A stretch of DNA of 63,173 nucleotides, filler included, from Deltaproteobacteria bacterium (GTDB lineage: Bacteria > JACQOV01): assembly GCA_016202395.1 (NCBI GenBank). It is 4 parts of 4 records of this genome, joined end to end, with 100 filler letters (N's around TTAATTAATTAA, not from the genome) between each part and the next. Parts side by side here need not be neighbours in the genome. Positions count along the whole stretch, not along the records: positions 24,437 to 54,776 come from JACQOV010000076.1; 3 more parts are not named here. The stretch is one strand, 5' to 3'. Position numbers and translations under genes: made by a program. Position 1 is the stretch's first letter, and the number at the start of each line of letters is the position of its first letter. Under the pieces are notes generated by a model. That model was given only the letters and a program-made list of their open reading frames with translations, did not search any database and had not been told where the DNA came from. Shown one piece after another: positions 1-63,173 of the stretch.

Positions 1-180
1 ATTTTTGGGGTACCCCTCTTGGCGAACCTGGGGACAGGTTGCGAAGCTACCTGTCCCCAGGTGGGTCGTATTTGCTAGAGCGACCCCTGTGGGGACAGTT
101 AGCAAAGCCAAACTGTCCCCACGGGTCAAAAATCTTGCGAGTGAAGCGAGAAAAAAACATTCCCGTGAACTTTCCCCACC
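1..180. repeat. Composite palindromic repeat element (partial, contig start)
   Basis: Hairpins ACCTGGGGACAGGT..ACCTGTCCCCAGGT (26-62) and GTGGGGACAGTT..AACTGTCCCCAC (89-122); bases 1-26 recur at the window end; 123-180 is an imperfect reverse complement of about 63089-63141. Confidence 0.75.
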
Positions 181-225
181 GATGGGAAGCCAGAAGCACA
201 GGCTCTGTTGCTTGAGACGCTTGGG

Positions 226-1953
226 TTAATCTTCGTGGAAGTTGCGGAGATTGCGCGACCGACTCGGATGTTTGAGTTTCTGCAAAGCCTTCGCCTCAAT
301 CTGACGAACCCGTTCGCGAGTCACGTTGTAAACCTTCCCCAACTCTTCCAAACTGTGAGGACGCCTCCCCCCCAACCCAAATCGACGTTTTAAGATCTCC
401 TCTTCTCGCGGAGTTAAGGTCGCCAGTATCTTTCGAGTCTCTTCGCTCAAACTAATCGATTCCACTGCGGTGGACGGATTGACGGCGCCGACATCCTCAA
501 TGAAATATCCTAGCTCGGTCTCTTCATCTCCCCCCACGGGATGTTCCAAGGATAATGGCTCCTGGGCTGCCCGCAAAGCGCTCTTGACTTTATCTACCTC
601 CATCTCCACCTCTGTGGCAATCTCCTCAGGGTTGGGTTCCCTGCCGAGAGACTGACGCAAACTAATTGTGGCGCGAACCATCTTATTGAGATTTTCAATG
701 ACATGAACAGGCAGTCGGATAGAGCGAGCCTTCTCCGCAATGGCTCGGCTCATGGCCTGTCGGATCCACCACGTGGCATAAGTGCTAAACTTGAAACCCT
801 TTTCATAATCAAATTTATCAACGGCCTTCATCAAACCGATGTTGCCTTCTTGAATAAGATCGGAGAACGGAAGCCCGCGCCCCACATAACGCTTCGCCAA
901 ACTCACAACCAAACGGAGGTTGGCTCGAACCATCTCATTCTTGTATTGACGGACGGTTTTCTGAGCCTTTTCCAGCTCCCGATAGAGGGCCTCAAATTGA
1001 GATCGGGACATCTCGATCTCTTCTAATCGTTTTCGAACAGCCCCTTGAGCTTGCTGGATCTGGTTCTCGATCTGCTCCATCCCTTCCCATGTGAGTTTCT
1101 TTTTTAACTTCGCCTTCTCCAAAGGCTCCAAGCCCTTCCGTTTGCGATCGAGAATCTGTTTGATCTCTTCCAGTTCCAACCCTGTTTCTCTTTCAATTCG
1201 AGCAATCTGTTGTTCCGCAGCAACGACGCGATCCCAGATTCGTCTAAACAAAACTTGCACCCTCTCCAAAAATTTCGTCTTAAGAGGAAGGGTCAGTAAG
1301 GTCTCGTAAAGCTTTCCACCTACTTCCTCTCCCTTCTTGCGAAAAACAAGCTTCTTTGTTTTTGAAGCGGTTTTTACAGAGGAGGCTCGGATCTTCTCTT
1401 GCTGCTCCCAGAGTTTTCGGATCTCTGCGGAACAAGCTAATACCTTCTTCTCTAATTTCTTAAGCTGGGCTTCGTTAAAATTCTTCTCAGCATCAATGGG
1501 ATCTAGCAGCGTCTGAATCTTAATCCTCCCCGAACGGAGTCGTTCTTCCACCCTCAAGATTTCACGGACCGCAAGACGGGTCTTTAGCAAAAGGGCCTCA
1601 ATCTGTTTTTCCCCTTCACGAATCTTTTGGTAAATCTCGAGTTCCTGATCTCGACTTAAGGGTTGGAACGCCCCCACGTCCTGGAAGTAGAGGTGAATTG
1701 GATCGACACTCCTCTCCTGCGCAATCCCCCGCTCCACCTTTATTTTCGATTCCGCGGCTGGAGCCTGTGGGGCCTCTTCTTCCGATTCGACCAAGGAGAT
1801 ATCGTTTTGACCGAGCTGATCAAACACCCCCTCTAAATCCTCTGGAGAGAAAGCTTCATCCGGAAGGGCATCGTTGACTTCATCATAGGTCAGATACCCT
1901 TTCTGTTTCCCTCGTTGGATTAAATTTTTAAGATCGAGTTTTCTTTCGTCCAT
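226..1953 (-). CDS. RpoD-like sigma-70 factor, second full-length paralogue
   Basis: Region 1.1 ([14 protein letters not shown]), region 2 ([42 protein letters not shown]), region 4 ([14 protein letters not shown]). Confidence 0.9.
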
Positions 1954-2092
1954 GGATCGCTCTTTATTCTCCTAGCAGGAAAGATTGGAGTATAACCCTA
2001 CCAGTCTACCACATTTTTTGTAGAAATCAACTCGATTTAAGATAAACAAAAAATGCATTATAAATCATAGAGTTAGAACATATCCAAGATGT

Positions 2093-2121
2093 TTGACAAG
2101 CTTTAAAAACATTGGTAACGT
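2093..2121 (+). promoter_or_regulatory. Sigma-70 promoter, probably giving a nearly leaderless transcript
   Basis: TTGACA-17 nt-TAACGT with TG extension; ATG at 2130 lies 8 nt downstream with no Shine-Dalgarno. Confidence 0.5.
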
Positions 2122-2129
2122 CCTCCACC

Positions 2130-3044
2130 ATGACTTTACCGAAATTCTGCTCCTCTCTAAAATCGTTCAGAGTCGCAGCCCTACTCTCCCCCCTCCCCTC
2201 TTTAATTCTAGGGGGGGTGGTGGGCTGGCAAGGGGCCCATCCCTTCCTCTGGAGCCGTTTTACCCTTTGCCTATTCTCCTTTTTGTTCCTGCATGGGGGT
2301 TTTGTTTTTCAGAACTCCCTGGAGCCCTCTCCCACCTCTGAGCGGAAAGGGACCCCATGGATGAGACCCTTCACGGGGGGAAAAGGTTTCATCCAACACG
2401 GGACCTCCTCTCGGAAAGAGCCCCACCGATTAGTTCTTGGCTGCTTTGGGATATCGATCCTGTTGAGTTTGGGGCTTATCGCCATCGGTGGCTGGAATTT
2501 TCTATGGATTTACTCCGCAAGTTACATCCTTGCTTATGGTTATCGGACTCCACCCTTTCAATGGGCGTATCGAGGGTTGGGGGAGCTAGCCATAGCCCTC
2601 CTCTACGGTTTTCTTGTGACGTTGGCAGGATACTCCACTCAAACGCACTTCCTATCGGGGGAGATCCTATGGGTGGGGTTCAGCCTTACCCTTTTTGCAA
2701 TAGCAGTTCAGTGTTTGAACGAGTTCCCAGACGCAGAGTTCGATCAAGCGATGGGAAAGAGGCAGGGGGTGGTTCAGCTCGGAAAAGCGCGAGCGGCTCG
2801 TCTCTTTCGTTGGTTCTTCTGGATTGCGTACAATTGGATTGCGCTAGGAGTGCTCGCTAAAATCATCACTCCATGGGCTCTCCTTACGTTCCTTACAGTC
2901 CCTTCCAGTTTTAAAGCCATCCAAGGGGTTCAGAATCATTTCTTCGACACACCCCAATTAGCCCCTTTCAACAATCAGGTGGTGAGAATTTACTTTACAA
3001 CAGCGCTGCTTTTTACTATCTCTTACCTAATAGAGTCCTTTTAG
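2130..3044 (+). CDS. UbiA/MenA-family prenyltransferase-like membrane protein
   Basis: Multi-TM; PFTGGKG, YRTPPFQWAYRGLGE and NEFPDAEFDQAMGK motifs typical of MenA; first Asp-rich motif degenerate. Confidence 0.75.
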   Translation: MTLPKFCSSLKSFRVAALLSPLPSLILGGVVGWQGAHPFLWSRFTLCLFSFLFLHGGFVFQNSLEPSPTSERKGTPWMRPFTGGKGFIQHGTSSRKEPHRLVLGCFGISILLSLGLIAIGGWNFLWIYSASYILAYGYRTPPFQWAYRGLGELAIALLYGFLVTLAGYSTQTHFLSGEILWVGFSLTLFAIAVQCLNEFPDAEFDQAMGKRQGVVQLGKARAARLFRWFFWIAYNWIALGVLAKIITPWALLTFLTVPSSFKAIQGVQNHFFDTPQLAPFNNQVVRIYFTTALLFTISYLIESF

Positions 3045-3053
3045 GGCCAGAAG

Positions 3054-3536
3054 ATGATCAAAAGATTTTGGAACCAACCCAATAAACGCTACCGCAATTT
3101 TCAGATGGCTTATGCGATTCTTACGCTCAACTTTTTATTTCCAGCGATCTCCTACCTTTTTCAACCGGAGGTCGCCGTCCGCTCGCTCACCGACTTCGGC
3201 ATGCTTTTTGGCTATCCCTATCCTGTTTCTGAAGAAAGTCATCTCTGGAGAATCCTTGCTGTAGGCAACGTTCTCACGCTCTCTTTTTCCTGTTTTCTTC
3301 TGCAGTGGAATCTCATTCGATTTTACCCCGTGCTGGTCCCCCTCGTTTTCATGAAGCTGACCGCCTCTTTTGGATTTTTAGGCGTTTTCTTGTTTGTGAC
3401 ATCACACCCCTCCTATCTAGGCATTTTTTTGCTTGATGGAGTGACGGCCTCTGCGATGCTTTATTTTGCGATCAAGGCCCGCCGCTCCCTTCCTTCGGAT
3501 CTTTCTCTTCTAGTCCCCCAACCGAGGTCTCGATGA
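3054..3536 (+). CDS. Hypothetical 4-TM membrane protein
   Basis: Hydrophobic helices; tightly packed in operon, ATGA overlap with next gene. Confidence 0.7.
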   Translation: MIKRFWNQPNKRYRNFQMAYAILTLNFLFPAISYLFQPEVAVRSLTDFGMLFGYPYPVSEESHLWRILAVGNVLTLSFSCFLLQWNLIRFYPVLVPLVFMKLTASFGFLGVFLFVTSHPSYLGIFLLDGVTASAMLYFAIKARRSLPSDLSLLVPQPRSR

Positions 3537-3943
3537 GTCGTTACGAGCGGAGATGGATTGTGGGTGTAGTCCACGCCATCTATCCTTCTGATGTAACGGC
3601 CGGTGTCACAGGCTTTCCTTTAGGAGCCAAAGAGTTCCCCATGGATCGCTTCGTGGAAGATTTTTTTAGACACACCAGTTTTCAAGCGCGATGGGGATTG
3701 CGATTTGCGTTCTTCCTTTTCCAGATTTTACCGTTTTTATTCATCGGGCGCTTTCGATTTTTTCACCGTTTAGATCCAAAAGACCAACAACGTTATCTGG
3801 AATGCTGGCACTACCACCGTTTTCACGTGATCCGAGAGGTCACGGTTTTGTTTAAATTGGTGGCCTCTTTAGGTTTTTGCGGTTTTCCCGAGGTTCAAGA
3901 GAGGATTGGATATGACAAACCCAACCGACAACCCCCTCTATAA
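3533..3943 (+). CDS. Gluconate 2-dehydrogenase subunit 3-like small partner of GMC oxidoreductase
   Basis: RFFHRLDPKDQQRYLECW and PEVQERIGY motifs; directly upstream of a GMC oxidoreductase. Confidence 0.6.
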   Translation: MSRYERRWIVGVVHAIYPSDVTAGVTGFPLGAKEFPMDRFVEDFFRHTSFQARWGLRFAFFLFQILPFLFIGRFRFFHRLDPKDQQRYLECWHYHRFHVIREVTVLFKLVASLGFCGFPEVQERIGYDKPNRQPPL

Positions 3944-5468
3944 TTCCAACCAGCATGTTCGGGGAGAATTCGTCGAAAAAGACCTCTACGATGAAGCGGA
4001 TTACTGCATCGTTGGATCGGGAGCCGCAGGAGCCGCGTGCGCCCGGACCCTCACGAAAGAAGGGGCCTCCGTGATCCTCGTTGAAGAAGGTCCCTACTAC
4101 TCTTCTGCGAACTACACAGTGAATGTTTGGAAAACGATGAAAAAGGTGTGCCGAGAGGCAGGGATGCTCGCGGCGATCACCCCCTCTTTCTCCATGCCGA
4201 TCCTTCAAGGGACCTGCGTGGGGGGAAGCACCTTGATCAACTCCGCCATTAGTTGGCGTCTTCCGGAAGAGGCCCATCACGTCTGGGCAAAACAGTTCGG
4301 CCTTGGAGAAGCGCTCCCTTACGCAGCCCTTGAAAACTGTTTCTCTACGATTGAAGAGGAGCTTCACATTGTGTCTACCCCTGACAACGTCGCGGGAAAA
4401 AACAACCTCCTTATGAAAAAAGGGGCGCAGGCCTTAGGGATCCCTGCGAGTCCCACACTGCGGGCCGTTCACGAATGCGAGGGGAAAGGGCTTTGTCTCC
4501 AAGGATGTCCCAATCACCGCAAGCAGAGCATGACGATCACTTACATCCCCATGGCTCTGCAAAAAGGGGCCCGTCTCTACTCGAGTTGCCGCGTGGAGAA
4601 GATCTCTGTTGAAAAGGGGGCCTCTGTTGGAGTGATTGGCCACTTCCTCTCTCAAGATCGCCAAAGAAAAAAGATGAAGCTCCAAGTGCGAGCCCGAAAA
4701 GGGGTGATCCTGGCGGCTAGCGCCATTCAAACCCCTCTCCTCCTCCAACGAAATCGGCTGGCCAACTCGAGCGGCCAGGTCGGCGCTCATTTTCAAGCCC
4801 ATCCCGGAGCCGCGATGCTCGGGTTTTACAAAGAAGAGGTGCGACAGTGGGAGGGGGCCACACAGGGCTTTCAGACAAAACCCTCCTGGGAAAAACGATA
4901 CAAGCTAGAGTCTTTAACATTGCCACCGGAGCTTTTGATGATTCGAATGCCGGGCATCGGGCTAAAAACCATGTCCTATTTGGATTCCCTGCGACATACC
5001 GCTCTTTGGGTGGCGGCGATAAGATCGGAGGCCCAAGGAAAAATTCGAAATTTCCTGGGGATTCCTCAAGTCCTCTATGTGCCAACTCCCCGAGACATGG
5101 AGACGCTACGGAACGCGCTAAAAACACTGGCCGATATGCATTTCGCTGCGGGGGCCTATGCCGTGGCGCCCAATGTGTTAGGGCTCCCCGATCTCTTAAC
5201 CTCTCCAGACCAAACGCGCCTACTTTCGGAACAGCCTGCCCAACCGGGACAAGTGACCATGGCCGCAACCCATCTGTTTGGAACCTGCCGGATGGGAGTG
5301 GATCCTAAAACAAGTGTGGTGAACCCCCGATTCGAATGCCATGATGTAAAGAAACTCTACATTACCGACTCCAGCGTTTTCCCAACCAACATTGGTGTGA
5401 ACCCTCAACACACCATTATCGCCATGGCGATGCACGCCTCCCATGGGATTTTGGATCGAGGCTCTTGA
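3912..5468 (+). CDS. GMC family FAD oxidoreductase
   Basis: IVGSGAAG FAD site, GTCVGGSTLIN, CxxxxxCxxGC, HLFGTCRMG, FPTNIGVNPQHTI. Confidence 0.9.
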   Translation: MTNPTDNPLYNSNQHVRGEFVEKDLYDEADYCIVGSGAAGAACARTLTKEGASVILVEEGPYYSSANYTVNVWKTMKKVCREAGMLAAITPSFSMPILQGTCVGGSTLINSAISWRLPEEAHHVWAKQFGLGEALPYAALENCFSTIEEELHIVSTPDNVAGKNNLLMKKGAQALGIPASPTLRAVHECEGKGLCLQGCPNHRKQSMTITYIPMALQKGARLYSSCRVEKISVEKGASVGVIGHFLSQDRQRKKMKLQVRARKGVILAASAIQTPLLLQRNRLANSSGQVGAHFQAHPGAAMLGFYKEEVRQWEGATQGFQTKPSWEKRYKLESLTLPPELLMIRMPGIGLKTMSYLDSLRHTALWVAAIRSEAQGKIRNFLGIPQVLYVPTPRDMETLRNALKTLADMHFAAGAYAVAPNVLGLPDLLTSPDQTRLLSEQPAQPGQVTMAATHLFGTCRMGVDPKTSVVNPRFECHDVKKLYITDSSVFPTNIGVNPQHTIIAMAMHASHGILDRGS

Positions 5469-5519
5469 ATCGTGGGGGGGAAGATGGTATACGCATTGCA
5501 ATATTGAAGGAGGATCATT

Positions 5520-6371
5520 ATGGGACTTTTAGATGGAAAAGTGGCTGTCGTCACAGGAGCCGGAGGCGGGATTGGTCGTTCTCACGCACTGGCTCTGGCT
5601 AAGGAAGGGGCCTCTGTCGTTGTGAATGATGTGGGAGCGAGCCGAGACGGTGTCGGAGGAAACGCCTCTATGGCCGACCGAGTGGTAGCGGAGATCAAGG
5701 CTTTAGGAGGAAAAGCCGTTGCAAACTACGACTCCGTAGCAACGGTGGAAGGGGGGAAAAAGATCATCCAAACCGCGATCGATCACTTCGGCAAGATCGA
5801 CATCCTCGTGAACAATGCCGGAATTCTAAGGGACAAAACCCTGGTCAAGATGACCGAAGAACAATGGGATGTTGTCATTGCCGTTCATTTGAAAGGGACT
5901 TTCGCTTGCACTCAACCGGCGGTTCAATTCATGAGGGATCGCAACATCCCAGGACGAATCATTAACACCTCTTCACTCGCAGGTCTGATCGGAAATTTTG
6001 GGCAGGCCAATTATGGAGCGGCTAAAGCAGGGATTGCAGGATTCACACGGGTGGTGGCTGTGGAAACTCAAAAGCATGGAATTACTTGTAATGCCATCGC
6101 CCCCATCGCTAAAACGCGGATGACGGAAGATCTCCCCATGTTTCAAGACGCAGGCGAGACTCTCGAGCCAGAATTCATCTCTCCGGTTGTGGTGTTTCTT
6201 GCCTCGGACCTTGCAAGCAACATTACAGGGAAAATTTTTGGAGTGCACGGAAAGCAACTCTTTGCCTACGAGATGAAGACAACCGAGGGGATCACAAAAG
6301 CAGAAGGATGGACTCCTCAAGAGATCGCCAAGCATCTGCCGAAGATTCTGGGTGAAGAAGTTGCTGCATAA
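5520..6371 (+). CDS. SDR family oxidoreductase (MFE-2 / 3-hydroxyacyl-CoA dehydrogenase-like)
   Basis: TGAGGGIG, NNAGILRD, GNFGQANYGAAK; RBS AGGAGG. Confidence 0.9.
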   Translation: MGLLDGKVAVVTGAGGGIGRSHALALAKEGASVVVNDVGASRDGVGGNASMADRVVAEIKALGGKAVANYDSVATVEGGKKIIQTAIDHFGKIDILVNNAGILRDKTLVKMTEEQWDVVIAVHLKGTFACTQPAVQFMRDRNIPGRIINTSSLAGLIGNFGQANYGAAKAGIAGFTRVVAVETQKHGITCNAIAPIAKTRMTEDLPMFQDAGETLEPEFISPVVVFLASDLASNITGKIFGVHGKQLFAYEMKTTEGITKAEGWTPQEIAKHLPKILGEEVAA

Positions 6372-6375
6372 ATTA

Positions 6376-6458
6376 TAACCCCCTCTATCTCCCCCTTAAA
6401 TTAAGGGGGAGAACCCAAAGTCCCTCCCCTTAGAATAAGGGGAGGTTAGGAGGGGTTA
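6376..6458. repeat. CCCCTT..AAGGGG double-hairpin repeat between convergent genes; supplies the comF stop
   Basis: CTCCCCCTTAAATTAAGGGGGAG and CCTCCCCTTAGAATAAGGGGAGG; near-identical inverted copy at 40905-40940. Confidence 0.7.
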
Positions 6459-7176
6459 GGAAATCCGGAGCGGAGCGAGCCAACGTCAACACATCCACCG
6501 AAACCGCCCCTCCCTGGCGAATCGCTCGAGCGCAGGCCTGCGAAGTAGCCCCCGTCGTCCAAACATCATCGATCAAAAGGACCCTTCTCCCACGAAAGCA
6601 ACCCTTGGAAGCCACCTTAAAAGCCCCCTTCACATTTTGGAGTCTTTGACGTCGTGGAAGTTCCACTTGAGGGAGGGTCTCTCGCACCCTTTGCAGAGAA
6701 TGGGGATCACAGGGGACATTCAAGCCCCTCGAAATCGCTCGAGCCAAAAGCTGGGCGGGATTAAACCGTCTTTCGCGCAATCGATGGGGATGCAAAGGGA
6801 TGGGAACCACCACATCAAACGCGCCCATCGTCCCGTCTTGAGAAAGAAACCCTTTCATAGCGACGGCTAAGGCAGGGGCGACGTTCTCCCCTTTCTGATA
6901 TTTTAACCGATGAATGGCCTCGCGAACAGGGCCTTCATAAAGAAACAAAGAACGAGAGAGCCGAAAAGGGCGATGCTCTGTCAAACAATCGCCGCACAGA
7001 GAATCTCTCTGAGAGCCCACGCCCAAGGGATCTCCACAGGCGGGGCACAGAGGGGAAGAGACCGGACGCGTTCTATCCTGACAACTCGCGCAGAATAGAG
7101 GCTCGGAATCCCTCAACGGTTGCGCGCAACCCGCACACTTGAGAGGAAAAAATAGATCGAGAAGGGGAATTTTCAT
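6430..7176 (-). CDS. comF: ComF family amidophosphoribosyltransferase-like protein
   Basis: N-terminal CxxC zinc ribbons, VVVPIPLH..RRFNPA, VLLIDDVWTTGAT PRPP-binding motif. Confidence 0.9.
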   Translation of the reverse strand: MKIPLLDLFFPLKCAGCAQPLRDSEPLFCASCQDRTRPVSSPLCPACGDPLGVGSQRDSLCGDCLTEHRPFRLSRSLFLYEGPVREAIHRLKYQKGENVAPALAVAMKGFLSQDGTMGAFDVVVPIPLHPHRLRERRFNPAQLLARAISRGLNVPCDPHSLQRVRETLPQVELPRRQRLQNVKGAFKVASKGCFRGRRVLLIDDVWTTGATSQACARAIRQGGAVSVDVLTLARSAPDFLTPPNLPLF

Positions 7177-8294
7177 GTTTCAAGCGTTCTATCCGGAATC
7201 TCTAAAGGGGCTGCCGAAGGGACCCGCTCTGTGGAGATCGATTCGGGGAGATGCGATTGGAGCCTCTCCTGGAATCGGCTGAGTTGCTTCTCCGCTTTGT
7301 CATAGCTCGATCGCGCGTTCTGGAGATGGGCCCCCAATTTCCGGAATTCCTCTCCAAACCGTCCCATCTCCGATTGCAGGCGATCCAGATGTCTTAAAAT
7401 CTCCTCCGTTCTTTTTTCGAGCTTGAGCCCTTTGAGCCCCATCGCCACTGTGGAAAGATAAAGATAGAGACTCTGCGGAGAAACAAGAAAGATATTCTTT
7501 TCCCGCGCGTACTGAGCAAAGCTTTTCTCTCCATAGGAGATCTCCTCGCGAATTGCTGTTTCATAGTAAACCCCCTCGACAGGAATGTACATCAAGGCAA
7601 AGGGGCAAGTCCCTTCATCCGGAGCAATATATTTTTTCGCGATCGCATCGACATGGACCTTGAGATCTTGCCCCAATTCCTTGCGCAATCTCTTCTTCTC
7701 TTCCTCGGTGGAGGCCTCTAAAATCCGACGAAAATTCTCCAAAGGAAATTTGGAGTCGATTGGGACAATCCCTTCCTTCAAGCGAACAATGGCATCCACT
7801 TTCTCCCCACTCCGAAAACTATAAGGCATCTCGAAATGCTCGCGAGGCAAAACTTGGCCTAAAAGATCTCCCAATAAAAACTCCCCAAATCCCCCACGGA
7901 GCTTGGGGGCCTGCAAAATCTCTTGAAGGCTAGAGATATCCTTGCTCACCTCATAGATCCGCTTCTGTTGCTCGATCACCGATCCGAGCTGTTGACGAAC
8001 CTCCCCCACCATCTGGGCCGCATCCCCCAACCTCTCTCCGATTGCGCCGTGAGTCCGCTGCATCATCTGGGTATTTTCACCCAACTGCTCATGAAACCCT
8101 CGTTGAAACCGATCCATGGCCTGCTGCATCTCCGATCGCAAGGCGCTAAATTGCTGCTGCAAAAGATTCAATCCTGCAGAAGAATCACCCGCAGAAGAAC
8201 TAGAAGATCGCCTTTGCAAAATAAGAATAATCCCTAAGAGGAAGAGGCCAACCACCGCCCCCGCAAATAAAACTACGATCCATGAAACTGTCAT
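7173..8294 (-). CDS. rmuC: DNA recombination protein RmuC
   Basis: N-terminal TM, coiled coil, PKLRGGFGE, IDSKFP, FALMYIPVEG. Confidence 0.9.
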   Translation of the reverse strand: MTVSWIVVLFAGAVVGLFLLGIILILQRRSSSSSAGDSSAGLNLLQQQFSALRSEMQQAMDRFQRGFHEQLGENTQMMQRTHGAIGERLGDAAQMVGEVRQQLGSVIEQQKRIYEVSKDISSLQEILQAPKLRGGFGEFLLGDLLGQVLPREHFEMPYSFRSGEKVDAIVRLKEGIVPIDSKFPLENFRRILEASTEEEKKRLRKELGQDLKVHVDAIAKKYIAPDEGTCPFALMYIPVEGVYYETAIREEISYGEKSFAQYAREKNIFLVSPQSLYLYLSTVAMGLKGLKLEKRTEEILRHLDRLQSEMGRFGEEFRKLGAHLQNARSSYDKAEKQLSRFQERLQSHLPESISTERVPSAAPLEIPDRTLET

Positions 8295-9034
8295 GAAAGA
8301 TCTCCTCCTACCTGGATTAAAAGAAAAACCTCAACATTTCCTCGGGAAGATTTCATCGGAGATTCACAGCGTCCCAAAGGGATCCATCCCTGCTCTTGAG
8401 AAAAAAGCTCAATCTTTCGGATAGCTCTCTCTCGCTTTAAAGGATCGCGTACGATCCCCCCTTTCCCCACCTCCCCTTTTTCTAATTCAAACTGTGGCTT
8501 CACCAAAGCCAAAATCTCCCCTTTCGGCCTCAAACATCGAGCGATGGGAGGCAACACGAGGCAAAGTGAAATAAAAGAGACATCCACACACGCCAAATCG
8601 AGTGGCTCAGAGATCTCCTCCGGCCTCAGATAACGAACATTCCTCTTTTCAACAACAACGACGCGGGGATCGCCGCGAAGTTTAGGATCCAGCTGCCCGT
8701 AACCGACATCGTAAGCATAAACCTTCTTCGCCCCATGAGACAGCAAACAATCCGTGAATCCTCCGGTGGAGGCCCCCACATCCAAAACGACCTTCCCCAA
8801 AACATCCCGTTGAAAGTGATGGAGCGCCCGTTCCAATTTTTCTCCGCCAAAACCTACATAGGAAGGGCCTCGTGCTCGAATCTCCAGGGGCAAGTCCTTG
8901 GGAACGGTTAAACCCGATTTATCGAGTCGTTGATCTCCCGAAAAAACCTCTCCCGCCATAATCCGAGCCTTTGCGAGCTCCCGACTCCCCACAAGGCCCC
9001 TTTCCACCAACAATTGATCCAAACGAACTACCAT
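8291..9034 (-). CDS. tlyA: TlyA family rRNA 2'-O-methyltransferase
   Basis: S4 domain RLDQLLVERGL, LDVGASTGGFTD, DVSFISL, LVKPQFE. Confidence 0.92.
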   Translation of the reverse strand: MVVRLDQLLVERGLVGSRELAKARIMAGEVFSGDQRLDKSGLTVPKDLPLEIRARGPSYVGFGGEKLERALHHFQRDVLGKVVLDVGASTGGFTDCLLSHGAKKVYAYDVGYGQLDPKLRGDPRVVVVEKRNVRYLRPEEISEPLDLACVDVSFISLCLVLPPIARCLRPKGEILALVKPQFELEKGEVGKGGIVRDPLKRERAIRKIELFSQEQGWIPLGRCESPMKSSRGNVEVFLLIQVGGDLS

Positions 9035-9918
9035 TGGCGGTCGACAATGTAGCGAGCCAGCTCTCGCAGACGCTGCGCCTTTGGCCCCAGAAAATGGATG
9101 GACTGAATTCCTTGCTCCACGAGATCCACCGCCCGGCCTCTGGATTCCTCAATCCCTAACAGTAAAGGGTAAGTGAGTTTCCCTTTCCTCTGATCGCTCA
9201 AAACTTCCTTTCCCAAAAGAGAAGGCTCTCCAACCACATCTAAAACATCATCGGCAATCTGAAAAGCCAGTCCCATCAACTTCCCATAAATGGAAAGGGC
9301 CTCCAATTGGGAAGGGGCGGCTCCAGATAACTTGGCAGCTCCCAGAACTGTGGCTCGAATCAATTCTCCGGTTTTATGAACATGAATGTACTCCAGAAGA
9401 GGGAGTGAAACCTCTTGTCCGGTCGATTGAACATCGGCCGTCTGCCCTCCTGCCATCCCTAAAGGGCCTGAGGCTAAAGCCACATCCCAAGCCACTCTTA
9501 AAAGGGTCTCCGGTTTTGCGTGGGGGTAAAGAGAGGCATCGGTCAAAACACGAAAAGCCTCGGCCAGAAGGGCATCTCCTGCCAGAATAGCCAGCGCCTC
9601 TCCAAACGCCACATGACAAGTCGGTTGCCCTCGACGAAGAACGTCATTATCCATCGCTGGAAGATCATCATGAATTAAAGAGTAGGCGTGGATCATCTCA
9701 ACCGCGCAGGCCAGTGGGAGAACGTTATCACACTCTCCTTCCATCGCTTCACAAGTGGCCAAAGCCAAGATGGGACGGAAACGCTTTCCTCCGGAAAAAA
9801 CACTATAACGCATGGCTTCGTGAAGCTTGTGAGGCTCTTTTGTCGACGAAGGGAGGAGGCAAGCCAACGCTCCATCGACGCGAGCGCGATGGCCCTCCAT
9901 ATATTTCTCTAAATCCAT
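9028..9918 (-). CDS. ispA: Farnesyl/geranylgeranyl diphosphate synthase
   Basis: GGKRFRP, SLIHDDLPAMDND..RRG, FQIADDVLD. Confidence 0.9.
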   Translation of the reverse strand: MDLEKYMEGHRARVDGALACLLPSSTKEPHKLHEAMRYSVFSGGKRFRPILALATCEAMEGECDNVLPLACAVEMIHAYSLIHDDLPAMDNDVLRRGQPTCHVAFGEALAILAGDALLAEAFRVLTDASLYPHAKPETLLRVAWDVALASGPLGMAGGQTADVQSTGQEVSLPLLEYIHVHKTGELIRATVLGAAKLSGAAPSQLEALSIYGKLMGLAFQIADDVLDVVGEPSLLGKEVLSDQRKGKLTYPLLLGIEESRGRAVDLVEQGIQSIHFLGPKAQRLRELARYIVDRQW

Positions 9919-9921
9919 AAA

Positions 9922-10644
9922 CTAAACTGTATTGTCTTTATAAAGAATTCGGTAACAGTTAGGACAAGTGAAAAAGCCTTCGCTCTTTAGGATCTGGTTG
10001 TAGAGTTGAGGAGGAATATTCATATGGCACCCCTGGCAAATCCCTTGCCGCACTGCCACGACCACCAATACTCCACGAGCCTTCCGAACTCCCTCGTAGC
10101 GAGAAAGAGACTCCCTGGAGATCTTCGAAGCCAACTCACGACGCCGCTGAAAAGTGGAGGCAAGATAGGTCTCCGCTTCCGCAAGCTCTTTCTCATAGCT
10201 CTGCCGATCGGCTGTCATTTTCTCCAATCGAAGCTGGTAATCTTTCCGAAAGGCCTCAAGCTCCTGGGCCCTTTTTTCAATCTCCGCAATGTCTTTTAAT
10301 ATTTCGGACTCTAATTCGGAAACCATCCGTTTTAATTCTCCAACTTCGCGGACAAAGGCATGGTATTCTCTCTCTTTCTTAATCCCTTCTTGTTTGGCGG
10401 AAAGTTTCTTGATCCGACTCTCTTCCGTGCGAAGTTCTCCTTCTTTCCGCTGTCTGACAGCCTCCAATCGCTTCAGCTCCAGCTCTTTTTCTTGAATTTG
10501 CCCCTCTTCCGCGTTAACCCGTTGGTTCATCTCATGGAGAACCTTAGGGATCCTCCCCTTTTTTTCCTCAAATTGACTCATCTCACCGTCCAAAGTTTGC
10601 AACTCCATCAAAGATCGCAATTCTCGCTCTAAATCTTCTTTCAC
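9922..10644 (-). CDS. Coiled-coil C4-type zinc-ribbon protein (DUF164/HP0958-like)
   Basis: Long coiled coil then CQGCHMNIPPQ..CPNCYRIL; GTG start at 10644 chosen to avoid the tRNA. Confidence 0.85.
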   Translation of the reverse strand: MKEDLERELRSLMELQTLDGEMSQFEEKKGRIPKVLHEMNQRVNAEEGQIQEKELELKRLEAVRQRKEGELRTEESRIKKLSAKQEGIKKEREYHAFVREVGELKRMVSELESEILKDIAEIEKRAQELEAFRKDYQLRLEKMTADRQSYEKELAEAETYLASTFQRRRELASKISRESLSRYEGVRKARGVLVVVAVRQGICQGCHMNIPPQLYNQILKSEGFFTCPNCYRILYKDNTV

Positions 10645-10674
10645 GGAATTCTCACCCCTTTCACGAAATTGAAT

Positions 10675-10749
10675 TGGGCCCACCTGGATTTGAACCAGGG
10701 ACCGACTGATTATGAGTCAGCTGCTCTAACCAGGCTGAGCTATGGGCCC
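10675..10749 (-). tRNA. tRNA with CAT anticodon, most likely tRNA-Ile2 (lysidine)
   Basis: GGGCCCATAGCTCAGCCTGGTTAGAGCAGCTGACTCATAATCAGTCGGTCCCTGGTTCAAATCCAGGTGGGCCCA; cloverleaf, CCA not encoded; position just after rpoD resembles ileX. Confidence 0.9.
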
Positions 10750-10759
10750 GCATACGAGT

Positions 10760-12514
10760 TTAGGCCTCAAGGAAACTTCGAAGTTGACGGCTTCGGCTGG
10801 GATGACGAAGTTTCCTCAAAGCCTTGGCCTCAATCTGTCGAATTCGCTCCCGCGTCACATCAAAATCTCGCCCCACCTCTTCTAACGTATGATCCGACTT
10901 CTCTCCAATCCCAAATCGCATTCTTAAAACCTTCTCTTCCCGAGGAGTCAATGTCGCCAATACTTTTCGTGTTTGATCTGCAAGGTTCAAACCGATCACC
11001 GTCTCCGACGGAGGAATCACTTTCTTGTCCTCAATAAAATCTCCCAAATGGCTGTCCTCTTCCTCTCCAATCGGCGTTTCCAAAGAGATCGGCTCCTTGG
11101 CGATCTTCAAAAACCTTCGCACCTTGTCCAGAGGAAGCTCCATCTTCTCCGCAATCTCCTCCGGCAGTGGCTCTCGACCAATCTCCTGAACCAGATAACG
11201 CGATGTCCGAATTAATTTATTGATGGTCTCGATCATATGAACCGGAATTCGGATCGTCCTTGCCTGATCTGCAATAGCTCGAGTGATCGCTTGGCGTATC
11301 CACCATGTGGCGTAGGTGGAAAATTTATAGCCCCGCTGGTACTCAAATTTATCCACGGCCTTCATGAGCCCAATATTGCCCTCCTGAATAAGATCCAAAA
11401 ACTGCAGTCCTCGATTGGTATACTTCTTAGCAATGCTCACCACCAAACGCAAATTGGCTTCAATCAACTCCGCTTTCGCCTGATGCGCTTTTTCTTCCCC
11501 CTCTTCAATCTCCTTCAAAGTGGCGTGAAGAGAGTCTACGGATAATACCGCCTCCTTTTCAACTTGCCGAATCTTGCGATAGGAAGCCCGAATCTTCCTT
11601 TCGTATTCCTCCAGTGTGTCAAAATCCTTCCCCAGAATCTTGCGAACTCGAAGCGACTCGCGCTTGCTCCTTTTAGCCCTCCGGAAAAATTCCTTTACCT
11701 CGCCCACACTTTTTCCCAACTCGTTCTCAAACTCCTCCAATCGTCTTTCCTCTTGATCAAGAGAGCGGACTAGATTCTTAACACAAGTGGTAATCTGTAG
11801 AATGTATTTGTCTTGAAGGCCTAAAGCCCGAAAGGAGGCCATCCGTTCTTCTTCTACCCGGACTAATGTTATGCTTAACTGGGATCGTTTTGTGGAAGAA
11901 AGCCTCTTGGAAATCAGCTGCCCAAGCAATCCCTGACGCTCTTTTTCGAGGCGTTTGATTTTAGCAATAGTCTCACGAACGCGATTCACGTAGATCTCCT
12001 CCACCCCACCCGATTCTCCCGCATCGGACTCCTCTTCCTCAATATCTTTCACTACATCCTTTAAACGAACCTCCCCTTTGACCAAACGATCCCCTAACAA
12101 AAGAATCTCTCGAACCGTTAGAGGACAGTTTAAAATGGCGCGGGCCACCTCGTTATAACCTCCTTCAATCCTCTTAGCAATCTCGACTTCCCCTCCTCGG
12201 GTGAGGAGCGACACCGCCCCCATCTCTCGAAGATACATGCGAACGGGATCGTTGGTTTTCCCGATGATCGAATCCCGGTCTTGCCCCTCTTCCATCTCCA
12301 AATTTGGAGAAACCTGCTTTGGGATTTTAATCTTCTGATCCGAATAGACCACATCCCCTTCCACATCTCCAAACACCGTCATCACATCGTCGATCTGATC
12401 TGAAGAAATGGCATCTCCCGGAAGGATACCGCTGATCTCTTCAAAGGTGAGATATCCTTTTTCTTTATGGGGGACCTCCGGACGACTCTCTTTCTTCTCT
12501 TTTCCTTCAAGCAT
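10760..12514 (-). CDS. rpoD: Primary RNA polymerase sigma factor RpoD
   Basis: [54 protein letters not shown]; in rpsU-dnaG-rpoD operon. Confidence 0.97.
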
Positions 12515-12523
12515 AAGAACCTC

Positions 12524-14287
12524 TTAATGACGAATTGCCAGTTGTTGTTCTTTGTGTTTTAGCGCGACTTTTGTCTCCAACAATTGACGCAACAAGGTGT
12601 CGTTGCCAGAACGCTGAGCCTCTTGCAACCGCTGCGAAAGGCGTTGCTGTTCCTCTTTCATGCCTCTCTTTCGAATTTTCAAGATAGCTTCTTCAAAAGC
12701 CTGCTTCCATTCCGGCTCACTCATCGATTCTTCTTCCAAAATCAATCGAGAAAAGAGCCCCTGGATCGATGAATCGGGGAGCTTTTCCATGAACCCTGCC
12801 AGATCTACATTCTGGGAGCTGCGGTTCTGCTCTAAAAAAACTCGCGCGATTTTTTGAAGGCCGCTGTGAACGAGATGGTCGACCCACCCCATCTCTTTTT
12901 CTAGCACCCATTGGGGATAGCGAATCATCGCTTGAACCGCAAGCCTTTCGACAACAGGGAGCCCCTCCACCTCTATCGGTTTAGAGGGCTGACTCTGATT
13001 TTGGGTCCTCCGAACCCGAGAGAGTCTCTCTTCTAAAACCGCTAAAGGCAATCCCGTCCGATCGGTCACTCGCTGCAAATAAAGCCCGCGCGCCAGAGGA
13101 TCTTCAATAGAGGCAAGGATCGGCAACATCCCTTCCAACCATCGAGCCCGATCGGGGATCCCCTGTCCCGCTTCGCGAAACCCTTCGTCCATCACCACAT
13201 CCAAGAGAAACGGGGCTTTAGAGATTTGCTCCAGTAAAAACGGCGTCCCTCGCTTTTGGACATGCTGATCGGGATCCTCACCGTCCGGCAAAAAAACCAT
13301 CTTCGGAAAAAGAGAGGCCTTGAGAAAGGGCTCGAGAGAACGCCAAGCCGCTCTTTTTCCCGCGGCATCCCCATCGAAAAGCAAAACGATTTGATCGGTG
13401 TACCTCCGGAGAGCCTCCATGTGGAATGGGGTAAGCGCCGTTCCAAGAGTGGCGACTACGTTGGGTAAACCGGCCTGCCAAAGAGAGATGAGATCCAAGT
13501 AACCTTCCACAATAATCACATAACGTTGCTTGGCAATGGCAGACTGGGTTGCATGCAGGCCGTAGAAAGTCCTTCCTTTCGAGAATAAGAGGGATTCCGG
13601 AGAGTTTAAGTACTTGGGTTGATCTTCTGAACTCAAGACCCGTCCTCCAAAGGCTAAGACATGACCCGAGGGATCCACGATGGGGAACATCAACCGGTGA
13701 CGGAAGCGATCGTAGCAACCTCCCCCTCGTTCTCGAGGAATCACAAGCCCAACGGCCTCTAAAAGAGGGGGTGAAAAACCTTGGGCAGCAGCGGCCGCGG
13801 AAAGGGTCTCCCATCCGGAACGGGCATAACCCAGCCGGAATTGTTCCACCGCTTCTTCCCGAATCCCCCTCTGATGGAGATAGTCTCGCGCCGTTTGCCC
13901 GTCAGGGCCCTGCAAGGCCTTTCGATAAAAATCCGAGGCCCACAGGTTCACGCGATAGAGACGCTCTTTCTCCTTTTGAGAGGTGGACGGGGCAGCAACC
14001 TGAAGCTGAACCCCAACCCTCCTGGCAAGTTCTTCCACAGCGGCAACAAAGGAGAGCCCTTTGAGCTGTGTGAGAAAGCTAAAGGCGTTCCCACCAACCC
14101 CACATCCAAAGCAATAAAAAACCCCTTTCTCTTCATTCACTGAAAAGGAAGGGGTCTTCTCCTGATGAAAAGGACATAGCCCAACGTGTCGAGCCCCAGA
14201 CCGTTTCAAAGTCACGTAATCAGAGACAATCTCAACGAGGTTTACTCGGCTGCGAACCTCATCGAGTTTCTCGGATGGGATGCGCAT
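12524..14287 (-). CDS. dnaG: DNA primase
   Basis: CPFH..CFGC zinc finger, KYLNSPE, Toprim VEGYLD and FDGD. Confidence 0.97.
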   Translation of the reverse strand: MRIPSEKLDEVRSRVNLVEIVSDYVTLKRSGARHVGLCPFHQEKTPSFSVNEEKGVFYCFGCGVGGNAFSFLTQLKGLSFVAAVEELARRVGVQLQVAAPSTSQKEKERLYRVNLWASDFYRKALQGPDGQTARDYLHQRGIREEAVEQFRLGYARSGWETLSAAAAAQGFSPPLLEAVGLVIPRERGGGCYDRFRHRLMFPIVDPSGHVLAFGGRVLSSEDQPKYLNSPESLLFSKGRTFYGLHATQSAIAKQRYVIIVEGYLDLISLWQAGLPNVVATLGTALTPFHMEALRRYTDQIVLLFDGDAAGKRAAWRSLEPFLKASLFPKMVFLPDGEDPDQHVQKRGTPFLLEQISKAPFLLDVVMDEGFREAGQGIPDRARWLEGMLPILASIEDPLARGLYLQRVTDRTGLPLAVLEERLSRVRRTQNQSQPSKPIEVEGLPVVERLAVQAMIRYPQWVLEKEMGWVDHLVHSGLQKIARVFLEQNRSSQNVDLAGFMEKLPDSSIQGLFSRLILEEESMSEPEWKQAFEEAILKIRKRGMKEEQQRLSQRLQEAQRSGNDTLLRQLLETKVALKHKEQQLAIRH

Positions 14288-14320
14288 GGTTTACCTTCCA
14301 CCAAAGGGCCTAGCCCAATC

Positions 14321-14773
14321 TTATGTCTTACCTTTCAGACACTTTACGACCAACGCGCTCACCTCTTTCCCGTCCGCTCTCCCCGTCACTTGAGGCATAA
14401 TCGTTTTCATCACTTTTCCCATGTCTCGCTCGGAGGTGGCCCCCGTCTGGGTGATGGCCTCCTGAACGAGCTTTTCCAACTCCTGAGAGGTGAGAGGTGA
14501 AGGAAGGTAGCCTTGAAGAATCTCGATCTCCTTCTGCTCTTTATCGGCCAGATCCTGACGTTTCCCCTGCTGATAAAGTTCGATGGCCTGTCGTCGCTGT
14601 TGAACCATAGAGCCAATCAACGCGAGAACGCCGACATCATCCAGCGCTCGCCTTAATTCAATCTCCCGGTTTTTCATGGCCGCCACCAGCAAACGAATGG
14701 TGCTCAAGCGAAGTTTCTCTTGACTCTTGGTAGCCGCCTTTAGATCGGAAAGGACGGTTTCTTTAATAGACAT
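14321..14773 (-). CDS. GatB/YqeY domain protein
   Basis: YqeY motifs (..EIEILQGYLP, DMGKVM, GRADGK); between rpsU and dnaG. Confidence 0.9.
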   Translation of the reverse strand: MSIKETVLSDLKAATKSQEKLRLSTIRLLVAAMKNREIELRRALDDVGVLALIGSMVQQRRQAIELYQQGKRQDLADKEQKEIEILQGYLPSPLTSQELEKLVQEAITQTGATSERDMGKVMKTIMPQVTGRADGKEVSALVVKCLKGKT

Positions 14774-14782
14774 GGCAAAGTT

Positions 14783-14983
14783 CTAAAAGGACTCAAATCT
14801 TCGCGGCCTCTTCAACGCTCGCTTACGAGCCGCCATCGACTTCCTTTTTTTTTCGACACTCGGCTTATCGTAATGCTCCCGCTTCCGAATTTCGGTAAAG
14901 ACTCCCGCTTTTTCACATTGTTTTTTGAAGCGCCTTAAGGCCGATTCAAACGACTCGTTCTCTTTGATTCGGATTCCTACCAA
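14783..14983 (-). CDS. rpsU: 30S ribosomal protein S21
   Basis: [23 protein letters not shown]. Confidence 0.95.
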
Positions 14984-15068
14984 TACAATTCACCCCTCTC
15001 CTATTTAGATGCTAGTTAGATGCTAGGTTTTTCCCAAGTATAACAAGCAAAAACCGAATGTCAACGTC

Positions 15069-15428
15069 TCACTTCTCCACTTTTTCTCCAACGATTGTTA
15101 TCCGATCTTTTTCGTACCGGCGATAGAAGCAACTTCGATAGTTCGTGTGGCAGGCGGCTCCGATCTGCTTCACTCCGATGAGGAGAGCGTCTTGATCGCA
15201 ATCGAAGTCGAGGGTCTGAACCTCTTGAAAGTGCCCCGAGGTCTCCCCTTTCACCCAAAGTTTCTGGCGAGATCGGCTATAGAAACAGGTTCTGCCGGTT
15301 TCAAGCGTTTTTTGAACCGATTCTCGATTCATGTAGGCGATCATCAAGACCTCCTTGGTTTCGGAATCTTGAATGATGGCAGGAATCAATCCATTAGAAT
15401 CGAATTTAAGCTGGTCGACCCAACTCAT
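15069..15428 (-). CDS. hisI: Phosphoribosyl-AMP cyclohydrolase
   Basis: [40 protein letters not shown] before ATG 15428. Confidence 0.93.
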
Positions 15429-15438
15429 AGAAACCTCC

Positions 15439-16197
15439 TCAAAGACGGATCGGCAACCCTCGCTCCTGAAGATAGCGCTTGACCTCGCCGATTTTGAACT
15501 TTCCGAAATGAAAAACGGAGGCGGCCAAACAGGCATCGGCCCCCCCTCCCACAAACCCTTCGTAAAAATGCTCTAGCGTCCCCACTCCACCCGAGGCAAT
15601 CACGGGGAGTGTCAGCGTTTCTGCAACAGACCGCGTTAAAGGAAGATCGTACCCGATCTGGGTGCCATCTCGATCCATGCTCGTGAGCAAGATCTCTCCC
15701 GCGCCAAACGCTTCGATCTTTTGAGCCCATTCCACAGCATCGAGCCCTGTGGGGCGTCGGCCTCCATGAGTGAAGACCTCCCAACGCTTTGGGGCTGTCT
15801 GCTTCGCGTCGATGGCTACAATAATGCATTGACTCCCAAAATGTTCTGCGGCCTCTTTCACAAACTTTGGATTCTCAACGGCTGCGGTGTTAATCGAAAC
15901 TTTGTCGGCTCCCGATCTGAGCAACATCCGAATGTCACTCAAGGTTCGAATCCCCCCTCCAACGGTGAGCGGCATAAAAACCGACTCGGCGGTTCTGCAA
16001 ACGACATCCAAAAGGATCTGGCGATCTTCACTCGAGGCGGTGATGTCTAAGAAACAAAGTTCATCGGCACCGGCAACGTCGTAAGCTTGAGCTGCCTCTA
16101 CGGGATCGCCTGCATCTCGAAGAGAGACGAACTGAACCCCTTTCACCACACGTCCCCGATCGACATCCAAACAAGGAATGATTCTTTTCGTCAACAT
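15439..16197 (-). CDS. hisF: Imidazole glycerol phosphate synthase, cyclase subunit
   Basis: [27 protein letters not shown]. Confidence 0.96.
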
Positions 16198-16198
16198 A

Positions 16199-16933
16199 CT
16201 AGGCAGCTTCGGAGCGCATGATTTCAATGGCCTCTCGAAGGTCAATCGTCCCCAAATATAAAGACTTCCCGAGAACAGCCCCCACAACCCCAAAATCCTC
16301 AAACTCTTTCAACTTCTCCAAGTCCTCAATTTTAGCAAACCCTCCCGAAGCGATAATCGGAAGAGAGCTCAATTCGGCCATCCGTCGGATCCCCACAAAA
16401 TTGGGTCCCCCCATCATCCCTTCTTTGAGGATGTCGGTATAAATGATCATGGAAACTCCAAGATCCTTGAGCTCATTGGCAAGGATCTCGGCTCTTTTGG
16501 GAACCACCTTTGTCCATCCTTCGATGGCCACCATCCCTTCACGAGCATCAATACTGGCTAGGATCCTCCCCGGAAAACGTTCACAGGCTTCTCTGACAAA
16601 GCCATGCATCTGATAGGCGGTCGTGCCTAAAATGACACGGGCAACCCCTCTTTCCAAGTAGCGCTCGAGGGTCTGAAGATCCCGCAATCCCCCTCCAACC
16701 TGCACCGGAATTTTAACCGCTTTCACAATCGCATCGATGTGGGACTCGTTCTGAGGCTCTCCCGTAAAAGCGCCATCGAGATCAACCACATGGAGCATCT
16801 CGGCCCCTAAAGCCTCCCATTGTCGGCCCACTTTGACCGGATCCTCCGAAAAAATCTGAACGCGGGTTTTGTCCCCTTGCTCGAGACGAACACACTTTCC
16901 ATCTTTCAGATCGATGGCAGGTATGATGACCAT
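16199..16933 (-). CDS. hisA: ProFAR isomerase
   Basis: [28 protein letters not shown]. Confidence 0.95.
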
Positions 16934-16944
16934 GATTTCCCTCC

Positions 16945-17595
16945 TCAGTTCATGACGGATAAAATGTCCTTAGAACCTACGAGACGACAAAAATTTTCAA
17001 GAATCTTAAGCCCCCATCTCTGACTCTTCTCCGGATGGAACTGACACCCCAAGAGATTCCCCTTCTGAATCGAGGCTGCGAAGGAATCGGGGTAGTCGGT
17101 CCAACCGGTCACCCTAGAGCGATCTTGAGGAACAGGGTAAAAAGAGTGCACAAAATAGAAAAAGCTCTCATCGGGAACCCCTTCAAACAAAGGGCTCGGA
17201 GCCCCCCAACGAACCGCGTTCCACCCCATGTGGGGAACCTTGATCCCCTCTCCTTGTGAAAAACGACGCACCCACCCTGGAATAATCGCCAATCCCTCAC
17301 TCCCTCCAAATTCCTCACTCCCCTCGAACAAGAGTTGATACCCCAAACAGATTCCAAGAAAAGGGGTTCCTCTTTCAATCACCTCTAACACCGGTTCCAC
17401 AAGCCCCCTTTCCCGAAGATTCTTCATACACTCGGGAAAAGCCCCAACCCCAGGAAGGACCACTCCCGCTGCCGCAATCACTTCCGAAGGTTTGTCGGTC
17501 ACACAGGTTTGGCAACCCACTCTTTCAAGCCCTTTGGCAACAGAACGAAGGTTCCCCATTCCGTAATCGATGACGGCAATACAGCTCATTTTCAT
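16945..17595 (-). CDS. hisH: Imidazole glycerol phosphate synthase, glutaminase subunit
   Basis: DYGMGNLRSV, GICLG, PHMGWN, QFHPEKS. Confidence 0.95.
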   Translation of the reverse strand: MKMSCIAVIDYGMGNLRSVAKGLERVGCQTCVTDKPSEVIAAAGVVLPGVGAFPECMKNLRERGLVEPVLEVIERGTPFLGICLGYQLLFEGSEEFGGSEGLAIIPGWVRRFSQGEGIKVPHMGWNAVRWGAPSPLFEGVPDESFFYFVHSFYPVPQDRSRVTGWTDYPDSFAASIQKGNLLGCQFHPEKSQRWGLKILENFCRLVGSKDILSVMN

Positions 17596-17620
17596 AACTC
17601 CTTAGAAGCCAATGCCACCT

Positions 17621-17655
17621 CTGTGGGGACAGTTAGCAAAACCAAACTGTCCCCA
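17621..17655. repeat. GGGGACAG..CTGTCCCC REP-like hairpin in the hisB-hisH spacer
   Basis: 35 bp identical to 87-121 except one base. Confidence 0.8.
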
Positions 17656-17687
17656 TCACCGACCCTATGGGACGCACAGGGTTCGCC

Positions 17688-18290
17688 CTATAAAACTCCT
17701 TTCGTTGAAGGAATTCCCACGATCCGCGGATCGAGTCGAGTGGCTCGATCCACCGCTTGAGCAAAGGCTTTAAACGTAGCCTCTGTCACATGGTGCGGAT
17801 CCATTCCATACTCCAAACGGATGTGGAGATTGACCCGCGCATGGTTGACAAACCCCTGGAAAAAGCCCTCCAAAAGATCGGTGTCGAACCGTCCCACGCG
17901 TCTTTTACGCAGAGAGATCTTTCGGACCAGATAGGGCCTTCCACTAAAATCGACAACCACCTGAACCAAAGCCTCGTCTAAAGGAACGGTGGCTTCTCCA
18001 AAACGGACTATTCCTTCTTTAGAACCCAGCGCCTTATAGAAGGCCTCCCCCAAAGAGATCCCTAGATCTTCAACGGTGTGATGCTCATCGATCTCCACAT
18101 CCCCACGAGCCTTAATTTTGAGATCAAACTTCCCATGGCGAGAAAGTTGTTCCAGCATATGGGTGACAAAAGGGATTGGCGTTTCAATCTTGTAGGCACC
18201 GGTCCCATCAATGTTGAGTTCCATCGAGATATCTGTTTCTCGCGTGGTTCTCTGAATTTTCGCAATTCTGTTTTTGTTTTTTATCTTCAT
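17688..18290 (-). CDS. hisB: Imidazoleglycerol-phosphate dehydratase
   Basis: RTTRETDI, DEHHTVED, PHHVTEATFKA, PSTKGVL. Confidence 0.95.
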   Translation of the reverse strand: MKIKNKNRIAKIQRTTRETDISMELNIDGTGAYKIETPIPFVTHMLEQLSRHGKFDLKIKARGDVEIDEHHTVEDLGISLGEAFYKALGSKEGIVRFGEATVPLDEALVQVVVDFSGRPYLVRKISLRKRRVGRFDTDLLEGFFQGFVNHARVNLHIRLEYGMDPHHVTEATFKAFAQAVDRATRLDPRIVGIPSTKGVL

Positions 18291-19162
18291 CACGGGATCA
18301 CCTTATTCAATGGATACTCCACAATCCCCGTCGCCCCTGCCTTCTTTAACGCAGGGATGATCTCACGCACCACCTTCTCATCCACAATCACCTCTAAACT
18401 CAACCATCCTTTGTCCGCTAAAGGGGAAATCGTTGGCGTGTGGAGAGCTGGGAGAATCTGGCTCACTTTCTTTAGAGCCTCCTGCGGAATGTTCATCTTA
18501 ATGCCTACTTTCTCCTCTGCCGCTAAAGCCCCCTGAAGGAGTGTGGCAAAATTTTCGAGCTTGCTCCGCTTCCACGAATCGTCCCACGCTTCTGCGTTGG
18601 CAATGAGAACCGTTGTCGACTCCAGAATCGTCTCGACAATTCGAAGTCCATTGGCGCGCAGAGAACTCCCCGTTTCCGTCAATTCTACAATAGCATCAAC
18701 CAACCGAGGAGCCTTCACCTCTGTTGCCCCCCAAGAGAACTCCACCTCGACAGGAATCTTTTTCTTTTCAAAATAGCGGCGCGTAAATTTCTCGAGCTCT
18801 GTGGCAATCCGCTTCCCTTTGAGATCTTCCAATTTTTGGATCGAAGAATCGATTGGAACGGCAACCACCCAACGGACTTTCCCCAATCCCCCCTTGCTAT
18901 AAAGGAGTGGAGTGACCTCTTTGACTTGAGCCCCTTGTTCTAAAACCCAATCTTGGCCAGTTAAACCACAATCTAGAACCCCCTCTTCCACATAACGTGG
19001 GATCTCTTGAGCCCGGATGAGAAGCCCCTCCAACTCTGGATCGTCGATGTGAGGAACATAGGACCGGCTTCCAACCGACACATTAAACCCGGCCTTCTTT
19101 AAGAGGCGAAAAGAGGACTCTTGAAGACTCCCCTTCGGCAACCCTATTCTCAATATTTTCAT
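18290..19162 (-). CDS. hisG: ATP phosphoribosyltransferase (long form)
   Basis: [28 protein letters not shown] plus C-terminal regulatory domain. Confidence 0.95.
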
Positions 19163-20466
19163 AAACCGTTCGTTCCTTTCAGCCGAATCTCTAATGCTCG
19201 AGCGTGGGCATAGAGCCCCTCCATCCGAGCCAAACGAATCCCATAGGGAGCCACCGCACGAAAGCCACGAGGTGTGGCTTCAATAACACTGGATTCTTTC
19301 ATAAAATCCTCCACCCGCAACGGCGAGGAAAAACGGGCGGTCCCTCCCGTTGGCAGCACATGGTTGGGCCCTGCCACATAATCCCCTAAAGAAACCGGTG
19401 AATAGGCCCCTAAAAAAATCGCTCCCGCATGACGAACCTGACGTGCCCACCGTCGAGGTTGTTTCACCATCAATTCCAGATGCTCCGGAGCCATCGCGTT
19501 AGCCACCTCGATCGCCTCCGAGATATCTCGAACCTGAATCGCTAAACCATAATCGTTTAGAGAGCGTTGCGCAAGTCTTCGAACCTTTCCTCCGTATTGA
19601 ACCACTTGTTTTTGAATCTCTTTTAGCACTAAATTCAAAAATTGTTTGGAGGTTGAGATCAGAACCGGCCAAGCCATCTCATCGTGCTCAGCCTGAGCCA
19701 GGAGGTCCGCTGCCACAAACGAGGCGGACACGGAGCCATCGCTCACCACCACCACCTCGGTGGGCCCCGCAATCATATCGATCGAAACACGACCAAAAAC
19801 CTGCCGCTTCGCCTCCGCAACGTAACGATTCCCAGGGCCCACAATCTTGTCGACAGCTCGAATCGTCTCCGTCCCAAAGGCCAAAGCCCCAATGGCTTGA
19901 GCCCCTCCCACCTGATAAACCTCAGTCACCCCTGCGATCCAAGCCGCCCCTAAAATGGAAGGGCTCACCCCACCAGCGCTGGGGGGTGTTACCATAACGA
20001 TCTCGGGCACACCAGCAGCTTTGGCGGGAATCCCATTCATCAAAACCGTTGAGGGATAAACCGCTTTGCCACCTGGGATGTAGACTCCCACCCTCTCCAT
20101 CGGTGTGCGAATCGACCCCAATCGAAACCGATCACGATTCTGGAGTTCTCTTTTCTTAGGAACCGAATCTTGATGAAATCGGCCAATCCTTTGAGCTGCA
20201 ACCTCTATCGCCTTACGATCTCTTCGATCTAGACGACCCCAAGCCTCTTTAAGCTTTGTGGCTGGAATCGCAAAATCGGAATGACGAAGGAGAACCCCAT
20301 CGAATCGACGGGAATAGTCGATCAAAGCTCGGTCTCCCCTTCGACGAACCTGATCGAGAATCCGGGCCACCCTCTCTTCCACGTCACCGGTTATCTCGTG
20401 GCGAGCCTCCCGAATTTTTTGAACCCTCTTTAAAATATTTTCTAAAGAACCTTGAACCGTTTTCAT
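19159..20466 (-). CDS. hisD: Histidinol dehydrogenase
   Basis: [33 protein letters not shown]. Confidence 0.96.
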
Positions 20467-21722
20467 ACGCGAACCCTCGTAATGGAGGCCCCTAAACCTC
20501 GCAGTTTCATCTCAATGGCTTCATACCCGCGATCGAGATGGTAAACACGGGAGATCGTGGTGGCCCCTTTGGCCGCCAACCCGGCTAAAACCAAACAAGC
20601 GCTGGCTCGAAGATCACTGGCCATCACCGGCGCTCCACTGAGCCATGGCCCTCCTTTAACGATCGCTGTTCTCCCTTCGACCTGGATATGGGCTCCCATC
20701 CTGCGAAGCTCACTGACGTGAGTAAACCGATTCTCAAAGATCGTCTCGGTCACCACCCCAATCCCCTCTCCAATCGACAAGACAGCCATCATCTGAGCCT
20801 GCATATCGGTGGGGAAACCGGGGTACGCCCCCGTTTTGACATCAACACTCCGAATCGGCCCTTCCCCTTTCACCCATAAACTGTTCCCATTCTCTTCAAC
20901 CCTTAAACCGGTCGCCCGGAGTTTCTCGATCACCGATTGAAGATCTGCAGGACGACACTTTTCGACAAGGATTTCACCAGGGTTCATCCTGGCAGCCGCC
21001 AAAAAAGTCCCCGTCTCAATCCGATCGGGGATGACCTCCCAATCAAAAGGCTTTAATCGCTCAACCCCATCCACGGTGATCACCTCCGTCCCTTCCCCTT
21101 CAATATGCGCCCCCATCTGCTGGAGAGCCCGAGCCAACTCCACTACCTCCGGCTCGCAAGCGGCATTCTCAAGGAGGGTTCTCCCCTCCGCAAAGACCGC
21201 AGCCATGAGAACATTGGCAGTTCCAGTAACGGTCGAGATCCCAAAACGGAGACAGGCCCCTTTCAACGAAGCCCCCTTCACCGTGACATAGCCATGCTCT
21301 AGCTCCACCTTGGCCCCTAAAGCTTGAAGCCCTTTGAGATGCTGATCGATAGGGCGAGCTCCAATGGCACACCCTCCTGGGAGAGAAACCTGCGCTCTTC
21401 CTTTTCGAGCCAAAAGGGGGCCTAAAACAAGAACAGAGGCCCGCATCGTTTTCACTAAATCGTAAGGGGCCTCAACCCGTTCTAACAAAGAACTGTCCAG
21501 ATACAACGTCCTTCCCTCATCGACCGATTCGACTCGCACACCTAAGTGTTGGAGCAACCTCGACATCGTCCGAACATCGACCACCTGAGGGACGTTTCGC
21601 AATACATGCCGACCCGGGGCTAACAGAGCCGCCGTCATCAACGGCAAAACCGCATTCTTCGCCCCCGCGATACGAACAGCCCCACGAAGGGGACGCCCCC
21701 CTTCAATCACCAATTGATCCAT
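20463..21722 (-). CDS. murA: UDP-N-acetylglucosamine 1-carboxyvinyltransferase
   Basis: GAKNA, LPGGCAIGARP, PGFPTDMQ, HLDRGY. Confidence 0.96.
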   Translation of the reverse strand: MDQLVIEGGRPLRGAVRIAGAKNAVLPLMTAALLAPGRHVLRNVPQVVDVRTMSRLLQHLGVRVESVDEGRTLYLDSSLLERVEAPYDLVKTMRASVLVLGPLLARKGRAQVSLPGGCAIGARPIDQHLKGLQALGAKVELEHGYVTVKGASLKGACLRFGISTVTGTANVLMAAVFAEGRTLLENAACEPEVVELARALQQMGAHIEGEGTEVITVDGVERLKPFDWEVIPDRIETGTFLAAARMNPGEILVEKCRPADLQSVIEKLRATGLRVEENGNSLWVKGEGPIRSVDVKTGAYPGFPTDMQAQMMAVLSIGEGIGVVTETIFENRFTHVSELRRMGAHIQVEGRTAIVKGGPWLSGAPVMASDLRASACLVLAGLAAKGATTISRVYHLDRGYEAIEMKLRGLGASITRVRV

Positions 21723-21733
21723 TTGTTCCTTTC

Positions 21734-22747
21734 CTAAACGATTTGGCCCCAAACGATTCGCGGGATTCCTTGTAGATCCTCCCGAGAATGAACCTCTCTA
21801 AACCCAAGCTGCTTCATTCGACCTATAACGACAGAGACCTGTCCCAAACCGATTTCCAATAATAGCCATCCCCTGGATTGCAAACAAGATCGAGCTTCTT
21901 GAACCAATCGAAAGATTAGCTCCAAGCCATCCGCTCCTCCATCCAAAGCTTGAAGGGGCTCATAATTTTTTACGTCCACAGAGAGGCCTTCCAAATCGGA
22001 CCTAGGGATGTAAGGGAGATTCGCAACCACCAAATCAAAATTCCCTCTCCGATTTTGCAAAGGGGCGCAAAGATCCCCTTCCCTAAACTCGATCCTATCT
22101 GCAACCCCGTGGCTCTGTGCATTCTGAGCGGCCACCTCCAGAGCCTCTTTAGAGGAATCCACCGCCACAAAATTCCACCCCTTTCTCTCTTTAGCCAAAG
22201 CGATCCCAAGGACTCCACTCCCTGTTCCAATGTCCGCAACATTCACAGCCTCCGATTTTATCATCGAAGACAACGCTTGTTCCACCAAAAGTTCGGTTTC
22301 AGGCCGAGGGATCAACACACGACGATCAACGTAAAAATCGAGCGACCAAAACTCTTTCTTCCCCCGAATATAAGCCATCGGCTCCCCTTGAGCTCTCCGA
22401 TCGATCCATCCCACAAATTGCTCCAGGTGATCGGCAGTCACCTCTTTCTCAAGCTCAAGGGCCAACAGCGACCGATTACACCCCAAACATTCACTCAACA
22501 AAACCTCCACCTCCAACCTCTTCATCCCTCCCAACCTCTCCACCCCCCACTTCAACAGGGCGCTAAGGGTAACAAGCCGTGGGAGAGTTCGTCGCATCAC
22601 GTGCCCAGAGGGAGCGGGTACCCACCCAGGGCGAGCCGGGCGAGGAAATCCGGTTATACCGGAAGGCATTTTCCCGCCGGCACGCCCCGGAAGGGTGCGA
22701 CCGGAGGCTCCGAGACGCGACGAACTCTCCCACGGCTCCATTATCAT
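21734..22747 (-). CDS. prmC: Release factor glutamine methyltransferase PrmC/HemK, with a palindromic insert near the N-terminus (alternative start 22597)
   Basis: [32 protein letters not shown] 22747 overlaps the prfA stop. Confidence 0.9.
22575..22737. repeat. 163-bp palindromic element with perfect 21-bp terminal inverted repeats
   Basis: AGCCGTGGGAGAGTTCGTCGC (22575-22595) and GCGACGAACTCTCCCACGGCT (22717-22737), with nested GC-rich hairpins inside. Confidence 0.85.
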
Positions 22748-23808
22748 CTTGCCCCTTTTAAGGCCTCTGTTTGAAAATAAGTCACCAACGGCTCCACCAA
22801 CCCATCCAACCCCCCATCCATCACCTCCGCCAATTGCCGTAAATTCAACCCAATCCGATGATCGGTCACACGACTCTGTGGAAAATTATACGTCCGAATC
22901 TTCTCACTCCGATCTCCCGTCCCAACCTGGCTCCTCCGCTCCTTCGCAATAGTCTCCTGTTGTTCTTGCATCAAGCGATCGAACAACCGAGACCTCAATA
23001 TCTTCAGCGCCTTGGCCTTGTTCTTGTGCTGCGATTTTTCGTCCTGGCACGCAACGACCAACCCTGTAGGCAGATGAGTCACACGAACTGCGGAATCGGT
23101 GGTATTGACGCTCTGTCCCCCAGGTCCCGAAGACCTAAACACATCGATTCGCAACTCTTTAGGATCGATCTCCACATCGACTTCTTCCGCCTCGGGTAAA
23201 ACCGCCACCGTGACTGTCGAGGTATGAATCCTTCCGGAGGCCTCCGTCACTGGAACCCTTTGCACCCGATGCACCCCACTCTCGTACTTGAGCCGACTAT
23301 AGGCCCCCTTCCCTTCAATTAAGGCGATCACCTCTTTGTAACCTCTCAGCCCCGTCGTGCTCTCACTCAAAATCTCGACACGCCACCCCTTCCTCTCCGC
23401 ATAACGACCATACATTCGAAAAAGTTCGAAAGCGAAAAGACTCGCTTCATCTCCCCCTGCTCCCGCGCGGATCTCCAAAAGGACGTTCTTGGAATCGTTA
23501 GGATCTTTCGGAAGGAGAAGAATCCTTAGCCGCTCCTCAAGGTCCGCTTTTCGCGCCTCTAGAATCGCCAATTCTTCTTGAGCCAGATCCCTTAATTCCA
23601 AATCTCCCCCTTTGAGGAAACGGTCATTTTCCGCAATCCCACGAACGACTTCAGAATATTCTCCATAGGTGAGCGCTAATTCTTCAAGCCCTGAGCGCTC
23701 CTTAGATAAACGTTGATACTCTTGAGAATCCTGAAGAACCTCGGGATGGGTCAAAAGCTCATTCAAATCAAAGTATTTTTTTTGAATCTTTATCAGTTTT
23801 TCAAACAT
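22744..23808 (-). CDS. prfA: Peptide chain release factor 1
   Basis: PVT recognition motif, [21 protein letters not shown]. Confidence 0.97.
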
Positions 23809-23824
23809 CGCTTTTACCTCGAAA

Positions 23825-23897
23825 TTCTGTCATCTTGAGCGTAGCGAAAGATCCCGATGAGGTCACGAGATCCTTCACTTCGTTCAGGATGACAGAA
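23825..23897. repeat. GTCATC(C/T)TGAGCG..CGTTCAGGATGAC palindromic intergenic repeat
   Basis: TTCTGTCATCTTGAGCG pairs with CGTTCAGGATGACAGAA; internal GATC arms. Confidence 0.75.
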
Positions 23898-23960
23898 CAA
23901 TCTTAAAATTAAAGCTAATGTTCGTGATGGGAAGAAGGGATAGAAGAAAAAGTGGCTTCT

Positions 23961-24170
23961 CTAAACTTTCGCGCGGCCGTACTTCTTCTGAAACCGTTCC
24001 ACACGGCCAGCGGAGTCAACGATCTTTTGCTTCCCTGTAAAAAAGGGATGACATCCAGAACAGATTTCAATGCGGATCTCCCCTCCTCGCGTGGAACGGG
24101 TCTCAATCACGTTTCCACACGCGCAACGAAAAACAGTCGGTTCGTATTTAGGATGGATACCTACTTGCAT
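23961..24170 (-). CDS. rpmE: 50S ribosomal protein L31 (Zn-binding type)
   Basis: [19 protein letters not shown]. Confidence 0.95.
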
Positions 24171-24221
24171 CGTATTTTACCTAATGGAGCAGAGCATAGC
24201 GTCAAAAATCAAAAAAATCAA

Positions 24222-24336
24222 GGGCACCTCTAAAAACTATGTTCGTGACGAAAAATCATGATCTGAGCCGAGACAAGGAGGATGAGCAAAAAGCCCGGAA
24301 ACGTACCTGGAAGGTACGTTGAGGACTTTTTGTGAA
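24222..24336 (+). mobile_element. MITE-like element with GGGCACCTCTAAAAAC end (truncated by contig end)
   Basis: Closely similar to the reverse complement of 59795-59872; central CGTACC-N4-GGTACG hairpin. Confidence 0.7.
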
Positions 24337-24436
24337 NNNNNNNNNNNNNNNNNNNNNNNNNNNNNNNNNNNNNNNNNNNNTTAATTAATTAANNNNNNNN
24401 NNNNNNNNNNNNNNNNNNNNNNNNNNNNNNNNNNNN
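24337..24436. other. Artificial contig linker
   Basis: 44 N + TTAATTAATTAA + 44 N. Confidence 0.98.
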
Positions 24437-24744
24437 AGCATTTTGTCCTTTTGGAAGTGCTGCGAGAATCGAACTACAAAAAGCTCGACCTCCTATTCTC
24501 CTTCTACAGAACAGAGAAAGGGGCTGAGGTAGACTTGATTATCGAAACACCTAGAGGACAAACTTATGCTATAGAAATCAAGGGGACCGACGTCGTCGAT
24601 TCCACACATTTGAGAGGGCTTCGATCCTTTGCGGAGATCTGTCCAACGGCAAAATTGGGGTGCGCTTGTTTGGCGCCACGAAAAAGGAATATAGGAAACA
24701 TCAACATCTTCCCCTGGCAAGATTGGATGGAGCTGCTTAATTGA
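24437..24744 (+). CDS. C-terminal fragment of AAA ATPase/DUF4143 protein (5' cut by contig end)
   Basis: FYRTEKGAEVDLII..AIEIK PD-(D/E)XK-like motif. Confidence 0.75.
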
Positions 24745-27700
24745 CGGTGACGTTGCCGGAGGTAGTGGATCGGACGGTGTTGCCGATGCTATCTTTGATC
24801 GTCACCGTGAAGGTGACCGTGGTTCCGACGGGGGGTTGAGCAATGAGAAGAATGGTGTGAGTTAAGCTGGAAACGCCCCAGATCACGTTTGATAAAGCGG
24901 CGGAACTCACACTGAGATTATTCGCGTTTGTCCATTTCAGTTCACGGGAACCTCCATCGGGCAGCGCAAAATTCCCAGACGTAGCGGTGATCGTGTAGGC
25001 TTGCCCTTTGGTAATGCTGGAGGGAGCGCTGATGGTGAACGGGGCGGTGATGGTTACCGAGGAACTGGATTTCGTCACGTCCCCCACGGTGACATTGAAA
25101 ACGCAACTCCCCGTGGGGAAGGTGGCGGGGAGGGTAAACGCGAGGGTATCGGCCCCCCAAGTGATAGTGGTCACAAGGATTGAAATGGTTTGACCATTGG
25201 AATGGGTGCAGGTTACGGTGCTTGTCCCTGGAACAGCTCTAAAGGCTCCTGCGGGAGAGGCCGTGAGGGTTCCCGGCGTAACTCCTCTCACCATCGTTGA
25301 GGGGGAAGCAGTAACAGCGGAAAGGGCCGGCACGGTAGGCGTCAGTGTAGGGGTTGTTGACGCAGTAGCTGTCGGGTAACAAGAGCTATTCCCGCTCGGC
25401 TCAGGACCAACCTTGACCGGATTCGAAACAACGGTCGAGCCATCCGAAAAAGTCACCGTCACCGCCGTTTGGGACTGCGAACCCAAATTCTTAGGAATAC
25501 AAACGCTCAATTCACTGGCCCCCGTAAAAGTTGCGCTTTCTTTTTTCCCGTTTGTACTGCCCACCTCCACTTTGACTGGCGTGCCAGAACCGAAGATCTT
25601 ACACGTGGTGTTTTTCCCAACGATCGCGGCGATGTCACAATTCAAAAACGATGACTTCCCCGCCCCGGCAAAGGTGTCGGATAAGCGAATGCCACTATCG
25701 GGGTCTACGATCACAGCCTTAAAGGCCGTCCCCGTCCCTGCAACGAGGGCCGTCGCCGACCCTGTGCAAGCGGATTCCAACTGTCCCGAAGCCACACAAG
25801 CGCAGGTGTAAGGGGCGCTGGAATCAGGGACCAAATTCACGGTAGCCCCTTCCCCAAGACTCCCCCCACTCCCAACCTTGGAGGGGGCCATGAACGTGGT
25901 GACCAAACGAGGCCCTGTGCAACTGATGTTATAGTTCTTGGTGGCGCAAGAGGAGGATTGAGCCAAACAGTGAACCGTGGCGGGAACTGTCGCATCCGTA
26001 CTCATGCCTCCCAGATTCGTCATGGCGGTAAAATCGGCATCGGTAGCCGTGTCTCTCTTCGGATCGCAGTCCCCTTTGGAGTAAGGATTCAACCCCTTGG
26101 CTGATTCCATCACATCAGGACATCCATCCCCATCGGTATCTTTGATGGTTCCTTCTCCGGACGATTTCATCACAGATCGAGCGGTATCTAAATTCACACT
26201 CGGCATCGAAGTGCTCATCTCGCTGATCTTGGTCCGTTTCAAGGTATTGAGATCCGCATCTGCTGCTCCAACGAATTCACTCATCGTTTTTCCAGAGAAA
26301 CTTGCGAGGGCCACAAGAAGATCCCCGTTGAGGGTCATTCCTGCTTTTTCCGCAACGGCCGCATCGGTATAATCACAGTATCCTGTAGAGGTAACGTCGC
26401 ACTCCAAGGCATCGATCTGCGACTTCCACTCGAACCTCTGTCTGGCAACAGCGCATCCCGCCTCCCCTAAAGAAACCCCTACTTCCTGTTCAATCTCTTC
26501 ACAAGTAGCATCTGTAGAGAGATCCACTCCATCAAAAATAGTAATCGGCATCCCCAAACCACTGAGCAAGGCATTATTCGCAAGCTCATTGATTTGCCCA
26601 CTGAAAATCCCCCCTTCGAAAAGGGCGCGCATGGTGTCTGCGTTGACAACAGAGTTCGCCGTCTCCCGAATTTTATCGATAAGACTGGTCCATCCGCTCC
26701 CGTCGACTCCTAATCTATCTGTGGCATTAAACTTCTGGATCCTGATATCCAAAAGATTAGAGCCTAATATCTCTTTTTGCCCAAGCAAATCCAACGTTTT
26801 GGGATATTTCCCTTCCGCCTTGAATTCATTAAATCGAGTCTTCCAATCTTCACTCCCCTGTTTCCACGCCGTAGAAAAGAGATCGGATCCGTACTCATCG
26901 ATCACTTGAGTGATCTGGTCCTGTAATGCCTCTAAGCAAGCCGCGCGTCCCGCCAGTCCGCCATCGTAAACACAAGTTAAAAATTGATTGTAAGCCACAT
27001 CCAACAATCGCAGCAAGTTTCCACCCACATCAGCCCCTAAAGCAGAAAAGATCTTTTGCACCAGTTGACTTTGTTGCACCAAAGCCTCGGTGGCACCTTG
27101 AATTTCCACTGCATCTCGATCAGGATCGGGAGGGATTCCCTCCACACCCACATCGAGCGCCAACTGGGTATTCACCTTTAACGTGCTAAGTTGAGAGAAA
27201 TAGAGATTGGCGATGAGGGCAAGGTTTACAAATGCAAAAGATTGATCAAACCCCTCGCCGAGAAGAAGTCTGCGAGCAGTGCGTCGTAACCAATCGGTCT
27301 CGGAATCAAAAACCACTTTCAGGTTCGAGGGATCATCCCCGGTGTGAAAACGGAGAAGAGAACCAAAAGGGACGGCATCCGTTGTCTCCGCCCCCCAAGC
27401 AGTCGGTTCGAATGTCACTTCAAGATCATCTTTATCGATAAACTCCATAGAAGGGATATCTAACGTACATCGAAGCATCCCGCTCTCTTCATCACAGAAG
27501 ACCTTTGCGAGTTCGATATCGGTGGCAATTCCGCCTCGAATAAGACGAATGCTAACATCCTCTGTGACCACACTGAGAGGAGCTTTTTTCATCTTCAATG
27601 CGTGTTCTTGCTGCAAACGGGGATCGAAAATAGAGGTTAGAGCCGCTTGGCGCAGTGAAGCCGCAGCCAACTCGAGGGTGGCCTCCTCAATCTCGGTGGT

Positions 27701-27889
27701 GACACCGGCCACCTGAAGCGTGAGCCCTGCTTGGGTCTCCTGAGCCCCACCTACCGTTCCTGCGTTGAATGTCCCACTCCCGTCGCTACAGGAGATCAAA
27801 AACGCTAAGAGTGCAGGAGTGAAAATCGTCGAGACGACCCCGCCCCAATGCAACAAAAAAATCTGATTGATGACACGTTGCGTTAACAC
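24737..27889 (-). CDS. Large surface lipoprotein A (helical core, Ca-binding DxDGDG motif, Cys-rich and Ig-like C-terminal modules)
   Basis: GTG start after GGAGG; lipobox LISC; DTDGDGCPD; Thr/Ser-rich beta modules. Confidence 0.75.
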   Translation of the reverse strand: MLTQRVINQIFLLHWGGVVSTIFTPALLAFLISCSDGSGTFNAGTVGGAQETQAGLTLQVAGVTTEIEEATLELAAASLRQAALTSIFDPRLQQEHALKMKKAPLSVVTEDVSIRLIRGGIATDIELAKVFCDEESGMLRCTLDIPSMEFIDKDDLEVTFEPTAWGAETTDAVPFGSLLRFHTGDDPSNLKVVFDSETDWLRRTARRLLLGEGFDQSFAFVNLALIANLYFSQLSTLKVNTQLALDVGVEGIPPDPDRDAVEIQGATEALVQQSQLVQKIFSALGADVGGNLLRLLDVAYNQFLTCVYDGGLAGRAACLEALQDQITQVIDEYGSDLFSTAWKQGSEDWKTRFNEFKAEGKYPKTLDLLGQKEILGSNLLDIRIQKFNATDRLGVDGSGWTSLIDKIRETANSVVNADTMRALFEGGIFSGQINELANNALLSGLGMPITIFDGVDLSTDATCEEIEQEVGVSLGEAGCAVARQRFEWKSQIDALECDVTSTGYCDYTDAAVAEKAGMTLNGDLLVALASFSGKTMSEFVGAADADLNTLKRTKISEMSTSMPSVNLDTARSVMKSSGEGTIKDTDGDGCPDVMESAKGLNPYSKGDCDPKRDTATDADFTAMTNLGGMSTDATVPATVHCLAQSSSCATKNYNISCTGPRLVTTFMAPSKVGSGGSLGEGATVNLVPDSSAPYTCACVASGQLESACTGSATALVAGTGTAFKAVIVDPDSGIRLSDTFAGAGKSSFLNCDIAAIVGKNTTCKIFGSGTPVKVEVGSTNGKKESATFTGASELSVCIPKNLGSQSQTAVTVTFSDGSTVVSNPVKVGPEPSGNSSCYPTATASTTPTLTPTVPALSAVTASPSTMVRGVTPGTLTASPAGAFRAVPGTSTVTCTHSNGQTISILVTTITWGADTLAFTLPATFPTGSCVFNVTVGDVTKSSSSVTITAPFTISAPSSITKGQAYTITATSGNFALPDGGSRELKWTNANNLSVSSAALSNVIWGVSSLTHTILLIAQPPVGTTVTFTVTIKDSIGNTVRSTTSGNVTVN

Positions 27890-27910
27890 ACATCCCTCCA
27901 CTAGAAACCA

Positions 27911-27926
27911 TGCAAAAAGGATGCCA
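27911..27926 (-). promoter_or_regulatory. Sigma-54 -24/-12 promoter of lipoprotein A
   Basis: TGGCATCCTTTTTGCA (GG-N10-GC) on the minus strand. Confidence 0.85.
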
Positions 27927-28035
27927 AAAGGGCCTCCCACAGTCTATTTCTAAGTTCATGATTTTTAAAATATTTTTAAACACCCATCCGACGCGAGGGC
28001 CACGGAAGGCCATTTATCACCGCAATTATTTCCTA

Positions 28036-28056
28036 GGTGTGCAAAATTGCCACACC
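28036..28056. promoter_or_regulatory. Candidate enhancer dyad GTGTG-N9-CACAC
   Basis: GGTGTGCAAAATTGCCACACC, centred about 120 bp upstream of the -24 box; same motif and spacing at 32602-32624. Confidence 0.6.
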
Positions 28057-28069
28057 GCCAACCACGTCA

Positions 28070-28137
28070 TGGGGTCAGGCTTCGGTATTTCGGTATTTCT
28101 TATTACCGCAATACCGAAATACCGAAGCCTGACCCCA
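28070..28137. repeat. REPIN-like perfect palindrome with GGGGTCAG ends
   Basis: 28-bp arms TGGGGTCAGGCTTCGGTATTTCGGTATT and AATACCGAAATACCGAAGCCTGACCCCA with a 12-nt spacer. Confidence 0.9.
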
Positions 28138-28142
28138 GACCC

Positions 28143-28175
28143 AAAAAGAAAAGGCCGGGGGTGGATCCCGGCCTT
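28143..28175 (-). terminator. Intrinsic terminator of lipoprotein B
   Basis: AAGGCCGGG-loop-CCCGGCCTT followed by a T-rich run on the minus strand, about 25 nt after the stop. Confidence 0.75.
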
Positions 28176-28198
28176 GTTTCGCGGAATGCAGTTATGGG

Positions 28199-31100
28199 TT
28201 ACGGATTGGAAGCTTGCAAGTTCATGCACTGACTCGCAGGCGTTGTTGCAATCGTCTCAAATATACCCGCAACGGCTCGAACCCTCATGCTAAACTTGCC
28301 CACGTGAGAAACACTCGACGGGATGACAACGGGAATCGCCGTGCTCATCAATTGATTTGCATCGTAGGCAACCGAGACGGGAGCTCCTGTGGATGCGGTG
28401 CAATCGTTATTCATTGGAACCACAGCCACATCGATGAGCGCCGCATTGGTGCCAAAGCTTCCGGTCTGGGCAATGACAACGAAGCTAGTCCCCTTTCCTC
28501 CCTGTCCCGAGGTGTCGTTTGGACCCGGAGGGTTCCCTTTAAAAACGGTGGCCCCATTGGCAATGGCCACACCCACAAGACTCACAGCCTGAACTAAGGT
28601 AGAGTTATAAGCGTATCCTCCCCCTGCAGCCGTGTAAGCCGCTCCCCCTTCCAATGTTGCGGCAGCCCCTCCCGTGGCATCCGCATTGTTATTGTCGAAG
28701 TGGTAAAGGGCTTTGGTGGCAGCATCTGCAACATAGGGGAACCGTTGAGGGGTGAAATTGCCTGAGTAGCGCGCCGATTCTGAGACGCGGAGTTCATCAA
28801 AAACAGCATCCCCTGGGTTCGCGTCTGTCACCGCCAGCTTCAAAGGAGCGGTGACCGCATCGAAAATTGCGGTATCGGGAATACTAGCACACGTTCCATT
28901 GGTACAGACCAAGATGGTGCCGGTCCCGGTGTTATGAACAAAGGCGATGTGATTCCATCGGACGTCATTGGTAAAGTTCCCCAACCATGCTGAAGCCGCA
29001 GTAGCGTTAAATTCTCCCACCGGGCCACTTCCGTTAGCCGATAACTCCACTGACGTTGAGCCATCACCCTGGACCTTGATCTGCCAAGCATTATCCACCC
29101 ACCATTGTCCGAAGATGCGTACAGGTCCGTCATTCCGAGTGATTTTGACCCACGCCTCCGCTGTAAAGTTTCCCGCAGAACTCCAATGATCGGGGATCGA
29201 GACGAGTTGCCCACTGGTGGCGTTGTTGACGGTCACCCCTCGAGAAACCACAGTGCCACGCGAGACCAAGGTTAACGTCTCAGCGCTTGTGACTGTTCCA
29301 CCCCCTGTTGTCACGCGCACATTATAAGCCTGATTTCCGATCTGTTCCCCCGCTGTAAACTGAATCTGACCGTCACTCCACGACGTAACATAAGAAAGAT
29401 CAATGAGAGCCGCTGGACCGGGACCCGGGCTCGGGATTAATTGAAGGGTACTTCCTTGTCCTGCAGAGGCTCCGAAATTAGCTCCAGCAACTGTGATAAC
29501 GGTCCCTGGACTAGTGGGGTTCCCTTTGTTGGCGGTTGTTGGAGACTTCGGCGCCACTCCATTATTCGCATTGATCGTAGGAGCCGGTGGCGGCACCGTA
29601 AAATTACCACCATTGAGGGTTACTCCTGCAACCGTTACGTTCACCCCATACACTGCGGCGGGAACATTAGGAACAGTAAATGTGATGGTGGTCCCGTTCA
29701 CCAAAGTGGAGACCACCTGTGCTGGATTTCCCGCAAATTGTACGAGAGGAGTTCCCGTAAAGTTGGTGCCAGTAACCGTTACTAAGGAACCTGGAGCCCC
29801 CGACAGAGGATTCACAGTCGTAATCGTGGGGGAGGCTGGCGGCGGCGCAGCGCCGATGGTTAAGTTAACCGTTTCAGAAGTAACGTTGTTGATGGTAACC
29901 TGGATCTTCCCAGTCGCTTCCGGCGGAGCTACAAACGTTCCGAAAGTCTGTGTGCTCTGTGTGAAGAGAAGATTCGTACTATTGAACTTATAACTCCCCT
30001 GACCAAAGGGGAATTGAGATGTGGTGCATAAGCCATAGGTGGCCCCAGAAGTAAGACTGACCATGGCCGCATTCGTACAAGTGGAGTCATTGGACGGAAC
30101 CACTTTAAGCGTTTGCAACACGGACGGCGGCGGCTGTTGCTGAACCGTAACCTGGAAACTCGCCGGCAAAGAGCTTTTCGCCGACACGATTACCGTGACA
30201 GGATAAGTGCCTGCAGACACATTGGGAACTGTGAAAGTCATGTGAGTACTATCCACGAAGACCGAGGTGGCCGTCGACTGCCCAAGCTGCACCACCGCCC
30301 CCGATGCAAAGCCGGTTCCGGTGATCGTCACCGAGGCTCCAACAACGCCAGAGCTGGCCGATAAACTTGTGATCGTCGGACCACTCACCAGCTGCTGTTG
30401 TTGCGGCGGGGCGCCGGCGATGAATCGATTGGAGGTGCACTCCTTGCTAATCGACGAAGATTGTATGCAAAAACGATAGGGCGCTCCAATGACTAGCGAG
30501 AGTGGGATCGTCCCTCGGAGCCCTCCTGCGGTACAACCCGAGATAGAAATGCCACTCATCGTCACTCGGACACTATCGGCCACATTATTCACGTTTTCGA
30601 ACCACATGGTAACGGGAGGCTGAAGCGCGGGCCCAACCACGCAAACATCGATGCTCTCTCCCACAACCTTGGTATCCCCATCCGTCAGTCCGACGAAGCT
30701 AAGAGAATGCGTTTCAGGAACCGCATTGACTACGGTGATCTGGGTATTGTTAACCGTGACGGATACCGTTGGGGTCTCATAGTACAGACTGCGATCAAAA
30801 CCGGCATAAATCCCGGTCTCGAAGTTTTCTTTCAATGCTTGTGCGGTTACAGCAAATTGTGTTGCCTCCGCTGTTTGTGCAAAGTTAACCATGGAGGTGA
30901 AGTTACTAAAATCATACTGGGCGAATGAATCTTCTACCCCCCAGGCCGTTACCGCCACTTGGAGGTAGGAACCCGTCGCTTCCGAAGCGTAGCTAAAACC
31001 CGCTAATTTTGAACCGATCTCGGCCATCAAGGCGGGATCCACCCACCCTCCACAACCCAGCGCTTTGCTACTACAGAAATTGGGATTGACCGCTATAATC

Positions 31101-32428
31101 TTTTCGTAGTCACAGTTCCGATGGTAATCGTCTCTTAACAACTGACAAGAGACATTGGATCCTACCCCCACTTCCGATCTCAAAGCCTCGCAAGACACCG
31201 TCTTTATATCATTACAAAGCGCGGTGGTGTTAATCATCCAAGTCACTCCGGTAATCTCCGCAATCTTATCTTTCATCGCGTTCTGCCATTGTGACCCGGA
31301 AACGTTGGTGAGAGAGTCGTAAGTGTTGAAATCCTCAGATCTCGTAAAGGAAAGTCCAGTGGTTAAAACGTCACTATACATGGAAAACATGGTGGAATCG
31401 TCCTGCCATCCACCCTCCACGAGTTGGGTATACTTATCCGTCATGCTTGCTTCGATTGAGGCTCCCAATCTAAGTATATCTCCGAAGCCTCCTCCCCCTC
31501 CAATTCCCGCCGTAAATGCCGCATTGCCCGCCTGCCTCAGGTTTCTAAAAGATTCGGGGGTCATGCCGCCAGTATTAATAGCTTGGTCAAAAGCAAATTT
31601 ATCTATATTTTTTTTGGCTTGATCACCATTAGTCCGAACGGCATCGAGGTAAACCCTCTGACCCAGGTTGGAGGCGTCAACGAACTTTGAGTCATAACTA
31701 CGCCACTGTTCAGCAATGCTCAGAAATGGTTTAAGAACATCACTACTGACGAGGTCACCCCTTGCAACAATATCAGTCACGCTAAGGCCGGTTGTCGCTA
31801 ATAGCTTGGCTATTTCAAGTCGCGGCTGAGCGCTCCGCGGTAGGTTCGCTTGCTGTTTAATAGCATTCGTGATGGAACGCTCGGCAGAGGTATCAGGGGT
31901 AATAGGAAGAACCGTTTTCTTCGTAGGATCCTTAATGACACCAACATCCAGAAGACCTACCACTCCTGAAGTGATTCCAGTCTCAGGATCCACGATCCCC
32001 ACATCAATGGTAGGATCACCTTCAAATTCTCCGTCAAAACAATCAAACTCCACCTGAATGGCCGCCGAGTCCTCTGGATCCACCTCCACAGAAAGAACGG
32101 TGCAATCCCTCTCGACCACCTCGCCTGTAGTTGAATCCGATATCTCCACCGTCGCCGTCACCAGATCATCTGTAACCTCTCCTGCTTTCAGAGCCGATGT
32201 ACGAGACAAAGAAAGGGCTGCCGTTTTAAGGGAGGTGCTTCGTGGAGCGCTGGAAGAAGTCGTCGAAATCGGGAGCGATAAGGTGATATCGGCGGTTACC
32301 GTTGCAGGGGTCTCTGGAACGCTCCCAGCAAACTTCCCATCTCCATGACTACAACCCCCTATCCAAAGGCCCAAAGTTCCCATCGATAAAAGGCTCAAAA
32401 TGACCTTCCCTGGTGATAAAATTTTCAT
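28199..32428 (-). CDS. Large surface lipoprotein B with IPT/TIG repeats and LamG/ConA-like domain
   Basis: RBS GGAGGGA, lipobox IGGC; PTITSLS..VTITGTGF IPT repeats; FTAEAWVK..WNHIAFV..FDELRVS..ALYHFD LamG signature. Confidence 0.8.
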   Translation of the reverse strand: MKILSPGKVILSLLSMGTLGLWIGGCSHGDGKFAGSVPETPATVTADITLSLPISTTSSSAPRSTSLKTAALSLSRTSALKAGEVTDDLVTATVEISDSTTGEVVERDCTVLSVEVDPEDSAAIQVEFDCFDGEFEGDPTIDVGIVDPETGITSGVVGLLDVGVIKDPTKKTVLPITPDTSAERSITNAIKQQANLPRSAQPRLEIAKLLATTGLSVTDIVARGDLVSSDVLKPFLSIAEQWRSYDSKFVDASNLGQRVYLDAVRTNGDQAKKNIDKFAFDQAINTGGMTPESFRNLRQAGNAAFTAGIGGGGGFGDILRLGASIEASMTDKYTQLVEGGWQDDSTMFSMYSDVLTTGLSFTRSEDFNTYDSLTNVSGSQWQNAMKDKIAEITGVTWMINTTALCNDIKTVSCEALRSEVGVGSNVSCQLLRDDYHRNCDYEKIIAVNPNFCSSKALGCGGWVDPALMAEIGSKLAGFSYASEATGSYLQVAVTAWGVEDSFAQYDFSNFTSMVNFAQTAEATQFAVTAQALKENFETGIYAGFDRSLYYETPTVSVTVNNTQITVVNAVPETHSLSFVGLTDGDTKVVGESIDVCVVGPALQPPVTMWFENVNNVADSVRVTMSGISISGCTAGGLRGTIPLSLVIGAPYRFCIQSSSISKECTSNRFIAGAPPQQQQLVSGPTITSLSASSGVVGASVTITGTGFASGAVVQLGQSTATSVFVDSTHMTFTVPNVSAGTYPVTVIVSAKSSLPASFQVTVQQQPPPSVLQTLKVVPSNDSTCTNAAMVSLTSGATYGLCTTSQFPFGQGSYKFNSTNLLFTQSTQTFGTFVAPPEATGKIQVTINNVTSETVNLTIGAAPPPASPTITTVNPLSGAPGSLVTVTGTNFTGTPLVQFAGNPAQVVSTLVNGTTITFTVPNVPAAVYGVNVTVAGVTLNGGNFTVPPPAPTINANNGVAPKSPTTANKGNPTSPGTVITVAGANFGASAGQGSTLQLIPSPGPGPAALIDLSYVTSWSDGQIQFTAGEQIGNQAYNVRVTTGGGTVTSAETLTLVSRGTVVSRGVTVNNATSGQLVSIPDHWSSAGNFTAEAWVKITRNDGPVRIFGQWWVDNAWQIKVQGDGSTSVELSANGSGPVGEFNATAASAWLGNFTNDVRWNHIAFVHNTGTGTILVCTNGTCASIPDTAIFDAVTAPLKLAVTDANPGDAVFDELRVSESARYSGNFTPQRFPYVADAATKALYHFDNNNADATGGAAATLEGGAAYTAAGGGYAYNSTLVQAVSLVGVAIANGATVFKGNPPGPNDTSGQGGKGTSFVVIAQTGSFGTNAALIDVAVVPMNNDCTASTGAPVSVAYDANQLMSTAIPVVIPSSVSHVGKFSMRVRAVAGIFETIATTPASQCMNLQASNP

Positions 32429-32478
32429 GACACTCCCTCCTATTGGGTCTACCACACGAAATCTCCACCTTGAAAATA

Positions 32479-32494
32479 TGCAAAACACATGCCA
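32479..32494 (-). promoter_or_regulatory. Sigma-54 -24/-12 promoter of lipoprotein B
   Basis: TGGCATGTGTTTTGCA. Confidence 0.85.
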
Positions 32495-32601
32495 AAGACC
32501 CATTAAAACAGAGGGTTATAACGCACTGTTTATGAAAGTGTTTTTGTGGGCCCCTGACAATAGCCGTGCAAAAGTGGCTTTTGGCATCGCAACTAGTATC
32601 C

Positions 32602-32624
32602 ATGTGTGTCTAAAAAGCACACAT
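32602..32624. promoter_or_regulatory. Candidate enhancer dyad GTGTG-N9-CACAC
   Basis: ATGTGTGTCTAAAAAGCACACAT, centred about 119 bp upstream of the -24 box. Confidence 0.6.
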
Positions 32625-32640
32625 CCTACCCCCCACTCAA

Positions 32641-33696
32641 GGGGTCAGTTTTAAGTTTTTAAGTAAAATTTTATGCACCTCAGGCAACAAACGGCCTTCT
32701 AGGATCGATAGTAAGGTATGGCAAGAAAACCTCGACTCCATTTCCCGAGCGCCCTTTACCATGTGATATCCCGTGGAAACCAGCGCCAGCCAATTTTCTT
32801 AGATACCGAAGACCACAAGCATTTCCTCGCTCGATTCCAGCATTATCATCAAAAATTCCCTTTTCATCTTTACGCCTACGTTCTGATGCCAAACCATTTT
32901 CACTGCCTGATCCAAGTGGAAAACGTTCCCCTTGGAAAAATCCTCCAACCCCTTCTACTTTCATACACCTACTACTTCAACCACAAATATGAGAAGGTCG
33001 GGCACCTCTTCCAAGGCCGGTTCAAGGCGATCCTCTGTGATCAAGAGGTCTACCTCTTGGAGTTGATTCGATACATCCATTTGAATCCCATCCGAGCGAA
33101 GATGGCGCAGCGAGTAGAGGATTATCCATGGAGTAGCCACCCGGTTTACTTGGGGTTAAGACATGAACCCTGGGTTGAAACTCCAAGGGTCCTGGCTCAA
33201 TTTTCCTCTCACCTACAAACCGCACGGAACAAACTTGCAGAATTTATCGCGGATGGGGCGGGCGGCGATCCCCCATGGAATCCCCCAATGATGAAGGGAC
33301 AACCCCTTCTGGGAGATGCGAATTTTAGCGAGAAGGTGTATCAAACCACTCAAGAACGGGATCCCTGTTATTGGGATCTCGATTTAGAGTGGATCGAAAA
33401 ACATGTTTGTCGAATGCTTCAGATCGACGCCGAGGCGCTCCAGACCCCATACCGAACCGCCAAAGAGGCGGGGGCACGGGCAATCATCGCTTACCTATGG
33501 AAAAGATTGGCCGGTGGAACATTAACAGAGTTAAGCCAACGCTATGATAGAAAACCTGCCACCTTTACCCAGGCGATCGAGCGGGTGGAACATTGGAAAA
33601 GAGAGGATCCACACTTCTGGCAGCGGGTTGCTGCACTAGAAAAGGAGATCACCATCCACAAGCGGAAAAGATACTTAAATACTTAAAACTGACCCC
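32641..33696 (+). mobile_element. RAYT/Y1 transposase element bounded by 25-bp inverted repeats
   Basis: GGGGTCAGTTTTAAGTTTTTAAGTA (32641-32665) and TACTTAAATACTTAAAACTGACCCC (33672-33696), one mismatch. Confidence 0.85.
32718..33686 (+). CDS. REP-associated tyrosine transposase (Y1 HUH) with C-terminal DnaA-like HTH
   Basis: YHVISRGN, YVLMPNHFH (HUH), GHLFQGRF, RYIHLNP, YPWSS; stop codon lies inside the right IR. Confidence 0.92.
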   Translation: MARKPRLHFPSALYHVISRGNQRQPIFLDTEDHKHFLARFQHYHQKFPFHLYAYVLMPNHFHCLIQVENVPLGKILQPLLLSYTYYFNHKYEKVGHLFQGRFKAILCDQEVYLLELIRYIHLNPIRAKMAQRVEDYPWSSHPVYLGLRHEPWVETPRVLAQFSSHLQTARNKLAEFIADGAGGDPPWNPPMMKGQPLLGDANFSEKVYQTTQERDPCYWDLDLEWIEKHVCRMLQIDAEALQTPYRTAKEAGARAIIAYLWKRLAGGTLTELSQRYDRKPATFTQAIERVEHWKREDPHFWQRVAALEKEITIHKRKRYLNT

Positions 33697-33705
33697 ACTC
33701 TTTTT

Positions 33706-36700
33706 TTACTGCAAGTTCAAGCACTGACTCGTAACGGCGGTTCCATTGTTCACAGCCACAGCAAATTTGAACGGACCGGTATAGGTAACCCCAGAGCCCT
33801 CGATGATAATCGGAACAACGGTCGATGTAAACTGCTGCGTGTTGTAGGGTAACCCCCCCGCAGGCCCACCACTTCCAAGCTTATTGAAGGGACCTGTGCA
33901 ATCCGCTGCGGTGAACGAAAAGATCTTCACCTGGACAAGATTGAAGTCCGAACCAAAAGTTCCCACCGTCGCAGTGATATTGACAGCTGTTCCATTGTTG
34001 CCTGGCGGCGAAGCCGTGTTCTTCGTAATGGTAGCTCCGTTGCCGAATGCGTTTCCAGCGCCATTCCTCGCCTCAATGGTCAAACCAGATGGCGGTGGAG
34101 CCGCGTTAATCGTCAAGTTCGTTGGGGCTGTAGCTGCTACTCCTCCCACAACCACCTTCACTGGATAGATCCCCGCTACGAAAGCTGGTGGACCAGGGAT
34201 TTGAAAGCCGATGCTGGTAGCGCTCCATGTAGTTGGAGTGACACCTAGAGCCTCCGTTCCAACAACCAGCTGCAGCAAGCTAGAGCCCTGAGTGGCTCCG
34301 AAATTTGACCCCATGATCGTAACCGCGACCCCTGGCAGACCCGAGGTTGGCGTAAAGCCGGTGATTGTTGGAGCCGGTGGCGCCGGTGCTCCAACGTTAA
34401 CTGTGACTGTGCTATTCGCTGAACTTCCCCCAGTAACGTTCACCCGCACCGTGTAGGCTCCCTGCACTGTGTTATTATTCACCGTCACCGCGATCGATGT
34501 GGAACTCCATGAAGTGGTGACCTGATTGGTAGCGACTGCATCCTTCACCAACTGCACCGTGCCGCCACTGCCGAAATTCAGTCCCGTGATGGTAAAAGGC
34601 CCCCCTGGAGGCACATTAGTGGTGGGGATATTACTGATACTAGGCATAGGCAGAGCTGTAACCATCGTTGTGGTCATAGCTATCGTGGTGCTGGTGCAAG
34701 TCGATGCCTTGGCTGAAAACATTTTGGGAGGCAAATAGTATGCCGTTCCATTCACAAAAACGGCAATCGAACCCGAATTTGATGTTTCACACGGAATGGT
34801 ACAAGTGAATTCCCGAGGCTCCACAGACGATCCTGCGCCGCACGTCGCCTGAAGTTCGATTCCGCCGGAGCCCTGAAACGCAAGCTTAGAAACGGTATCG
34901 CTGGAGGTAATCCCCCATATTTTAAGCTTAGCCGAGCCCCCTGGCTGCAAGGACGCCGCCGCCGCGCTATCCTCGACATCCGCAAAGATTTGGGTCGCAG
35001 TAGAACCCGCTCCCGCATAGCTATTACTGAATGTGGTGAAGCGGGTATCTGCAATCACTGCCGTCCCTGTTGCGGCAACAGTAAGCCCGGTCATGATCAC
35101 GGTCACCGTTGTCGCGGCTGTGATCTTGGCAATGGTGCTTCCCCCTGGAGCTGTTAAATAATCGGCATAACTGGACCCGGCCCCGGTGGCTGCAAATTGA
35201 TAAGAGCCGGAAGAATCCGGGGGTAGACTGACCGGTGTACAAGTACCACTATTGATGGCAGTCGTCCCCATTAAGCCCTTGTCAAACCAAACGTTTCGAA
35301 AAACCTTCCCACTGATCATTAGGTTGGCTCCATCCAATTTGCTACTGTCGCAGTTGCCTGTCCCCGCGCAGATGATGCAGACCTTCACATTCACATCCGA
35401 AGAAGAATCCGTTACGCCCACACCAGCGCCATAGGTAAAACCGTAAAAGTTTGCAATATCCATCGCCCCACTAGTTATTTGATTCTGAGCGGTTGTCATC
35501 GCTGATTTATAATCCGTGGTGGCAGACAACGGATTAAATCCCGCAAACAACTCATAAGCACTGGGGAGTCCGTCTCCGTCTTCGTCGAATGACGATTTGG
35601 TAAACGCAGGCATATAAGTCGCTATTTGAGTTTTAACGGTAGTGGAATAAGCGTTTACTGAACTATCGCTCATTGACTTGCGAAGATCTTCCATTGAATT
35701 GGCCCCTGTCCATTCTTTAACGCTTTTTCCAGCCACTAGAGCACCCCCCATCATAATCTCTCCCGTCCATGTATGACCCACGGCCTGTCCTGCCGCAGAA
35801 AAATCGGTGAAGGTACGCGTTGTGGGATCGACTTTCACACCTTTTGCTTCAAAATTTGTGACTTCCCCCTGCCATCTCATCTCTTCACGGCAAGCATTAG
35901 ACCACATTGCTTGTTGATTGGCATCGGTGATCGATGCTCCCACTTTCTCAATTAATTGGGCAGCGGTGTAGGAGAGGGCCGCCTCTCCATCACTTTTAGA
36001 GAGATTCTTACATACACCTGGGGGAACACCTACCACCGTTTGACTTATTGTTGACATTACATCCGAAAAAGCTACTTTAAAAGCACCTGTAGACATTCCA
36101 AAGGAATCGATAAGAGTCGTCGGATCTAAAATAGTGTTGAACATAGTCTTAGTTGTAGCGTACATCGCATCCAACTTGGCGAATGAATCCGCCAGAGCCT
36201 GGAGCTGATCTCCTACTCCTTGCAAGGCCGAATAATATTGGATCCCAATATCCCTATTAGTTCTGGCAATCGCGCTGGCCCTCTCAAAAGCGCTTACATC
36301 CCCAGAAAACCCCCCCTTAGTTACTAAAAGTTGAGCGTCAAAACTCTTATCGCCAATGGCCGCGGCCTCTTTATACTGATCCGCTGTAAATACCCCAAGG
36401 TCCGAAAATGTGGCAGCCATCCCTTTAGCGATGCCCTTGGCCGCCTCGCTCCGGAGGGTGCCTTGACCGACGACTGCTTTAAAAAAGGACTTCATCGCGG
36501 CATCGGAGGCCTTCCTTATAGCACTGGGGTCAGCTGTCACCTGCTGAGCGAAGGCCTGAAATTTGGCAGCGAGCGGTTCTCTCATGGCCTCCACCGCATC
36601 GGAGTCCAGGCTCTGCAGATTCCCGTCAATAACCATCTGGAAAATATCTCCTCTGGAGATCTGACTCGGAGGAACCCCGTTTTTCAGCACGGCTATCTCG

Positions 36701-37320
36701 AGTTTAGCTGCAGCCGTGGTGTAGAAATCACAGGGAACAACACCATCGAGTGCACCCGTATCGTCATTCTTCAGATCCGTGGCGGGATTAACCGTGACCT
36801 CCAAATCTTCCCCATTCTCCGTTCCTATGACATCCCCATTAAATTCAACATGGAGAGTCACATTCTCACTGGTCAAATCCACACCCTCCGGATTAACAAC
36901 TCCGACTTTGACATGCCCGGTGTCAGGGTCCGTAGTCACATTGAGAACCTCGACCGCGATCGGTTCGGTGGCGGTGGAATCGTCTTCAGTAGTATTGGGA
37001 TCGTCAATAAAAGCCTCACAGGTCACATCTGCCGCCTCGAGGTGAGCTACCTTCGAGAGTGAGGCCCGCTTCTGTGTCAAGGCCGATTCACGAACATGAG
37101 GGTTGAGGGTTGCGGCAATCTGTAGAGCCTCCGACTCCTCAATCGAGGTTGTCGTTAAAGCCGTGTCGAGGGTGAGGTCCGCTGTAGGGGTGGTGTCGGT
37201 GGTGGAACTGGTAGCCGTTTCTGCATCATCATCGCTGCAGCTGCAGTCGGTAAAGGAAACGGCTAAAGCCCCTGCCATCAGGAGCCCTAAAATGGGTCTT
37301 AAATACGTTGGGGTTTTCAT
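33706..37320 (-). CDS. Large surface lipoprotein C with IPT/TIG repeats
   Basis: RBS AGGAGG, signal peptide followed by CSCS; DEDGDGLP; IPT repeats; C-terminal domain homologous to that of lipoprotein B. Confidence 0.8.
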   Translation of the reverse strand: MKTPTYLRPILGLLMAGALAVSFTDCSCSDDDAETATSSTTDTTPTADLTLDTALTTTSIEESEALQIAATLNPHVRESALTQKRASLSKVAHLEAADVTCEAFIDDPNTTEDDSTATEPIAVEVLNVTTDPDTGHVKVGVVNPEGVDLTSENVTLHVEFNGDVIGTENGEDLEVTVNPATDLKNDDTGALDGVVPCDFYTTAAAKLEIAVLKNGVPPSQISRGDIFQMVIDGNLQSLDSDAVEAMREPLAAKFQAFAQQVTADPSAIRKASDAAMKSFFKAVVGQGTLRSEAAKGIAKGMAATFSDLGVFTADQYKEAAAIGDKSFDAQLLVTKGGFSGDVSAFERASAIARTNRDIGIQYYSALQGVGDQLQALADSFAKLDAMYATTKTMFNTILDPTTLIDSFGMSTGAFKVAFSDVMSTISQTVVGVPPGVCKNLSKSDGEAALSYTAAQLIEKVGASITDANQQAMWSNACREEMRWQGEVTNFEAKGVKVDPTTRTFTDFSAAGQAVGHTWTGEIMMGGALVAGKSVKEWTGANSMEDLRKSMSDSSVNAYSTTVKTQIATYMPAFTKSSFDEDGDGLPSAYELFAGFNPLSATTDYKSAMTTAQNQITSGAMDIANFYGFTYGAGVGVTDSSSDVNVKVCIICAGTGNCDSSKLDGANLMISGKVFRNVWFDKGLMGTTAINSGTCTPVSLPPDSSGSYQFAATGAGSSYADYLTAPGGSTIAKITAATTVTVIMTGLTVAATGTAVIADTRFTTFSNSYAGAGSTATQIFADVEDSAAAASLQPGGSAKLKIWGITSSDTVSKLAFQGSGGIELQATCGAGSSVEPREFTCTIPCETSNSGSIAVFVNGTAYYLPPKMFSAKASTCTSTTIAMTTTMVTALPMPSISNIPTTNVPPGGPFTITGLNFGSGGTVQLVKDAVATNQVTTSWSSTSIAVTVNNNTVQGAYTVRVNVTGGSSANSTVTVNVGAPAPPAPTITGFTPTSGLPGVAVTIMGSNFGATQGSSLLQLVVGTEALGVTPTTWSATSIGFQIPGPPAFVAGIYPVKVVVGGVAATAPTNLTINAAPPPSGLTIEARNGAGNAFGNGATITKNTASPPGNNGTAVNITATVGTFGSDFNLVQVKIFSFTAADCTGPFNKLGSGGPAGGLPYNTQQFTSTVVPIIIEGSGVTYTGPFKFAVAVNNGTAVTSQCLNLQ

Positions 37321-37370
37321 GTTTTTGGCCTCCTATAAAATAGACTTCAAAACTCCTGACTTGAAGAGTA

Positions 37371-37386
37371 TGCAAAAGGCATGCCA
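37371..37386 (-). promoter_or_regulatory. Sigma-54 -24/-12 promoter of lipoprotein C
   Basis: TGGCATGCCTTTTGCA. Confidence 0.85.
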
Positions 37387-37526
37387 AAAAATGTTCAAGA
37401 ATGTACAATTTTACCCTGTTGATTTAATTATAAAATTTAGAGCATGCTCAAATAAACCTCCTCGCTATGAAATTTTGAGTACGCAAATGTTACAAGAATG
37501 AGCGTTATAGCACACCCATTAGCCAT

Positions 37527-37545
37527 GGGGTCCGGCTTCGGTATT
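37527..37545 (+). repeat. Solo REP-like half-site at the island boundary
   Basis: GGGGTCCGGCTTCGGTATT, one mismatch to the 28071 arm; overlaps the stop of the FeS oxidoreductase. Confidence 0.8.
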
Positions 37546-39559
37546 AAAGAAGAGAGTTGGCGAGGAGTTCGGAGATGTCGAGGACGCGGACCTCTTCCTC
37601 TTTGGCTTTGGCCCGCACGCCGTCGTTGATCATGGTCATGCAGAAGGGGCAGGCGGTGGCGATGGTTTTGGCCCCTGTTTCTAAAAGCTCCTCGGTTCGT
37701 TCGATGTTAACGCGCTTGCCTTCTTTCTCCTCCATCCACATGCGGCCACCACCCGCGCCGCAACAGAACCCTTTGTCACGGCTGCGACGAGTTTCCACAA
37801 AAGCGCCGTTAGCGACACTTTTCACAACGTCGCGAGGGGCCTCGTAAACATCGTTGTGACGACCGAGATAGCAGGAATCGTGATAGGTGGTTGCCGAGAT
37901 CTCTTTTCCCGCGGTGACCGAAAGCCTCCCTTCTTTCACAAGTTGCGCGATAAACTGGCTATGGTGAACCACTTCATAGTTTCCGCCAAACTGCGGGTAT
38001 TCATTCTTGATCGTATTGAAACAATGCGGGCAAGCCGTCACTACTTTTTTGAATTTATATTTGTTGAGCGTGGCAACGTTCTCTTTCATTAAAGTTTGAG
38101 CGAGGTATTCATTGCCCAAACGTCGGGGAGAATCGCCAGAGCATTTTTCCTCGGTTCCAAGGATTCCAAAACGGACCCCCGCCTTTTTCATAATCTGAGT
38201 TAAAGCGACAGAGATTTTCTTGTTCCGTTGGTCGAAAGAACCGGAGCAACCAACCCAATAGAGGACATCGACCTCTCCGCACTCCACTTGAGACAGGATC
38301 GGGACATCGAGCCCCTTGGCCCAATCGGCTCGCGTGTCGGCCCCGATTCCCCACGGGTTCGAATTGTTCTCAATATTCCGCAGCGCCGTTTGAGCTTCCG
38401 GAGAGATTTTTCCTTCCATTAAAGTGAGGTAACGCCGCATGTCCACGATGTGATCGATGTGCTCAATCCCCACAGGGCATTCGGTGACACAGGCGCGGCA
38501 CGTGGTGCAAGCCCAGAGTTCCTGTTCGGTAATCCAACTGGCAGGGACTGTCTTGTTGACAAGCTCCTGTTCTTCCGAAGTGAGAGTCCCCCCTTTTTGT
38601 TGTTTGAGAAGTGTCGGCCCCTGCTCCAGCAAGGCATCCCGCATTTGGGTGATGATCGCCCGAGGCGAAAGGAGTTTTCCCGTGATGTTGGCAGGACAGG
38701 CTGCGGTGCAACGCCCACATTCGGTGCAAGAGTAGGTATCGAGGAGCTGTTTCCAACTAAAATCGGTGATTTTAGAAACACCAAAGGTGGTCACCGATTC
38801 GTCCTCAAGATTCATCGCTTTTAAAGCCCCTTTGGGACGCGAGGTTTGGAAGAAAACGTTGGGGGCGGCAGCCATAATGTGCAGGTGCTTAGAAAACGGA
38901 AGGTAATTGAGAAATCCCAAAACGGTGAGCATGTGAACCCACCACGAGGCTCGGCTCCAGACCGCAAGGGCGTTGGGCGAAAGGGCGCTAAAAAGGGCTG
39001 CGATGGCGCGGGAAACAGGCTTTGCCCCCGCATGAAGATCGGATCCACGAGCCATCTCGGCTCCATTCAAAGTGAAGAGAGAAACCATGAGGGTGAAAAT
39101 TAAAAGAAGGATCAATGTGGCATCCCATTGAGCCTCTTTGTGAACTTGTAATCTCTTGGGTCGGCTCACGTATCGACGATAGAAAGCATAGAGAACCGCC
39201 AACGCGACAAAGGCCGCAAAAAGGTCCTGAGTGAACAAAAGAACGGAATAGATCCGCCCCAGGAAGTGGAGCGAAAAAGGAGGGTAGATCCCTTGAATCA
39301 TCATCTCAAGAGTGCCAATCGTGATAACCAGGAACCCCCAAAAGATCGCGAAATGCATGAGCCCGGCAAGGGGCTCTCGAAACAGACGGCTTTGCCCCAA
39401 AACCATCGTTAGGACATCACGGACACGTTTTGCAAGATGATCGAAACGCTCCTCCGACTTCCCCAACCGCAGAAATGAAATCAGCTTCTTCGCGGAATAT
39501 CCAAACGCCGCAAACGAGACCAGTAAAATGAGTGTAAATACAATCGATTCAAAACTCAT
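37544..39559 (-). CDS. Membrane-bound Fe-S oxidoreductase (FadF / ETF:quinone oxidoreductase-like; TM + 2x4Fe-4S + 2 CCG)
   Basis: TM N-terminus; CTECGRCTAACP, CTTCRACVTECP; YHDSCYLGR, CCGAGGG, TACPFC. Confidence 0.9.
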   Translation of the reverse strand: MSFESIVFTLILLVSFAAFGYSAKKLISFLRLGKSEERFDHLAKRVRDVLTMVLGQSRLFREPLAGLMHFAIFWGFLVITIGTLEMMIQGIYPPFSLHFLGRIYSVLLFTQDLFAAFVALAVLYAFYRRYVSRPKRLQVHKEAQWDATLILLLIFTLMVSLFTLNGAEMARGSDLHAGAKPVSRAIAALFSALSPNALAVWSRASWWVHMLTVLGFLNYLPFSKHLHIMAAAPNVFFQTSRPKGALKAMNLEDESVTTFGVSKITDFSWKQLLDTYSCTECGRCTAACPANITGKLLSPRAIITQMRDALLEQGPTLLKQQKGGTLTSEEQELVNKTVPASWITEQELWACTTCRACVTECPVGIEHIDHIVDMRRYLTLMEGKISPEAQTALRNIENNSNPWGIGADTRADWAKGLDVPILSQVECGEVDVLYWVGCSGSFDQRNKKISVALTQIMKKAGVRFGILGTEEKCSGDSPRRLGNEYLAQTLMKENVATLNKYKFKKVVTACPHCFNTIKNEYPQFGGNYEVVHHSQFIAQLVKEGRLSVTAGKEISATTYHDSCYLGRHNDVYEAPRDVVKSVANGAFVETRRSRDKGFCCGAGGGRMWMEEKEGKRVNIERTEELLETGAKTIATACPFCMTMINDGVRAKAKEEEVRVLDISELLANSLL

Positions 39560-39771
39560 AGGGGCTTACTATACTAAATCTCCCTTTTAGGCTCAATGGG
39601 GAAAGAAACCACCTTTTGGATTAGCGGCTCCTTCTATAAGAGTATGCCTTTTGAATTCGAATCTTTCCTGAAAGCCTCACTAAAGAAGAGAGAGCCCTTG
39701 TGGAATTTTTACGAACGACTGTCCTGTTTTTACCTTTCCTATCTTTAATCATGGACTTTGAGCTCAGCCAT

Positions 39772-39895
39772 AGAATGTTGAGAAAGCGCCCAGATACGAG
39801 GCAGATCGCCGAGCCACGACGCAGGCGTACCTTGCTGGTACGCCGAGGAGTTGGCGAGGCGATCAACGAAGTAGATGGGCCTTTATCAACATTCT
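39772..39895. mobile_element. 124-bp MITE-like structured element at the etfA stop
   Basis: IRs AGAATGTTGAGAAAG / CTTTATCAACATTCT; central GGCGTACC-N5-GGTACGCC; homologous to the reverse complement of 54487-54619. Confidence 0.75.
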
Positions 39896-40890
39896 TAGTC
39901 GTGGGCTTTGATTTTTTTGATCTCCTCAATGAGCGCAGGCACCAATTTGAAGAGATCGCCCACGATCCCAAAATCGGCTTTTTGAAAAATGGGGGCCTCG
40001 GGATCTTTGTTGATCGCCACAATCACTTTAGAGGTTCTCATTCCGGCGAGATGTTGAATCGCGCCCGAGATCCCACAAGCGATATAAAGATTAGGGTTCA
40101 CAACTTTGCCCGTTTGCCCTACCTGCATGTCATGCGAAGCGTAACTCGAGTCCACCGCTGCGCGCGAAGCCCCCACCGTTGCCCCTTCCCCAAAAGCAGA
40201 AGCGAGATCCCAGAGAATCTTGTAGTTCTCTGAATTCTGCATGGCGCGCCCTCCGGAAACAATAATGCTCGCCTCCGTCAGATCGACCTTTTCCGATTTT
40301 CCTTTAACCACCTCTTTCAACTTCACACGGAACGCTTCGGGAGGAATGGAGACGCTGATCTTTTCACTCAGCGCCGTTTTTGAAGAATCGGCCGGCTTCG
40401 GCGTGAGGGTGTTCGGACGGATAGAGGCCATGGCAGGCCTGCCTGAGATAACCACTTCAATGAAAGCCTTGCCCGCATAAACGGGTCGCTTGAGTTTGAG
40501 ATCTTTATTCTCTGTCAGTCCAATCCCGGTGCAATCGCTGGCAAGCCCCGTCTGCAACCGAGCTGCAACACGGGGGAACAGATCTTTTCCGATCGAAGAG
40601 GCGGGTCCCAAAAAAATCGAGGGCTGTCTCTCCTTCATTAATGTTGTCAACACATGACAATAAGGCTCCGTGAGATATTGCCCCAAAGGCTGCGCATCGG
40701 CCACCAAAACCTTGTCGGCTCCGAGAGGTCCCAGTGGCGCCGCCATGGCCTCCACGCCGGATCCCAAAAGCACTGCAACGACTTCCTCGCTAAGCGTCTC
40801 CGCAAGCGTCCGAGCCCCCGTCAGCAACTGCGCCGCTGTTGATTTTAATTTTCCATCTTTGTGTTCTGCATAAACCCAGATACCTGCCAT
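39895..40890 (-). CDS. etfA: Electron transfer flavoprotein alpha subunit
   Basis: VSGGR, GASRAAVD, QVGQTGK, GISGAIQH, AINKD. Confidence 0.95.
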   Translation of the reverse strand: MAGIWVYAEHKDGKLKSTAAQLLTGARTLAETLSEEVVAVLLGSGVEAMAAPLGPLGADKVLVADAQPLGQYLTEPYCHVLTTLMKERQPSIFLGPASSIGKDLFPRVAARLQTGLASDCTGIGLTENKDLKLKRPVYAGKAFIEVVISGRPAMASIRPNTLTPKPADSSKTALSEKISVSIPPEAFRVKLKEVVKGKSEKVDLTEASIIVSGGRAMQNSENYKILWDLASAFGEGATVGASRAAVDSSYASHDMQVGQTGKVVNPNLYIACGISGAIQHLAGMRTSKVIVAINKDPEAPIFQKADFGIVGDLFKLVPALIEEIKKIKAHD

Positions 40891-40903
40891 AATTTCCTCC
40901 TCG

Positions 40904-40955
40904 GTAACCCCTCCTAACCTCCCCTTACATTAAGAGGAGGAACAGGAGGGGTTAC
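40904..40955. repeat. CCCCTCC..GGAGGGG palindromic repeat between etfB and etfA
   Basis: GTAACCCCTCCT..AGGAGGGGTTAC; same family as 6376-6458. Confidence 0.7.
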
Positions 40956-40959
40956 TCAT

Positions 40960-41763
40960 TTAAATGACTCGTGCTTCTTCACGCAACCACTTCGCTAACT
41001 CGTGGGCCACCTGAGCCGGATCCCCACCCTCAATCTTTTTCCCCGCTTGCCTCTCCGGCGGGAGCGAATACGCTTGGATTTTCACCTTCGCTGCTGCCAC
41101 ACCGATCTCCTCGGGCTTCAAACCCAGATCGGCGGCGGTGACTTTCTTGACCTCTTTACTCTTGGCCTTCATAATCCCAGGAAGGGAGGCGTAGCGAGGC
41201 TCATTCATCCCCTTATCGGCCCCAAAGACTGCCGGAAGCGGCACCTCTAAAACCTCCTTAGCCCCCCCTTCGATCCGTCGCGAGGTTGTAACCTTTTTGT
41301 TGGCAACATCGACCTCCATTTTTTCAACTACCATGACATGAGGGATGTTGAGCTGTTCCGCTAGAATCTGAGGGACTTGCGAAGCATCATCGTCCACGGC
41401 CTGTTTGCCACAAAGAATAATATCGTGAGGGATCGTTTGAATGGCTCTGGCCAAGATTTTTGCCACTCCAAAGTTATCGCTCCCTTCGAAAAGAGGATCG
41501 TTGAGGTGAATCGCTTTGTCGACCCCCATCGCAAGAGCGGTGCGGATGGACTCCACCGCGCGATCGGGCCCCATGCAAACGAGCGTGACCGTTCCTTGCC
41601 CGCCGTTCCTCTCGCGAATTCGGAGCGCCTCTTCCACAGCGAACTCACAATACGGATTGATAATCCATTTGACCCCATCGGTCTGTATTCCACCGTTCCC
41701 CTCTTTAAGCCGAATTTTCGTTTCTGTATCCGGCACCTGTTTCATGCAAACGACAATATTCAT
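40960..41763 (-). CDS. etfB: Electron transfer flavoprotein beta subunit
   Basis: MNIVVCMKQVPD, GKQAVDDD, NEPRYASLPGIMKAK; ATGA overlap with TetR gene. Confidence 0.95.
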   Translation of the reverse strand: MNIVVCMKQVPDTETKIRLKEGNGGIQTDGVKWIINPYCEFAVEEALRIRERNGGQGTVTLVCMGPDRAVESIRTALAMGVDKAIHLNDPLFEGSDNFGVAKILARAIQTIPHDIILCGKQAVDDDASQVPQILAEQLNIPHVMVVEKMEVDVANKKVTTSRRIEGGAKEVLEVPLPAVFGADKGMNEPRYASLPGIMKAKSKEVKKVTAADLGLKPEEIGVAAAKVKIQAYSLPPERQAGKKIEGGDPAQVAHELAKWLREEARVI

Positions 41764-42377
41764 CCCGTCCTCCTTGTTGAAGAGACTGCTAATCCTCCTA
41801 ATACTAAATCGGTTACCTGCTTTGTGTAATACTCCAGTGGATGCTTCTTTCTCTTGGCCAAAATCCAATGAAGGGCAATGGTGTCCAACATTCCAAAAAT
41901 CACCCTCTTCAAAAATCCGGGTGTAAAATCGCTTCGAAAAACTCCTTCACGCTGTCCTTCTTGGACCACCTCCGCAATCATGTTGAGATAATCGATGAAT
42001 TTTCCCTGGCGATAATCTCTCATAAATTTGCTCGAACGCCGCAATTCAATCTGGATGATCTGACCCAATTCGGGGTGACGTTTGACAAGATCCAGATGAA
42101 AATCAATGAGTCGTCGAAGCTTTTCCACAGCGTTCTTCTCTTTGGACAACTCCTCTCGGATATGCTGGATGAACCGATTGACACTCTCCTCAAACACATG
42201 GATGATCAAGTCCTCTTTGTTTTCAAAATAGAGGTAGATTGTTCCATCCGCAACTCCAGCTTCTTTGGCAATATGAGAGATTTTGGAGTCGTAAAAACCT
42301 TTGCGGGCAAACACGCGAATGGCCGCCTCCAAAATGCGCCCCCGTTTGTCCGGTTGTTTAACTGAACCACCATTCAT
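41760..42377 (-). CDS. TetR family regulator (FadR/YsiA-like)
   Basis: ILEAAIRVFARKGF..IAKEAGVADGTIYLYFENKE; heads the etfBA operon. Confidence 0.9.
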   Translation of the reverse strand: MNGGSVKQPDKRGRILEAAIRVFARKGFYDSKISHIAKEAGVADGTIYLYFENKEDLIIHVFEESVNRFIQHIREELSKEKNAVEKLRRLIDFHLDLVKRHPELGQIIQIELRRSSKFMRDYRQGKFIDYLNMIAEVVQEGQREGVFRSDFTPGFLKRVIFGMLDTIALHWILAKRKKHPLEYYTKQVTDLVLGGLAVSSTRRTG

Positions 42378-42443
42378 AACGGGCCCCAAACTAACACAGC
42401 GCGCCAAAAGGTGTCAATACAGATTTTAAAAAGTTGGGCGCGG

Positions 42444-45134
42444 CTATTTGAAGTCGATGGCGCCGAAGCGGAGTTTAGGGGATTGCCACCACTCGGTTCT
42501 CTTTTCTTGGACAAAGTAGATTTTCCCGTTGTGTAGGATGGGGGTGAGTGAAACATGGGTGGGACCTAAGCCAAACGGCTTCCAACCAAAACTTTCACTG
42601 TAATCGAGCAGAGGCGCTCGATCGGCGCCATCGATCTTCTGTAAAATCCACTTCCACCGACCGTTGACGTAGCTCGTGGCATCATAAAGATTGAGGCCCA
42701 CCGCGCGCGATTGAAACAGATAAAGTCCTCCCATCAGAACCCCCTCCAGAACCGGCGGAAAATTGAGGAGACGATCGTGACGATCGGCCGCCACCGCGGT
42801 TTCATCGGTGGGCAGAGCATCGGTGGTAAGGGACATCACCTGATAGCCATGATCCACAGGGCGGGCATGTTCATTCCAAGCGGGATGGCAAGTGACAACG
42901 AATGTGGGATCCAAGTCATTGGACATCTCGGGACAACCTTGCCCCACCGGATCGTCCTGAGGCCAATCCAACCGGTAGATCTTTTCAAGGTAATCTTCTT
43001 CATTAAGCAACCCCACGTAGGTGGTCAAGTTCTGCGCCCCTTGAGCGGTGCTCGTAAAGTAGATCCGCCGATGCCCTGACGCGGGATAGTCGGGATCGAA
43101 TTCATGCGCCTCGTACCACCCATGATCGTGCCCGATTCGAGCGAGAACGGAATGAATATCCGTGAGCGAAAATCGCTTTGTGGTGGCATCAAATTGAACG
43201 GTTCCTATGAGCAGGCGATGGCTGCCAACGCGATTCGTTACAGGATCCCAGGTGCTAGTCCAAAAGATCTTCTTCCCATCGGGGGAGATGTGATACTGGT
43301 ACTGAATCGCGCGAGGCGGGACTGTTTCAGGCAAAAGTTGAGAGACGACCGGCTTGCCATGGACACGATCAAAACTCACCGCCATTAAAGAGCTCGCTTG
43401 AGCGACCGCCTGATTCCCCCATGACGAGGGATGCTCATTGTGCATAAAGAAAACCCCTAAGGGCCTCCCCTTCGATCGATGAGCATTGGCGTGGGTATCC
43501 TCAATCCAAAGGGGATAGACCGCGACATCGGCGTTCAGATTATCGGCGTTAAGCTGGATCGCCGCCTGTAAAACCCCATTGGGGAAAAACTCGGAGTCAC
43601 ACGTGACACAGCAGGCCTCGATCTCCGCGGGATCGCTCGAGCGATGGCACACCGGGGCCCGTGTCCCCTCGATCGACTCATTCCGCGTGATGTAGAGATC
43701 CCAACGCCCTGGGACCTCGCTATTCTCCTTGTTGAAAACGAGATGACGGTTGTTTGCCGAGGGGCGCAGGAGGCCACCCTGTGTAAAGGTGTCGTGGGGG
43801 TCCCGCAAATAATTTCGCAACCAAAGAGGGGCCTCTTCGTCGAGGGCGGTCTCCCCCTTCTCTTCGAAAACAAAATCGGCCTCGGAGCAATCCTCCTCGC
43901 TTTCCCCACCACAATAAATGACCACCTCCGGTTCGCCGAAGACGAAGTTATTCGGAATGGGATAGGGACCCGGCTCTACATTCCATTGAGCTCCTAACGT
44001 CGCGTCGGATAAATCCATAGCCGGTGTTCCATCCTCATAGCTACAAGTTCTGACAACCCAGGTATCGTCCCAACTCGCCCCGGACTCCCCTTCGTCTTGA
44101 TAGGAGAAAACGGCGTGTGCGTTATCGCGAGTGGTATCCCGAAACATCTCGCCAGACACATCGTAAAAATGCTTAAGGAACCACTCGACATCCGAGGGGA
44201 GTCGTGGCGTCTCCAGGAGGCGTCCCTCCAAATCGGGGACCCACATCGGACTACAGATGGGATGATCACAAGGCTCGGCGTTGCTCCAATCCTCTAAGAA
44301 TCCAAGGAGTCCAAAAATAAAACGCTTGGACTCCAAAGGGGAACCGTGGGTATGAAGGTAGGCGTAAACGGCATCGATCTTGTCCCAGATCCCCACCATT
44401 ACGGCATCGATTAAGGGGGCCTCACAGGTCCCCAAATGGTAACGGATGGGCAAAACGTTTTCCTCGTTATAAAGAGGATGAGAAACAGAGACCCCTGTTA
44501 AAGCACAATCGTGGGCAACGATGGCGTCGAGATCCTCATCGATGAGGTTATTCTCGGCAAAATCGCGAGGGAAAAGATACGGATCCAACGGATTGCCGAA
44601 GATACCGGTGGGAAAGGCGGCCTGGGTTAAACAAGCGTACTGCTCGTAATACTCCGCCGCGGGATTGCCCACGGTGGTTCGAAGGATCGTGTTGAGAGGG
44701 TTGAGGAGTTCATAATTGAGGTTGATCTGATTAAAACCACCCTTAAAGAATCGAGCATTCCAGTTGGCGTTCAGCCGAAAAAGCCGAGCCAAAAATCGGC
44801 CATAAGTTACTTCGCACGACTCTGGGAGCGAGCTAAAAATCTGCAGCGCTTTCTCCCAATCGGCGTTCATCAACGCCCGTTTGCCGCAATCGAGGAGGGC
44901 CTCCCCTGCCCAACACTCGGTATGCACCGTGTGGCAAGAGTCAACAACGATCGATTCTTGAACAGGATCAGGGCATCCTTCAGCCAGTAACGGTTGTAGG
45001 ATAGCGTTAGATTCCTGTTCAGGATGTGTCACCGAGTTGATGACCTCAGATGAAAAGCAGATCTCCTGAGAGTGCCCCACCGCGGCATAAGAAAGGAGGG
45101 ATAGCAAAACTAATGAAAATGAAGCTAACACCAT
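42444..45134 (-). CDS. Large exported Cys/acidic-rich hypothetical protein, probable C-terminal beta-propeller (start uncertain)
   Basis: Signal-like N-terminus; ISPDGKKIFW TolB/PD40-like motif. Confidence 0.65.
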   Translation of the reverse strand: MVLASFSLVLLSLLSYAAVGHSQEICFSSEVINSVTHPEQESNAILQPLLAEGCPDPVQESIVVDSCHTVHTECWAGEALLDCGKRALMNADWEKALQIFSSLPESCEVTYGRFLARLFRLNANWNARFFKGGFNQINLNYELLNPLNTILRTTVGNPAAEYYEQYACLTQAAFPTGIFGNPLDPYLFPRDFAENNLIDEDLDAIVAHDCALTGVSVSHPLYNEENVLPIRYHLGTCEAPLIDAVMVGIWDKIDAVYAYLHTHGSPLESKRFIFGLLGFLEDWSNAEPCDHPICSPMWVPDLEGRLLETPRLPSDVEWFLKHFYDVSGEMFRDTTRDNAHAVFSYQDEGESGASWDDTWVVRTCSYEDGTPAMDLSDATLGAQWNVEPGPYPIPNNFVFGEPEVVIYCGGESEEDCSEADFVFEEKGETALDEEAPLWLRNYLRDPHDTFTQGGLLRPSANNRHLVFNKENSEVPGRWDLYITRNESIEGTRAPVCHRSSDPAEIEACCVTCDSEFFPNGVLQAAIQLNADNLNADVAVYPLWIEDTHANAHRSKGRPLGVFFMHNEHPSSWGNQAVAQASSLMAVSFDRVHGKPVVSQLLPETVPPRAIQYQYHISPDGKKIFWTSTWDPVTNRVGSHRLLIGTVQFDATTKRFSLTDIHSVLARIGHDHGWYEAHEFDPDYPASGHRRIYFTSTAQGAQNLTTYVGLLNEEDYLEKIYRLDWPQDDPVGQGCPEMSNDLDPTFVVTCHPAWNEHARPVDHGYQVMSLTTDALPTDETAVAADRHDRLLNFPPVLEGVLMGGLYLFQSRAVGLNLYDATSYVNGRWKWILQKIDGADRAPLLDYSESFGWKPFGLGPTHVSLTPILHNGKIYFVQEKRTEWWQSPKLRFGAIDFK

Positions 45135-45157
45135 GTATTGCGTTTGTCTTAAAACTA

Positions 45158-45201
45158 CCGCCGCGCCGACTTGGGGCCAGGATATCAAGCCGACACGGCG
45201 G
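45158..45201 (-). terminator. 16-bp leader hairpin followed by UAGUUUU (attenuator-like)
   Basis: CCGCCGUGUCGGCUUG / CAAGUCGGCGCGGCGG pairs fully only on the minus strand (3 G-U pairs). Confidence 0.5.
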
Positions 45202-45250
45202 GATCATGCACCAGGCAGGGCGGGAAAACCCTTTTCTTACTGAGAGACTA

Positions 45251-45266
45251 TGCAAAAGTCATGCCA
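45251..45266 (-). promoter_or_regulatory. Sigma-54 -24/-12 promoter
   Basis: TGGCATGACTTTTGCA. Confidence 0.85.
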
Positions 45267-45281
45267 AGAAATCTAGAAATA

Positions 45282-45294
45282 CAACTAATTGATT
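45282..45294 (-). promoter_or_regulatory. IHF binding site
   Basis: AATCAATTAGTTG matches WATCAANNNNTTR exactly, between the sigma-54 promoter and the dyads. Confidence 0.65.
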
Positions 45295-45327
45295 CTAAAG
45301 GGGCTGTTTTTTAAAATCTGCAAAAAC

Positions 45328-45363
45328 GTCAACTTATGAACAGGAATTCGTCAAAATATTGAC
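45328..45363. promoter_or_regulatory. Tandem candidate enhancer sites (GTCAA-N4-TTGAC)
   Basis: Perfect GTCAAAATATTGAC (45350-45363) plus degenerate GTCAACTTATGAAC 22 bp away. Confidence 0.55.
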
Positions 45364-45411
45364 ATATAAGACGTTAAAAATGATATACTCGGAGAGAGCT
45401 GGGGATCTAAT

Positions 45412-48363
45412 TTGTTAAAAAGATATCCGCGCCTCTCCTTTCGAGGAATTCTCTTGGCCCTGCTTGGGTTAGGGGTCTTTCTCTACCTCCTCCTTTTTTA
45501 CAGCTCTTTACACCGAATCCCCGATTTCGGCTTCACCTTAAATGTGGAACGCAGAGTGATTTTCATAGAGCCCAAGGGGGTTGCAGATCACATGGGCCTT
45601 CAGGTGGGGGATCAGATCACTCGAATCGGCAGTGACTCCATCGAAAGCTACTTCGGACTCTTGAAAACCTTAAAAAAGGCCCGTTTCATTGAAGAGGAGA
45701 TAACGCTTGAAGCGATTCGCGATGGATCTTTTTTTACATGGGAGGTCCCTCTCCCTCCTCAGAGGCTCCCCAAGTATTCTGGAATAGGGCTTGTCGAAGG
45801 TTTTCTGACCCTTTTTTTGGGAGTGATCGTTCTTCTCAAAAGACCTCGGAATCGAGGAGTGACCCTCTTTTACTTGATGACCCTTTCGTCGGCCATTACC
45901 ATCGTGGGAGCGGTGGGAGGGATTCACTTTTTGGACAATCTTTTATTGTCTCGCATTTGGGCCCTGGCTGGCACTTTAACCTTTCCCTTCATCCTCCACT
46001 TTGTTCTGACATTTCCAAAAGAGATAGAATTCGTAGCCAAAAGGCGCTACCTTTACCCTTTCATCTACCTTCTCTCTATCATCCAAGCGCCCACGTATCT
46101 TTACCTTTATCAAAAATTTCTCAACGCCGCCGCCATGGGCGGCAACGATCTTTTTTATGCGCAAAAAATCGTGGCCTTCTCCCTATGGATTCTCATCCCT
46201 TGGACGCTCTATTGGATCTTCTGCTCCCTCACCCTTTGGATCCGGTATCTGCGAACCGCATCGTTTCTCGAGAGAAAACAGCTCCAATGGATGTTAGCGG
46301 GGGGAATCCTTGCTATGTGGTTTCCTTTCGTCGCCTGGATCCACATTAAAAACTATGGGCTCACTTCCTACTTCTATTTTGGGCTTCCTCCCTCGATGAT
46401 CGCGGAGTATCTCATGATCTCGCTGGCCATTGTTCCCGCCGTTTTTAAATATCGATTGATGGACGTCGACTTTCTGATCTCTCGAGGAATCATTTATCTG
46501 ATCGTGAGCACCATCGCTCTCCTCCTCTATCTAACCCTTGTCGCCTTTTTGAGTCATGGATTGGGAGAGATCATGGAAAATCCCTCCCCCTGGACTTACA
46601 TCGGAGCCACTCTGGCGATCGCCATTGTAGTTTCCCCCATCGAGAAAGGGATACGGCAGTTGATCGACCGAAAATTCTACCGGGATCAGCATCGCTATCG
46701 GCAAGCCATCCAGGAATTCGGAGAAAAAATCCTTACATTCCATACCTACGACCCACTCTTTGAAGCCATTGCCGAAACTCTCAAAAAAGCCCTCCCGATC
46801 TCACAGGTGGCGATCTATGTCCACCCCTTGGAAGAGACCTTGCCCGTTGCCTTTCAACGAGTCTATCCCCATCCACTCCCTGCAAACACGCTGGTGTCAG
46901 ATCTTCTGATTCCAAGCCTTCTGGTGGAAGGGAAGAGGCCCCTGATTCGTTATCAAATTGAGAATGACCCTCGTTCTCCGCAGGAATGGAAAGAAACGAT
47001 CTTAGACCGCATGCAAAAATTAGAAGCGGAAGTCATACTCCCTCTCCTTTACAATAAGGAGCTGTTAGGATGGATCGCGCTCGGAGAAAAAAGTTTTAAC
47101 GATTTGTACTCCTCGAAGGAGATGGAGGCCCTCACGACCCTTGCCAATGAAGCCGCAATCGCTTTGCAAAATGCGAGCGCCTATGAGGCTCTGCAAAAAT
47201 CTCATCAGACGATCGAAAACCTCAACCAAAATCTTCGAGAAAAGGTAGGAAAAATCGAGTCGCAACAACAACAAATTCTGATCCTGCAAGAAAAACTCCT
47301 CAAAGAAAACATTTACCTCAAACAAGAACTCCATGAACAATTTAATTTCGAGGAGATTGTGGGGTCCTCGAGCGTGATGCGAGGAGTTTTAAAGAAGGTC
47401 GAAAAAGTGGCCGCCACCTCCTCTGTCGTTTTAATCCGAGGAGAGAATGGAACAGGGAAGGAACTGATCGCTCGAGCGATTCACTTCAATAGCCCTCGCA
47501 AAGATAAACCTTTCATCCGCGTGAATTGCGCCGCCCTCCCTCACGGGACGCTGGAAAGTGAGCTGTTCGGCCATGAACGAGGGGCCTTCACTGGAGCCTT
47601 TATGCGAAAAGAAGGAAGGTTCGAGCTGGCCGATGGTGGCACCTTATTCCTGGATGAGATTGGGGATATTCCCCTCGACACGCAGGTGCGGCTCTTGCGC
47701 GTTCTTCAAGAAAAAGAATTTGAGCGCGTGGGAGGAACGAAAACACTTCGTGTGGATGTTCGCATGATTGCCGCAACTCATCAGAGTTTGGAGCGATTAA
47801 TTCAAGAGGGAAGATTCCGCGAGGATCTCTTTTATCGGCTCAACGTGATTTCGATCGATATCCCCCCTCTCCGAGAAAGGCGAGAAGACCTCTATCCTTT
47901 GGTTCTCCATTTTATGAAAAAATACAATAGAGAAACGGGGAAGAATGCTTGCCGCATCGAGGATACGGCTCTCGATTATCTGCGCGGATATCGTTGGCCT
48001 GGAAACGTGCGGGAGCTCGAAAATCTCATTGAGAGAGCCATCGTTTTGGGAGAAGGCGAGATCCTTAAGGAAGAAGATTTTATCCGATATTTGAGCCAGG
48101 GAACGGGAAGGAAGAAAACAGACCTTCCGACCCATGCCCAAAACAGCGAACTCTCTTTGGAGGATCAGATGAGAAACGTCGAGAAGGGATTGGTTGAGGA
48201 GGCTTGGCAACGCTCCGGCGGAAACAAAACCAAAGCGGCTGAGCTTTTGGGTCTCAACCGCACCACTTTTCTTTACAAACTTAAAACCCTGGGGATCGAG
48301 GAACTTGCCCAAACGGCCGCTCCCCGAACCCCTTACTCTCCCACAAAAACCCCCTCCGCTTAA
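45412..48363 (+). CDS. Membrane-anchored sigma-54 enhancer-binding protein (PDZ + multi-TM + GAF + AAA+ + Fis HTH)
   Basis: [11 protein letters not shown] motif; many TM helices; [67 protein letters not shown]. Confidence 0.92.
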
Positions 48364-48872
48364 GGAAGCGGCTGAGGTTCCCACTCGAGATACTCAAACC
48401 CAACTTCATCTTCAAAATCGTAGAGCCGACTACACCCTGTGGGAGAGGCCACCGTAGGAATGAGCCCCACATGGAATTGCAGAACCATCTCCCCATAAGT
48501 AAATCCTTGGAAGTCTAGCGGATCGATGTTAGCCTTCAATCTCGCGCCATTGACCTCTCCGTCACTTTCCTGAACTTCCACCGTGAATTCTCGAGTGGAA
48601 ATTCTGGCAGATCGGGATCCTTGCTCCAACGTCACATAGATCGAATCAGGGGAAAAACAATAATCGTAATAAGGGCTCGTCGGATCATCCTCCCCTAAAT
48701 ATCGTCGACAACTCTCCCAGTCAATGCCACAATCGATGTCAACGTCCAACGGCACCTTCAGGGGAGCATAGAAGACCTCCCCCTCGTCGGGAGAAAAGAA
48801 CTCTACGGGGTTCGGCAGAAAGCAGGCAACCCCTAAAAGAACGGTTCCTAACAAAATATATTTAAGCTTCAT
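48360..48872 (-). CDS. Small acidic exported/lipoprotein, hypothetical
   Basis: [25 protein letters not shown] signal/lipobox. Confidence 0.65.
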
Positions 48873-48896
48873 TTTTTTCCCTCCAGCGATTTTTAA

Positions 48897-48912
48897 TGCA
48901 AAAAATATGCCA
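48897..48912 (-). promoter_or_regulatory. Sigma-54 -24/-12 promoter
   Basis: TGGCATATTTTTTGCA. Confidence 0.85.
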
Positions 48913-49098
48913 AAAAGGGCCATTTCTCTAACATGATGATAATAAAAAGAAATTATCCATAGGGTCATTTTAACGCATTGCGCTAGGCGTTAATTATTTT
49001 TAACAAATTTTGGCCTATTTTGTTTAACTTGTTGTTTTATATAGTTTTAACGTGGTGTGAATTTTTTTGGACAAACTGTGAACAAATCTACACAAAAA

Positions 49099-49767
49099 CT
49101 AATAAAAACGGACGAGATAGCGAGGTGGGACACCGGCAAGGTAAAGAAGACGAAGTCCCCACATGAGAAGATGGGTTTTAAAATAGCCGCGCTCCAACCA
49201 GCGGCGCGGGGAGATCCGGATGGGGGAATCGATCACAGCAACCCGACCGATCTTTTTCATCCGGCGCATCAGATCAAGATCCTCAAAAAGTGGAATGTTG
49301 GCGTATCCACCGAGCCTCTCAAAAATCCCTTTTCGAACAAAGATCCCTTGATCGCCAGTGGCTCCACCGGTTCTGTTGGCCCGAAGATTGAGCAAAGTCG
49401 AGGACAATCTAAAACGAAAATCGGGATGATCCAGATGAGCTTGGAAAAAACCTCCCACGGTTCGTGAATCCTCTAACGCTTTCTGAATGAGCTTGGAAGT
49501 TTTAGAAGGCAATCGACAATCGACATGAAGAAAAAGCAGGATATCTTCTGAAGCCGCCTCCGCGCCAGCATTCATCTGCTGAGATCTCCCTTTTGAAGCA
49601 TGCACACACCGAACCCGAGGAAAAAGCGCGATCCTCTGGAGTGTGGTATCCGAGCTTCCTCCATCGGCCACAATCACCTCGACGGCATCGCTCAACGCAA
49701 GAGCCGATTGCAAACAGCCCTCGATCTCACGCTCTTCATTCAAAGTGGGGATAACGACGCTAACCAC
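49099..49767 (-). CDS. GT2 glycosyltransferase, TIGR04283-like (arsenosugar-cluster associated)
   Basis: SVVIPTLNEE, ADGGSSD, GRSQQMNAGA, FLHVD, GDQGIFV, PLFED, SPRRW. Confidence 0.88.
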   Translation of the reverse strand: MVSVVIPTLNEEREIEGCLQSALALSDAVEVIVADGGSSDTTLQRIALFPRVRCVHASKGRSQQMNAGAEAASEDILLFLHVDCRLPSKTSKLIQKALEDSRTVGGFFQAHLDHPDFRFRLSSTLLNLRANRTGGATGDQGIFVRKGIFERLGGYANIPLFEDLDLMRRMKKIGRVAVIDSPIRISPRRWLERGYFKTHLLMWGLRLLYLAGVPPRYLVRFY

Positions 49768-50950
49768 GATGAAATAAATCCACCTCTTCTTGTTCTTGGG
49801 GCGGCGGTGTAGTAAAGGCCTCTCTCCCTTTGTCTCCAAAAACACCCTTCTCCTGGAGTTGGATCCCATGGCGACCAAAAAATTCATGAAACCGGTCCCA
49901 CTCTTTTTGAAGCTGGGCCTTCATAGAAGCGTAGCCATAGTCGAGCAGCTCCGCGCGGGCTTGAAACGTCATGGGGTTTTTGAGAAACATCGGCGCCTCG
50001 AGCCGGCTCGGCTCATGGAGGACGATCTTCACATCAGGATATTTGGATTGAAAATAACCCAATCCCAGGTGGAGTTTGTCATGCAGATTGATTCGGGCCG
50101 ATTGGTTGAAAATGGAAACGAGGCCGCGATCGATAATTCGCGCGCAATGTCCATCGCGCAGGGGAATGCAGACGCGAGAACGATCGTTATAAATCGGAAC
50201 CAAAGGATTGATCACCAAAACTGAGGAGGCCCCTTTTGCGATGGCAATATCGATATTCCCAATCTGCTTCACAGCCCCATCGACAAAATCATGCTCTTGG
50301 ATCCGATAGGGCTGAAAGAAGATCGGGATGGCACTGGAAGCGGCAACGGCCTGAGAAATAGGGATCTCATCCAATCCCTCATCGCCAAAAACCCAGCGCT
50401 CTCCGGTGTCCAGTTCTGTTGCGGGAATATAAAGCTCGCGTTTCAATTGGCGGAAATCATTGGCCCTCCCTTCCGCCGAAAGAATCCTCCGAATGTAGGC
50501 CTCCAGATGATCGAGGCGAAAGATTCCGGAGGGGAGCTTCTCTTCGACCAGATCCAAAACGCTCTCAGCCGAGATCTTTCCGCGAGCATGGCCTCGCGCA
50601 TGGCCTCGATCATAGATTTTTCTAAAAGGATAGAGAGAAAGGGCTTGCAGTGTAGACCAAATGGTGCGAAACAAAAACTTGTAGTTAGGGCGATAGACAT
50701 CCTCTCGCTGAAAATTCAGGAGATCCTTTGCCCCCTCCATCATGGCCTTGACAGCAATCTCTGGGTGAATCCCATTAGCAAGAAAAGAGGCGACCACCGA
50801 CCCCGCGCTTGTTCCCACATAGAGATCGAAGTGGTTAACAGAGCCGGTCTCCCCAAAGGCATCGTCAAGGGCTCGAAGGGAACCGAGCTCATAAACCGCC
50901 CCTGTGATGCCACCACCGGCAAGCACCAATGCGAGTTTTTTTCTTTCCAC
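49760..50950 (-). CDS. Patatin-like phospholipase
   Basis: LAGGGITG, GTSAG nucleophile, ASSAIP, DGA; GTG overlaps the upstream TAG. Confidence 0.9.
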   Translation of the reverse strand: MERKKLALVLAGGGITGAVYELGSLRALDDAFGETGSVNHFDLYVGTSAGSVVASFLANGIHPEIAVKAMMEGAKDLLNFQREDVYRPNYKFLFRTIWSTLQALSLYPFRKIYDRGHARGHARGKISAESVLDLVEEKLPSGIFRLDHLEAYIRRILSAEGRANDFRQLKRELYIPATELDTGERWVFGDEGLDEIPISQAVAASSAIPIFFQPYRIQEHDFVDGAVKQIGNIDIAIAKGASSVLVINPLVPIYNDRSRVCIPLRDGHCARIIDRGLVSIFNQSARINLHDKLHLGLGYFQSKYPDVKIVLHEPSRLEAPMFLKNPMTFQARAELLDYGYASMKAQLQKEWDRFHEFFGRHGIQLQEKGVFGDKGREAFTTPPPQEQEEVDLFHRG

Positions 50951-53445
50951 TAACAACACCCTCCACCGGGAGTACAACACCCCTCGGAGTTGATCTCTGT
51001 AATTTTCTTTGTCGGATCGGTCACTGTGAAAACCGTTTTATACGGAGCGGCGCTCAACTTGGCTGCCGTATCGGTACAAACCTCTACCGGCACATGGCGC
51101 GGGAAGAGGTGCCCCTCCTCATCCATCACCGCCGTGAAAGGGCCATGATAAATTACTCTTTGACCGATGTAAACACATCCTTTTTTCTTTTCGTATTTGT
51201 ATCCCCGCACCGTCACCGAGTAGAAAGGATAGCCTTCAACCTCTTTCCAATAACTCTTCTGCAAAACCTCGATTCCATAGAACCCCGCCTGCTCGAGAAA
51301 AGAAAACAGCTCCCCCTCGGTGAGAGCTCCTGCTAAACATTCCCCCCAAAGATGTTCGTTCACGCGGAGGTGAAGAGGAACCTCCTCCTCACACACGATG
51401 TCGGAGATCACAAATCGGCCGTGATCTTTCAAGATCCGCCAGATTTCGGCGAACACCGCTTTTTTGTCGGGAGAAAGATTAATCACGCAGTTGGAAGTGA
51501 CACAATCGATCGCTTGATCCGAGAGAGGGATTTTTTCAAGAAAGCCTTTGCGAAACTCCATCCCATCATAACCGAGCGCTTGCGCCACCCGCGGTCTGTT
51601 TTTATTCGCCACCTTCAACATCTCATCGGTCATATCGATTCCAAAGACCTTTCCTCTGGAGCCCACCTTCTTCGCAGCGATAAAGCAATCAATCCCTCCC
51701 CCTGAGCCAAGATCGGCATACGTCTCCCCCTCTTTCAATCCGGTTAATGAAACGGGAGAACCGCAACCATAGAATCGATCCAACACCTCTTTTGGAATAT
51801 GCAAAGTGTCTTCGGCGGGGTAGTTTGTTGGGCAACAGAGATCGGCTTGAGGGATCTGGGCAGCCTTTCCATAAAAGGATTGCACCACTTTGTGAGGCCT
51901 CTCCACATCGAACGAGAGAACGCAATTGGAATGAACGGTTTGCACCTCGCGATCCACGGAGACCGCCCCCTCTTCGATGCCACACGCCATGGCCCCTTCC
52001 CCCATCGCATGAAAAAAGAGAGGGGGGTTGTAGCCCGACAGGCCATTGAAAATCTCTTTGCGGCGCTTCGCGAGCTCCACCATCACCTCCTCAGCCATCG
52101 CGGCATAAACGGGGTAATAGGGATCCTCGGCGAGAAAATTCCCCTCCCCTTCCATCGGCTCGCCATAGAAATAGGAATGTTCGATGTCGCCACCCCCAGT
52201 CAAAAAGTGGAGCCCATCGCCATTAAGCCCTCTTTTCTGAATGAGCGAAATTTGCCGAATCTTTTGCGCAATAGCGCTCTCTTTCCACACCTTTTCGATC
52301 CCATCCTGCAACGCATCGCCTAAGACAAGAGGAGGATGCCCCGCCAATGCGGCCGAAGGGTAGAGTTTCCCATCGGAATAAAGACAGAGGCTCTCCCAAC
52401 AGGCATTGCTCAAATCAAATCGGGTCCCGCGCGGAGCATTGATCCGTTGCTGAATCGATGCATAGTTATCGAACAAAACCCCAACTTGATCGGCCCCTTT
52501 TTTGACCTCACGACACAGCGCTATCAACGCTTGAACTGTTGGAAACTGATCCCTGCATCTCTCCATGGCCCGACCCCGCCGATGCATCCACATCAAATGG
52601 ACGGAACGAGCGCCGCAGCGGGCCGCTAACTCGGGCAGCTGTTCCAACTCTTTAAGATTACTTTGGGTGACAACGGCGGTGAGGGAGGTGGTAAAACCCA
52701 GAGCGGTTATTTTCTGGGTTCCCTCTAAGATTTTTTCAAACGTGCCATCTCCTCGAAGGCGATCGTTGGCGCTGGAGGTGGTCCCGTCCAAACTCACCTG
52801 AAGAAAAAGTCTCTCTCGATCGCAAGCATCGAGCTTTTTGAGGCGCTCCTCCGAAAATAGGGTCGCGTTGGTGAGGATGATCAACTCGGAGGCCTTCAGG
52901 CGCGTGACCTCTTCGACGAGATCAAAGATCTCCTTTCGAGCCAAAGGCTCGCCCCCCGTAAAATAGAAACGTCGAGCCCCTAGCGAGTAAGCCTCATCGA
53001 GGAGCCTCCTTAAATCTTTCATCGGGAGGCCACGATCCCCGTGGGGAGAAGAACCCACCAGGCAATGAGAGCAACTTAGGTTGCAGAAATTGTGCACGTG
53101 CACCCAAAATTCGCGTAGCTGCGACAACTGAAGATAACGCTCTCGTCCCAGATAACCATTCTCTGGGAACGGAGAAGACCCCGCGATTCGATGTCGCAAC
53201 GCCTCGCTCACAAAGGTGTGAACATGAAACCAAGATTTCGGAGAATCTTCGTTCCATCGCTCGGAATATTTTCTAAGGATCGAGCCGAAAGGGATGCGCT
53301 CTTGCAAACAGGAGAGAATAAAGGCCCCTCGATCATCGGTAGCAACCCAATTGGGGGTATTGGCGTCAATAAAAAATTCAATCCCTTCTCTCGTAAAATG
53401 TCGCAGCTTTGGGGTGTGTAAAACTGTGTTCTCACGAAGCTCCAT
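50950..53445 (-). CDS. Radical SAM - arsenite methyltransferase (ArsM-like) fusion
   Basis: CNLSCSHC, FTGGEP, VSLDG; C-terminal LCCP, YGCGSP, DLGSGGG, SNCVINL, WGECLAGA; terminal CCTPGGGCC. Confidence 0.88.
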   Translation of the reverse strand: MELRENTVLHTPKLRHFTREGIEFFIDANTPNWVATDDRGAFILSCLQERIPFGSILRKYSERWNEDSPKSWFHVHTFVSEALRHRIAGSSPFPENGYLGRERYLQLSQLREFWVHVHNFCNLSCSHCLVGSSPHGDRGLPMKDLRRLLDEAYSLGARRFYFTGGEPLARKEIFDLVEEVTRLKASELIILTNATLFSEERLKKLDACDRERLFLQVSLDGTTSSANDRLRGDGTFEKILEGTQKITALGFTTSLTAVVTQSNLKELEQLPELAARCGARSVHLMWMHRRGRAMERCRDQFPTVQALIALCREVKKGADQVGVLFDNYASIQQRINAPRGTRFDLSNACWESLCLYSDGKLYPSAALAGHPPLVLGDALQDGIEKVWKESAIAQKIRQISLIQKRGLNGDGLHFLTGGGDIEHSYFYGEPMEGEGNFLAEDPYYPVYAAMAEEVMVELAKRRKEIFNGLSGYNPPLFFHAMGEGAMACGIEEGAVSVDREVQTVHSNCVLSFDVERPHKVVQSFYGKAAQIPQADLCCPTNYPAEDTLHIPKEVLDRFYGCGSPVSLTGLKEGETYADLGSGGGIDCFIAAKKVGSRGKVFGIDMTDEMLKVANKNRPRVAQALGYDGMEFRKGFLEKIPLSDQAIDCVTSNCVINLSPDKKAVFAEIWRILKDHGRFVISDIVCEEEVPLHLRVNEHLWGECLAGALTEGELFSFLEQAGFYGIEVLQKSYWKEVEGYPFYSVTVRGYKYEKKKGCVYIGQRVIYHGPFTAVMDEEGHLFPRHVPVEVCTDTAAKLSAAPYKTVFTVTDPTKKITEINSEGCCTPGGGCC

Positions 53446-54112
53446 GACATTCTCCTTTTATATTCTGTAAATAAACACGCAGTTTTTCTTGATAACGTGT
53501 CCTTTCATGAAGGTTTTCTAAATCCTGCCAGGCCAGCGTCAAATCCTCGGGACGATCAATATCATACCATTCCGGCAACAGTTGGTAAGACCATCCCAGC
53601 GATTTCAGATGGGCAACCGTCTCGGATAGGACCGAGGATTGACTCCAAGAGATCCCCTGAAAAATTTTGCGATCGATCCGCCGCAGTCCGAGGGTGTAGT
53701 AGCCTCCATCGCGAGTGGGACCTAAAACACAATCGTACTGTTTTATGAGTTGGATCCCCTGCCGAAGAAATTCCGTCGGAAGGGTCGGGGCGTCGGAGCC
53801 GAGGATAAAAACGGGCCCCTCCTTTTCTTGGAAAAGGGTAGCGAAGGTATGCCACATCCGCTCACCGAGATCCCCTGAAGTTTGTGTACGAAAAGATCGA
53901 TGTGGAAACAACGCCTCGAGATAGTTTTGATCCTCCTCTCCAAAGGTCCAGATCTGAGAGTGAACCGCGCCCAAGGACTCCACCTGCTCCACAACCGTTT
54001 GCAGGGAGAGTTGATAGACCTCAGCGGCCTCCGCGGGATGAAGCACGGGGAAGAGTCGGGTTTTGACTTGCCCAGGCCGAGGAGCTTTGACATAAATGAC
54101 CATGACCACCAT
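53432..54112 (-). CDS. DUF2064 / TIGR04282-like transferase (arsenosugar-cluster associated)
   Basis: KAPRPGQVKTRL, GDLGERM, GSDAP, GPTRDGGYY, DIDRPED. Confidence 0.9.
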   Translation of the reverse strand: MVVMVIYVKAPRPGQVKTRLFPVLHPAEAAEVYQLSLQTVVEQVESLGAVHSQIWTFGEEDQNYLEALFPHRSFRTQTSGDLGERMWHTFATLFQEKEGPVFILGSDAPTLPTEFLRQGIQLIKQYDCVLGPTRDGGYYTLGLRRIDRKIFQGISWSQSSVLSETVAHLKSLGWSYQLLPEWYDIDRPEDLTLAWQDLENLHERTRYQEKLRVYLQNIKGECHGAS

Positions 54113-54259
54113 CGCTGCACCCCCACTTTACCACATCTACAGCGAATTGACTTGCAGCGCCTCAAAAGTAATGGTAGCATGGACCCATTACGTGTATCCG
54201 CAATCCTCAAACTTTGGAAAAGGAGGAGTGGACGCGACTAGGAAATGGAGGTGGCACCG

Positions 54260-54490
54260 ATGAAAGATCTAGTGGAAATGATCGCGAAAGCGCTGGTCGA
54301 TAAACCGGAAGATGTGAAGGTTCGAGAGGTCTCAGGAGAACATACCTCCGTCCTCGAACTTCAAGTGGCTAAGGAGGACGTTGGGAAGGTTATCGGGAAG
54401 AAAGGATCTCATGCCCAGGCCATCCGAACGCTACTGGCAGCTGCCAGTGGTAAGACGGACAAACGGTATACCTTAGAAATTATCGACTGA
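54260..54490 (+). CDS. khpA: KH domain RNA-binding protein (KhpA/YlqC-like)
   Basis: IAKALVD.P, DVGKVIGKKG; RBS GGAGGT. Confidence 0.88.
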   Translation: MKDLVEMIAKALVDKPEDVKVREVSGEHTSVLELQVAKEDVGKVIGKKGSHAQAIRTLLAAASGKTDKRYTLEIID

Positions 54491-54619
54491 AAGGCTGTTG
54501 AAAAAGTCCATCTGCTGCGTTGCCCTCGTCGGCCACTCCCTGCGGCGTACCTACAAAGTACGCCTCGGTCGGGCCTCCTCGGGCGCCTTGCATCTGGAGC
54601 TTTTTGAACAGCCTTTCAG
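54487..54619. mobile_element. 133-bp MITE-like structured element overlapping the khpA stop
   Basis: IRs CTGAAAGGCTGTTGAAAAA / TTTTTGAACAGCCTTTCAG; central GGCGTAC..GTACGCC. Confidence 0.78.
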
Positions 54620-54776
54620 AAATGGGACCTTCTCAACCAGAACTCAAAAGTGTGTATTTTCCTTAACAGTTCCCCTGTAAGAAACCTTCACACTAAAAAA
54701 TGATTAAAAACAACGGGTTATCTATTATCCCCCAAAAGACCTGTTAAAATTAGTTTACAATGCTCTTGGAATCTTC

Positions 54777-54876
54777 NNNNNNNNNNNNNNNNNNNNNNNN
54801 NNNNNNNNNNNNNNNNNNNNTTAATTAATTAANNNNNNNNNNNNNNNNNNNNNNNNNNNNNNNNNNNNNNNNNNNN
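54777..54876. other. Artificial contig linker
   Basis: N run with TTAATTAATTAA. Confidence 0.98.
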
Positions 54877-54918
54877 GAGTAAATTATATTATATGATATG
54901 GTTGTGTAGAGGAAAACG

Positions 54919-55164
54919 ATGGGACAAATCGCTATCTATCTTAGTTCGTCTTTGCAGGAATTGCTCGATCAAGCCGCTCAAGAGGATGGGGTGAGCCGTT
55001 CCGCCTGGGTTCAAGAGGCGGTTGAAGAGAAACTCGCCCACAAATCCTTTGGTGAGGATTGGTTTCAACTCTGGGGATCGTGGGAGGATAAGAGATCGGT
55101 TTCAGAGATATTAAAAGATCTGGATCAGGGCTACCTGGAAAAAGAGAGAACCCCGATTCAATGA
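54919..55164 (+). CDS. Ribbon-helix-helix antitoxin (VapB-like)
   Basis: IAIYL..LDQAA..GVSRSAWVQEAV; ATGA overlap with the PIN toxin. Confidence 0.8.
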   Translation: MGQIAIYLSSSLQELLDQAAQEDGVSRSAWVQEAVEEKLAHKSFGEDWFQLWGSWEDKRSVSEILKDLDQGYLEKERTPIQ

Positions 55165-55565
55165 GATATATTCTGGATACCGATATTTGCATTTACATCC
55201 TCAACGATGCGGCGCCTCAGCTCCGTTCTTATTTTGAGAAGTGGGGTCCCGACCAAATCTGCATTAGCACTCTTACAGAGGCAGAACTTTATTACGGCGC
55301 GCTTCACTCTTCAAAGCCTAAAAAGAATCAGGAAAAAATTCAAAAATTCGTAATGCCGTTTCCCAGAATTCCTTTTGATTCTTCCGCTGCCTTTGAGTTC
55401 GCGGCCGTGAAGGAAGAACTCACACGGAAAGGTCGGCCGATCGGAGCCGTAGATATGTTGATTGGAGCGATCGCGAAAGCTCATGGCCTGATTCTTGTTT
55501 CCAATAATATAAAGCATTTCAAGCTGATTACTGGACTTAAAGTGGAAAATTGGCTTGAAGAGTAG
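55161..55565 (+). CDS. vapC: VapC PIN-domain toxin
   Basis: YILDTDICI, AELYYG, GRPIG..DMLIGAIA, LVSNN..HF. Confidence 0.92.
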   Translation: MRYILDTDICIYILNDAAPQLRSYFEKWGPDQICISTLTEAELYYGALHSSKPKKNQEKIQKFVMPFPRIPFDSSAAFEFAAVKEELTRKGRPIGAVDMLIGAIAKAHGLILVSNNIKHFKLITGLKVENWLEE

Positions 55566-55575
55566 CACGTAAGAT

Positions 55576-55596
55576 GGGGTCCGACTTCGGTATTTC
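55576..55596 (+). repeat. Solo REP-like half-site
   Basis: GGGGTCCGACTTCGGTATTTC, 10 nt after the vapC stop. Confidence 0.75.
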
Positions 55597-55707
55597 TTAT
55601 GGGAATAGGATTACGGAGGGCTCCATTCGGGCGTTTGGAAGTTTCTATGTTTCGTGGTATCCTCAAGTAAGAAAGTAGGAAATTGTAGGAAAATAGGAGT
55701 AAGCCTT

Positions 55708-55953
55708 ATGATGACACGAATGAGAGAAAAGGGCCAGGTGACGATCCCTTTGGATATCCGGGAGTCATTGCGTTTGGCGAAGGATTCTCTACTATCCGTT
55801 GCCAAGGTGGGGGATGGAATTTTCTTGACTCCTGAGCCATCGGTTTTTGAATCCGTCTCGGGAAAATTTTCGAAAACTGCTGAAGAAAAAGGGATCACTT
55901 TGGAACGTCTGCTCAAGGATTTGAAAAAAATCCGACATCACAAAGAATCCTAA
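55708..55953 (+). CDS. AbrB/MazE/SpoVT-family antitoxin
   Basis: EKGQVTIPLDIRESL; TAATG overlap with the PIN gene. Confidence 0.85.
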   Translation: MMTRMREKGQVTIPLDIRESLRLAKDSLLSVAKVGDGIFLTPEPSVFESVSGKFSKTAEEKGITLERLLKDLKKIRHHKES

Positions 55954-56405
55954 TGGCCATTCCTCCCTATCGTCTCTTTTTTGACACGAGCGTCTATATC
56001 GCTGCTTTGCTCTTGCCGAGTGGCGCGGCAGGGGAGCTTGTGCGTTTAGCCGAGGCGGGCGCTATTCGGATGATTGTTTCAGAAAAAGTGATTACCGAGG
56101 CAGATAGAGTGTTGGCCACAAAATTTCCAGAGCTTATTCAGGAAAGTCGTAAACTCTGGAAGCGCTTAAGCCCTGAGATGGCCCCCGATCCGGTCGCTAG
56201 CCAAATGAAGCCGTTTTTAGAGAAATTACTGCAAGGTGACGCCTCAATTCTTTGCGCCGCTCATCTAGCCAAACCTATGGCGTTTGTGACATGGAATACC
56301 CGTGATTTCATGACCCGTGGTGTGGCCTCTTTGGTTGATTTCCCAATCGTTGTGCCAGCAGATGGCCTTACACTTTTCAGAAAGTGGATCGGACATTTTC
56401 TGTAG
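55953..56405 (+). CDS. PIN-domain toxin
   Basis: LFFDTSVYIAA, DASILCAA, FVTWNTRDF. Confidence 0.85.
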   Translation: MAIPPYRLFFDTSVYIAALLLPSGAAGELVRLAEAGAIRMIVSEKVITEADRVLATKFPELIQESRKLWKRLSPEMAPDPVASQMKPFLEKLLQGDASILCAAHLAKPMAFVTWNTRDFMTRGVASLVDFPIVVPADGLTLFRKWIGHFL

Positions 56406-56409
56406 AATT

Positions 56410-56430
56410 GGGGGCCGGCTTCGGGATTTC
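56410..56430 (+). repeat. Solo REP-like half-site (degenerate)
   Basis: GGGGGCCGGCTTCGGGATTTC fills the gap between the PIN and Rhs stop codons. Confidence 0.65.
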
Positions 56431-56431
56431 G

Positions 56432-57484
56432 TTAATTATATCCGTGTGTGTACCAATATGAAACCGGTTGGGAAATTGCTGCACCCAAAACGTTGTTTAG
56501 CTGGGCATGAACATCAACCCAATGTTGATGCGCTTCTAATTGCCCTGATCCGTACCACTCCGATAACTGAGCGGTTAGGTCTGCCTGAAGTTTCATAACA
56601 AAACCACCCACTTCTGTTTTTGGAATTTTTGTTTCTGCCCCATACAGCCTGCGTGCAGCTCTTTGAATGGAAGATCTTAAGCCCTCATCCTTCGTAAAAG
56701 CTTGAGCAATTGCATCTTCTAACCGCTGCATACCTGATTCTCCTTCTGCCCGCACTGACCGAAGAAGCAGGTCGGTGCGAACAGGTTCAAAGGCCCGTGC
56801 TCCTGCAGCCGGGGCTCGGCTCAACAGAATCGATTTTTCACCTGTTGCGACCATTGTGGGCGCTCCCCTCGAAACATAGAAGGCTGCCGCTATTACGAAT
56901 ACGGCAGCATATTTATACCCGTCGGGCAACTCGTCGATCTTTTTAGTCAAGGGGTAGTTCGCCACAGCGTCCAGTCCATCGAAATAAGCCTCCAAAGCCA
57001 TACCCACGTAATCATCCAATGCATAAGCCCGTTGGAGCGCTTTTTGCTGCACTTTTCGAGTTTCAGGATCTACTTCATAATCGATGGTTTTATTAAATCC
57101 CCCTGTGGGATCGATATAGCGGAGCGGATTGTTTCGAGCATATCCATACCGATGAAGCTGTTGGGGATCGTGGAGATAAGCCGATGGACCGATCGGATCG
57201 CTCGAGATAAACCGTGCCACAGTCAGGTCGGCATACCGCGCTTCGTAATAGTAAAGATCGCTCGATTCGTCGCTTTCCTGGCCGGTAAAAAGAAAAAGGG
57301 TCGCTGCCGATCCGCTCCTAGATTCGCCAAAGGGCTCGTACTGAATTGCCTGCGCAACAGCGCCGTCCCCTCTCGTTACGATAGAAGCCGAACCTACGGC
57401 ATCGAGATGGGTATAATCAACCCCTGCCTGCGAAACACCGAACATGAGAAAAGAAACCAGAAAGAGAAACACCGTTCTGCCCAT
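56432..57484 (-). CDS. Signal-peptide mini-Rhs protein (Rhs-associated core + unknown C-terminal domain)
   Basis: YEPFGE, FTGQE, LYYYEARY, RFISSDPIG, YGYARNNPLRYIDPTG. Confidence 0.85.
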   Translation of the reverse strand: MGRTVFLFLVSFLMFGVSQAGVDYTHLDAVGSASIVTRGDGAVAQAIQYEPFGESRSGSAATLFLFTGQESDESSDLYYYEARYADLTVARFISSDPIGPSAYLHDPQQLHRYGYARNNPLRYIDPTGGFNKTIDYEVDPETRKVQQKALQRAYALDDYVGMALEAYFDGLDAVANYPLTKKIDELPDGYKYAAVFVIAAAFYVSRGAPTMVATGEKSILLSRAPAAGARAFEPVRTDLLLRSVRAEGESGMQRLEDAIAQAFTKDEGLRSSIQRAARRLYGAETKIPKTEVGGFVMKLQADLTAQLSEWYGSGQLEAHQHWVDVHAQLNNVLGAAISQPVSYWYTHGYN

Positions 57485-57537
57485 AGAGATTGCCTTTCAA
57501 GTTTTCGTTCCGAGTCTTTCTAGCACATCTTCGCAAC

Positions 57538-58494
57538 TTAGGTCAATGGTTTGTAAGCGCTCTCAACGAAACGGAGGACTTGTTCCTCAAGGCGGACGTT
57601 GTAGAGTCGATTGATCTGTTGAACGCCAGTGGGGCTGGTGACGTTCACCTCCGTCAAATACCCGCCAATCACATCGATTCCCACAAAGTGAAGCCCTTCT
57701 TTTTGCAGCTCTGGCTTCAGCGTTTCGCAGATCTCCCGATCCCTTCGTGTGATCGATGTTTTGACCGGCTTTCCTCCAGCGCGCAGGTTTCCCCGGTAGT
57801 CCTCTTTGGAGGGGATTCGAAGGAGAGTTCCAATCGGTTCTCCGTTGAGAAGAACAATCCTTTTGTCCCCTTGCCGCGACTCGGGAAGATATCTTTGAGC
57901 AAGAATGGGCTGTTTCCCTTCGAGGGTCGTCAACTCTAAAAGGGCATGTTTGTTTTTGTCGGCTCGATCGACGTAAACGATTCCTCGTCCGGCGTAGCTG
58001 TTGATCGGTTTTACGATAATCTTTCCCCCCACATCGTTCATAAATTCAAGGATACGTTGGGGATCACTACTCACCAAATGCTCAGGGACGAGTTTTGGAA
58101 ACCGAAGCGCGAAGAGCTTTTCATTGGCGTTTCGCAGTCCCATCGCGTTGTTGATAACCCAAGTGGGGGATGGGATCCTTTCTAAAAGGTAGGTCGCAGC
58201 CAGGTAGTTATCGTCGAAAGGAGGATCTTTGCGCATGAAAACGATATCCAACTCATGGAGAGGCACAATCTTTTTCGGCCCGAGTTTGTAAAACGTTTTT
58301 CCACGTCGGATTTCGATGGGGTAGAGCTCTCCGTAAGGAACGCCTTCTCTCAAAAAAAGCTGAGGGAGCGTGAAATAAAAGTTTTTATGCCCTCGTTTCT
58401 GCGCCTCTTGCATAAAAACCAATGTGGTATCGGTGTAAGGGTTGATGGTCTCCATCGGATCCATCAGAAATCCCATTTGCAGTTTCTTGTTCAT
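57538..58494 (-). CDS. gshB: Glutathione synthetase
   Basis: FLMDP, MRKDPPFD, NANEKL, GDKRI, GIDVIG.YLTEVNVTSPTG. Confidence 0.93.
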   Translation of the reverse strand: MNKKLQMGFLMDPMETINPYTDTTLVFMQEAQKRGHKNFYFTLPQLFLREGVPYGELYPIEIRRGKTFYKLGPKKIVPLHELDIVFMRKDPPFDDNYLAATYLLERIPSPTWVINNAMGLRNANEKLFALRFPKLVPEHLVSSDPQRILEFMNDVGGKIIVKPINSYAGRGIVYVDRADKNKHALLELTTLEGKQPILAQRYLPESRQGDKRIVLLNGEPIGTLLRIPSKEDYRGNLRAGGKPVKTSITRRDREICETLKPELQKEGLHFVGIDVIGGYLTEVNVTSPTGVQQINRLYNVRLEEQVLRFVESAYKPLT

Positions 58495-59534
58495 CAGTCC
58501 CCCTTCATTTGAATCCATTCGTGCAGTCCCTCTCCCTGAAATAATCTTCCATCCGGAAGTTCTATTTGATACTGATTGCTGAATTCATAGAGAACAGGGC
58601 GAAGGTTCAGCCACTCCAGAATCGGTTTTGCGATTGCAGGGACCCTTCCCGCAGGATCAATCCGAATCAGAAGCTTCCCTGTTTGAAAATCGACTTTCAG
58701 GGTCTTAGGCCCCTCGCTCCCTTTGTAGGTCCATTTCAAAGGAAAATGTCGCTTGGAGAGAGGATCTTCTTGAATCTCCGAGTGTGTCACATTAATTTCA
58801 GACGTCTCCAAAAGAAGTTTATCTTTTTCAAAGAGGACCATCATTCCAACCTGAGGAGACTCTTTTTTTCGCGGTTGAAAGATTATCGCATGAGCAGAAA
58901 ACCCCGGTTGGATCATGTGAAAATTATACCATTGATCGGCAAAATTGGGGGCCGCATTTTGGACGCTGTGATCGCCATAGCCGATTCCTGTTACCTGGAT
59001 CTCTTTCCCTTGGAAGGAGAGCGTTCCTTCCACTTGAGCGAGAGGATTATGCATGTAGAATCGTATAAATTTTTTGTCGCTGAATGGGACTGTTCCATCG
59101 CGATAAGTCCATCCGGGAGCGATGTTGTGGAATGTGAGTTTGGCGGAAAATTGGGGGAATGCGATCTCCACCTTTTGGCGCTGAGTGTTTCCACTCCATC
59201 GATGAGGTCCCACACTAAAGGCGGGGTTGTTTTTTTCTAAAGAAACTTTTTCCCAGGGATATTCTTCTGTGGCATAGATAACCTCTCCTTCAGGGGTGAT
59301 GAGAGTGGCTTCTGCGGAGGGATCTCCCAGCCGTTTTAAAATAATCCGCCCATTCAAGAGATACCCTTGGTCCAATTTTGAGATAAAATTCCAGGTCTCG
59401 ATATAGAAAGACTCTTTCAAGAGATCCGGCGTTATCGCCTCCATCATCGACTCCGATTGGGGATGAACAAAGGCCTCAAAAGCATAGGTCGTTGAAATTG
59501 TGAGCATCCCTAGCAGGACCATGATTTGACGCAT
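58494..59534 (-). CDS. Exported beta-rich protein (lipocalin/AttH/Svf1-like)
   Basis: Signal peptide; ETWNF, VEGTL..G.GYGDH motif; TGATG coupling to gshB. Confidence 0.55.
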   Translation of the reverse strand: MRQIMVLLGMLTISTTYAFEAFVHPQSESMMEAITPDLLKESFYIETWNFISKLDQGYLLNGRIILKRLGDPSAEATLITPEGEVIYATEEYPWEKVSLEKNNPAFSVGPHRWSGNTQRQKVEIAFPQFSAKLTFHNIAPGWTYRDGTVPFSDKKFIRFYMHNPLAQVEGTLSFQGKEIQVTGIGYGDHSVQNAAPNFADQWYNFHMIQPGFSAHAIIFQPRKKESPQVGMMVLFEKDKLLLETSEINVTHSEIQEDPLSKRHFPLKWTYKGSEGPKTLKVDFQTGKLLIRIDPAGRVPAIAKPILEWLNLRPVLYEFSNQYQIELPDGRLFQGEGLHEWIQMKGD

Positions 59535-59575
59535 GATGGAGGGAATACCATATCGTCTTTGTGTAGTAAAGCAAT

Positions 59576-59694
59576 TGTACTGGACGGGTACATCGGTAAC
59601 ACTTTATGATGTTGGTAATGGAAGGCGATGGGGGTTTGATATCCCAGGGCCTGATGGGGTCGATGGAAGTTATATTCAATCAACCATTCTGTCA
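59576..59694 (-). mobile_element. 3' end of an IS481-like element (integrase C-terminus plus terminal IR)
   Basis: Minus-strand frame EWLIEYNFHRPHQALGYQTP; terminus TGTACTGGACGGGTACATCGGTAACAC at 59576. Confidence 0.75.
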
Positions 59695-59794
59695 NNNNNN
59701 NNNNNNNNNNNNNNNNNNNNNNNNNNNNNNNNNNNNNNTTAATTAATTAANNNNNNNNNNNNNNNNNNNNNNNNNNNNNNNNNNNNNNNNNNNN
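59695..59794. other. Artificial contig linker
   Basis: N run with TTAATTAATTAA. Confidence 0.98.
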
Positions 59795-59872
59795 TGCGGG
59801 CTTTTTGTTCATCTTCCTTGTCTCGGCTCAGATCCTGTTTTTTCGTGACGAACATAGTTTTTAGAGGTGCCC
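59795..59872 (-). mobile_element. MITE-like element with GGGCACCTCTAAAAAC end (partial), supplies the trmD stop
   Basis: Reverse complement closely matches about 24222-24299. Confidence 0.72.
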
Positions 59873-60583
59873 CTTAAGAAACTCTAGATCCTCGGAACTG
59901 AGCCGATCCGGACGGATCAGATCCGGACGGCGTTCTAACGTAAGCCGAAGGGCCTCCCGCCGACGCCACCTCTCAATCTTTCGATGATCTCCTTCCAACA
60001 ACGCCTCTGGGACTTCCAAACCTCGATACTCCCGAGGGCGCGTGTACTGTGGATACTTTAACAACCCCGAACTGAAGGAGTCCTCTGCAACCGAATCGGG
60101 ATCCCCAACAACCCCCGGCAAATAGCGAGCCACCGCCTCCACTACCACCATCGCCGCCACCTCCCCCCCCATCAACACATAGTCGCCAATCGAGATCTCC
60201 TGATCGACAACCAGTTTCGTAACGCGTTCATCGACCCCTTCATAACGACCACAGATCAAAAGGAGCTGTTGGAACGCACTTAACTCCCGAGCCATCGGCT
60301 GAGAGAAAAGCTCTCCCCGAGGGGTTAGTAAAACTGCGCGACCTTTAAGTTTTTCAAGCCGATGCGCCTCCACAGCCTCTACCACCGGTTCCGGCTTGAG
60401 AACCATTCCAACCCCCCCGCCAAAGGGGGTGTCGTCCGTCACTCGATGCTTCCCTGAAGCATACCCTCTAATATCCACAACATCAACCTTCAACAACCCT
60501 TGCTCCACCGCTTTCCCTATAAGGCTCTCCTCCAAAAAACCTCGAAAAATCTGAGGGAACAAAGTTAAAATGGTGACGCGCAT
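59861..60583 (-). CDS. trmD: tRNA (guanine-N1)-methyltransferase
   Basis: DDTPFGGGVGM, CGRYEGVDER, SIGDYVLMGGE, PQYTRP. Confidence 0.96.
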   Translation of the reverse strand: MRVTILTLFPQIFRGFLEESLIGKAVEQGLLKVDVVDIRGYASGKHRVTDDTPFGGGVGMVLKPEPVVEAVEAHRLEKLKGRAVLLTPRGELFSQPMARELSAFQQLLLICGRYEGVDERVTKLVVDQEISIGDYVLMGGEVAAMVVVEAVARYLPGVVGDPDSVAEDSFSSGLLKYPQYTRPREYRGLEVPEALLEGDHRKIERWRRREALRLTLERRPDLIRPDRLSSEDLEFLKGHL

Positions 60584-60610
60584 CTCAAAAGTCCCTAGTT
60601 CTTAAGGATA

Positions 60611-60847
60611 CTAGACGATCTTCTCACGCTTCAAGATCTGCCCCAACGTCTGACTTGGCTGCGCCCCCTTCTCAATCCAATGACGGATCCGGTCGGCCTT
60701 CAACCGAACAGGGCTCTTCCCTCGAGGATCAAAGGTTCCCAGAAGTTCTAAAAACTTCCCATCCCGAGGGCGCTCCGAATCGATGGCCACAATGCGATAG
60801 TGCGGGGTTTGTTTGGTTCCACCTCTTGAGAGTCGTATCTTTACCAT
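60611..60847 (-). CDS. rpsP: 30S ribosomal protein S16
   Basis: MVKIRLSRGG, YRIVAID..RDG, GAQPS. Confidence 0.95.
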   Translation of the reverse strand: MVKIRLSRGGTKQTPHYRIVAIDSERPRDGKFLELLGTFDPRGKSPVRLKADRIRHWIEKGAQPSQTLGQILKREKIV

Positions 60848-60863
60848 AATTCTTCTATCCTTT

Positions 60864-62183
60864 CTAAATTCCTTGAAGTAACCTTTGAAATTTCCCTTTT
60901 TTCATCTGATTCAACATTTTTTGCATCTGTTCAAAGCGATTCAAAAGTCGATTGACATCCGTCACGGTGGTTCCACTCCCTTTTGCGATTCGACGACGAC
61001 GGGAGCCGTTAAGAACCTTTGGCCTTCTCCGCTCCAACACCGTCATGGAATCGACAATGGCTACCGTGCCGCGAAGCTCTTTTTCCACATCGGGCGGCTG
61101 ACTGGGCATCGACGGAATCAGAGATTTTGGAAGCATTCCAAGCAATTTCTGCATCGGCCCCATCTTTCGAAACTCAACCAGTTGATCGCGAAAATCCTCA
61201 AGTGTAAATGGATTGCTTTTCAGCTTTTCTTCGAGTCCCCTCGCCTTCTCTTGAGAAACCGCCTCTTGAGCCTTCTCCATAAGACCCGAAAGATCTCCCA
61301 TCCCCAAAATGCGAGAGGCCAAGCGATCGGGATAAAAAACCTCCAACTCCTCCACTTTCTCTCCCACCCCCATGAAATAGATCGGCTTCTCTAAGGTGGC
61401 TCGAAGAGAGAGAGCCGCTCCTCCTCGCGCGTCCCCATCCATTTTAGTGAGAACGATCCCCGTAATCCCTATCGCTTCGCGAAACCCTTTTGCGACAGAA
61501 AGGGCCACTTGCCCTGTCATCCCATCGAGAACCAGAAGGACCTCTTGGGGCTGGATCGCTCGACAGATCTCCTGAAGCTCCTCGATGAGATGAGAGTCTA
61601 TCTCCATCCGCCCCGCAGAATCAACAAGAACGACATCGGCCCCTTCCCCTTCCGCCTCTTCTAAAGCTTGGCGACAAACTTTCTTAAACTTCAAAGATCC
61701 ATCGTAGGGAAAAACCGGCACGTTAATCTTCTTTCCTAAAACCTGTAACTGCTCGGTAGCCGCAGGACGTCGAGGATCGATGGGAACCAGATAAGGATGC
61801 CTCCCCTTCTTTTGCAGATATCGAGCCAGCTTGGCCGTTGTCGTTGTCTTCCCTGAACCTTGAAGCCCCACGAGAAGGATCGTTTTTCGACCTGAGCCGG
61901 GCTCTAGCTCCACAGGTTCTTTTCCTAAAACCGAGATCAGTTCTTCATAAACAATCTTAATGAACTGCTCAGCGGGGGTAAAACTCTCTCCCACCTCTTT
62001 TCCAATGGCTCGTTCTCGCACCGAAGCAAGCCAATCTTTAACCACACTATAGTGGACATCAGCCTCTAGAAGGTTGCGACGGATCTCCACCAACGCCTCA
62101 TCGATGGTCCGCTCCGAGAGTTTCCCATAGCCTCGAAGACGGCCAAAAACAGACCCAAATCCTTCTGTAAGCTTCTCAAACAT
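60864..62183 (-). CDS. ffh: Signal recognition particle protein Ffh
   Basis: GLQGSGKTT, DSAGR, TKMDGDARGG, SRRRRIAKGSG. Confidence 0.96.
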   Translation of the reverse strand: MFEKLTEGFGSVFGRLRGYGKLSERTIDEALVEIRRNLLEADVHYSVVKDWLASVRERAIGKEVGESFTPAEQFIKIVYEELISVLGKEPVELEPGSGRKTILLVGLQGSGKTTTTAKLARYLQKKGRHPYLVPIDPRRPAATEQLQVLGKKINVPVFPYDGSLKFKKVCRQALEEAEGEGADVVLVDSAGRMEIDSHLIEELQEICRAIQPQEVLLVLDGMTGQVALSVAKGFREAIGITGIVLTKMDGDARGGAALSLRATLEKPIYFMGVGEKVEELEVFYPDRLASRILGMGDLSGLMEKAQEAVSQEKARGLEEKLKSNPFTLEDFRDQLVEFRKMGPMQKLLGMLPKSLIPSMPSQPPDVEKELRGTVAIVDSMTVLERRRPKVLNGSRRRRIAKGSGTTVTDVNRLLNRFEQMQKMLNQMKKGKFQRLLQGI

Positions 62184-62210
62184 AAAGGTAAACTCCAGCT
62201 AAACCTGTAA

Positions 62211-62239
62211 AATATATAGGCTAAAAATCTACCTGTCAA
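62211..62239 (-). promoter_or_regulatory. Sigma-70 promoter of ffh
   Basis: TTGACA-17 nt-TATATT. Confidence 0.55.
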
Positions 62240-62321
62240 TGGAGCTTTGACACTCGCTTTGACTTCCAATAACTTGCTAATCTTTGTCTCGTGTTGTATT
62301 TTGTAGGCGTAGGTTGTGAAT

Positions 62322-62552
62322 ATGGCTATTACGAACCGAATCGAAATCAATCCCAATATTATGATGGGCAAGCCCGTCATCCGTGGAACGCGGATTCCAG
62401 TAGAGCTCATTCTTAGAAAACTGGGTGAAGGAGCAAAAGAAGAAGATTTATTGGATGGGTACCCCAATCTCACACCCGAAGATATTCAAGCAGCCATTGG
62501 ATATGCCGCTGAGACGCTAGCCCATGAAGAAACCTTTTTTGTCGGACGTTGA
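62322..62552 (+). CDS. DUF433 family antitoxin-like protein
   Basis: GKPVIRGTRIPV, YPNLTPEDIQAAIGYA. Confidence 0.9.
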   Translation: MAITNRIEINPNIMMGKPVIRGTRIPVELILRKLGEGAKEEDLLDGYPNLTPEDIQAAIGYAAETLAHEETFFVGR

Positions 62553-62566
62553 TACGGAAATAAAAC

Positions 62567-62926
62567 GTGCGTTTCCTAGCAGACGAAAGTTGTGATTTTG
62601 CGGTGGTTCGCGCCCTTCGTTTGGAAGGTCATGAGGTGCTAGCCGTTTCCGAAGTCGCACCAGGGGCCGAAGACTCCAAAGTGCTGCAACTCGCTCTCGC
62701 TGAATCAAGGATACTCCTCACAGAAGATAAAGATTTTGGTCAATTGGTGTACGCGCATCGTCAGAAGACCGCTGGTGTGATTTTTCTCCGCTATTCAGCT
62801 CCGGCTCGGCAAGAGATCGCAGAAGAAGTTGTCAACTTAGTAAAAAAACGAACAGGAAATTGGGTTGGAACCTTCACAGTGGTCCAACCAGGCCGAATTC
62901 GAATCGGTCAAGTTCCTGATGCGTAA
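62567..62926 (+). CDS. DUF5615 PIN-like toxin
   Basis: MRFLADE, RILLTEDKDFG. Confidence 0.88.
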   Translation: MRFLADESCDFAVVRALRLEGHEVLAVSEVAPGAEDSKVLQLALAESRILLTEDKDFGQLVYAHRQKTAGVIFLRYSAPARQEIAEEVVNLVKKRTGNWVGTFTVVQPGRIRIGQVPDA

Positions 62927-62945
62927 TGGTGATGTAGTGTTGACA

Positions 62946-63173
62946 CTCGCTCACGCAAGAAATTTTTGACCCATCTCAGGGAGGCAGGTCTCTGAACTCG
63001 CTAGCATCTCTCGCCTAACGGGCACTCCAAAAATTTTGTGAACGCCCGTTCAAAAAAAACATCCCAGTGAATCCGTCGAGCTTGAAAAAGGTGGAAAAGT
63101 TCATGGGAATGTTTTCTTGAGCGAACGTTGCAAGATTTTTGGGGTACCCCTCTTGGCGAAGGGAGCGTGCCCA
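62946..63173. repeat. Two copies (inverted, then direct and partial) of the palindromic element seen at the window start
   Basis: ATTTTTGGGGTACCCCTCTTGGCGAA shared with 1-26; GCAAGAAATTTTTGACCC mirrors GGGTCAAAAATCTTGC at 123-138. Confidence 0.7.

Follow-up and report, generated by a model that had tools for sequence, protein, structure and literature searches.

The lipoprotein locus described here is probably a cluster specific to its lineage, made up of three different genes for giant surface lipoproteins that each have their own sigma-54 promoter, with inserted TIRYT-type elements as passengers. It lies in the window, the whole stretch of 63,173 nucleotides (filler included) that was analysed, where the three genes stand co-oriented on the minus strand with repeat copies in between. 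A sequence-only reading had taken the GGGGTC ends of these repeats for ends used by a RAYT-type HUH/Y1 transposase, and this attribution held, given a Y1_Tnp domain, TIRs belonging to the transposase gene itself and dispersed repeat families. The ends are terminal inverted repeats (TIRs) of TIRYT-type Y1 transposases, a kind already described (PMC3733652, PMC6006769). The features of the locus are as follows.

24439..24744, plus strand: C-terminal fragment of an AAA_14/DUF4143 ATPase gene (PF13635, E=1e-8)
24737..27889, minus strand: gene 1, predicted lipoprotein of 1050 aa (lipobox LISC)
27911..27926, minus strand: predicted sigma-54 -24/-12 promoter of gene 1, TGGCATCCTTTTTGCA (TGGCA-N6-TTGCA match)
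28036..28056, minus strand: inverted repeat GGTGTGGCAATTTTGCACACC of gene 1, containing a GTGTG/CACAC half
28071..28136, no strand assigned: family-B doublet, two inverted TIR copies with heads outward (66-bp palindrome)
28151..28175, minus strand: intrinsic terminator-like hairpin and T-run 3' of gene 2
28199..32428, minus strand: gene 2, predicted lipoprotein of 1409 aa (lipobox IGGC; two IPT/TIG domains and Laminin_G_3)
32479..32494, minus strand: predicted sigma-54 promoter of gene 2, TGGCATGTGTTTTGCA (TGGCA-N6-TTGCA match)
32602..32624, minus strand: inverted repeat ATGTGTGCTTTTTAGACACACAT of gene 2, containing a GTGTG/CACAC half
32641..32665, plus strand: left TIR of the transposase unit, family C, GGGGTCAG followed by tandem TTTTAAGT units (repeat match)
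32718..33686, plus strand: TIRYT-type tyrosine (HUH/Y1) transposase, 322 aa (Y1_Tnp and a Bac_DnaA_C-like HTH)
33672..33696, minus strand: right TIR of the transposase unit, family C (24/25 identical to the left TIR)
33706..37320, minus strand: gene 3, predicted lipoprotein of 1204 aa (atypical lipobox FTDC; two IPT/TIG domains)
37371..37386, minus strand: predicted sigma-54 promoter of gene 3, TGGCATGCCTTTTGCA (TGGCA-N6-TTGCA match)
37527..37545, plus strand: solo family-B TIR, head GGGGTCCG and one tail unit (18/19 identical to the doublet arm)
37544..39559, minus strand: conserved 'core' neighbour, a CCG-domain / 4Fe-4S oxidoreductase gene

Terminal inverted repeats and the transposase

The motif GGGGTC(A/C)G is present at 28071(+), 28136(-), 32641(+), 33696(-) and 37527(+). 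As a bare 8-mer it was not significant (8 copies in the window, 5.5 expected, at least 8 in 19 of 100 shuffles), and further copies at 36526 and 38172 were set aside as chance occurrences without a family tail. The elements had been described as three states of one element type; the transposase copy, the empty doublet and the solo copy are indeed the usual forms, but they belong to two families with different tails (GCTTCGGTATTTCGGTAT in family B, TTTTAAGTTTTTAAGTAA in family C), and the locus carries a transposase for family C only. The doublet, previously given as a 68-bp palindrome, measures 66 bp, its two arms of 27 bp being perfect and its loop 12 nt long; it has a predicted DNA hairpin of -32 kcal/mol and is REPIN-like in being made of inverted copies of a dispersed repeat with a short spacer. 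Inverted repeats of 25 bp do flank the transposase as claimed, although imperfectly, with one of the 25 positions mismatched. The right TIR lies 9 bp from the gene 3 stop, and the tail of the solo TIR overlaps the stop codon of the Fe-S gene.

The transposase gene, divergent from gene 2 and convergent with gene 3, encodes a protein matching Y1_Tnp (PF01797, E=5.6e-12), Bac_DnaA_C at residues 225-290 (PF08299, E=6.4e-8, 33 bits against a cut-off of 31.5) and NF047646 (83.5 bits against a cut-off of 80), with an HFH motif and a RYIHLNP tyrosine motif readable in its sequence. PDB matches were to DnaA domain IV (2HCB/1L8Q, E=0.0013) and, weakly, to TnpA_REP (4ER8, E=0.0023), and more than 5500 homologues were found. 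Lying between TIRs with the GGGGWSAS motif (head GGGGTCAG), the gene belongs among those termed TIRYT, whose flanking TIRs carry that motif, whose repeats occur in addition as solo, dimeric or clustered copies in families of moderate abundance, and of which several with different repeats may share one genome (Di Nocera et al. 2013, PMC3733652). The likeness to this 'TIRtron' arrangement extends to a RAYT-like tyrosine transposase between TIRs, to dispersed solo and dimeric copies and to several transposase genes with their own repeats. The present case differs in its host lineage, which is new, in the head GGGGTCCG of some family-B copies, which falls outside GGGGWSAS, and in the two tandem 8-mers behind each head, which the relevant portion of that paper does not mention.

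TnpA_REP subclass 2.1, with a C-terminal Bac_DnaA_C domain and GGGG[AT][CG]A[CG] flanking repeats (Quentin et al. 2018, PMC6006769), shares the Y1 HUH domain, the Bac_DnaA_C-like HTH and the repeats with our protein. The portion of that paper on subclass 2.1 reports that REP-like sequences were not found near these genes and doubts a role of the HTH in DNA recognition, whereas here each gene has its own dispersed family, whose family-specific part is the tandem 8-mer pair. As in RAYT/REPIN systems (Bertels and Rainey 2011, PMC3116915; Bertels et al. 2017, PMC5581495), each repeat family goes with a single-copy transposase whose gene lies between its own repeats, and non-autonomous inverted doublets are dispersed in intergenic DNA; unlike the systems described there, the units here are not hairpins and have no GTAG head, copy number is low (11-19 per family), and the HTH domain makes the transposase roughly double the length. 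Assignment to the classical GTAG REPs, imperfect palindromes with a 5' GTAG, was rejected, the unit here being a head GGGGTCAG with tandem direct 8-mers. TIRYT-type repeats are a known, little-studied kind of tyrosine-transposase repeat, and the locus provides a clean example from nature of TIRYT elements accompanied by dispersed repeat families of their own.

Repeat families across the genome

Extended to 18-mers the repeats were significant: the genome has 42 such sites, whereas its reversed sequence, used as a control, has 0. These sites form 35 loci and three families (A, 11; B, 12; C, 19), and 33 of the 42 lie outside all ORFs of at least 80 aa in a genome that is ~92% covered by ORFs. 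Each unit is a head with tandem direct 8-mers and no hairpin; tandem units behind the head were present in 3/3 of the genome's own families and in 12/20 foreign repeats. AT nearly always precedes families B and C (ATGGGGTC), while TAG precedes most copies of family A, often as (G/A)TAG, a form that is frequent in that family only. Both transposase genes (51% identical to each other) are flanked by their own family, C on contig C57, which holds the present locus, and A on contig C28, and each is single-copy beside a dispersed flanking family of 19 C or 11 A sites. No family-B transposase was found in the assembly, which is 89% complete and broken at repeats; its only two Y1_Tnp genes are those flanked by A and C.

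Mapped genome-wide, the ends proved to be placed non-randomly. Only 35 of 1634 gene junctions have a repeat, yet three successive junctions carry one here. Rhs-core toxin cassette genes were adjoined by 15 of the 35 repeat loci, compared with 5.6% of junctions, which links the repeats on a genome scale to variable secreted-protein genes. At these cassettes the repeats occupy the entire stop-to-RBS spacer and are co-directional with the genes, and in the Rhs arrays many copies have multiplied through duplication of whole blocks rather than by insertion.

Sigma-54 promoters and the spacing of the repeats

Enhancer-dependent sigma-54 promoters consist of a UAS, an IHF site and -24/-12 boxes, and the genome has their counterparts in TGGCA-N6-TTGCA boxes, upstream inverted repeats at about -100 to -140, intervening WATCAANNNNTTR-like sites, rpoN and bEBPs. 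The TGGCA-N6-TTGCA pattern matched 5 times in the window (0.06 expected) and 55 times genome-wide (5 in the reversed control), alongside one rpoN gene and 13 strong bEBP domains. Judged by their -24 GG/-12 GC boxes, spacing and upstream enhancer-like site, together with rpoN and the bEBPs, the promoters of genes 1-3 are predicted to be sigma-54-dependent. The shared upstream layout reported earlier, with GGGGTC(A/C)G, CACAC and TGGCA-N6-TTGCA ahead of all three co-oriented genes, was reproduced, including a GTGTG/CACAC half-site 124-129 bp from each -24 box. This half belongs to the inverted repeats GGTGTGGCAATTTTGCACACC and ATGTGTGCTTTTTAGACACACAT, which are likely the enhancer (bEBP) sites of genes 1 and 2; at gene 3 the other half of the repeat is degenerate. 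In addition to its -24/-12 boxes, each gene would have an inverted-repeat enhancer site (about -95 to -140) and an A/T-rich site resembling an IHF site. Enhancer-like inverted repeats and WATCAANNNNTTR-like sites occupy the same zones of repeat-free promoters. The promoter architecture is unremarkable; an unusual proportion of the promoter matches, however, stands before very large genes, 13 of 47 being followed by genes of at least 900 aa.

The distance from the -24 T to the GGGGTC(A/C)G end was 145, 147 and 141 bp for genes 1, 2 and 3, as reported before. Among the 39 TGGCA-N6-TTGCA promoters with an assignable upstream ORF, taken from a crude longest-ORF caller, the upstream ORF boundary lay 140-152 bp away in 8, all of them repeat-free, and less than 140 bp away in merely 4. 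The 141-147 bp position is where sigma-54 enhancer modules of this genome generally have their upstream edge, whether a repeat is present or not. A fourth case is found on contig C24, where a family-C doublet lies 140 bp upstream of a gene of 1195 aa. Any upstream repeat was present at just 5-6 of 47 sigma-54 promoter matches; conversely, 6 of the 35 repeat loci lie within ~260 bp upstream of such a match (about 1 expected), three of these six being at the present locus, which prompted the idea.

The evidence points to an ordinary case, in which TIRYT/REPIN-like elements have been inserted where a compact genome leaves a few intergenic slots permissive. Three TIRYT-type copies, namely a complete family-C 'TIRtron' with 25-bp inverted repeats, a transposase-less family-B doublet and a decayed family-B solo, would have been inserted into the intergenic DNA among the lipoprotein genes. 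The DNA free for insertion would extend only from the upstream gene end or terminator to the distal edge of the enhancer module, and if that slot alone is permissive in a genome ~92% ORF-covered, all three elements would come to abut the edge at much the same distance. The elements themselves are present in the sequence; their arrival through the transposase and their status as neutral passengers are what we infer.

Lipoprotein genes, neighbours and rival explanations

Genes 1-3 were assigned as lipoproteins by signal peptide and lipobox cysteine, by pattern match only. Gene 1 matched no Pfam or NCBIfam family, and a search of 1.84 billion representatives yielded a single homologue for it, 38% identical; for gene 3 there was no full-length homologue among 5.8 billion proteins. 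Similarity among the three proteins is confined to stretches of TIG domains (21-39% identity over 130-620 residues), and on this ground the genes were rejected as duplicates of one another. To the left, contig C57 starts with the ATPase fragment, which is convergent with gene 1 and overlapped by its stop, and there is no repeat on that side of gene 1. To the right, homologues of the Fe-S gene were recovered at 80 metagenome loci, of which 7-10 retain its two upstream neighbours and all 80 lack lipoprotein genes 1-3; since these loci come from distant organisms (40-65% identity), the absence says little. The metagenome scan found no close relative, and the contigs placeable on the locus were short and came from one study only.

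It had been proposed that each lipoprotein gene is a cassette delimited by GGGGTC ends, and that the Y1 transposase uses these ends as recombination junctions, adding, duplicating, excising or exchanging promoter-plus-gene units to give a variable surface array. If true, this would supply a host-level function for RAYT/TIRYT transposases, whose benefit is otherwise an open question. An end does stand at every promoter-side junction of genes 1-3, and the head GGGGTCAG is identical across families, so that an enzyme cutting at the head could in principle act on every family; the orphan-like nature of genes 1 and 3, the missing genes at the 80 Fe-S loci and the enrichment of repeats at variable Rhs-core junctions also fit, though the distance of those metagenome organisms lends the second of these little weight. 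Delimitation nevertheless fails at gene 1, which has an end on one side only, while the flanking ends are B and C at gene 2 and C and B at gene 3, two different families with different tails. All repeat heads at the locus face the lipoprotein genes, which places the genes outside the elements; none of them is enclosed by matching ends or by a heads-out pair of one family, and the heads-out pair around the transposase encloses that gene alone. The spacing is generic to sigma-54 promoters, the proteins are not duplicates, and GC is flat across the junctions (0.46-0.565 throughout). No intragenomic repeat block of at least 200 bp ends at the locus junctions, and of 396 block ends genome-wide, 8 fall at TIR heads, 0 of them in the locus. 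Unit addition, duplication or exchange thus gained no support from any test run, we found no evidence for the repeats moving or swapping lipoprotein genes, and we consider the proposal very unlikely. An integron-like or composite gene-cassette system likewise gained no support, matching bracketing sites in consistent orientation being absent. The likeness to integrons would lie, as in the cassette proposal, in short imperfectly palindromic sites between co-oriented genes. At this locus, by contrast, the genes are each equipped with a promoter and enhancer, their flanking sites come from different families and are directed outward, cassette content showed no variation, and the enzyme is an HUH/Y1 transposase rather than an integrase-type tyrosine recombinase.

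Two further readings take the constant position of the repeats as meaningful. Co-option as architectural or insulating elements, isolating the sigma-54 enhancer from upstream transcription by host-protein binding or a cruciform, would suit repeats of which 4/4 lie 12-18 bp past an enhancer-like inverted repeat or at the module edge, and a doublet hairpin directly 3' of the gene 2 terminator; E. coli REP/BIME elements reportedly bind IHF and gyrase. The same edge in eight repeat-free promoters, the rarity of upstream repeats at sigma-54 promoter matches and the differences of the copies in family, form (66-bp doublet, 1-kb transposase unit, 19-bp solo) and the binding sites they could offer make this role highly improbable. 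Alternatively, the transposase may choose its target beside palindromic DNA (enhancer sites, terminators) or a short motif, producing both constant position and clustering. Y1 transposases of the IS200/IS605 group target single-stranded DNA, where they insert 3' of short motifs, and AT or TAG precedes the families here, but either may belong to the element and not the target; the elements adjoin inverted repeats at genes 1 and 2 and a terminator, but many Rhs-array copies arose by block duplication. Target choice is an unlikely explanation. Unlikely, too, is that TIRYT repeats are junction modules for secreted-protein genes, shuffled by Y1 strand exchange at the shared GGGGTCAG head: behind the invariant head, the DnaA_C-like HTH would recognise the family-specific tandem 8-mers, in repeats that lie between Rhs-core toxin cassettes and abut the enhancer modules of orphan giant lipoproteins. 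If true, it would amount to integron-like variation of surface proteins and toxins in a candidate-phylum bacterium.

The passenger reading keeps two observations in view: the tandem 8-mers behind a conserved head offer a testable idea, as candidate binding sites of the DnaA-like domain, and the association of the repeats with Rhs toxin cassette arrays is strong and worth keeping.

Repeat ends at the giant lipoprotein locus

The features and distances that the sequence-only reading had described upstream of the three giant predicted lipoprotein genes were accurate bar three corrections. The sigma-54 promoter motif TGGCA-N6-TTGCA occurred five times in the window (0.06 expected), with three copies 50-70 bp before the starts of genes 1-3 (further matches at 45251-45266 and 48897-48912). 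The GGGGTC(A/C)G heads of the terminal inverted repeats (TIRs) lay 145, 147 and 141 bp from the -24 T, and a GTGTG/CACAC half-site stood 124-129 bp out in all three cases, as part of a full inverted repeat for genes 1 and 2.

Features of the lipoprotein locus (window positions)
24439-24744, AAA_14/DUF4143 ATPase fragment at the contig start, convergent with gene 1; no repeat at this left border
24737-27889, minus strand, gene 1: 1050 aa, signal peptide ending LISC, no family match
28199-32428, minus strand, gene 2: 1409 aa, signal peptide ending IGGC, two IPT/TIG domains and Laminin_G_3
32718-33686, transposase ORF: Y1_Tnp and Bac_DnaA_C domains
33706-37320, minus strand, gene 3: 1204 aa, signal peptide ending in an atypical FTDC, two TIG domains

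The observation at this locus is real; the mechanism proposed for it, in which repeat ends mark promoter and lipoprotein gene units that were added, duplicated or exchanged, lacks support. The three proteins do not look like duplicates, their pairwise matches reaching only 21-39% identity over 130-620 residues. The heads of both the transposase unit and the doublet (two inverted TIRs) point outward. The heads bordering each lipoprotein gene are consequently turned towards it, which places the genes outside the elements; in no case does a heads-out pair of one family enclose a gene. When the genome was compared with itself (repeat blocks of at least 200 bp at 80% identity), 8 of the 396 distinct block ends fell within 30 bp of a repeat head, none of them in the lipoprotein locus. 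GC content ranged from 0.46 to 0.565 with no step at the junctions, and an Rfam scan of 24437-41000 gave no family at the gathering threshold. Among 1.84 billion representatives searched, gene 1 had just one homologue, a 955-aa protein at 38% identity, and gene 3 had no full-length homologue in 5.8 billion proteins, its sole match being to the TIG-domain stretch of one protein.

Neighbouring loci and source samples were also searched. A metagenome scan anchored on the neighbouring Fe-S gene gave 80 loci at 40-65% identity. Neither genes 1-3 nor the transposase had a homologue in any of these, and none carried the three repeat heads; these organisms are too distant to bear on the cassette question. 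Two genes upstream of the Fe-S oxidoreductase (39895-41868) were kept beside it in 7-10 of these 80 distant loci, and the lipoprotein cluster therefore starts directly after a conserved operon. A lookup of relatives returned only other families, all graded 'same domain', and at phylum level the genome itself only. The stretch was present in four groundwater metagenome runs from a single study, possibly the source samples of the genome, whose contigs were identical to the window except for one A>G and one 1-base insertion. Breaks in the run contigs fell at both the doublet and the solo copy, and one contig spanned the 5' end of gene 2, the left TIR and the greater part of the transposase gene; none of the six listed joints in run contigs ended at a repeat head, their sides being 19-32 letters long and their positions elsewhere. 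These contigs demonstrate neither variation at the locus nor its absence. The lipoprotein locus lies entirely on contig C57 (window 24437-54776). The assembly itself comprises 1.9 Mb in 108 contigs and is 89% complete, and the window joins at least four contigs by N runs (24337-24436, 54777-54876 and 59695-59794) across which adjacency is not real.

The ATPase fragment at the left border belongs to a ten-member AAA_14 and DUF4143 family in this genome, of which a full copy (contig C89:13391-14554, locus L136) lies between two degenerate, co-directional family-B repeats.

Spacing of sigma-54 promoters

For each TGGCA-N6-TTGCA match with a downstream gene, we determined how far upstream the nearest ORF boundary lies. 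In 8 of the 39 promoters with such a boundary it lay at 140-152 bp (140, 141, 142, 144, 145, 146, 147 and 152), and none of these eight had a repeat head within 220 bp; the boundary was closer than 140 bp in only 4 of the 39. Since repeat-free promoters show this same boundary and so few have a closer one, roughly 140 bp is the length of a sigma-54 enhancer-promoter module in this genome, at which the upstream gene or a repeat begins, an argument somewhat weakened by its use of ORFs from our own simple ORF caller. Between -140 and -90 these promoters held diverse inverted repeats, and between -60 and -30 they frequently held WATCAANNNNTTR-like sequences. A single rpoN gene is present in the genome, along with 13 strong bEBP domains. 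The element takes up nearly all of the remaining space at each lipoprotein junction.

Composition of the three junctions
Gene 3: stop codon, 19-bp solo copy, enhancer zone
Gene 2: gene 3 stop, 9 bp, 1056-bp transposase unit, 16 bp, enhancer
Gene 1: gene 2 stop, terminator, doublet, 14 bp, enhancer

Contig C24 carries a fourth giant gene arranged in this way, its family-C doublet lying at 140 bp. The common layout is probably that of a standard sigma-54 module with insertions at the module edge. Genome-wide, 55 sigma-54 promoter matches were counted against 5 in the reversed control; 13 of the 47 with an assigned gene precede genes of at least 900 aa, ORFs that long making up 51 of 1742.

Repeat families and their transposases

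The bare GGGGTC(A/C)G 8-mer is not above chance in the window, where the matches at 36526 and 38172 are due to chance; the genome holds 105 copies of it. Extending the motif by the first tail unit, with no more than 2 mismatches in 18, gave 42 sites at 35 loci, and the reversed genome yielded none. The sites form three families with a common head, told apart by the two tandem 8-mers behind it.

Repeat families (tail after the common head; extended sites)
Family A: two tandem 8-mers, CTAACTAT; 11 sites
Family B: two tandem 8-mers, TTCGGTAT; 12 sites
Family C: two tandem 8-mers, TTTTAAGT; 19 sites

The three delimiters of the lipoprotein locus, read earlier as three states of one element, belong to two of these families: family B accounts for the palindrome (66 bp as measured, not 68 bp) and for the solo copy at 37527, and family C for the transposase ends, inverted repeats of 25 bp that start GGGGTCAG. 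What favours a link of some sort is that the repeats were neither abundant nor random. Sites lay outside ORFs in 33 of 42 cases in a genome 92% covered by ORFs, and only 35 of 1634 junctions genome-wide bear a repeat, yet three consecutive ones do so at the lipoprotein locus. Family-C doublets at eight other loci were near-identical in sequence with unique flanks, as would be expected of mobilised copies. A further family-B copy stands at 55576, on contig C65. Two unrelated repeats are abundant in the genome, a 24-mer starting GGGCACCTCTAAAAAC (about 40 copies) and a roughly 38-mer containing GGAGGTAGGTCTCTGAAC (about 30 copies).

The transposase was rightly called RAYT-type: it scores above the cut-off of the NCBIfam model for such REP-associated enzymes (tyrosine transposases) and matches the solved structures of DnaA domain IV and E. 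coli TnpA_REP. A second transposase gene, 51% identical, lies on contig C28 between family-A ends, the window copy lying between family-C ends, and no transposase was found for family B in the 89%-complete assembly. The architecture recurs in more than 5500 proteins, about 324 aa long, of which the closest from outside this genome is 45% identical. Of 300 other genomes, sampled across families, 47 had homologues; a contig scan with the transposase gave only three matches, all partial and from Treponema. In Di Nocera et al. (PMC3733652), such genes are named TIRYTs and the whole units TIRtrons, with a common motif GGGGWSAS and moderately abundant repeat copies that are solo, dimeric or clustered, and the element here is like these in its repeat-flanked transposase and GGGGWSAS-type head. 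Quentin et al. (PMC6006769) assign such genes to TnpA_REP subclass 2.1, which carries the DnaA_C-like domain. The element type is therefore already known, and ours is a new instance of a little-studied kind. A brief literature search turned up no paper that connects such repeats with sigma-54 promoters or Rhs arrays.

Rhs-core arrays and tandem units

Repeat loci touched a 60-member Rhs-core family in 15 of 35 cases, against a rate of 5.6% among junctions; the binomial p, uncorrected for duplication, is about 2e-10. This BLAST-defined cluster is the largest paralogue family of the genome, its members being mostly 330-420 aa. Each combines a signal peptide and an RHS-associated core domain with a variable C-terminus; all five tested passed TIGR03696. 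Their arrays stand behind giant YD/Rhs genes.

Rhs-core arrays
C28:42483-50984 (locus L004)
C28:16831-27101 (locus L003)
C95:20406-25867 (locus L005)
C30:1-8521 (locus L006)

In these arrays family-A and family-B repeats fill the stop-to-RBS spacers and are co-directional with the genes, whereas the solo copy at the lipoprotein locus is oriented opposite to its genes. Homology between adjacent Rhs cassettes starts at the repeat head, which is equally explained by a repeat within a conserved 5' block that is copied along with each cassette.

Among 29 loci from other genomes (L107-L135), the 20 with a TIR judged credible were scored and the nine without a convincing repeat were dropped. Most of the 20 TIRs begin GGGG(T/A)C(A/G)(G/T) or a one-base variant, and in 12 the head is followed by two tandem 7-8-mers with at most one mismatch, tandem units that also follow the head in all three families here. 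These 7-8-mers are possible binding sites for the DnaA_C-like domain. As the head is conserved and the tandem units are variable, we infer that they would suit a two-part recognition, with the Y1 domain acting at the head and the DnaA_C-like helix-turn-helix on the tandem units.

Follow-up and report, generated by a model that had tools for sequence, protein, structure and literature searches.

ArsS and ArsL are the only radical SAM enzymes named as makers of carbon–arsenic bonds in a 2025 review (PMC12159101). In the arsenosugar pathway of cyanobacteria and other organisms, ArsS places a 5′-deoxyadenosyl group on arsenic, with adenine removed afterwards (10.64898/2026.04.29.721666; PMC12159101). 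In the arsinothricin pathway of Burkholderia gladioli (arsQML), the CxxxCxxC radical SAM enzyme ArsL forms a carbon–arsenic bond and works with ArsM (PMC8552651). The literature we found names no genes leading from arsenosugars to arsenosugar phospholipids, and it holds no description of a radical SAM–ArsM fusion – subscription-only papers being beyond the search. Here we describe an operon that encodes such a fusion. We put the probability at about 0.55 that this operon makes a ribose-type, arsenosugar-like organoarsenical, with one fusion protein covering the chemistries of ArsM and ArsS.

We analyzed a window of 63,173 nucleotides from a Deltaproteobacteria bacterium (GCA_016202395.1) – the whole stretch of DNA, in which four records of the genome are joined end to end with filler. 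Between positions 54112 and 49099 the minus strand carries four overlapping open reading frames that form one real, translationally coupled operon. The first gene (53432..54112) encodes a 226-aa TIGR04282-family protein (DUF2064; CofC-like nucleotidyltransferase fold family). Read from the sequence, it overlaps by 14 nucleotides the gene for an 831-aa radical SAM–ArsM fusion (50950..53445), whose TAG stop shares one G with the GTG start (50950) of a patatin-like phospholipase gene (49760..50950). A GGAGG lies 9 nucleotides upstream of this GTG. The last gene (49099..49767) encodes a TIGR04283-family GT2 glycosyltransferase; it starts with a GTG at 49767 and overlaps the patatin stop (49760–49762) by 8 nucleotides. 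Translation of the reading frames bore out an earlier, sequence-only reading that had proposed four coupled genes of these families, and only two starts were corrected. The raw spans of the patatin (49760–50980) and TIGR04283 (49099–49887) frames were shortened to the GTG starts, which give proteins of 396 and 222 aa – the same lengths as the database entries, that of the window's own protein in the case of the patatin.

No arsR-, arsB-, acr3- or arsC-type family was found among the window's scanned reading frames (21 by Pfam, 40 by NCBIfam), in agreement with the sequence-only reading; the scan mostly covered frames above about 80–90 aa, so a small ArsR could escape detection. Promoter and terminator scans gave nothing decisive at the ends of the operon. 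No sigma-54 promoter was found upstream of it, the sigma-54 matches sitting elsewhere, and an Rfam scan of the window returned one tRNA only, with no riboswitch before the operon.

The two outer genes belong to the arsenosugar-linked transferase families that had been proposed for them. The 226-aa protein scored 188.8 bits with TIGR04282 (cut-off 134) over profile positions 2–189 of 189, and matched Pfam DUF2064 (106.3 bits) and CofC (30.3 bits). The last gene product scored 234.7 bits with TIGR04283 (cut-off 182) over positions 1–221 of 221, and 71.2 bits with PF00535. The 'arsenosugar biosynthesis glycosyltransferase' names of TIGR04282 and TIGR04283 derive from gene neighbourhood. We found no paper describing an enzyme assay of either family in the literature.

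NCBIfam and PDB matches, together with conserved cysteines, mark the C-terminal part of the fusion (residues ~515–831; 50953..51903) as an ArsM-type methyltransferase domain, the ArsM-like match itself spanning residues ~519–831. We identified the motifs LCCP (536–539), YGCG (559–562), SNCV (651–654) and GECL (701–704), as well as a GCCTPGGGCC tail, all picked out in the sequence-only reading. In an alignment of 26 fusions, every one has the cysteines of these elements, among them C537/C538 (LCCP), C561, C653 and C703. This half keeps all four positions at which As(III) is bound, at what we take to be the equivalents of CmArsM C44, C72, C174 and C224. YGCG, SNCV and GECL line up with their counterparts in CrArsM 5evj, while the first cysteine, which falls outside the printed 5evj alignment, was assigned by motif and spacing alone. 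The ArsM C-terminal domain is also kept, and PDB matches of this half include CrArsM (5evj, 4.9e-37) and CmArsM (4fr0, 1.5e-36).

Scores with specific ArsM models were lower than their NCBIfam cut-offs: 233.6 bits with PRK11873 for the C-terminal 316 residues (cut-off 263), 171.1 bits with NF038099 (AsSugarArsM) over 4–321 of 321 (cut-off 400) and 217.9 bits with NF040538, the arsinothricin ArsM model (cut-off 500). The ArsS-adjacent ArsMs of two other loci (L051, L024) likewise lie below the PRK11873 and NF038099 cut-offs of 263 and 400 (190.7 and 252.9; 105.5 and 178.3). When 81 ArsM cores were placed in a tree, one branch (SH-aLRT 89) separated the fusion and ArsS-adjacent ArsMs from the 35 others – though this was a quick search with a midpoint root, the key branch reaches 89 and not at least 95, and the ArsS-adjacent ArsMs number six.

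The N-terminal half is predicted to be a radical SAM enzyme. Its core (residues ~110–300; 52546..53118) matched PF04055 with 79.7 bits (gathering score 29.5) over residues 117–270, and alignments of 26 and of 31 sequences show the CxxxCxxC cysteines C121, C125 and C128 without exception. The proposal that methylation and radical chemistry are fused here is supported, as predicted activities of one conserved protein. Kinship of the radical SAM half with ArsS did not survive. TIGR04167 (ArsS), whose cut-off is 300, reached 63.5 bits with the whole protein and 64.6 with the N-terminal half, spanning profile positions 3–151 of 303 only, and Pfam returned no match at E<=0.01 to DUF3641 (PF12345), the C-terminal domain of ArsS. 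On these grounds we rejected an identification as ArsS. True ArsS proteins scored 432.8 (L051) and 415.1 bits (L024) with TIGR04167, and 188.6 (L051) and 183.9 bits (L065) with PF12345. The radical SAM half gave 51 NCBIfam matches, and the best 25 include no ArsL-named family.

Structural modelling indicates that the N-terminal half has a fold of the peptide maturase type, with RRE-like, radical SAM and SPASM-like domains. Residues 14–84 (53194..53406) are predicted to form an RRE/PqqD-like winged-helix domain, modelled by AlphaFold2 as three strands followed by three helices (pLDDT about 89–96); the Pfam PqqD profile recognises 5 of 31 relatives, and not the window's fusion. Foldseek aligned the whole N-terminal half of 510 residues with SuiB, CteB and TigE, proteins that have a domain of this kind, and its best structural matches were SuiB (2.6e-17), SkfB, CteB (TM 0.62/0.73), anSME, ChlB and TigE. 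The full-length AlphaFold2 model of the fusion has a pLDDT of 79.4 and a pTM of 0.81. The SPASM-like domain (residues ~340–465; 52051..52428) was assigned by fold; Pfam SPASM matches 24 of 31 relatives, though not the window's fusion, and these matches indicate that the domain is homologous to SPASM. The cysteines for auxiliary [4Fe-4S] clusters have been lost, C354 (19 of 31) being the sole conserved cysteine of the domain in a census of 31 sequences. Elsewhere in the half, the only conserved cysteines beyond the radical SAM triad are C508 (31 of 31) and C488 (26 of 31). The SPASM-like domain also contains the motif GGGD-x-[ED]-H (residues 417–423), which is invariant. The nearest unfused relatives are PqqD–radical SAM–SPASM proteins, and an ESM Atlas search returned the same 'radical SAM/SPASM' label and nothing further.

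Database searches returned 1852 matches to the fusion, the best 120 of which are 799–885 aa long and 52–100% identical over 94–100% of the query. By these homologues, the fusion defines a large family that spans many phyla and has no specific name. Carriers belong to the Nitrospirota, Nitrospinota, Acidobacteriota, Gemmatimonadota, Planctomycetota and Thermodesulfobacteriota and, going by source names, the Elusimicrobia and Omnitrophica. Where databases give a label, it is generic: 'methyltransferase domain-containing protein', domain-level JGI labels and one pterin dimethyltransferase.

To the best 80 of at least 589 matches – a non-random sample that includes 38 fusion loci – we applied direct blastp against all reading frames (E<=1e-10), with 3 kb or more of flank on each side in 18 of the 38. 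Neighbours of the fusion include TIGR04282 (7 loci), TIGR04283 (7), DUF547 (7), MerA-like reductase (8), VTT/DedA (5) and PHO4 (9). ArsS was found beside the fusion at none of the 38 loci by this search; at six other loci (L051, L065, L024, L039, L044 and L046) a true ArsS adjoins a stand-alone ArsM. The order at L051 is VTT, MerA-like, ArsS, DUF547, TIGR04283, TIGR04282, MTAP-like and ArsM. Accessory genes of this cluster accompany the fusion in 18 of 38 loci, the MTAP-like gene in none of the 38, being present in L051 only. That accessory genes are absent from the available flanks at the other 20 counts against an arsenosugar role. Fusions provide further links: a single protein (P0370) contains radical SAM, ArsM and TIGR04283 parts, and at two loci (L020, L021) a TIGR04283–TIGR04282 fusion adjoins the radical SAM–ArsM fusion gene. 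Comparative sequence evidence supports a link between the fusion and the accessory genes of an ArsS cluster. The broader organoarsenic interpretation in the sequence-only reading is supported in part, by the fusion, the transferases, this accessory set and the triple fusion; kinship with ArsS and the arsenolipid are not supported.

The arsenolipid had been deduced from the patatin, its sole basis. The third gene product is indeed a predicted patatin-like phospholipase, with 102.5 bits for PF01734 (gathering score 27.7), and its translation contains the motifs GGGITG (glycine-rich oxyanion loop), GTSAG (GxSxG) and DGA, so that the active-site signatures are intact as proposed. None of the 38 related fusion loci has a patatin, whether searched with blastp or with a profile of 120 homologues – an absence named beforehand among the observations that would refute the proposal. 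The sole other match near fusion loci is a 104-aa reading frame 5.5 kb off (L007), and for these 38 loci we rejected the patatin as a conserved cluster member. Its homologues (2504 matches) form a broad family of about 365–480 aa, 39–46% identical and spread over many phyla, in which named members are labelled only RssA, NTE or patatin-like. The nearest two, 70% and 69% identical where the rest reach at most 46%, come from contigs equal in size and source to those of the nearest TIGR04283 homologues (JGI 7139; Logan 29351), and the nearest-but-one fusion homologue also matches the Logan contig (29351) in size and source. From these matching sizes and sources, recurrence of the patatin is probable in two close relatives and no further, and the same matches suggest that the gene arrangement has persisted across appreciable divergence. 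We consider the patatin a local, lineage-specific addition. Because it is absent from all 38 loci and its recurrence elsewhere is read from contig sizes and sources, a link to arsenic lipids is speculative.

The most likely role of the fusion is to stand in for ArsM and ArsS in an arsenosugar-type pathway. We infer the chemical steps, their order and the radical transferred in outline as follows. As(III) would be bound on the conserved cysteines of the ArsM half and methylated with SAM; the radical SAM half would cleave a further SAM reductively and join a SAM-derived carbon radical, most likely 5′-deoxyadenosyl as in ArsS, to the methylated arsenic; and a housekeeping enzyme would then remove the adenine. 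The last steps, activation of the arsenoribose and its transfer to an acceptor, would fall to the TIGR04282 (nucleotidyltransferase-like) and TIGR04283 (GT2) proteins. The patatin, a lineage-specific insertion, might have a glycerolipid acceptor or product as its substrate, or it might be a passenger with no connection to the pathway. Counting against the arsenosugar reading, the operon encodes no adenine-removing enzyme, and neither the radical made nor arsenic as its substrate can be deduced from the sequence of the radical SAM half. RRE-like domains normally bind peptide, and this one receives no role in the arsenosugar explanation, which also counts against it.

Some of the same evidence would fit a different organoarsenical, formed for example by an ArsL-like transfer of 3-amino-3-carboxypropyl to give an arsinothricin-like product, or by transfer of another alkyl, with TIGR04282 and TIGR04283 decorating the product or serving elsewhere. 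The radical SAM half is not ArsS, accessory genes are out of view at 20 of 38 loci and the ArsM half scores higher with NF040538 than with the arsenosugar model (217.9 versus 171.1 bits). ArsL itself is a CxxxCxxC enzyme that uses a different SAM bond on arsenic before ArsM acts. Both model scores, however, fall far short of the 500 and 400 bits required, the best 25 of 51 NCBIfam matches, compared by family name, include none named for ArsL, and the accessory genes found repeatedly belong to the ArsS cluster set, to which the triple fusion with TIGR04283 can be added. We regard this alternative as unlikely. Far less probable is a RiPP-type peptide maturase joined to a methyltransferase and without action on arsenic, the link to TIGR04282 and TIGR04283 belonging to another pathway. 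Such a role would suit the RRE-like domain, the top structural matches (SuiB, SkfB, CteB, anSME, ChlB and TigE are peptide maturases) and the nearest unfused relatives, but the window's tightly overlapping operon leaves no space for a precursor-peptide gene. The loss of the SPASM cluster cysteines also opposes it, as do the retained As(III)-binding positions and ArsM C-terminal domain, the clustering of the ArsM core with ArsS-linked ArsMs, and the presence of PHO4 and the ArsS-cluster accessory set among the neighbours.

As for the patatin, detoxification could be the operon's only purpose and its product a water-soluble arsenical of the methylated or sugar type; the patatin would then be an ordinary membrane-lipid hydrolase that was inserted in this lineage and is unrelated to arsenic. 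The lack of a patatin at all 38 related fusion loci and its membership of a broad, generically named family of many phyla favour this; its translational coupling on both sides and the matching contigs of its nearest homologues and those of TIGR04283 (in Logan also the fusion) do not. We give it slightly less than an even chance. A bolder proposal, which we think improbable, is that the N-terminal half represents a third independent type of carbon–arsenic-bond-forming radical SAM enzyme, neither ArsS nor ArsL, drawn from peptide-maturase stock and acting in cis with ArsM so that the two make up a self-contained organoarsenical synthase, with the coupled patatin tying the product to membrane lipids in this lineage. 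In one version of such a lipid route, TIGR04283 would set arsenoribose on the head-group glycerol of phosphatidylglycerol to give an arsenosugar phospholipid, which the patatin would deacylate or re-acylate. If real, the patatin link would point to arsenosugar-phospholipid genes. If the fusion replaces ArsM and ArsS as the arsenosugar reading holds, surveys based on arsM and arsS counts give a wrong picture of which bacteria of soil, groundwater and sediment can make complex organoarsenicals. The fusion is one clonable gene, which makes the question testable.

Compared with described systems, the window's patatin shares PF01734, GGG, the GxSxG serine and the DG[A/G] aspartate with RssA/NTE-type and CBASS CapV patatins. 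It differs in falling far below all named NCBIfam patatin models (CapV 56.3 versus 200; RssA 19 versus 272), in having no cyclic-nucleotide signalling genes nearby and in lying inside an arsenic-type operon – a setting that none of the 38 other fusion loci showed. With the RRE–radical SAM–SPASM maturases (SuiB 5v1s, CteB 5why, SkfB 6efn and TigE 8vpo), the N-terminal 510 residues share a common three-domain fold (E-values in Foldseek from 2.6e-17 to 2.6e-12, with TM reaching 0.62 by query and 0.73 by target). Identity to them is 11–20%, and unlike them the fusion lacks auxiliary-cluster cysteines and a precursor peptide gene and has the invariant GGGD-x-[ED]-H motif and an attached ArsM domain.

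In the ArsL and ArsM pathway the two proteins are separate and sugar-type transferases are absent. The ArsM and ArsS pathway differs in that the radical SAM part of the fusion comes from another lineage, with an RRE-like and a SPASM-like domain in place of DUF3641, and is fused to the N-terminus of ArsM. The window's operon also has a patatin and lacks the DUF547, reductase and VTT genes of such clusters, which recur near the fusion (as DUF547, MerA-like reductase and VTT/DedA) in other loci. In common with this pathway, the operon combines a four-cysteine As(III) methyltransferase and a radical SAM enzyme with TIGR04282 and TIGR04283 proteins that score above their curated cut-offs.

ORF calling in the window placed four genes on the minus strand, running from 54112 to 49099. 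The first (53432-54112, 226 aa) encodes a TIGR04282 protein (188.8 bits against a curated cut-off of 134, with a Pfam DUF2064 match); the second (50950-53445, 831 aa) a fusion of a radical SAM domain (PF04055 at residues 117-270) to an ArsM-like methyltransferase (residues ~519-831); the third a 396-aa patatin (PF01734, 102.5 bits; GTG start at 50950); and the last a 222-aa TIGR04283 protein (GTG start at 49767; 234.7 bits against a cut-off of 182, over the full profile). Read base by base, the first two genes overlap by 14 nt, the patatin GTG takes its G from the TAG stop of the fusion gene with GGAGG 9 nt before it, and the patatin TAG stop is overlapped by the TIGR04283 GTG. The patatin and TIGR04283 lengths are those stored in the protein database for the window's own proteins. 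Because the upstream neighbor is a divergent KhpA-type gene and an AT-rich gap of 230 nt downstream is followed by a lipoprotein-like ORF for which a separate sigma-54-type promoter match exists at 48897-48912, the operon consists of these four genes and no more. The cluster described in the sequence-only reading was recovered, with TIGR04282 and TIGR04283 proteins passing curated cut-offs on either side of the radical SAM/methyltransferase protein and the patatin. Every motif that it listed (LCCP, YGCG, SNCV, GECL and the CC..CC tail; GxSxG and DGx in the patatin) is present in the translation, and no arsR, arsB, acr3 or arsC was found among the window ORFs scanned.

The fusion is a real and widespread protein. 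A search of a 5.8-billion-protein set gave 1852 matches at E≤0.001 among 8000 candidates scored, and the best 120 of these are 799-885 aa long and 52-100% identical, with 94-100% of the query aligned. Where these 120 are named, most are called ‘methyltransferase domain-containing protein’ or carry JGI domain-level labels; two are ‘hypothetical protein’ and one is ‘7,8-dihydro-6-hydroxymethylpterin dimethyltransferase’. No curated NCBIfam model reached its cut-off on either half of the fusion. The C-terminal 316 residues match solved As(III) methyltransferases in the PDB (CrArsM 5evj, 4.9e-37; CmArsM 4fr0, 1.5e-36), in an alignment that spans YGCG, SNCV and GECL and reaches the ArsM C-terminal domain. 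Across 26 aligned fusions, no substitution occurs at the CxxxCxxC triad, at C488 and C508, at the cysteines of the four ArsM positions or at two cysteines of the tail.

The proposed union of radical chemistry and methylation held insofar as both domains occupy one protein, but the radical SAM half is not ArsS: against TIGR04167, the arsenosugar radical SAM model, it scored 64 bits versus a cut-off of 300, with a match confined to the core, and it lacks DUF3641. By sequence it comes closest to SPASM-type enzymes (the Rv1681 family, NirJ2 and MftC, all far under cut-off; in the PDB, BlsE, PqqE and SkfB). We modeled fusion residues 1-510 with AlphaFold2 from 31 window and locus sequences and obtained a confident model (pLDDT 90.9, pTM 0.90), in which a strand-strand-strand-helix-helix-helix domain (residues 14-84) precedes a radical SAM barrel and a hairpin-plus-helices domain. 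The top Foldseek matches in the PDB were the peptide maturases SuiB, SkfB, CteB, anSME, ChlB and TigE (E 2.6e-17 to 2.6e-12), with a TM score for CteB of 0.62 by query and 0.73 by target. Based on the modeled fold and these maturase matches, the predicted architecture of the N-terminal half is RRE-like, radical SAM and SPASM-like. Pfam PqqD matches 5 of the 31 relatives; Pfam SPASM matches 24 of the 31, the window's copy not being among them. Besides the triad, the only conserved cysteines in this half are C508 (31/31), C488 (26/31) and C354 (19/31), and an invariant GGGD-x-[ED]-H stands where cluster cysteines would be expected. The SPASM-like domain is a degenerate SPASM homolog that has lost its cluster cysteines.

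Searching with a profile of the radical SAM half yielded 3899 representatives at E≤1e-30; from the best 150, 22 were scanned with Pfam and 6 of those with NCBIfam. One architecture among them is the ~830-aa fusion. Another, of about 950-1080 aa, carries an extra C-terminal DUF5714, as in the representative P0367 (198 bits) and in Hydrosulfovibrio ferrireducens (locus L037:7833-11108; 1091 aa, 204 bits). In the database protein P0370, radical SAM, ArsM and TIGR04283 are joined as a triple fusion; the protein stops within the TIGR04283 domain, which scores 134.8 bits over profile positions 1-141 of 221. The order is reversed (ArsM-radical SAM-SPASM) in P0417, P0418 and P0432, which keep a Pfam SPASM match. 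Relatives with lower scores consist of radical SAM-SPASM alone, in about 450-500 aa, and Pfam PqqD matches some of them; this group looks like the stock that gave the fusion's N-terminal half. The longer fusion (963-1125 aa) also occurs in loci L030-L033, L035, L040 and L041, from Thermodesulfobacteriota and relatives; the 963-aa copy reaches the end of its locus. The fusion lies in two ORFs at L007:7473-10421, L021:7956-10488 and L034:2366-5102, where frameshifts, assembly errors or real splits are possible.

To compare gene neighborhoods, we scanned species-representative genomes (at least 600 pattern matches, at least 589 confirmed), kept the best 80 loci, and queried their ORFs of at least 70 aa with the window proteins and with accessory proteins from the loci. 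Loci whose blastp match to the radical SAM half had E<1e-30 were taken as fusion loci, 38 in all; L036, where the fusion copy is broken off at a contig end, was not counted. At E≤1e-10, TIGR04282, TIGR04283 and DUF547 were each present in 7 of the 38, a MerA-like flavoprotein disulfide reductase in 8, a VTT/DedA membrane protein in 5 and a PHO4 phosphate transporter in 9, while ArsS and an MTAP-like gene were each found in none. Counts at E≤1e-5 were slightly larger (TIGR04282/04283 in 8 loci, VTT in 10, PHO4 in 10). At least one accessory gene occurs in 18 loci, and TIGR04282, TIGR04283 or DUF547 in 10; the other 20 have no accessory gene, with flanks of at least 3 kb on both sides in only 18 of the 38. 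In six non-fusion loci, a stand-alone ArsM has an ArsS-like radical SAM gene (45-56% identity to the ArsS of L051 or L065) beside it; of these radical SAM genes, those of L051 and L024 were scanned, and both exceed the ArsS cut-off. L051:1993-9011, from a Marinamargulisbacteria single-cell genome, has a compact eight-gene order: VTT/DedA, MerA-like reductase, ArsS, DUF547, TIGR04283, TIGR04282, an MTAP-like phosphorylase (328 versus 306 bits) and ArsM. From this order and the counts in fusion loci, one accessory set goes with ArsS and ArsM or with the fusion, and never with both among the loci examined. A quick maximum-likelihood tree was built from 81 ArsM cores with no rows dropped; in it, one branch (SH-aLRT 89) parts 40 fusion and 6 ArsS-adjacent rows from 35 other ArsMs, and the ArsS-adjacent ArsM of L024 falls among the fusions. 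The PHO4 gene adjoins or is near the fusion in L002, L006, L011, L013, L016, L017, L018, L022 and L027, which may point to arsenate uptake or to phosphate limitation.

The patatin belongs to a broad family (2504 matches, mostly at 39-46% identity, from many phyla and with generic names only), and no named patatin subfamily fits (CapV model, 56.3 versus 200 bits). The sequence-only reading had made recurrence in homologous clusters a check on its role, and here the expectation failed: a patatin is missing near the fusion in all 38 loci, by blastp and by a profile of 120 homologs, the sole other match being a 104-aa ORF 5.5 kb away in L007. The nearest homologs are P0122 (70% identical) and P0123 (69%). 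P0122 and the nearest TIGR04283 homolog, P0242 (82%), each come from a JGI contig of 7139 bp; P0123, the TIGR04283 homolog P0244 (62%) and the fusion homolog P0003 (76%) each come from a Logan contig of 29351 bp. This agreement in contig source and size suggests, indirectly, that near relatives of the window retain the operon together with its patatin. By its motifs the patatin is catalytically intact. Its substrate may be a glycerolipid, either acceptor or product; about equally, it may be a passenger in the operon.

The remaining window genes are housekeeping (rpoD, dnaG, the his operon, murA, prfA, ffh and trmD). TGGCAT-N5-TTTGCA, one mismatch off the sigma-54 promoter consensus, occurs on the minus strand at 27911-27926, 32479-32494, 37371-37386, 45251-45266 and 48897-48912. 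Four sites lie just upstream of minus-strand ORFs and the fifth (27911) just within the listed 5' end; the ORFs are family-less large proteins (1067, 1434, 1204 and 914 aa) and the 170-aa lipoprotein-like ORF. This placement is striking, though the total of matches at up to 2 mismatches (28 versus 23.8 expected) is not above chance. A sigma-54 activator with 7TM and GAF domains lies at 45412-48363. Two RpoD-type sigma-70 genes fall within 12 kb on the minus strand, at 10760-12514 (693.5 bits, passing the 555-bit RpoD cut-off) and 226-1953 (527.6, below it). Pairs of a small ORF and a PIN-domain gene at 54919-55565 and 55654-56405 (plus strand) look like toxin-antitoxin modules and are followed by an RHS-repeat-associated core domain protein at 56432-57484 (minus strand). 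An ORF at 32718-33686 (plus strand) combines REP-associated tyrosine transposase (IS200-like) and DnaA C-terminal helix-turn-helix domains.

In the pathway that we propose, the ArsM half would methylate As(III), and the methylated arsenic would gain a SAM-derived radical from the radical SAM half, most simply the 5'-deoxyadenosyl group that ArsS puts on arsenic according to passages in two sources (10.64898/2026.04.29.721666; PMC12159101). Adenine would be taken off by an enzyme encoded outside this operon; after L051, this could be an MTAP-type phosphorylase yielding a ribose-1-phosphate, since the MTAP-like gene of that cluster suggests removal by phosphorolysis to a sugar-1-phosphate for TIGR04282. 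The nucleotidyltransferase-like TIGR04282 would then activate the sugar phosphate, and the GT2 TIGR04283 would pass the activated sugar to an acceptor. We found no description of the fusion, its non-ArsS radical SAM lineage or the embedded patatin in full-text literature outside subscription journals, and an earlier description is possible. The type of pathway is already known, with ArsM, ArsS and the two accessory families under NCBI's names, and in passages of a 2025 review the radical SAM enzymes that make carbon-arsenic bonds are ArsS and ArsL only (PMC12159101).
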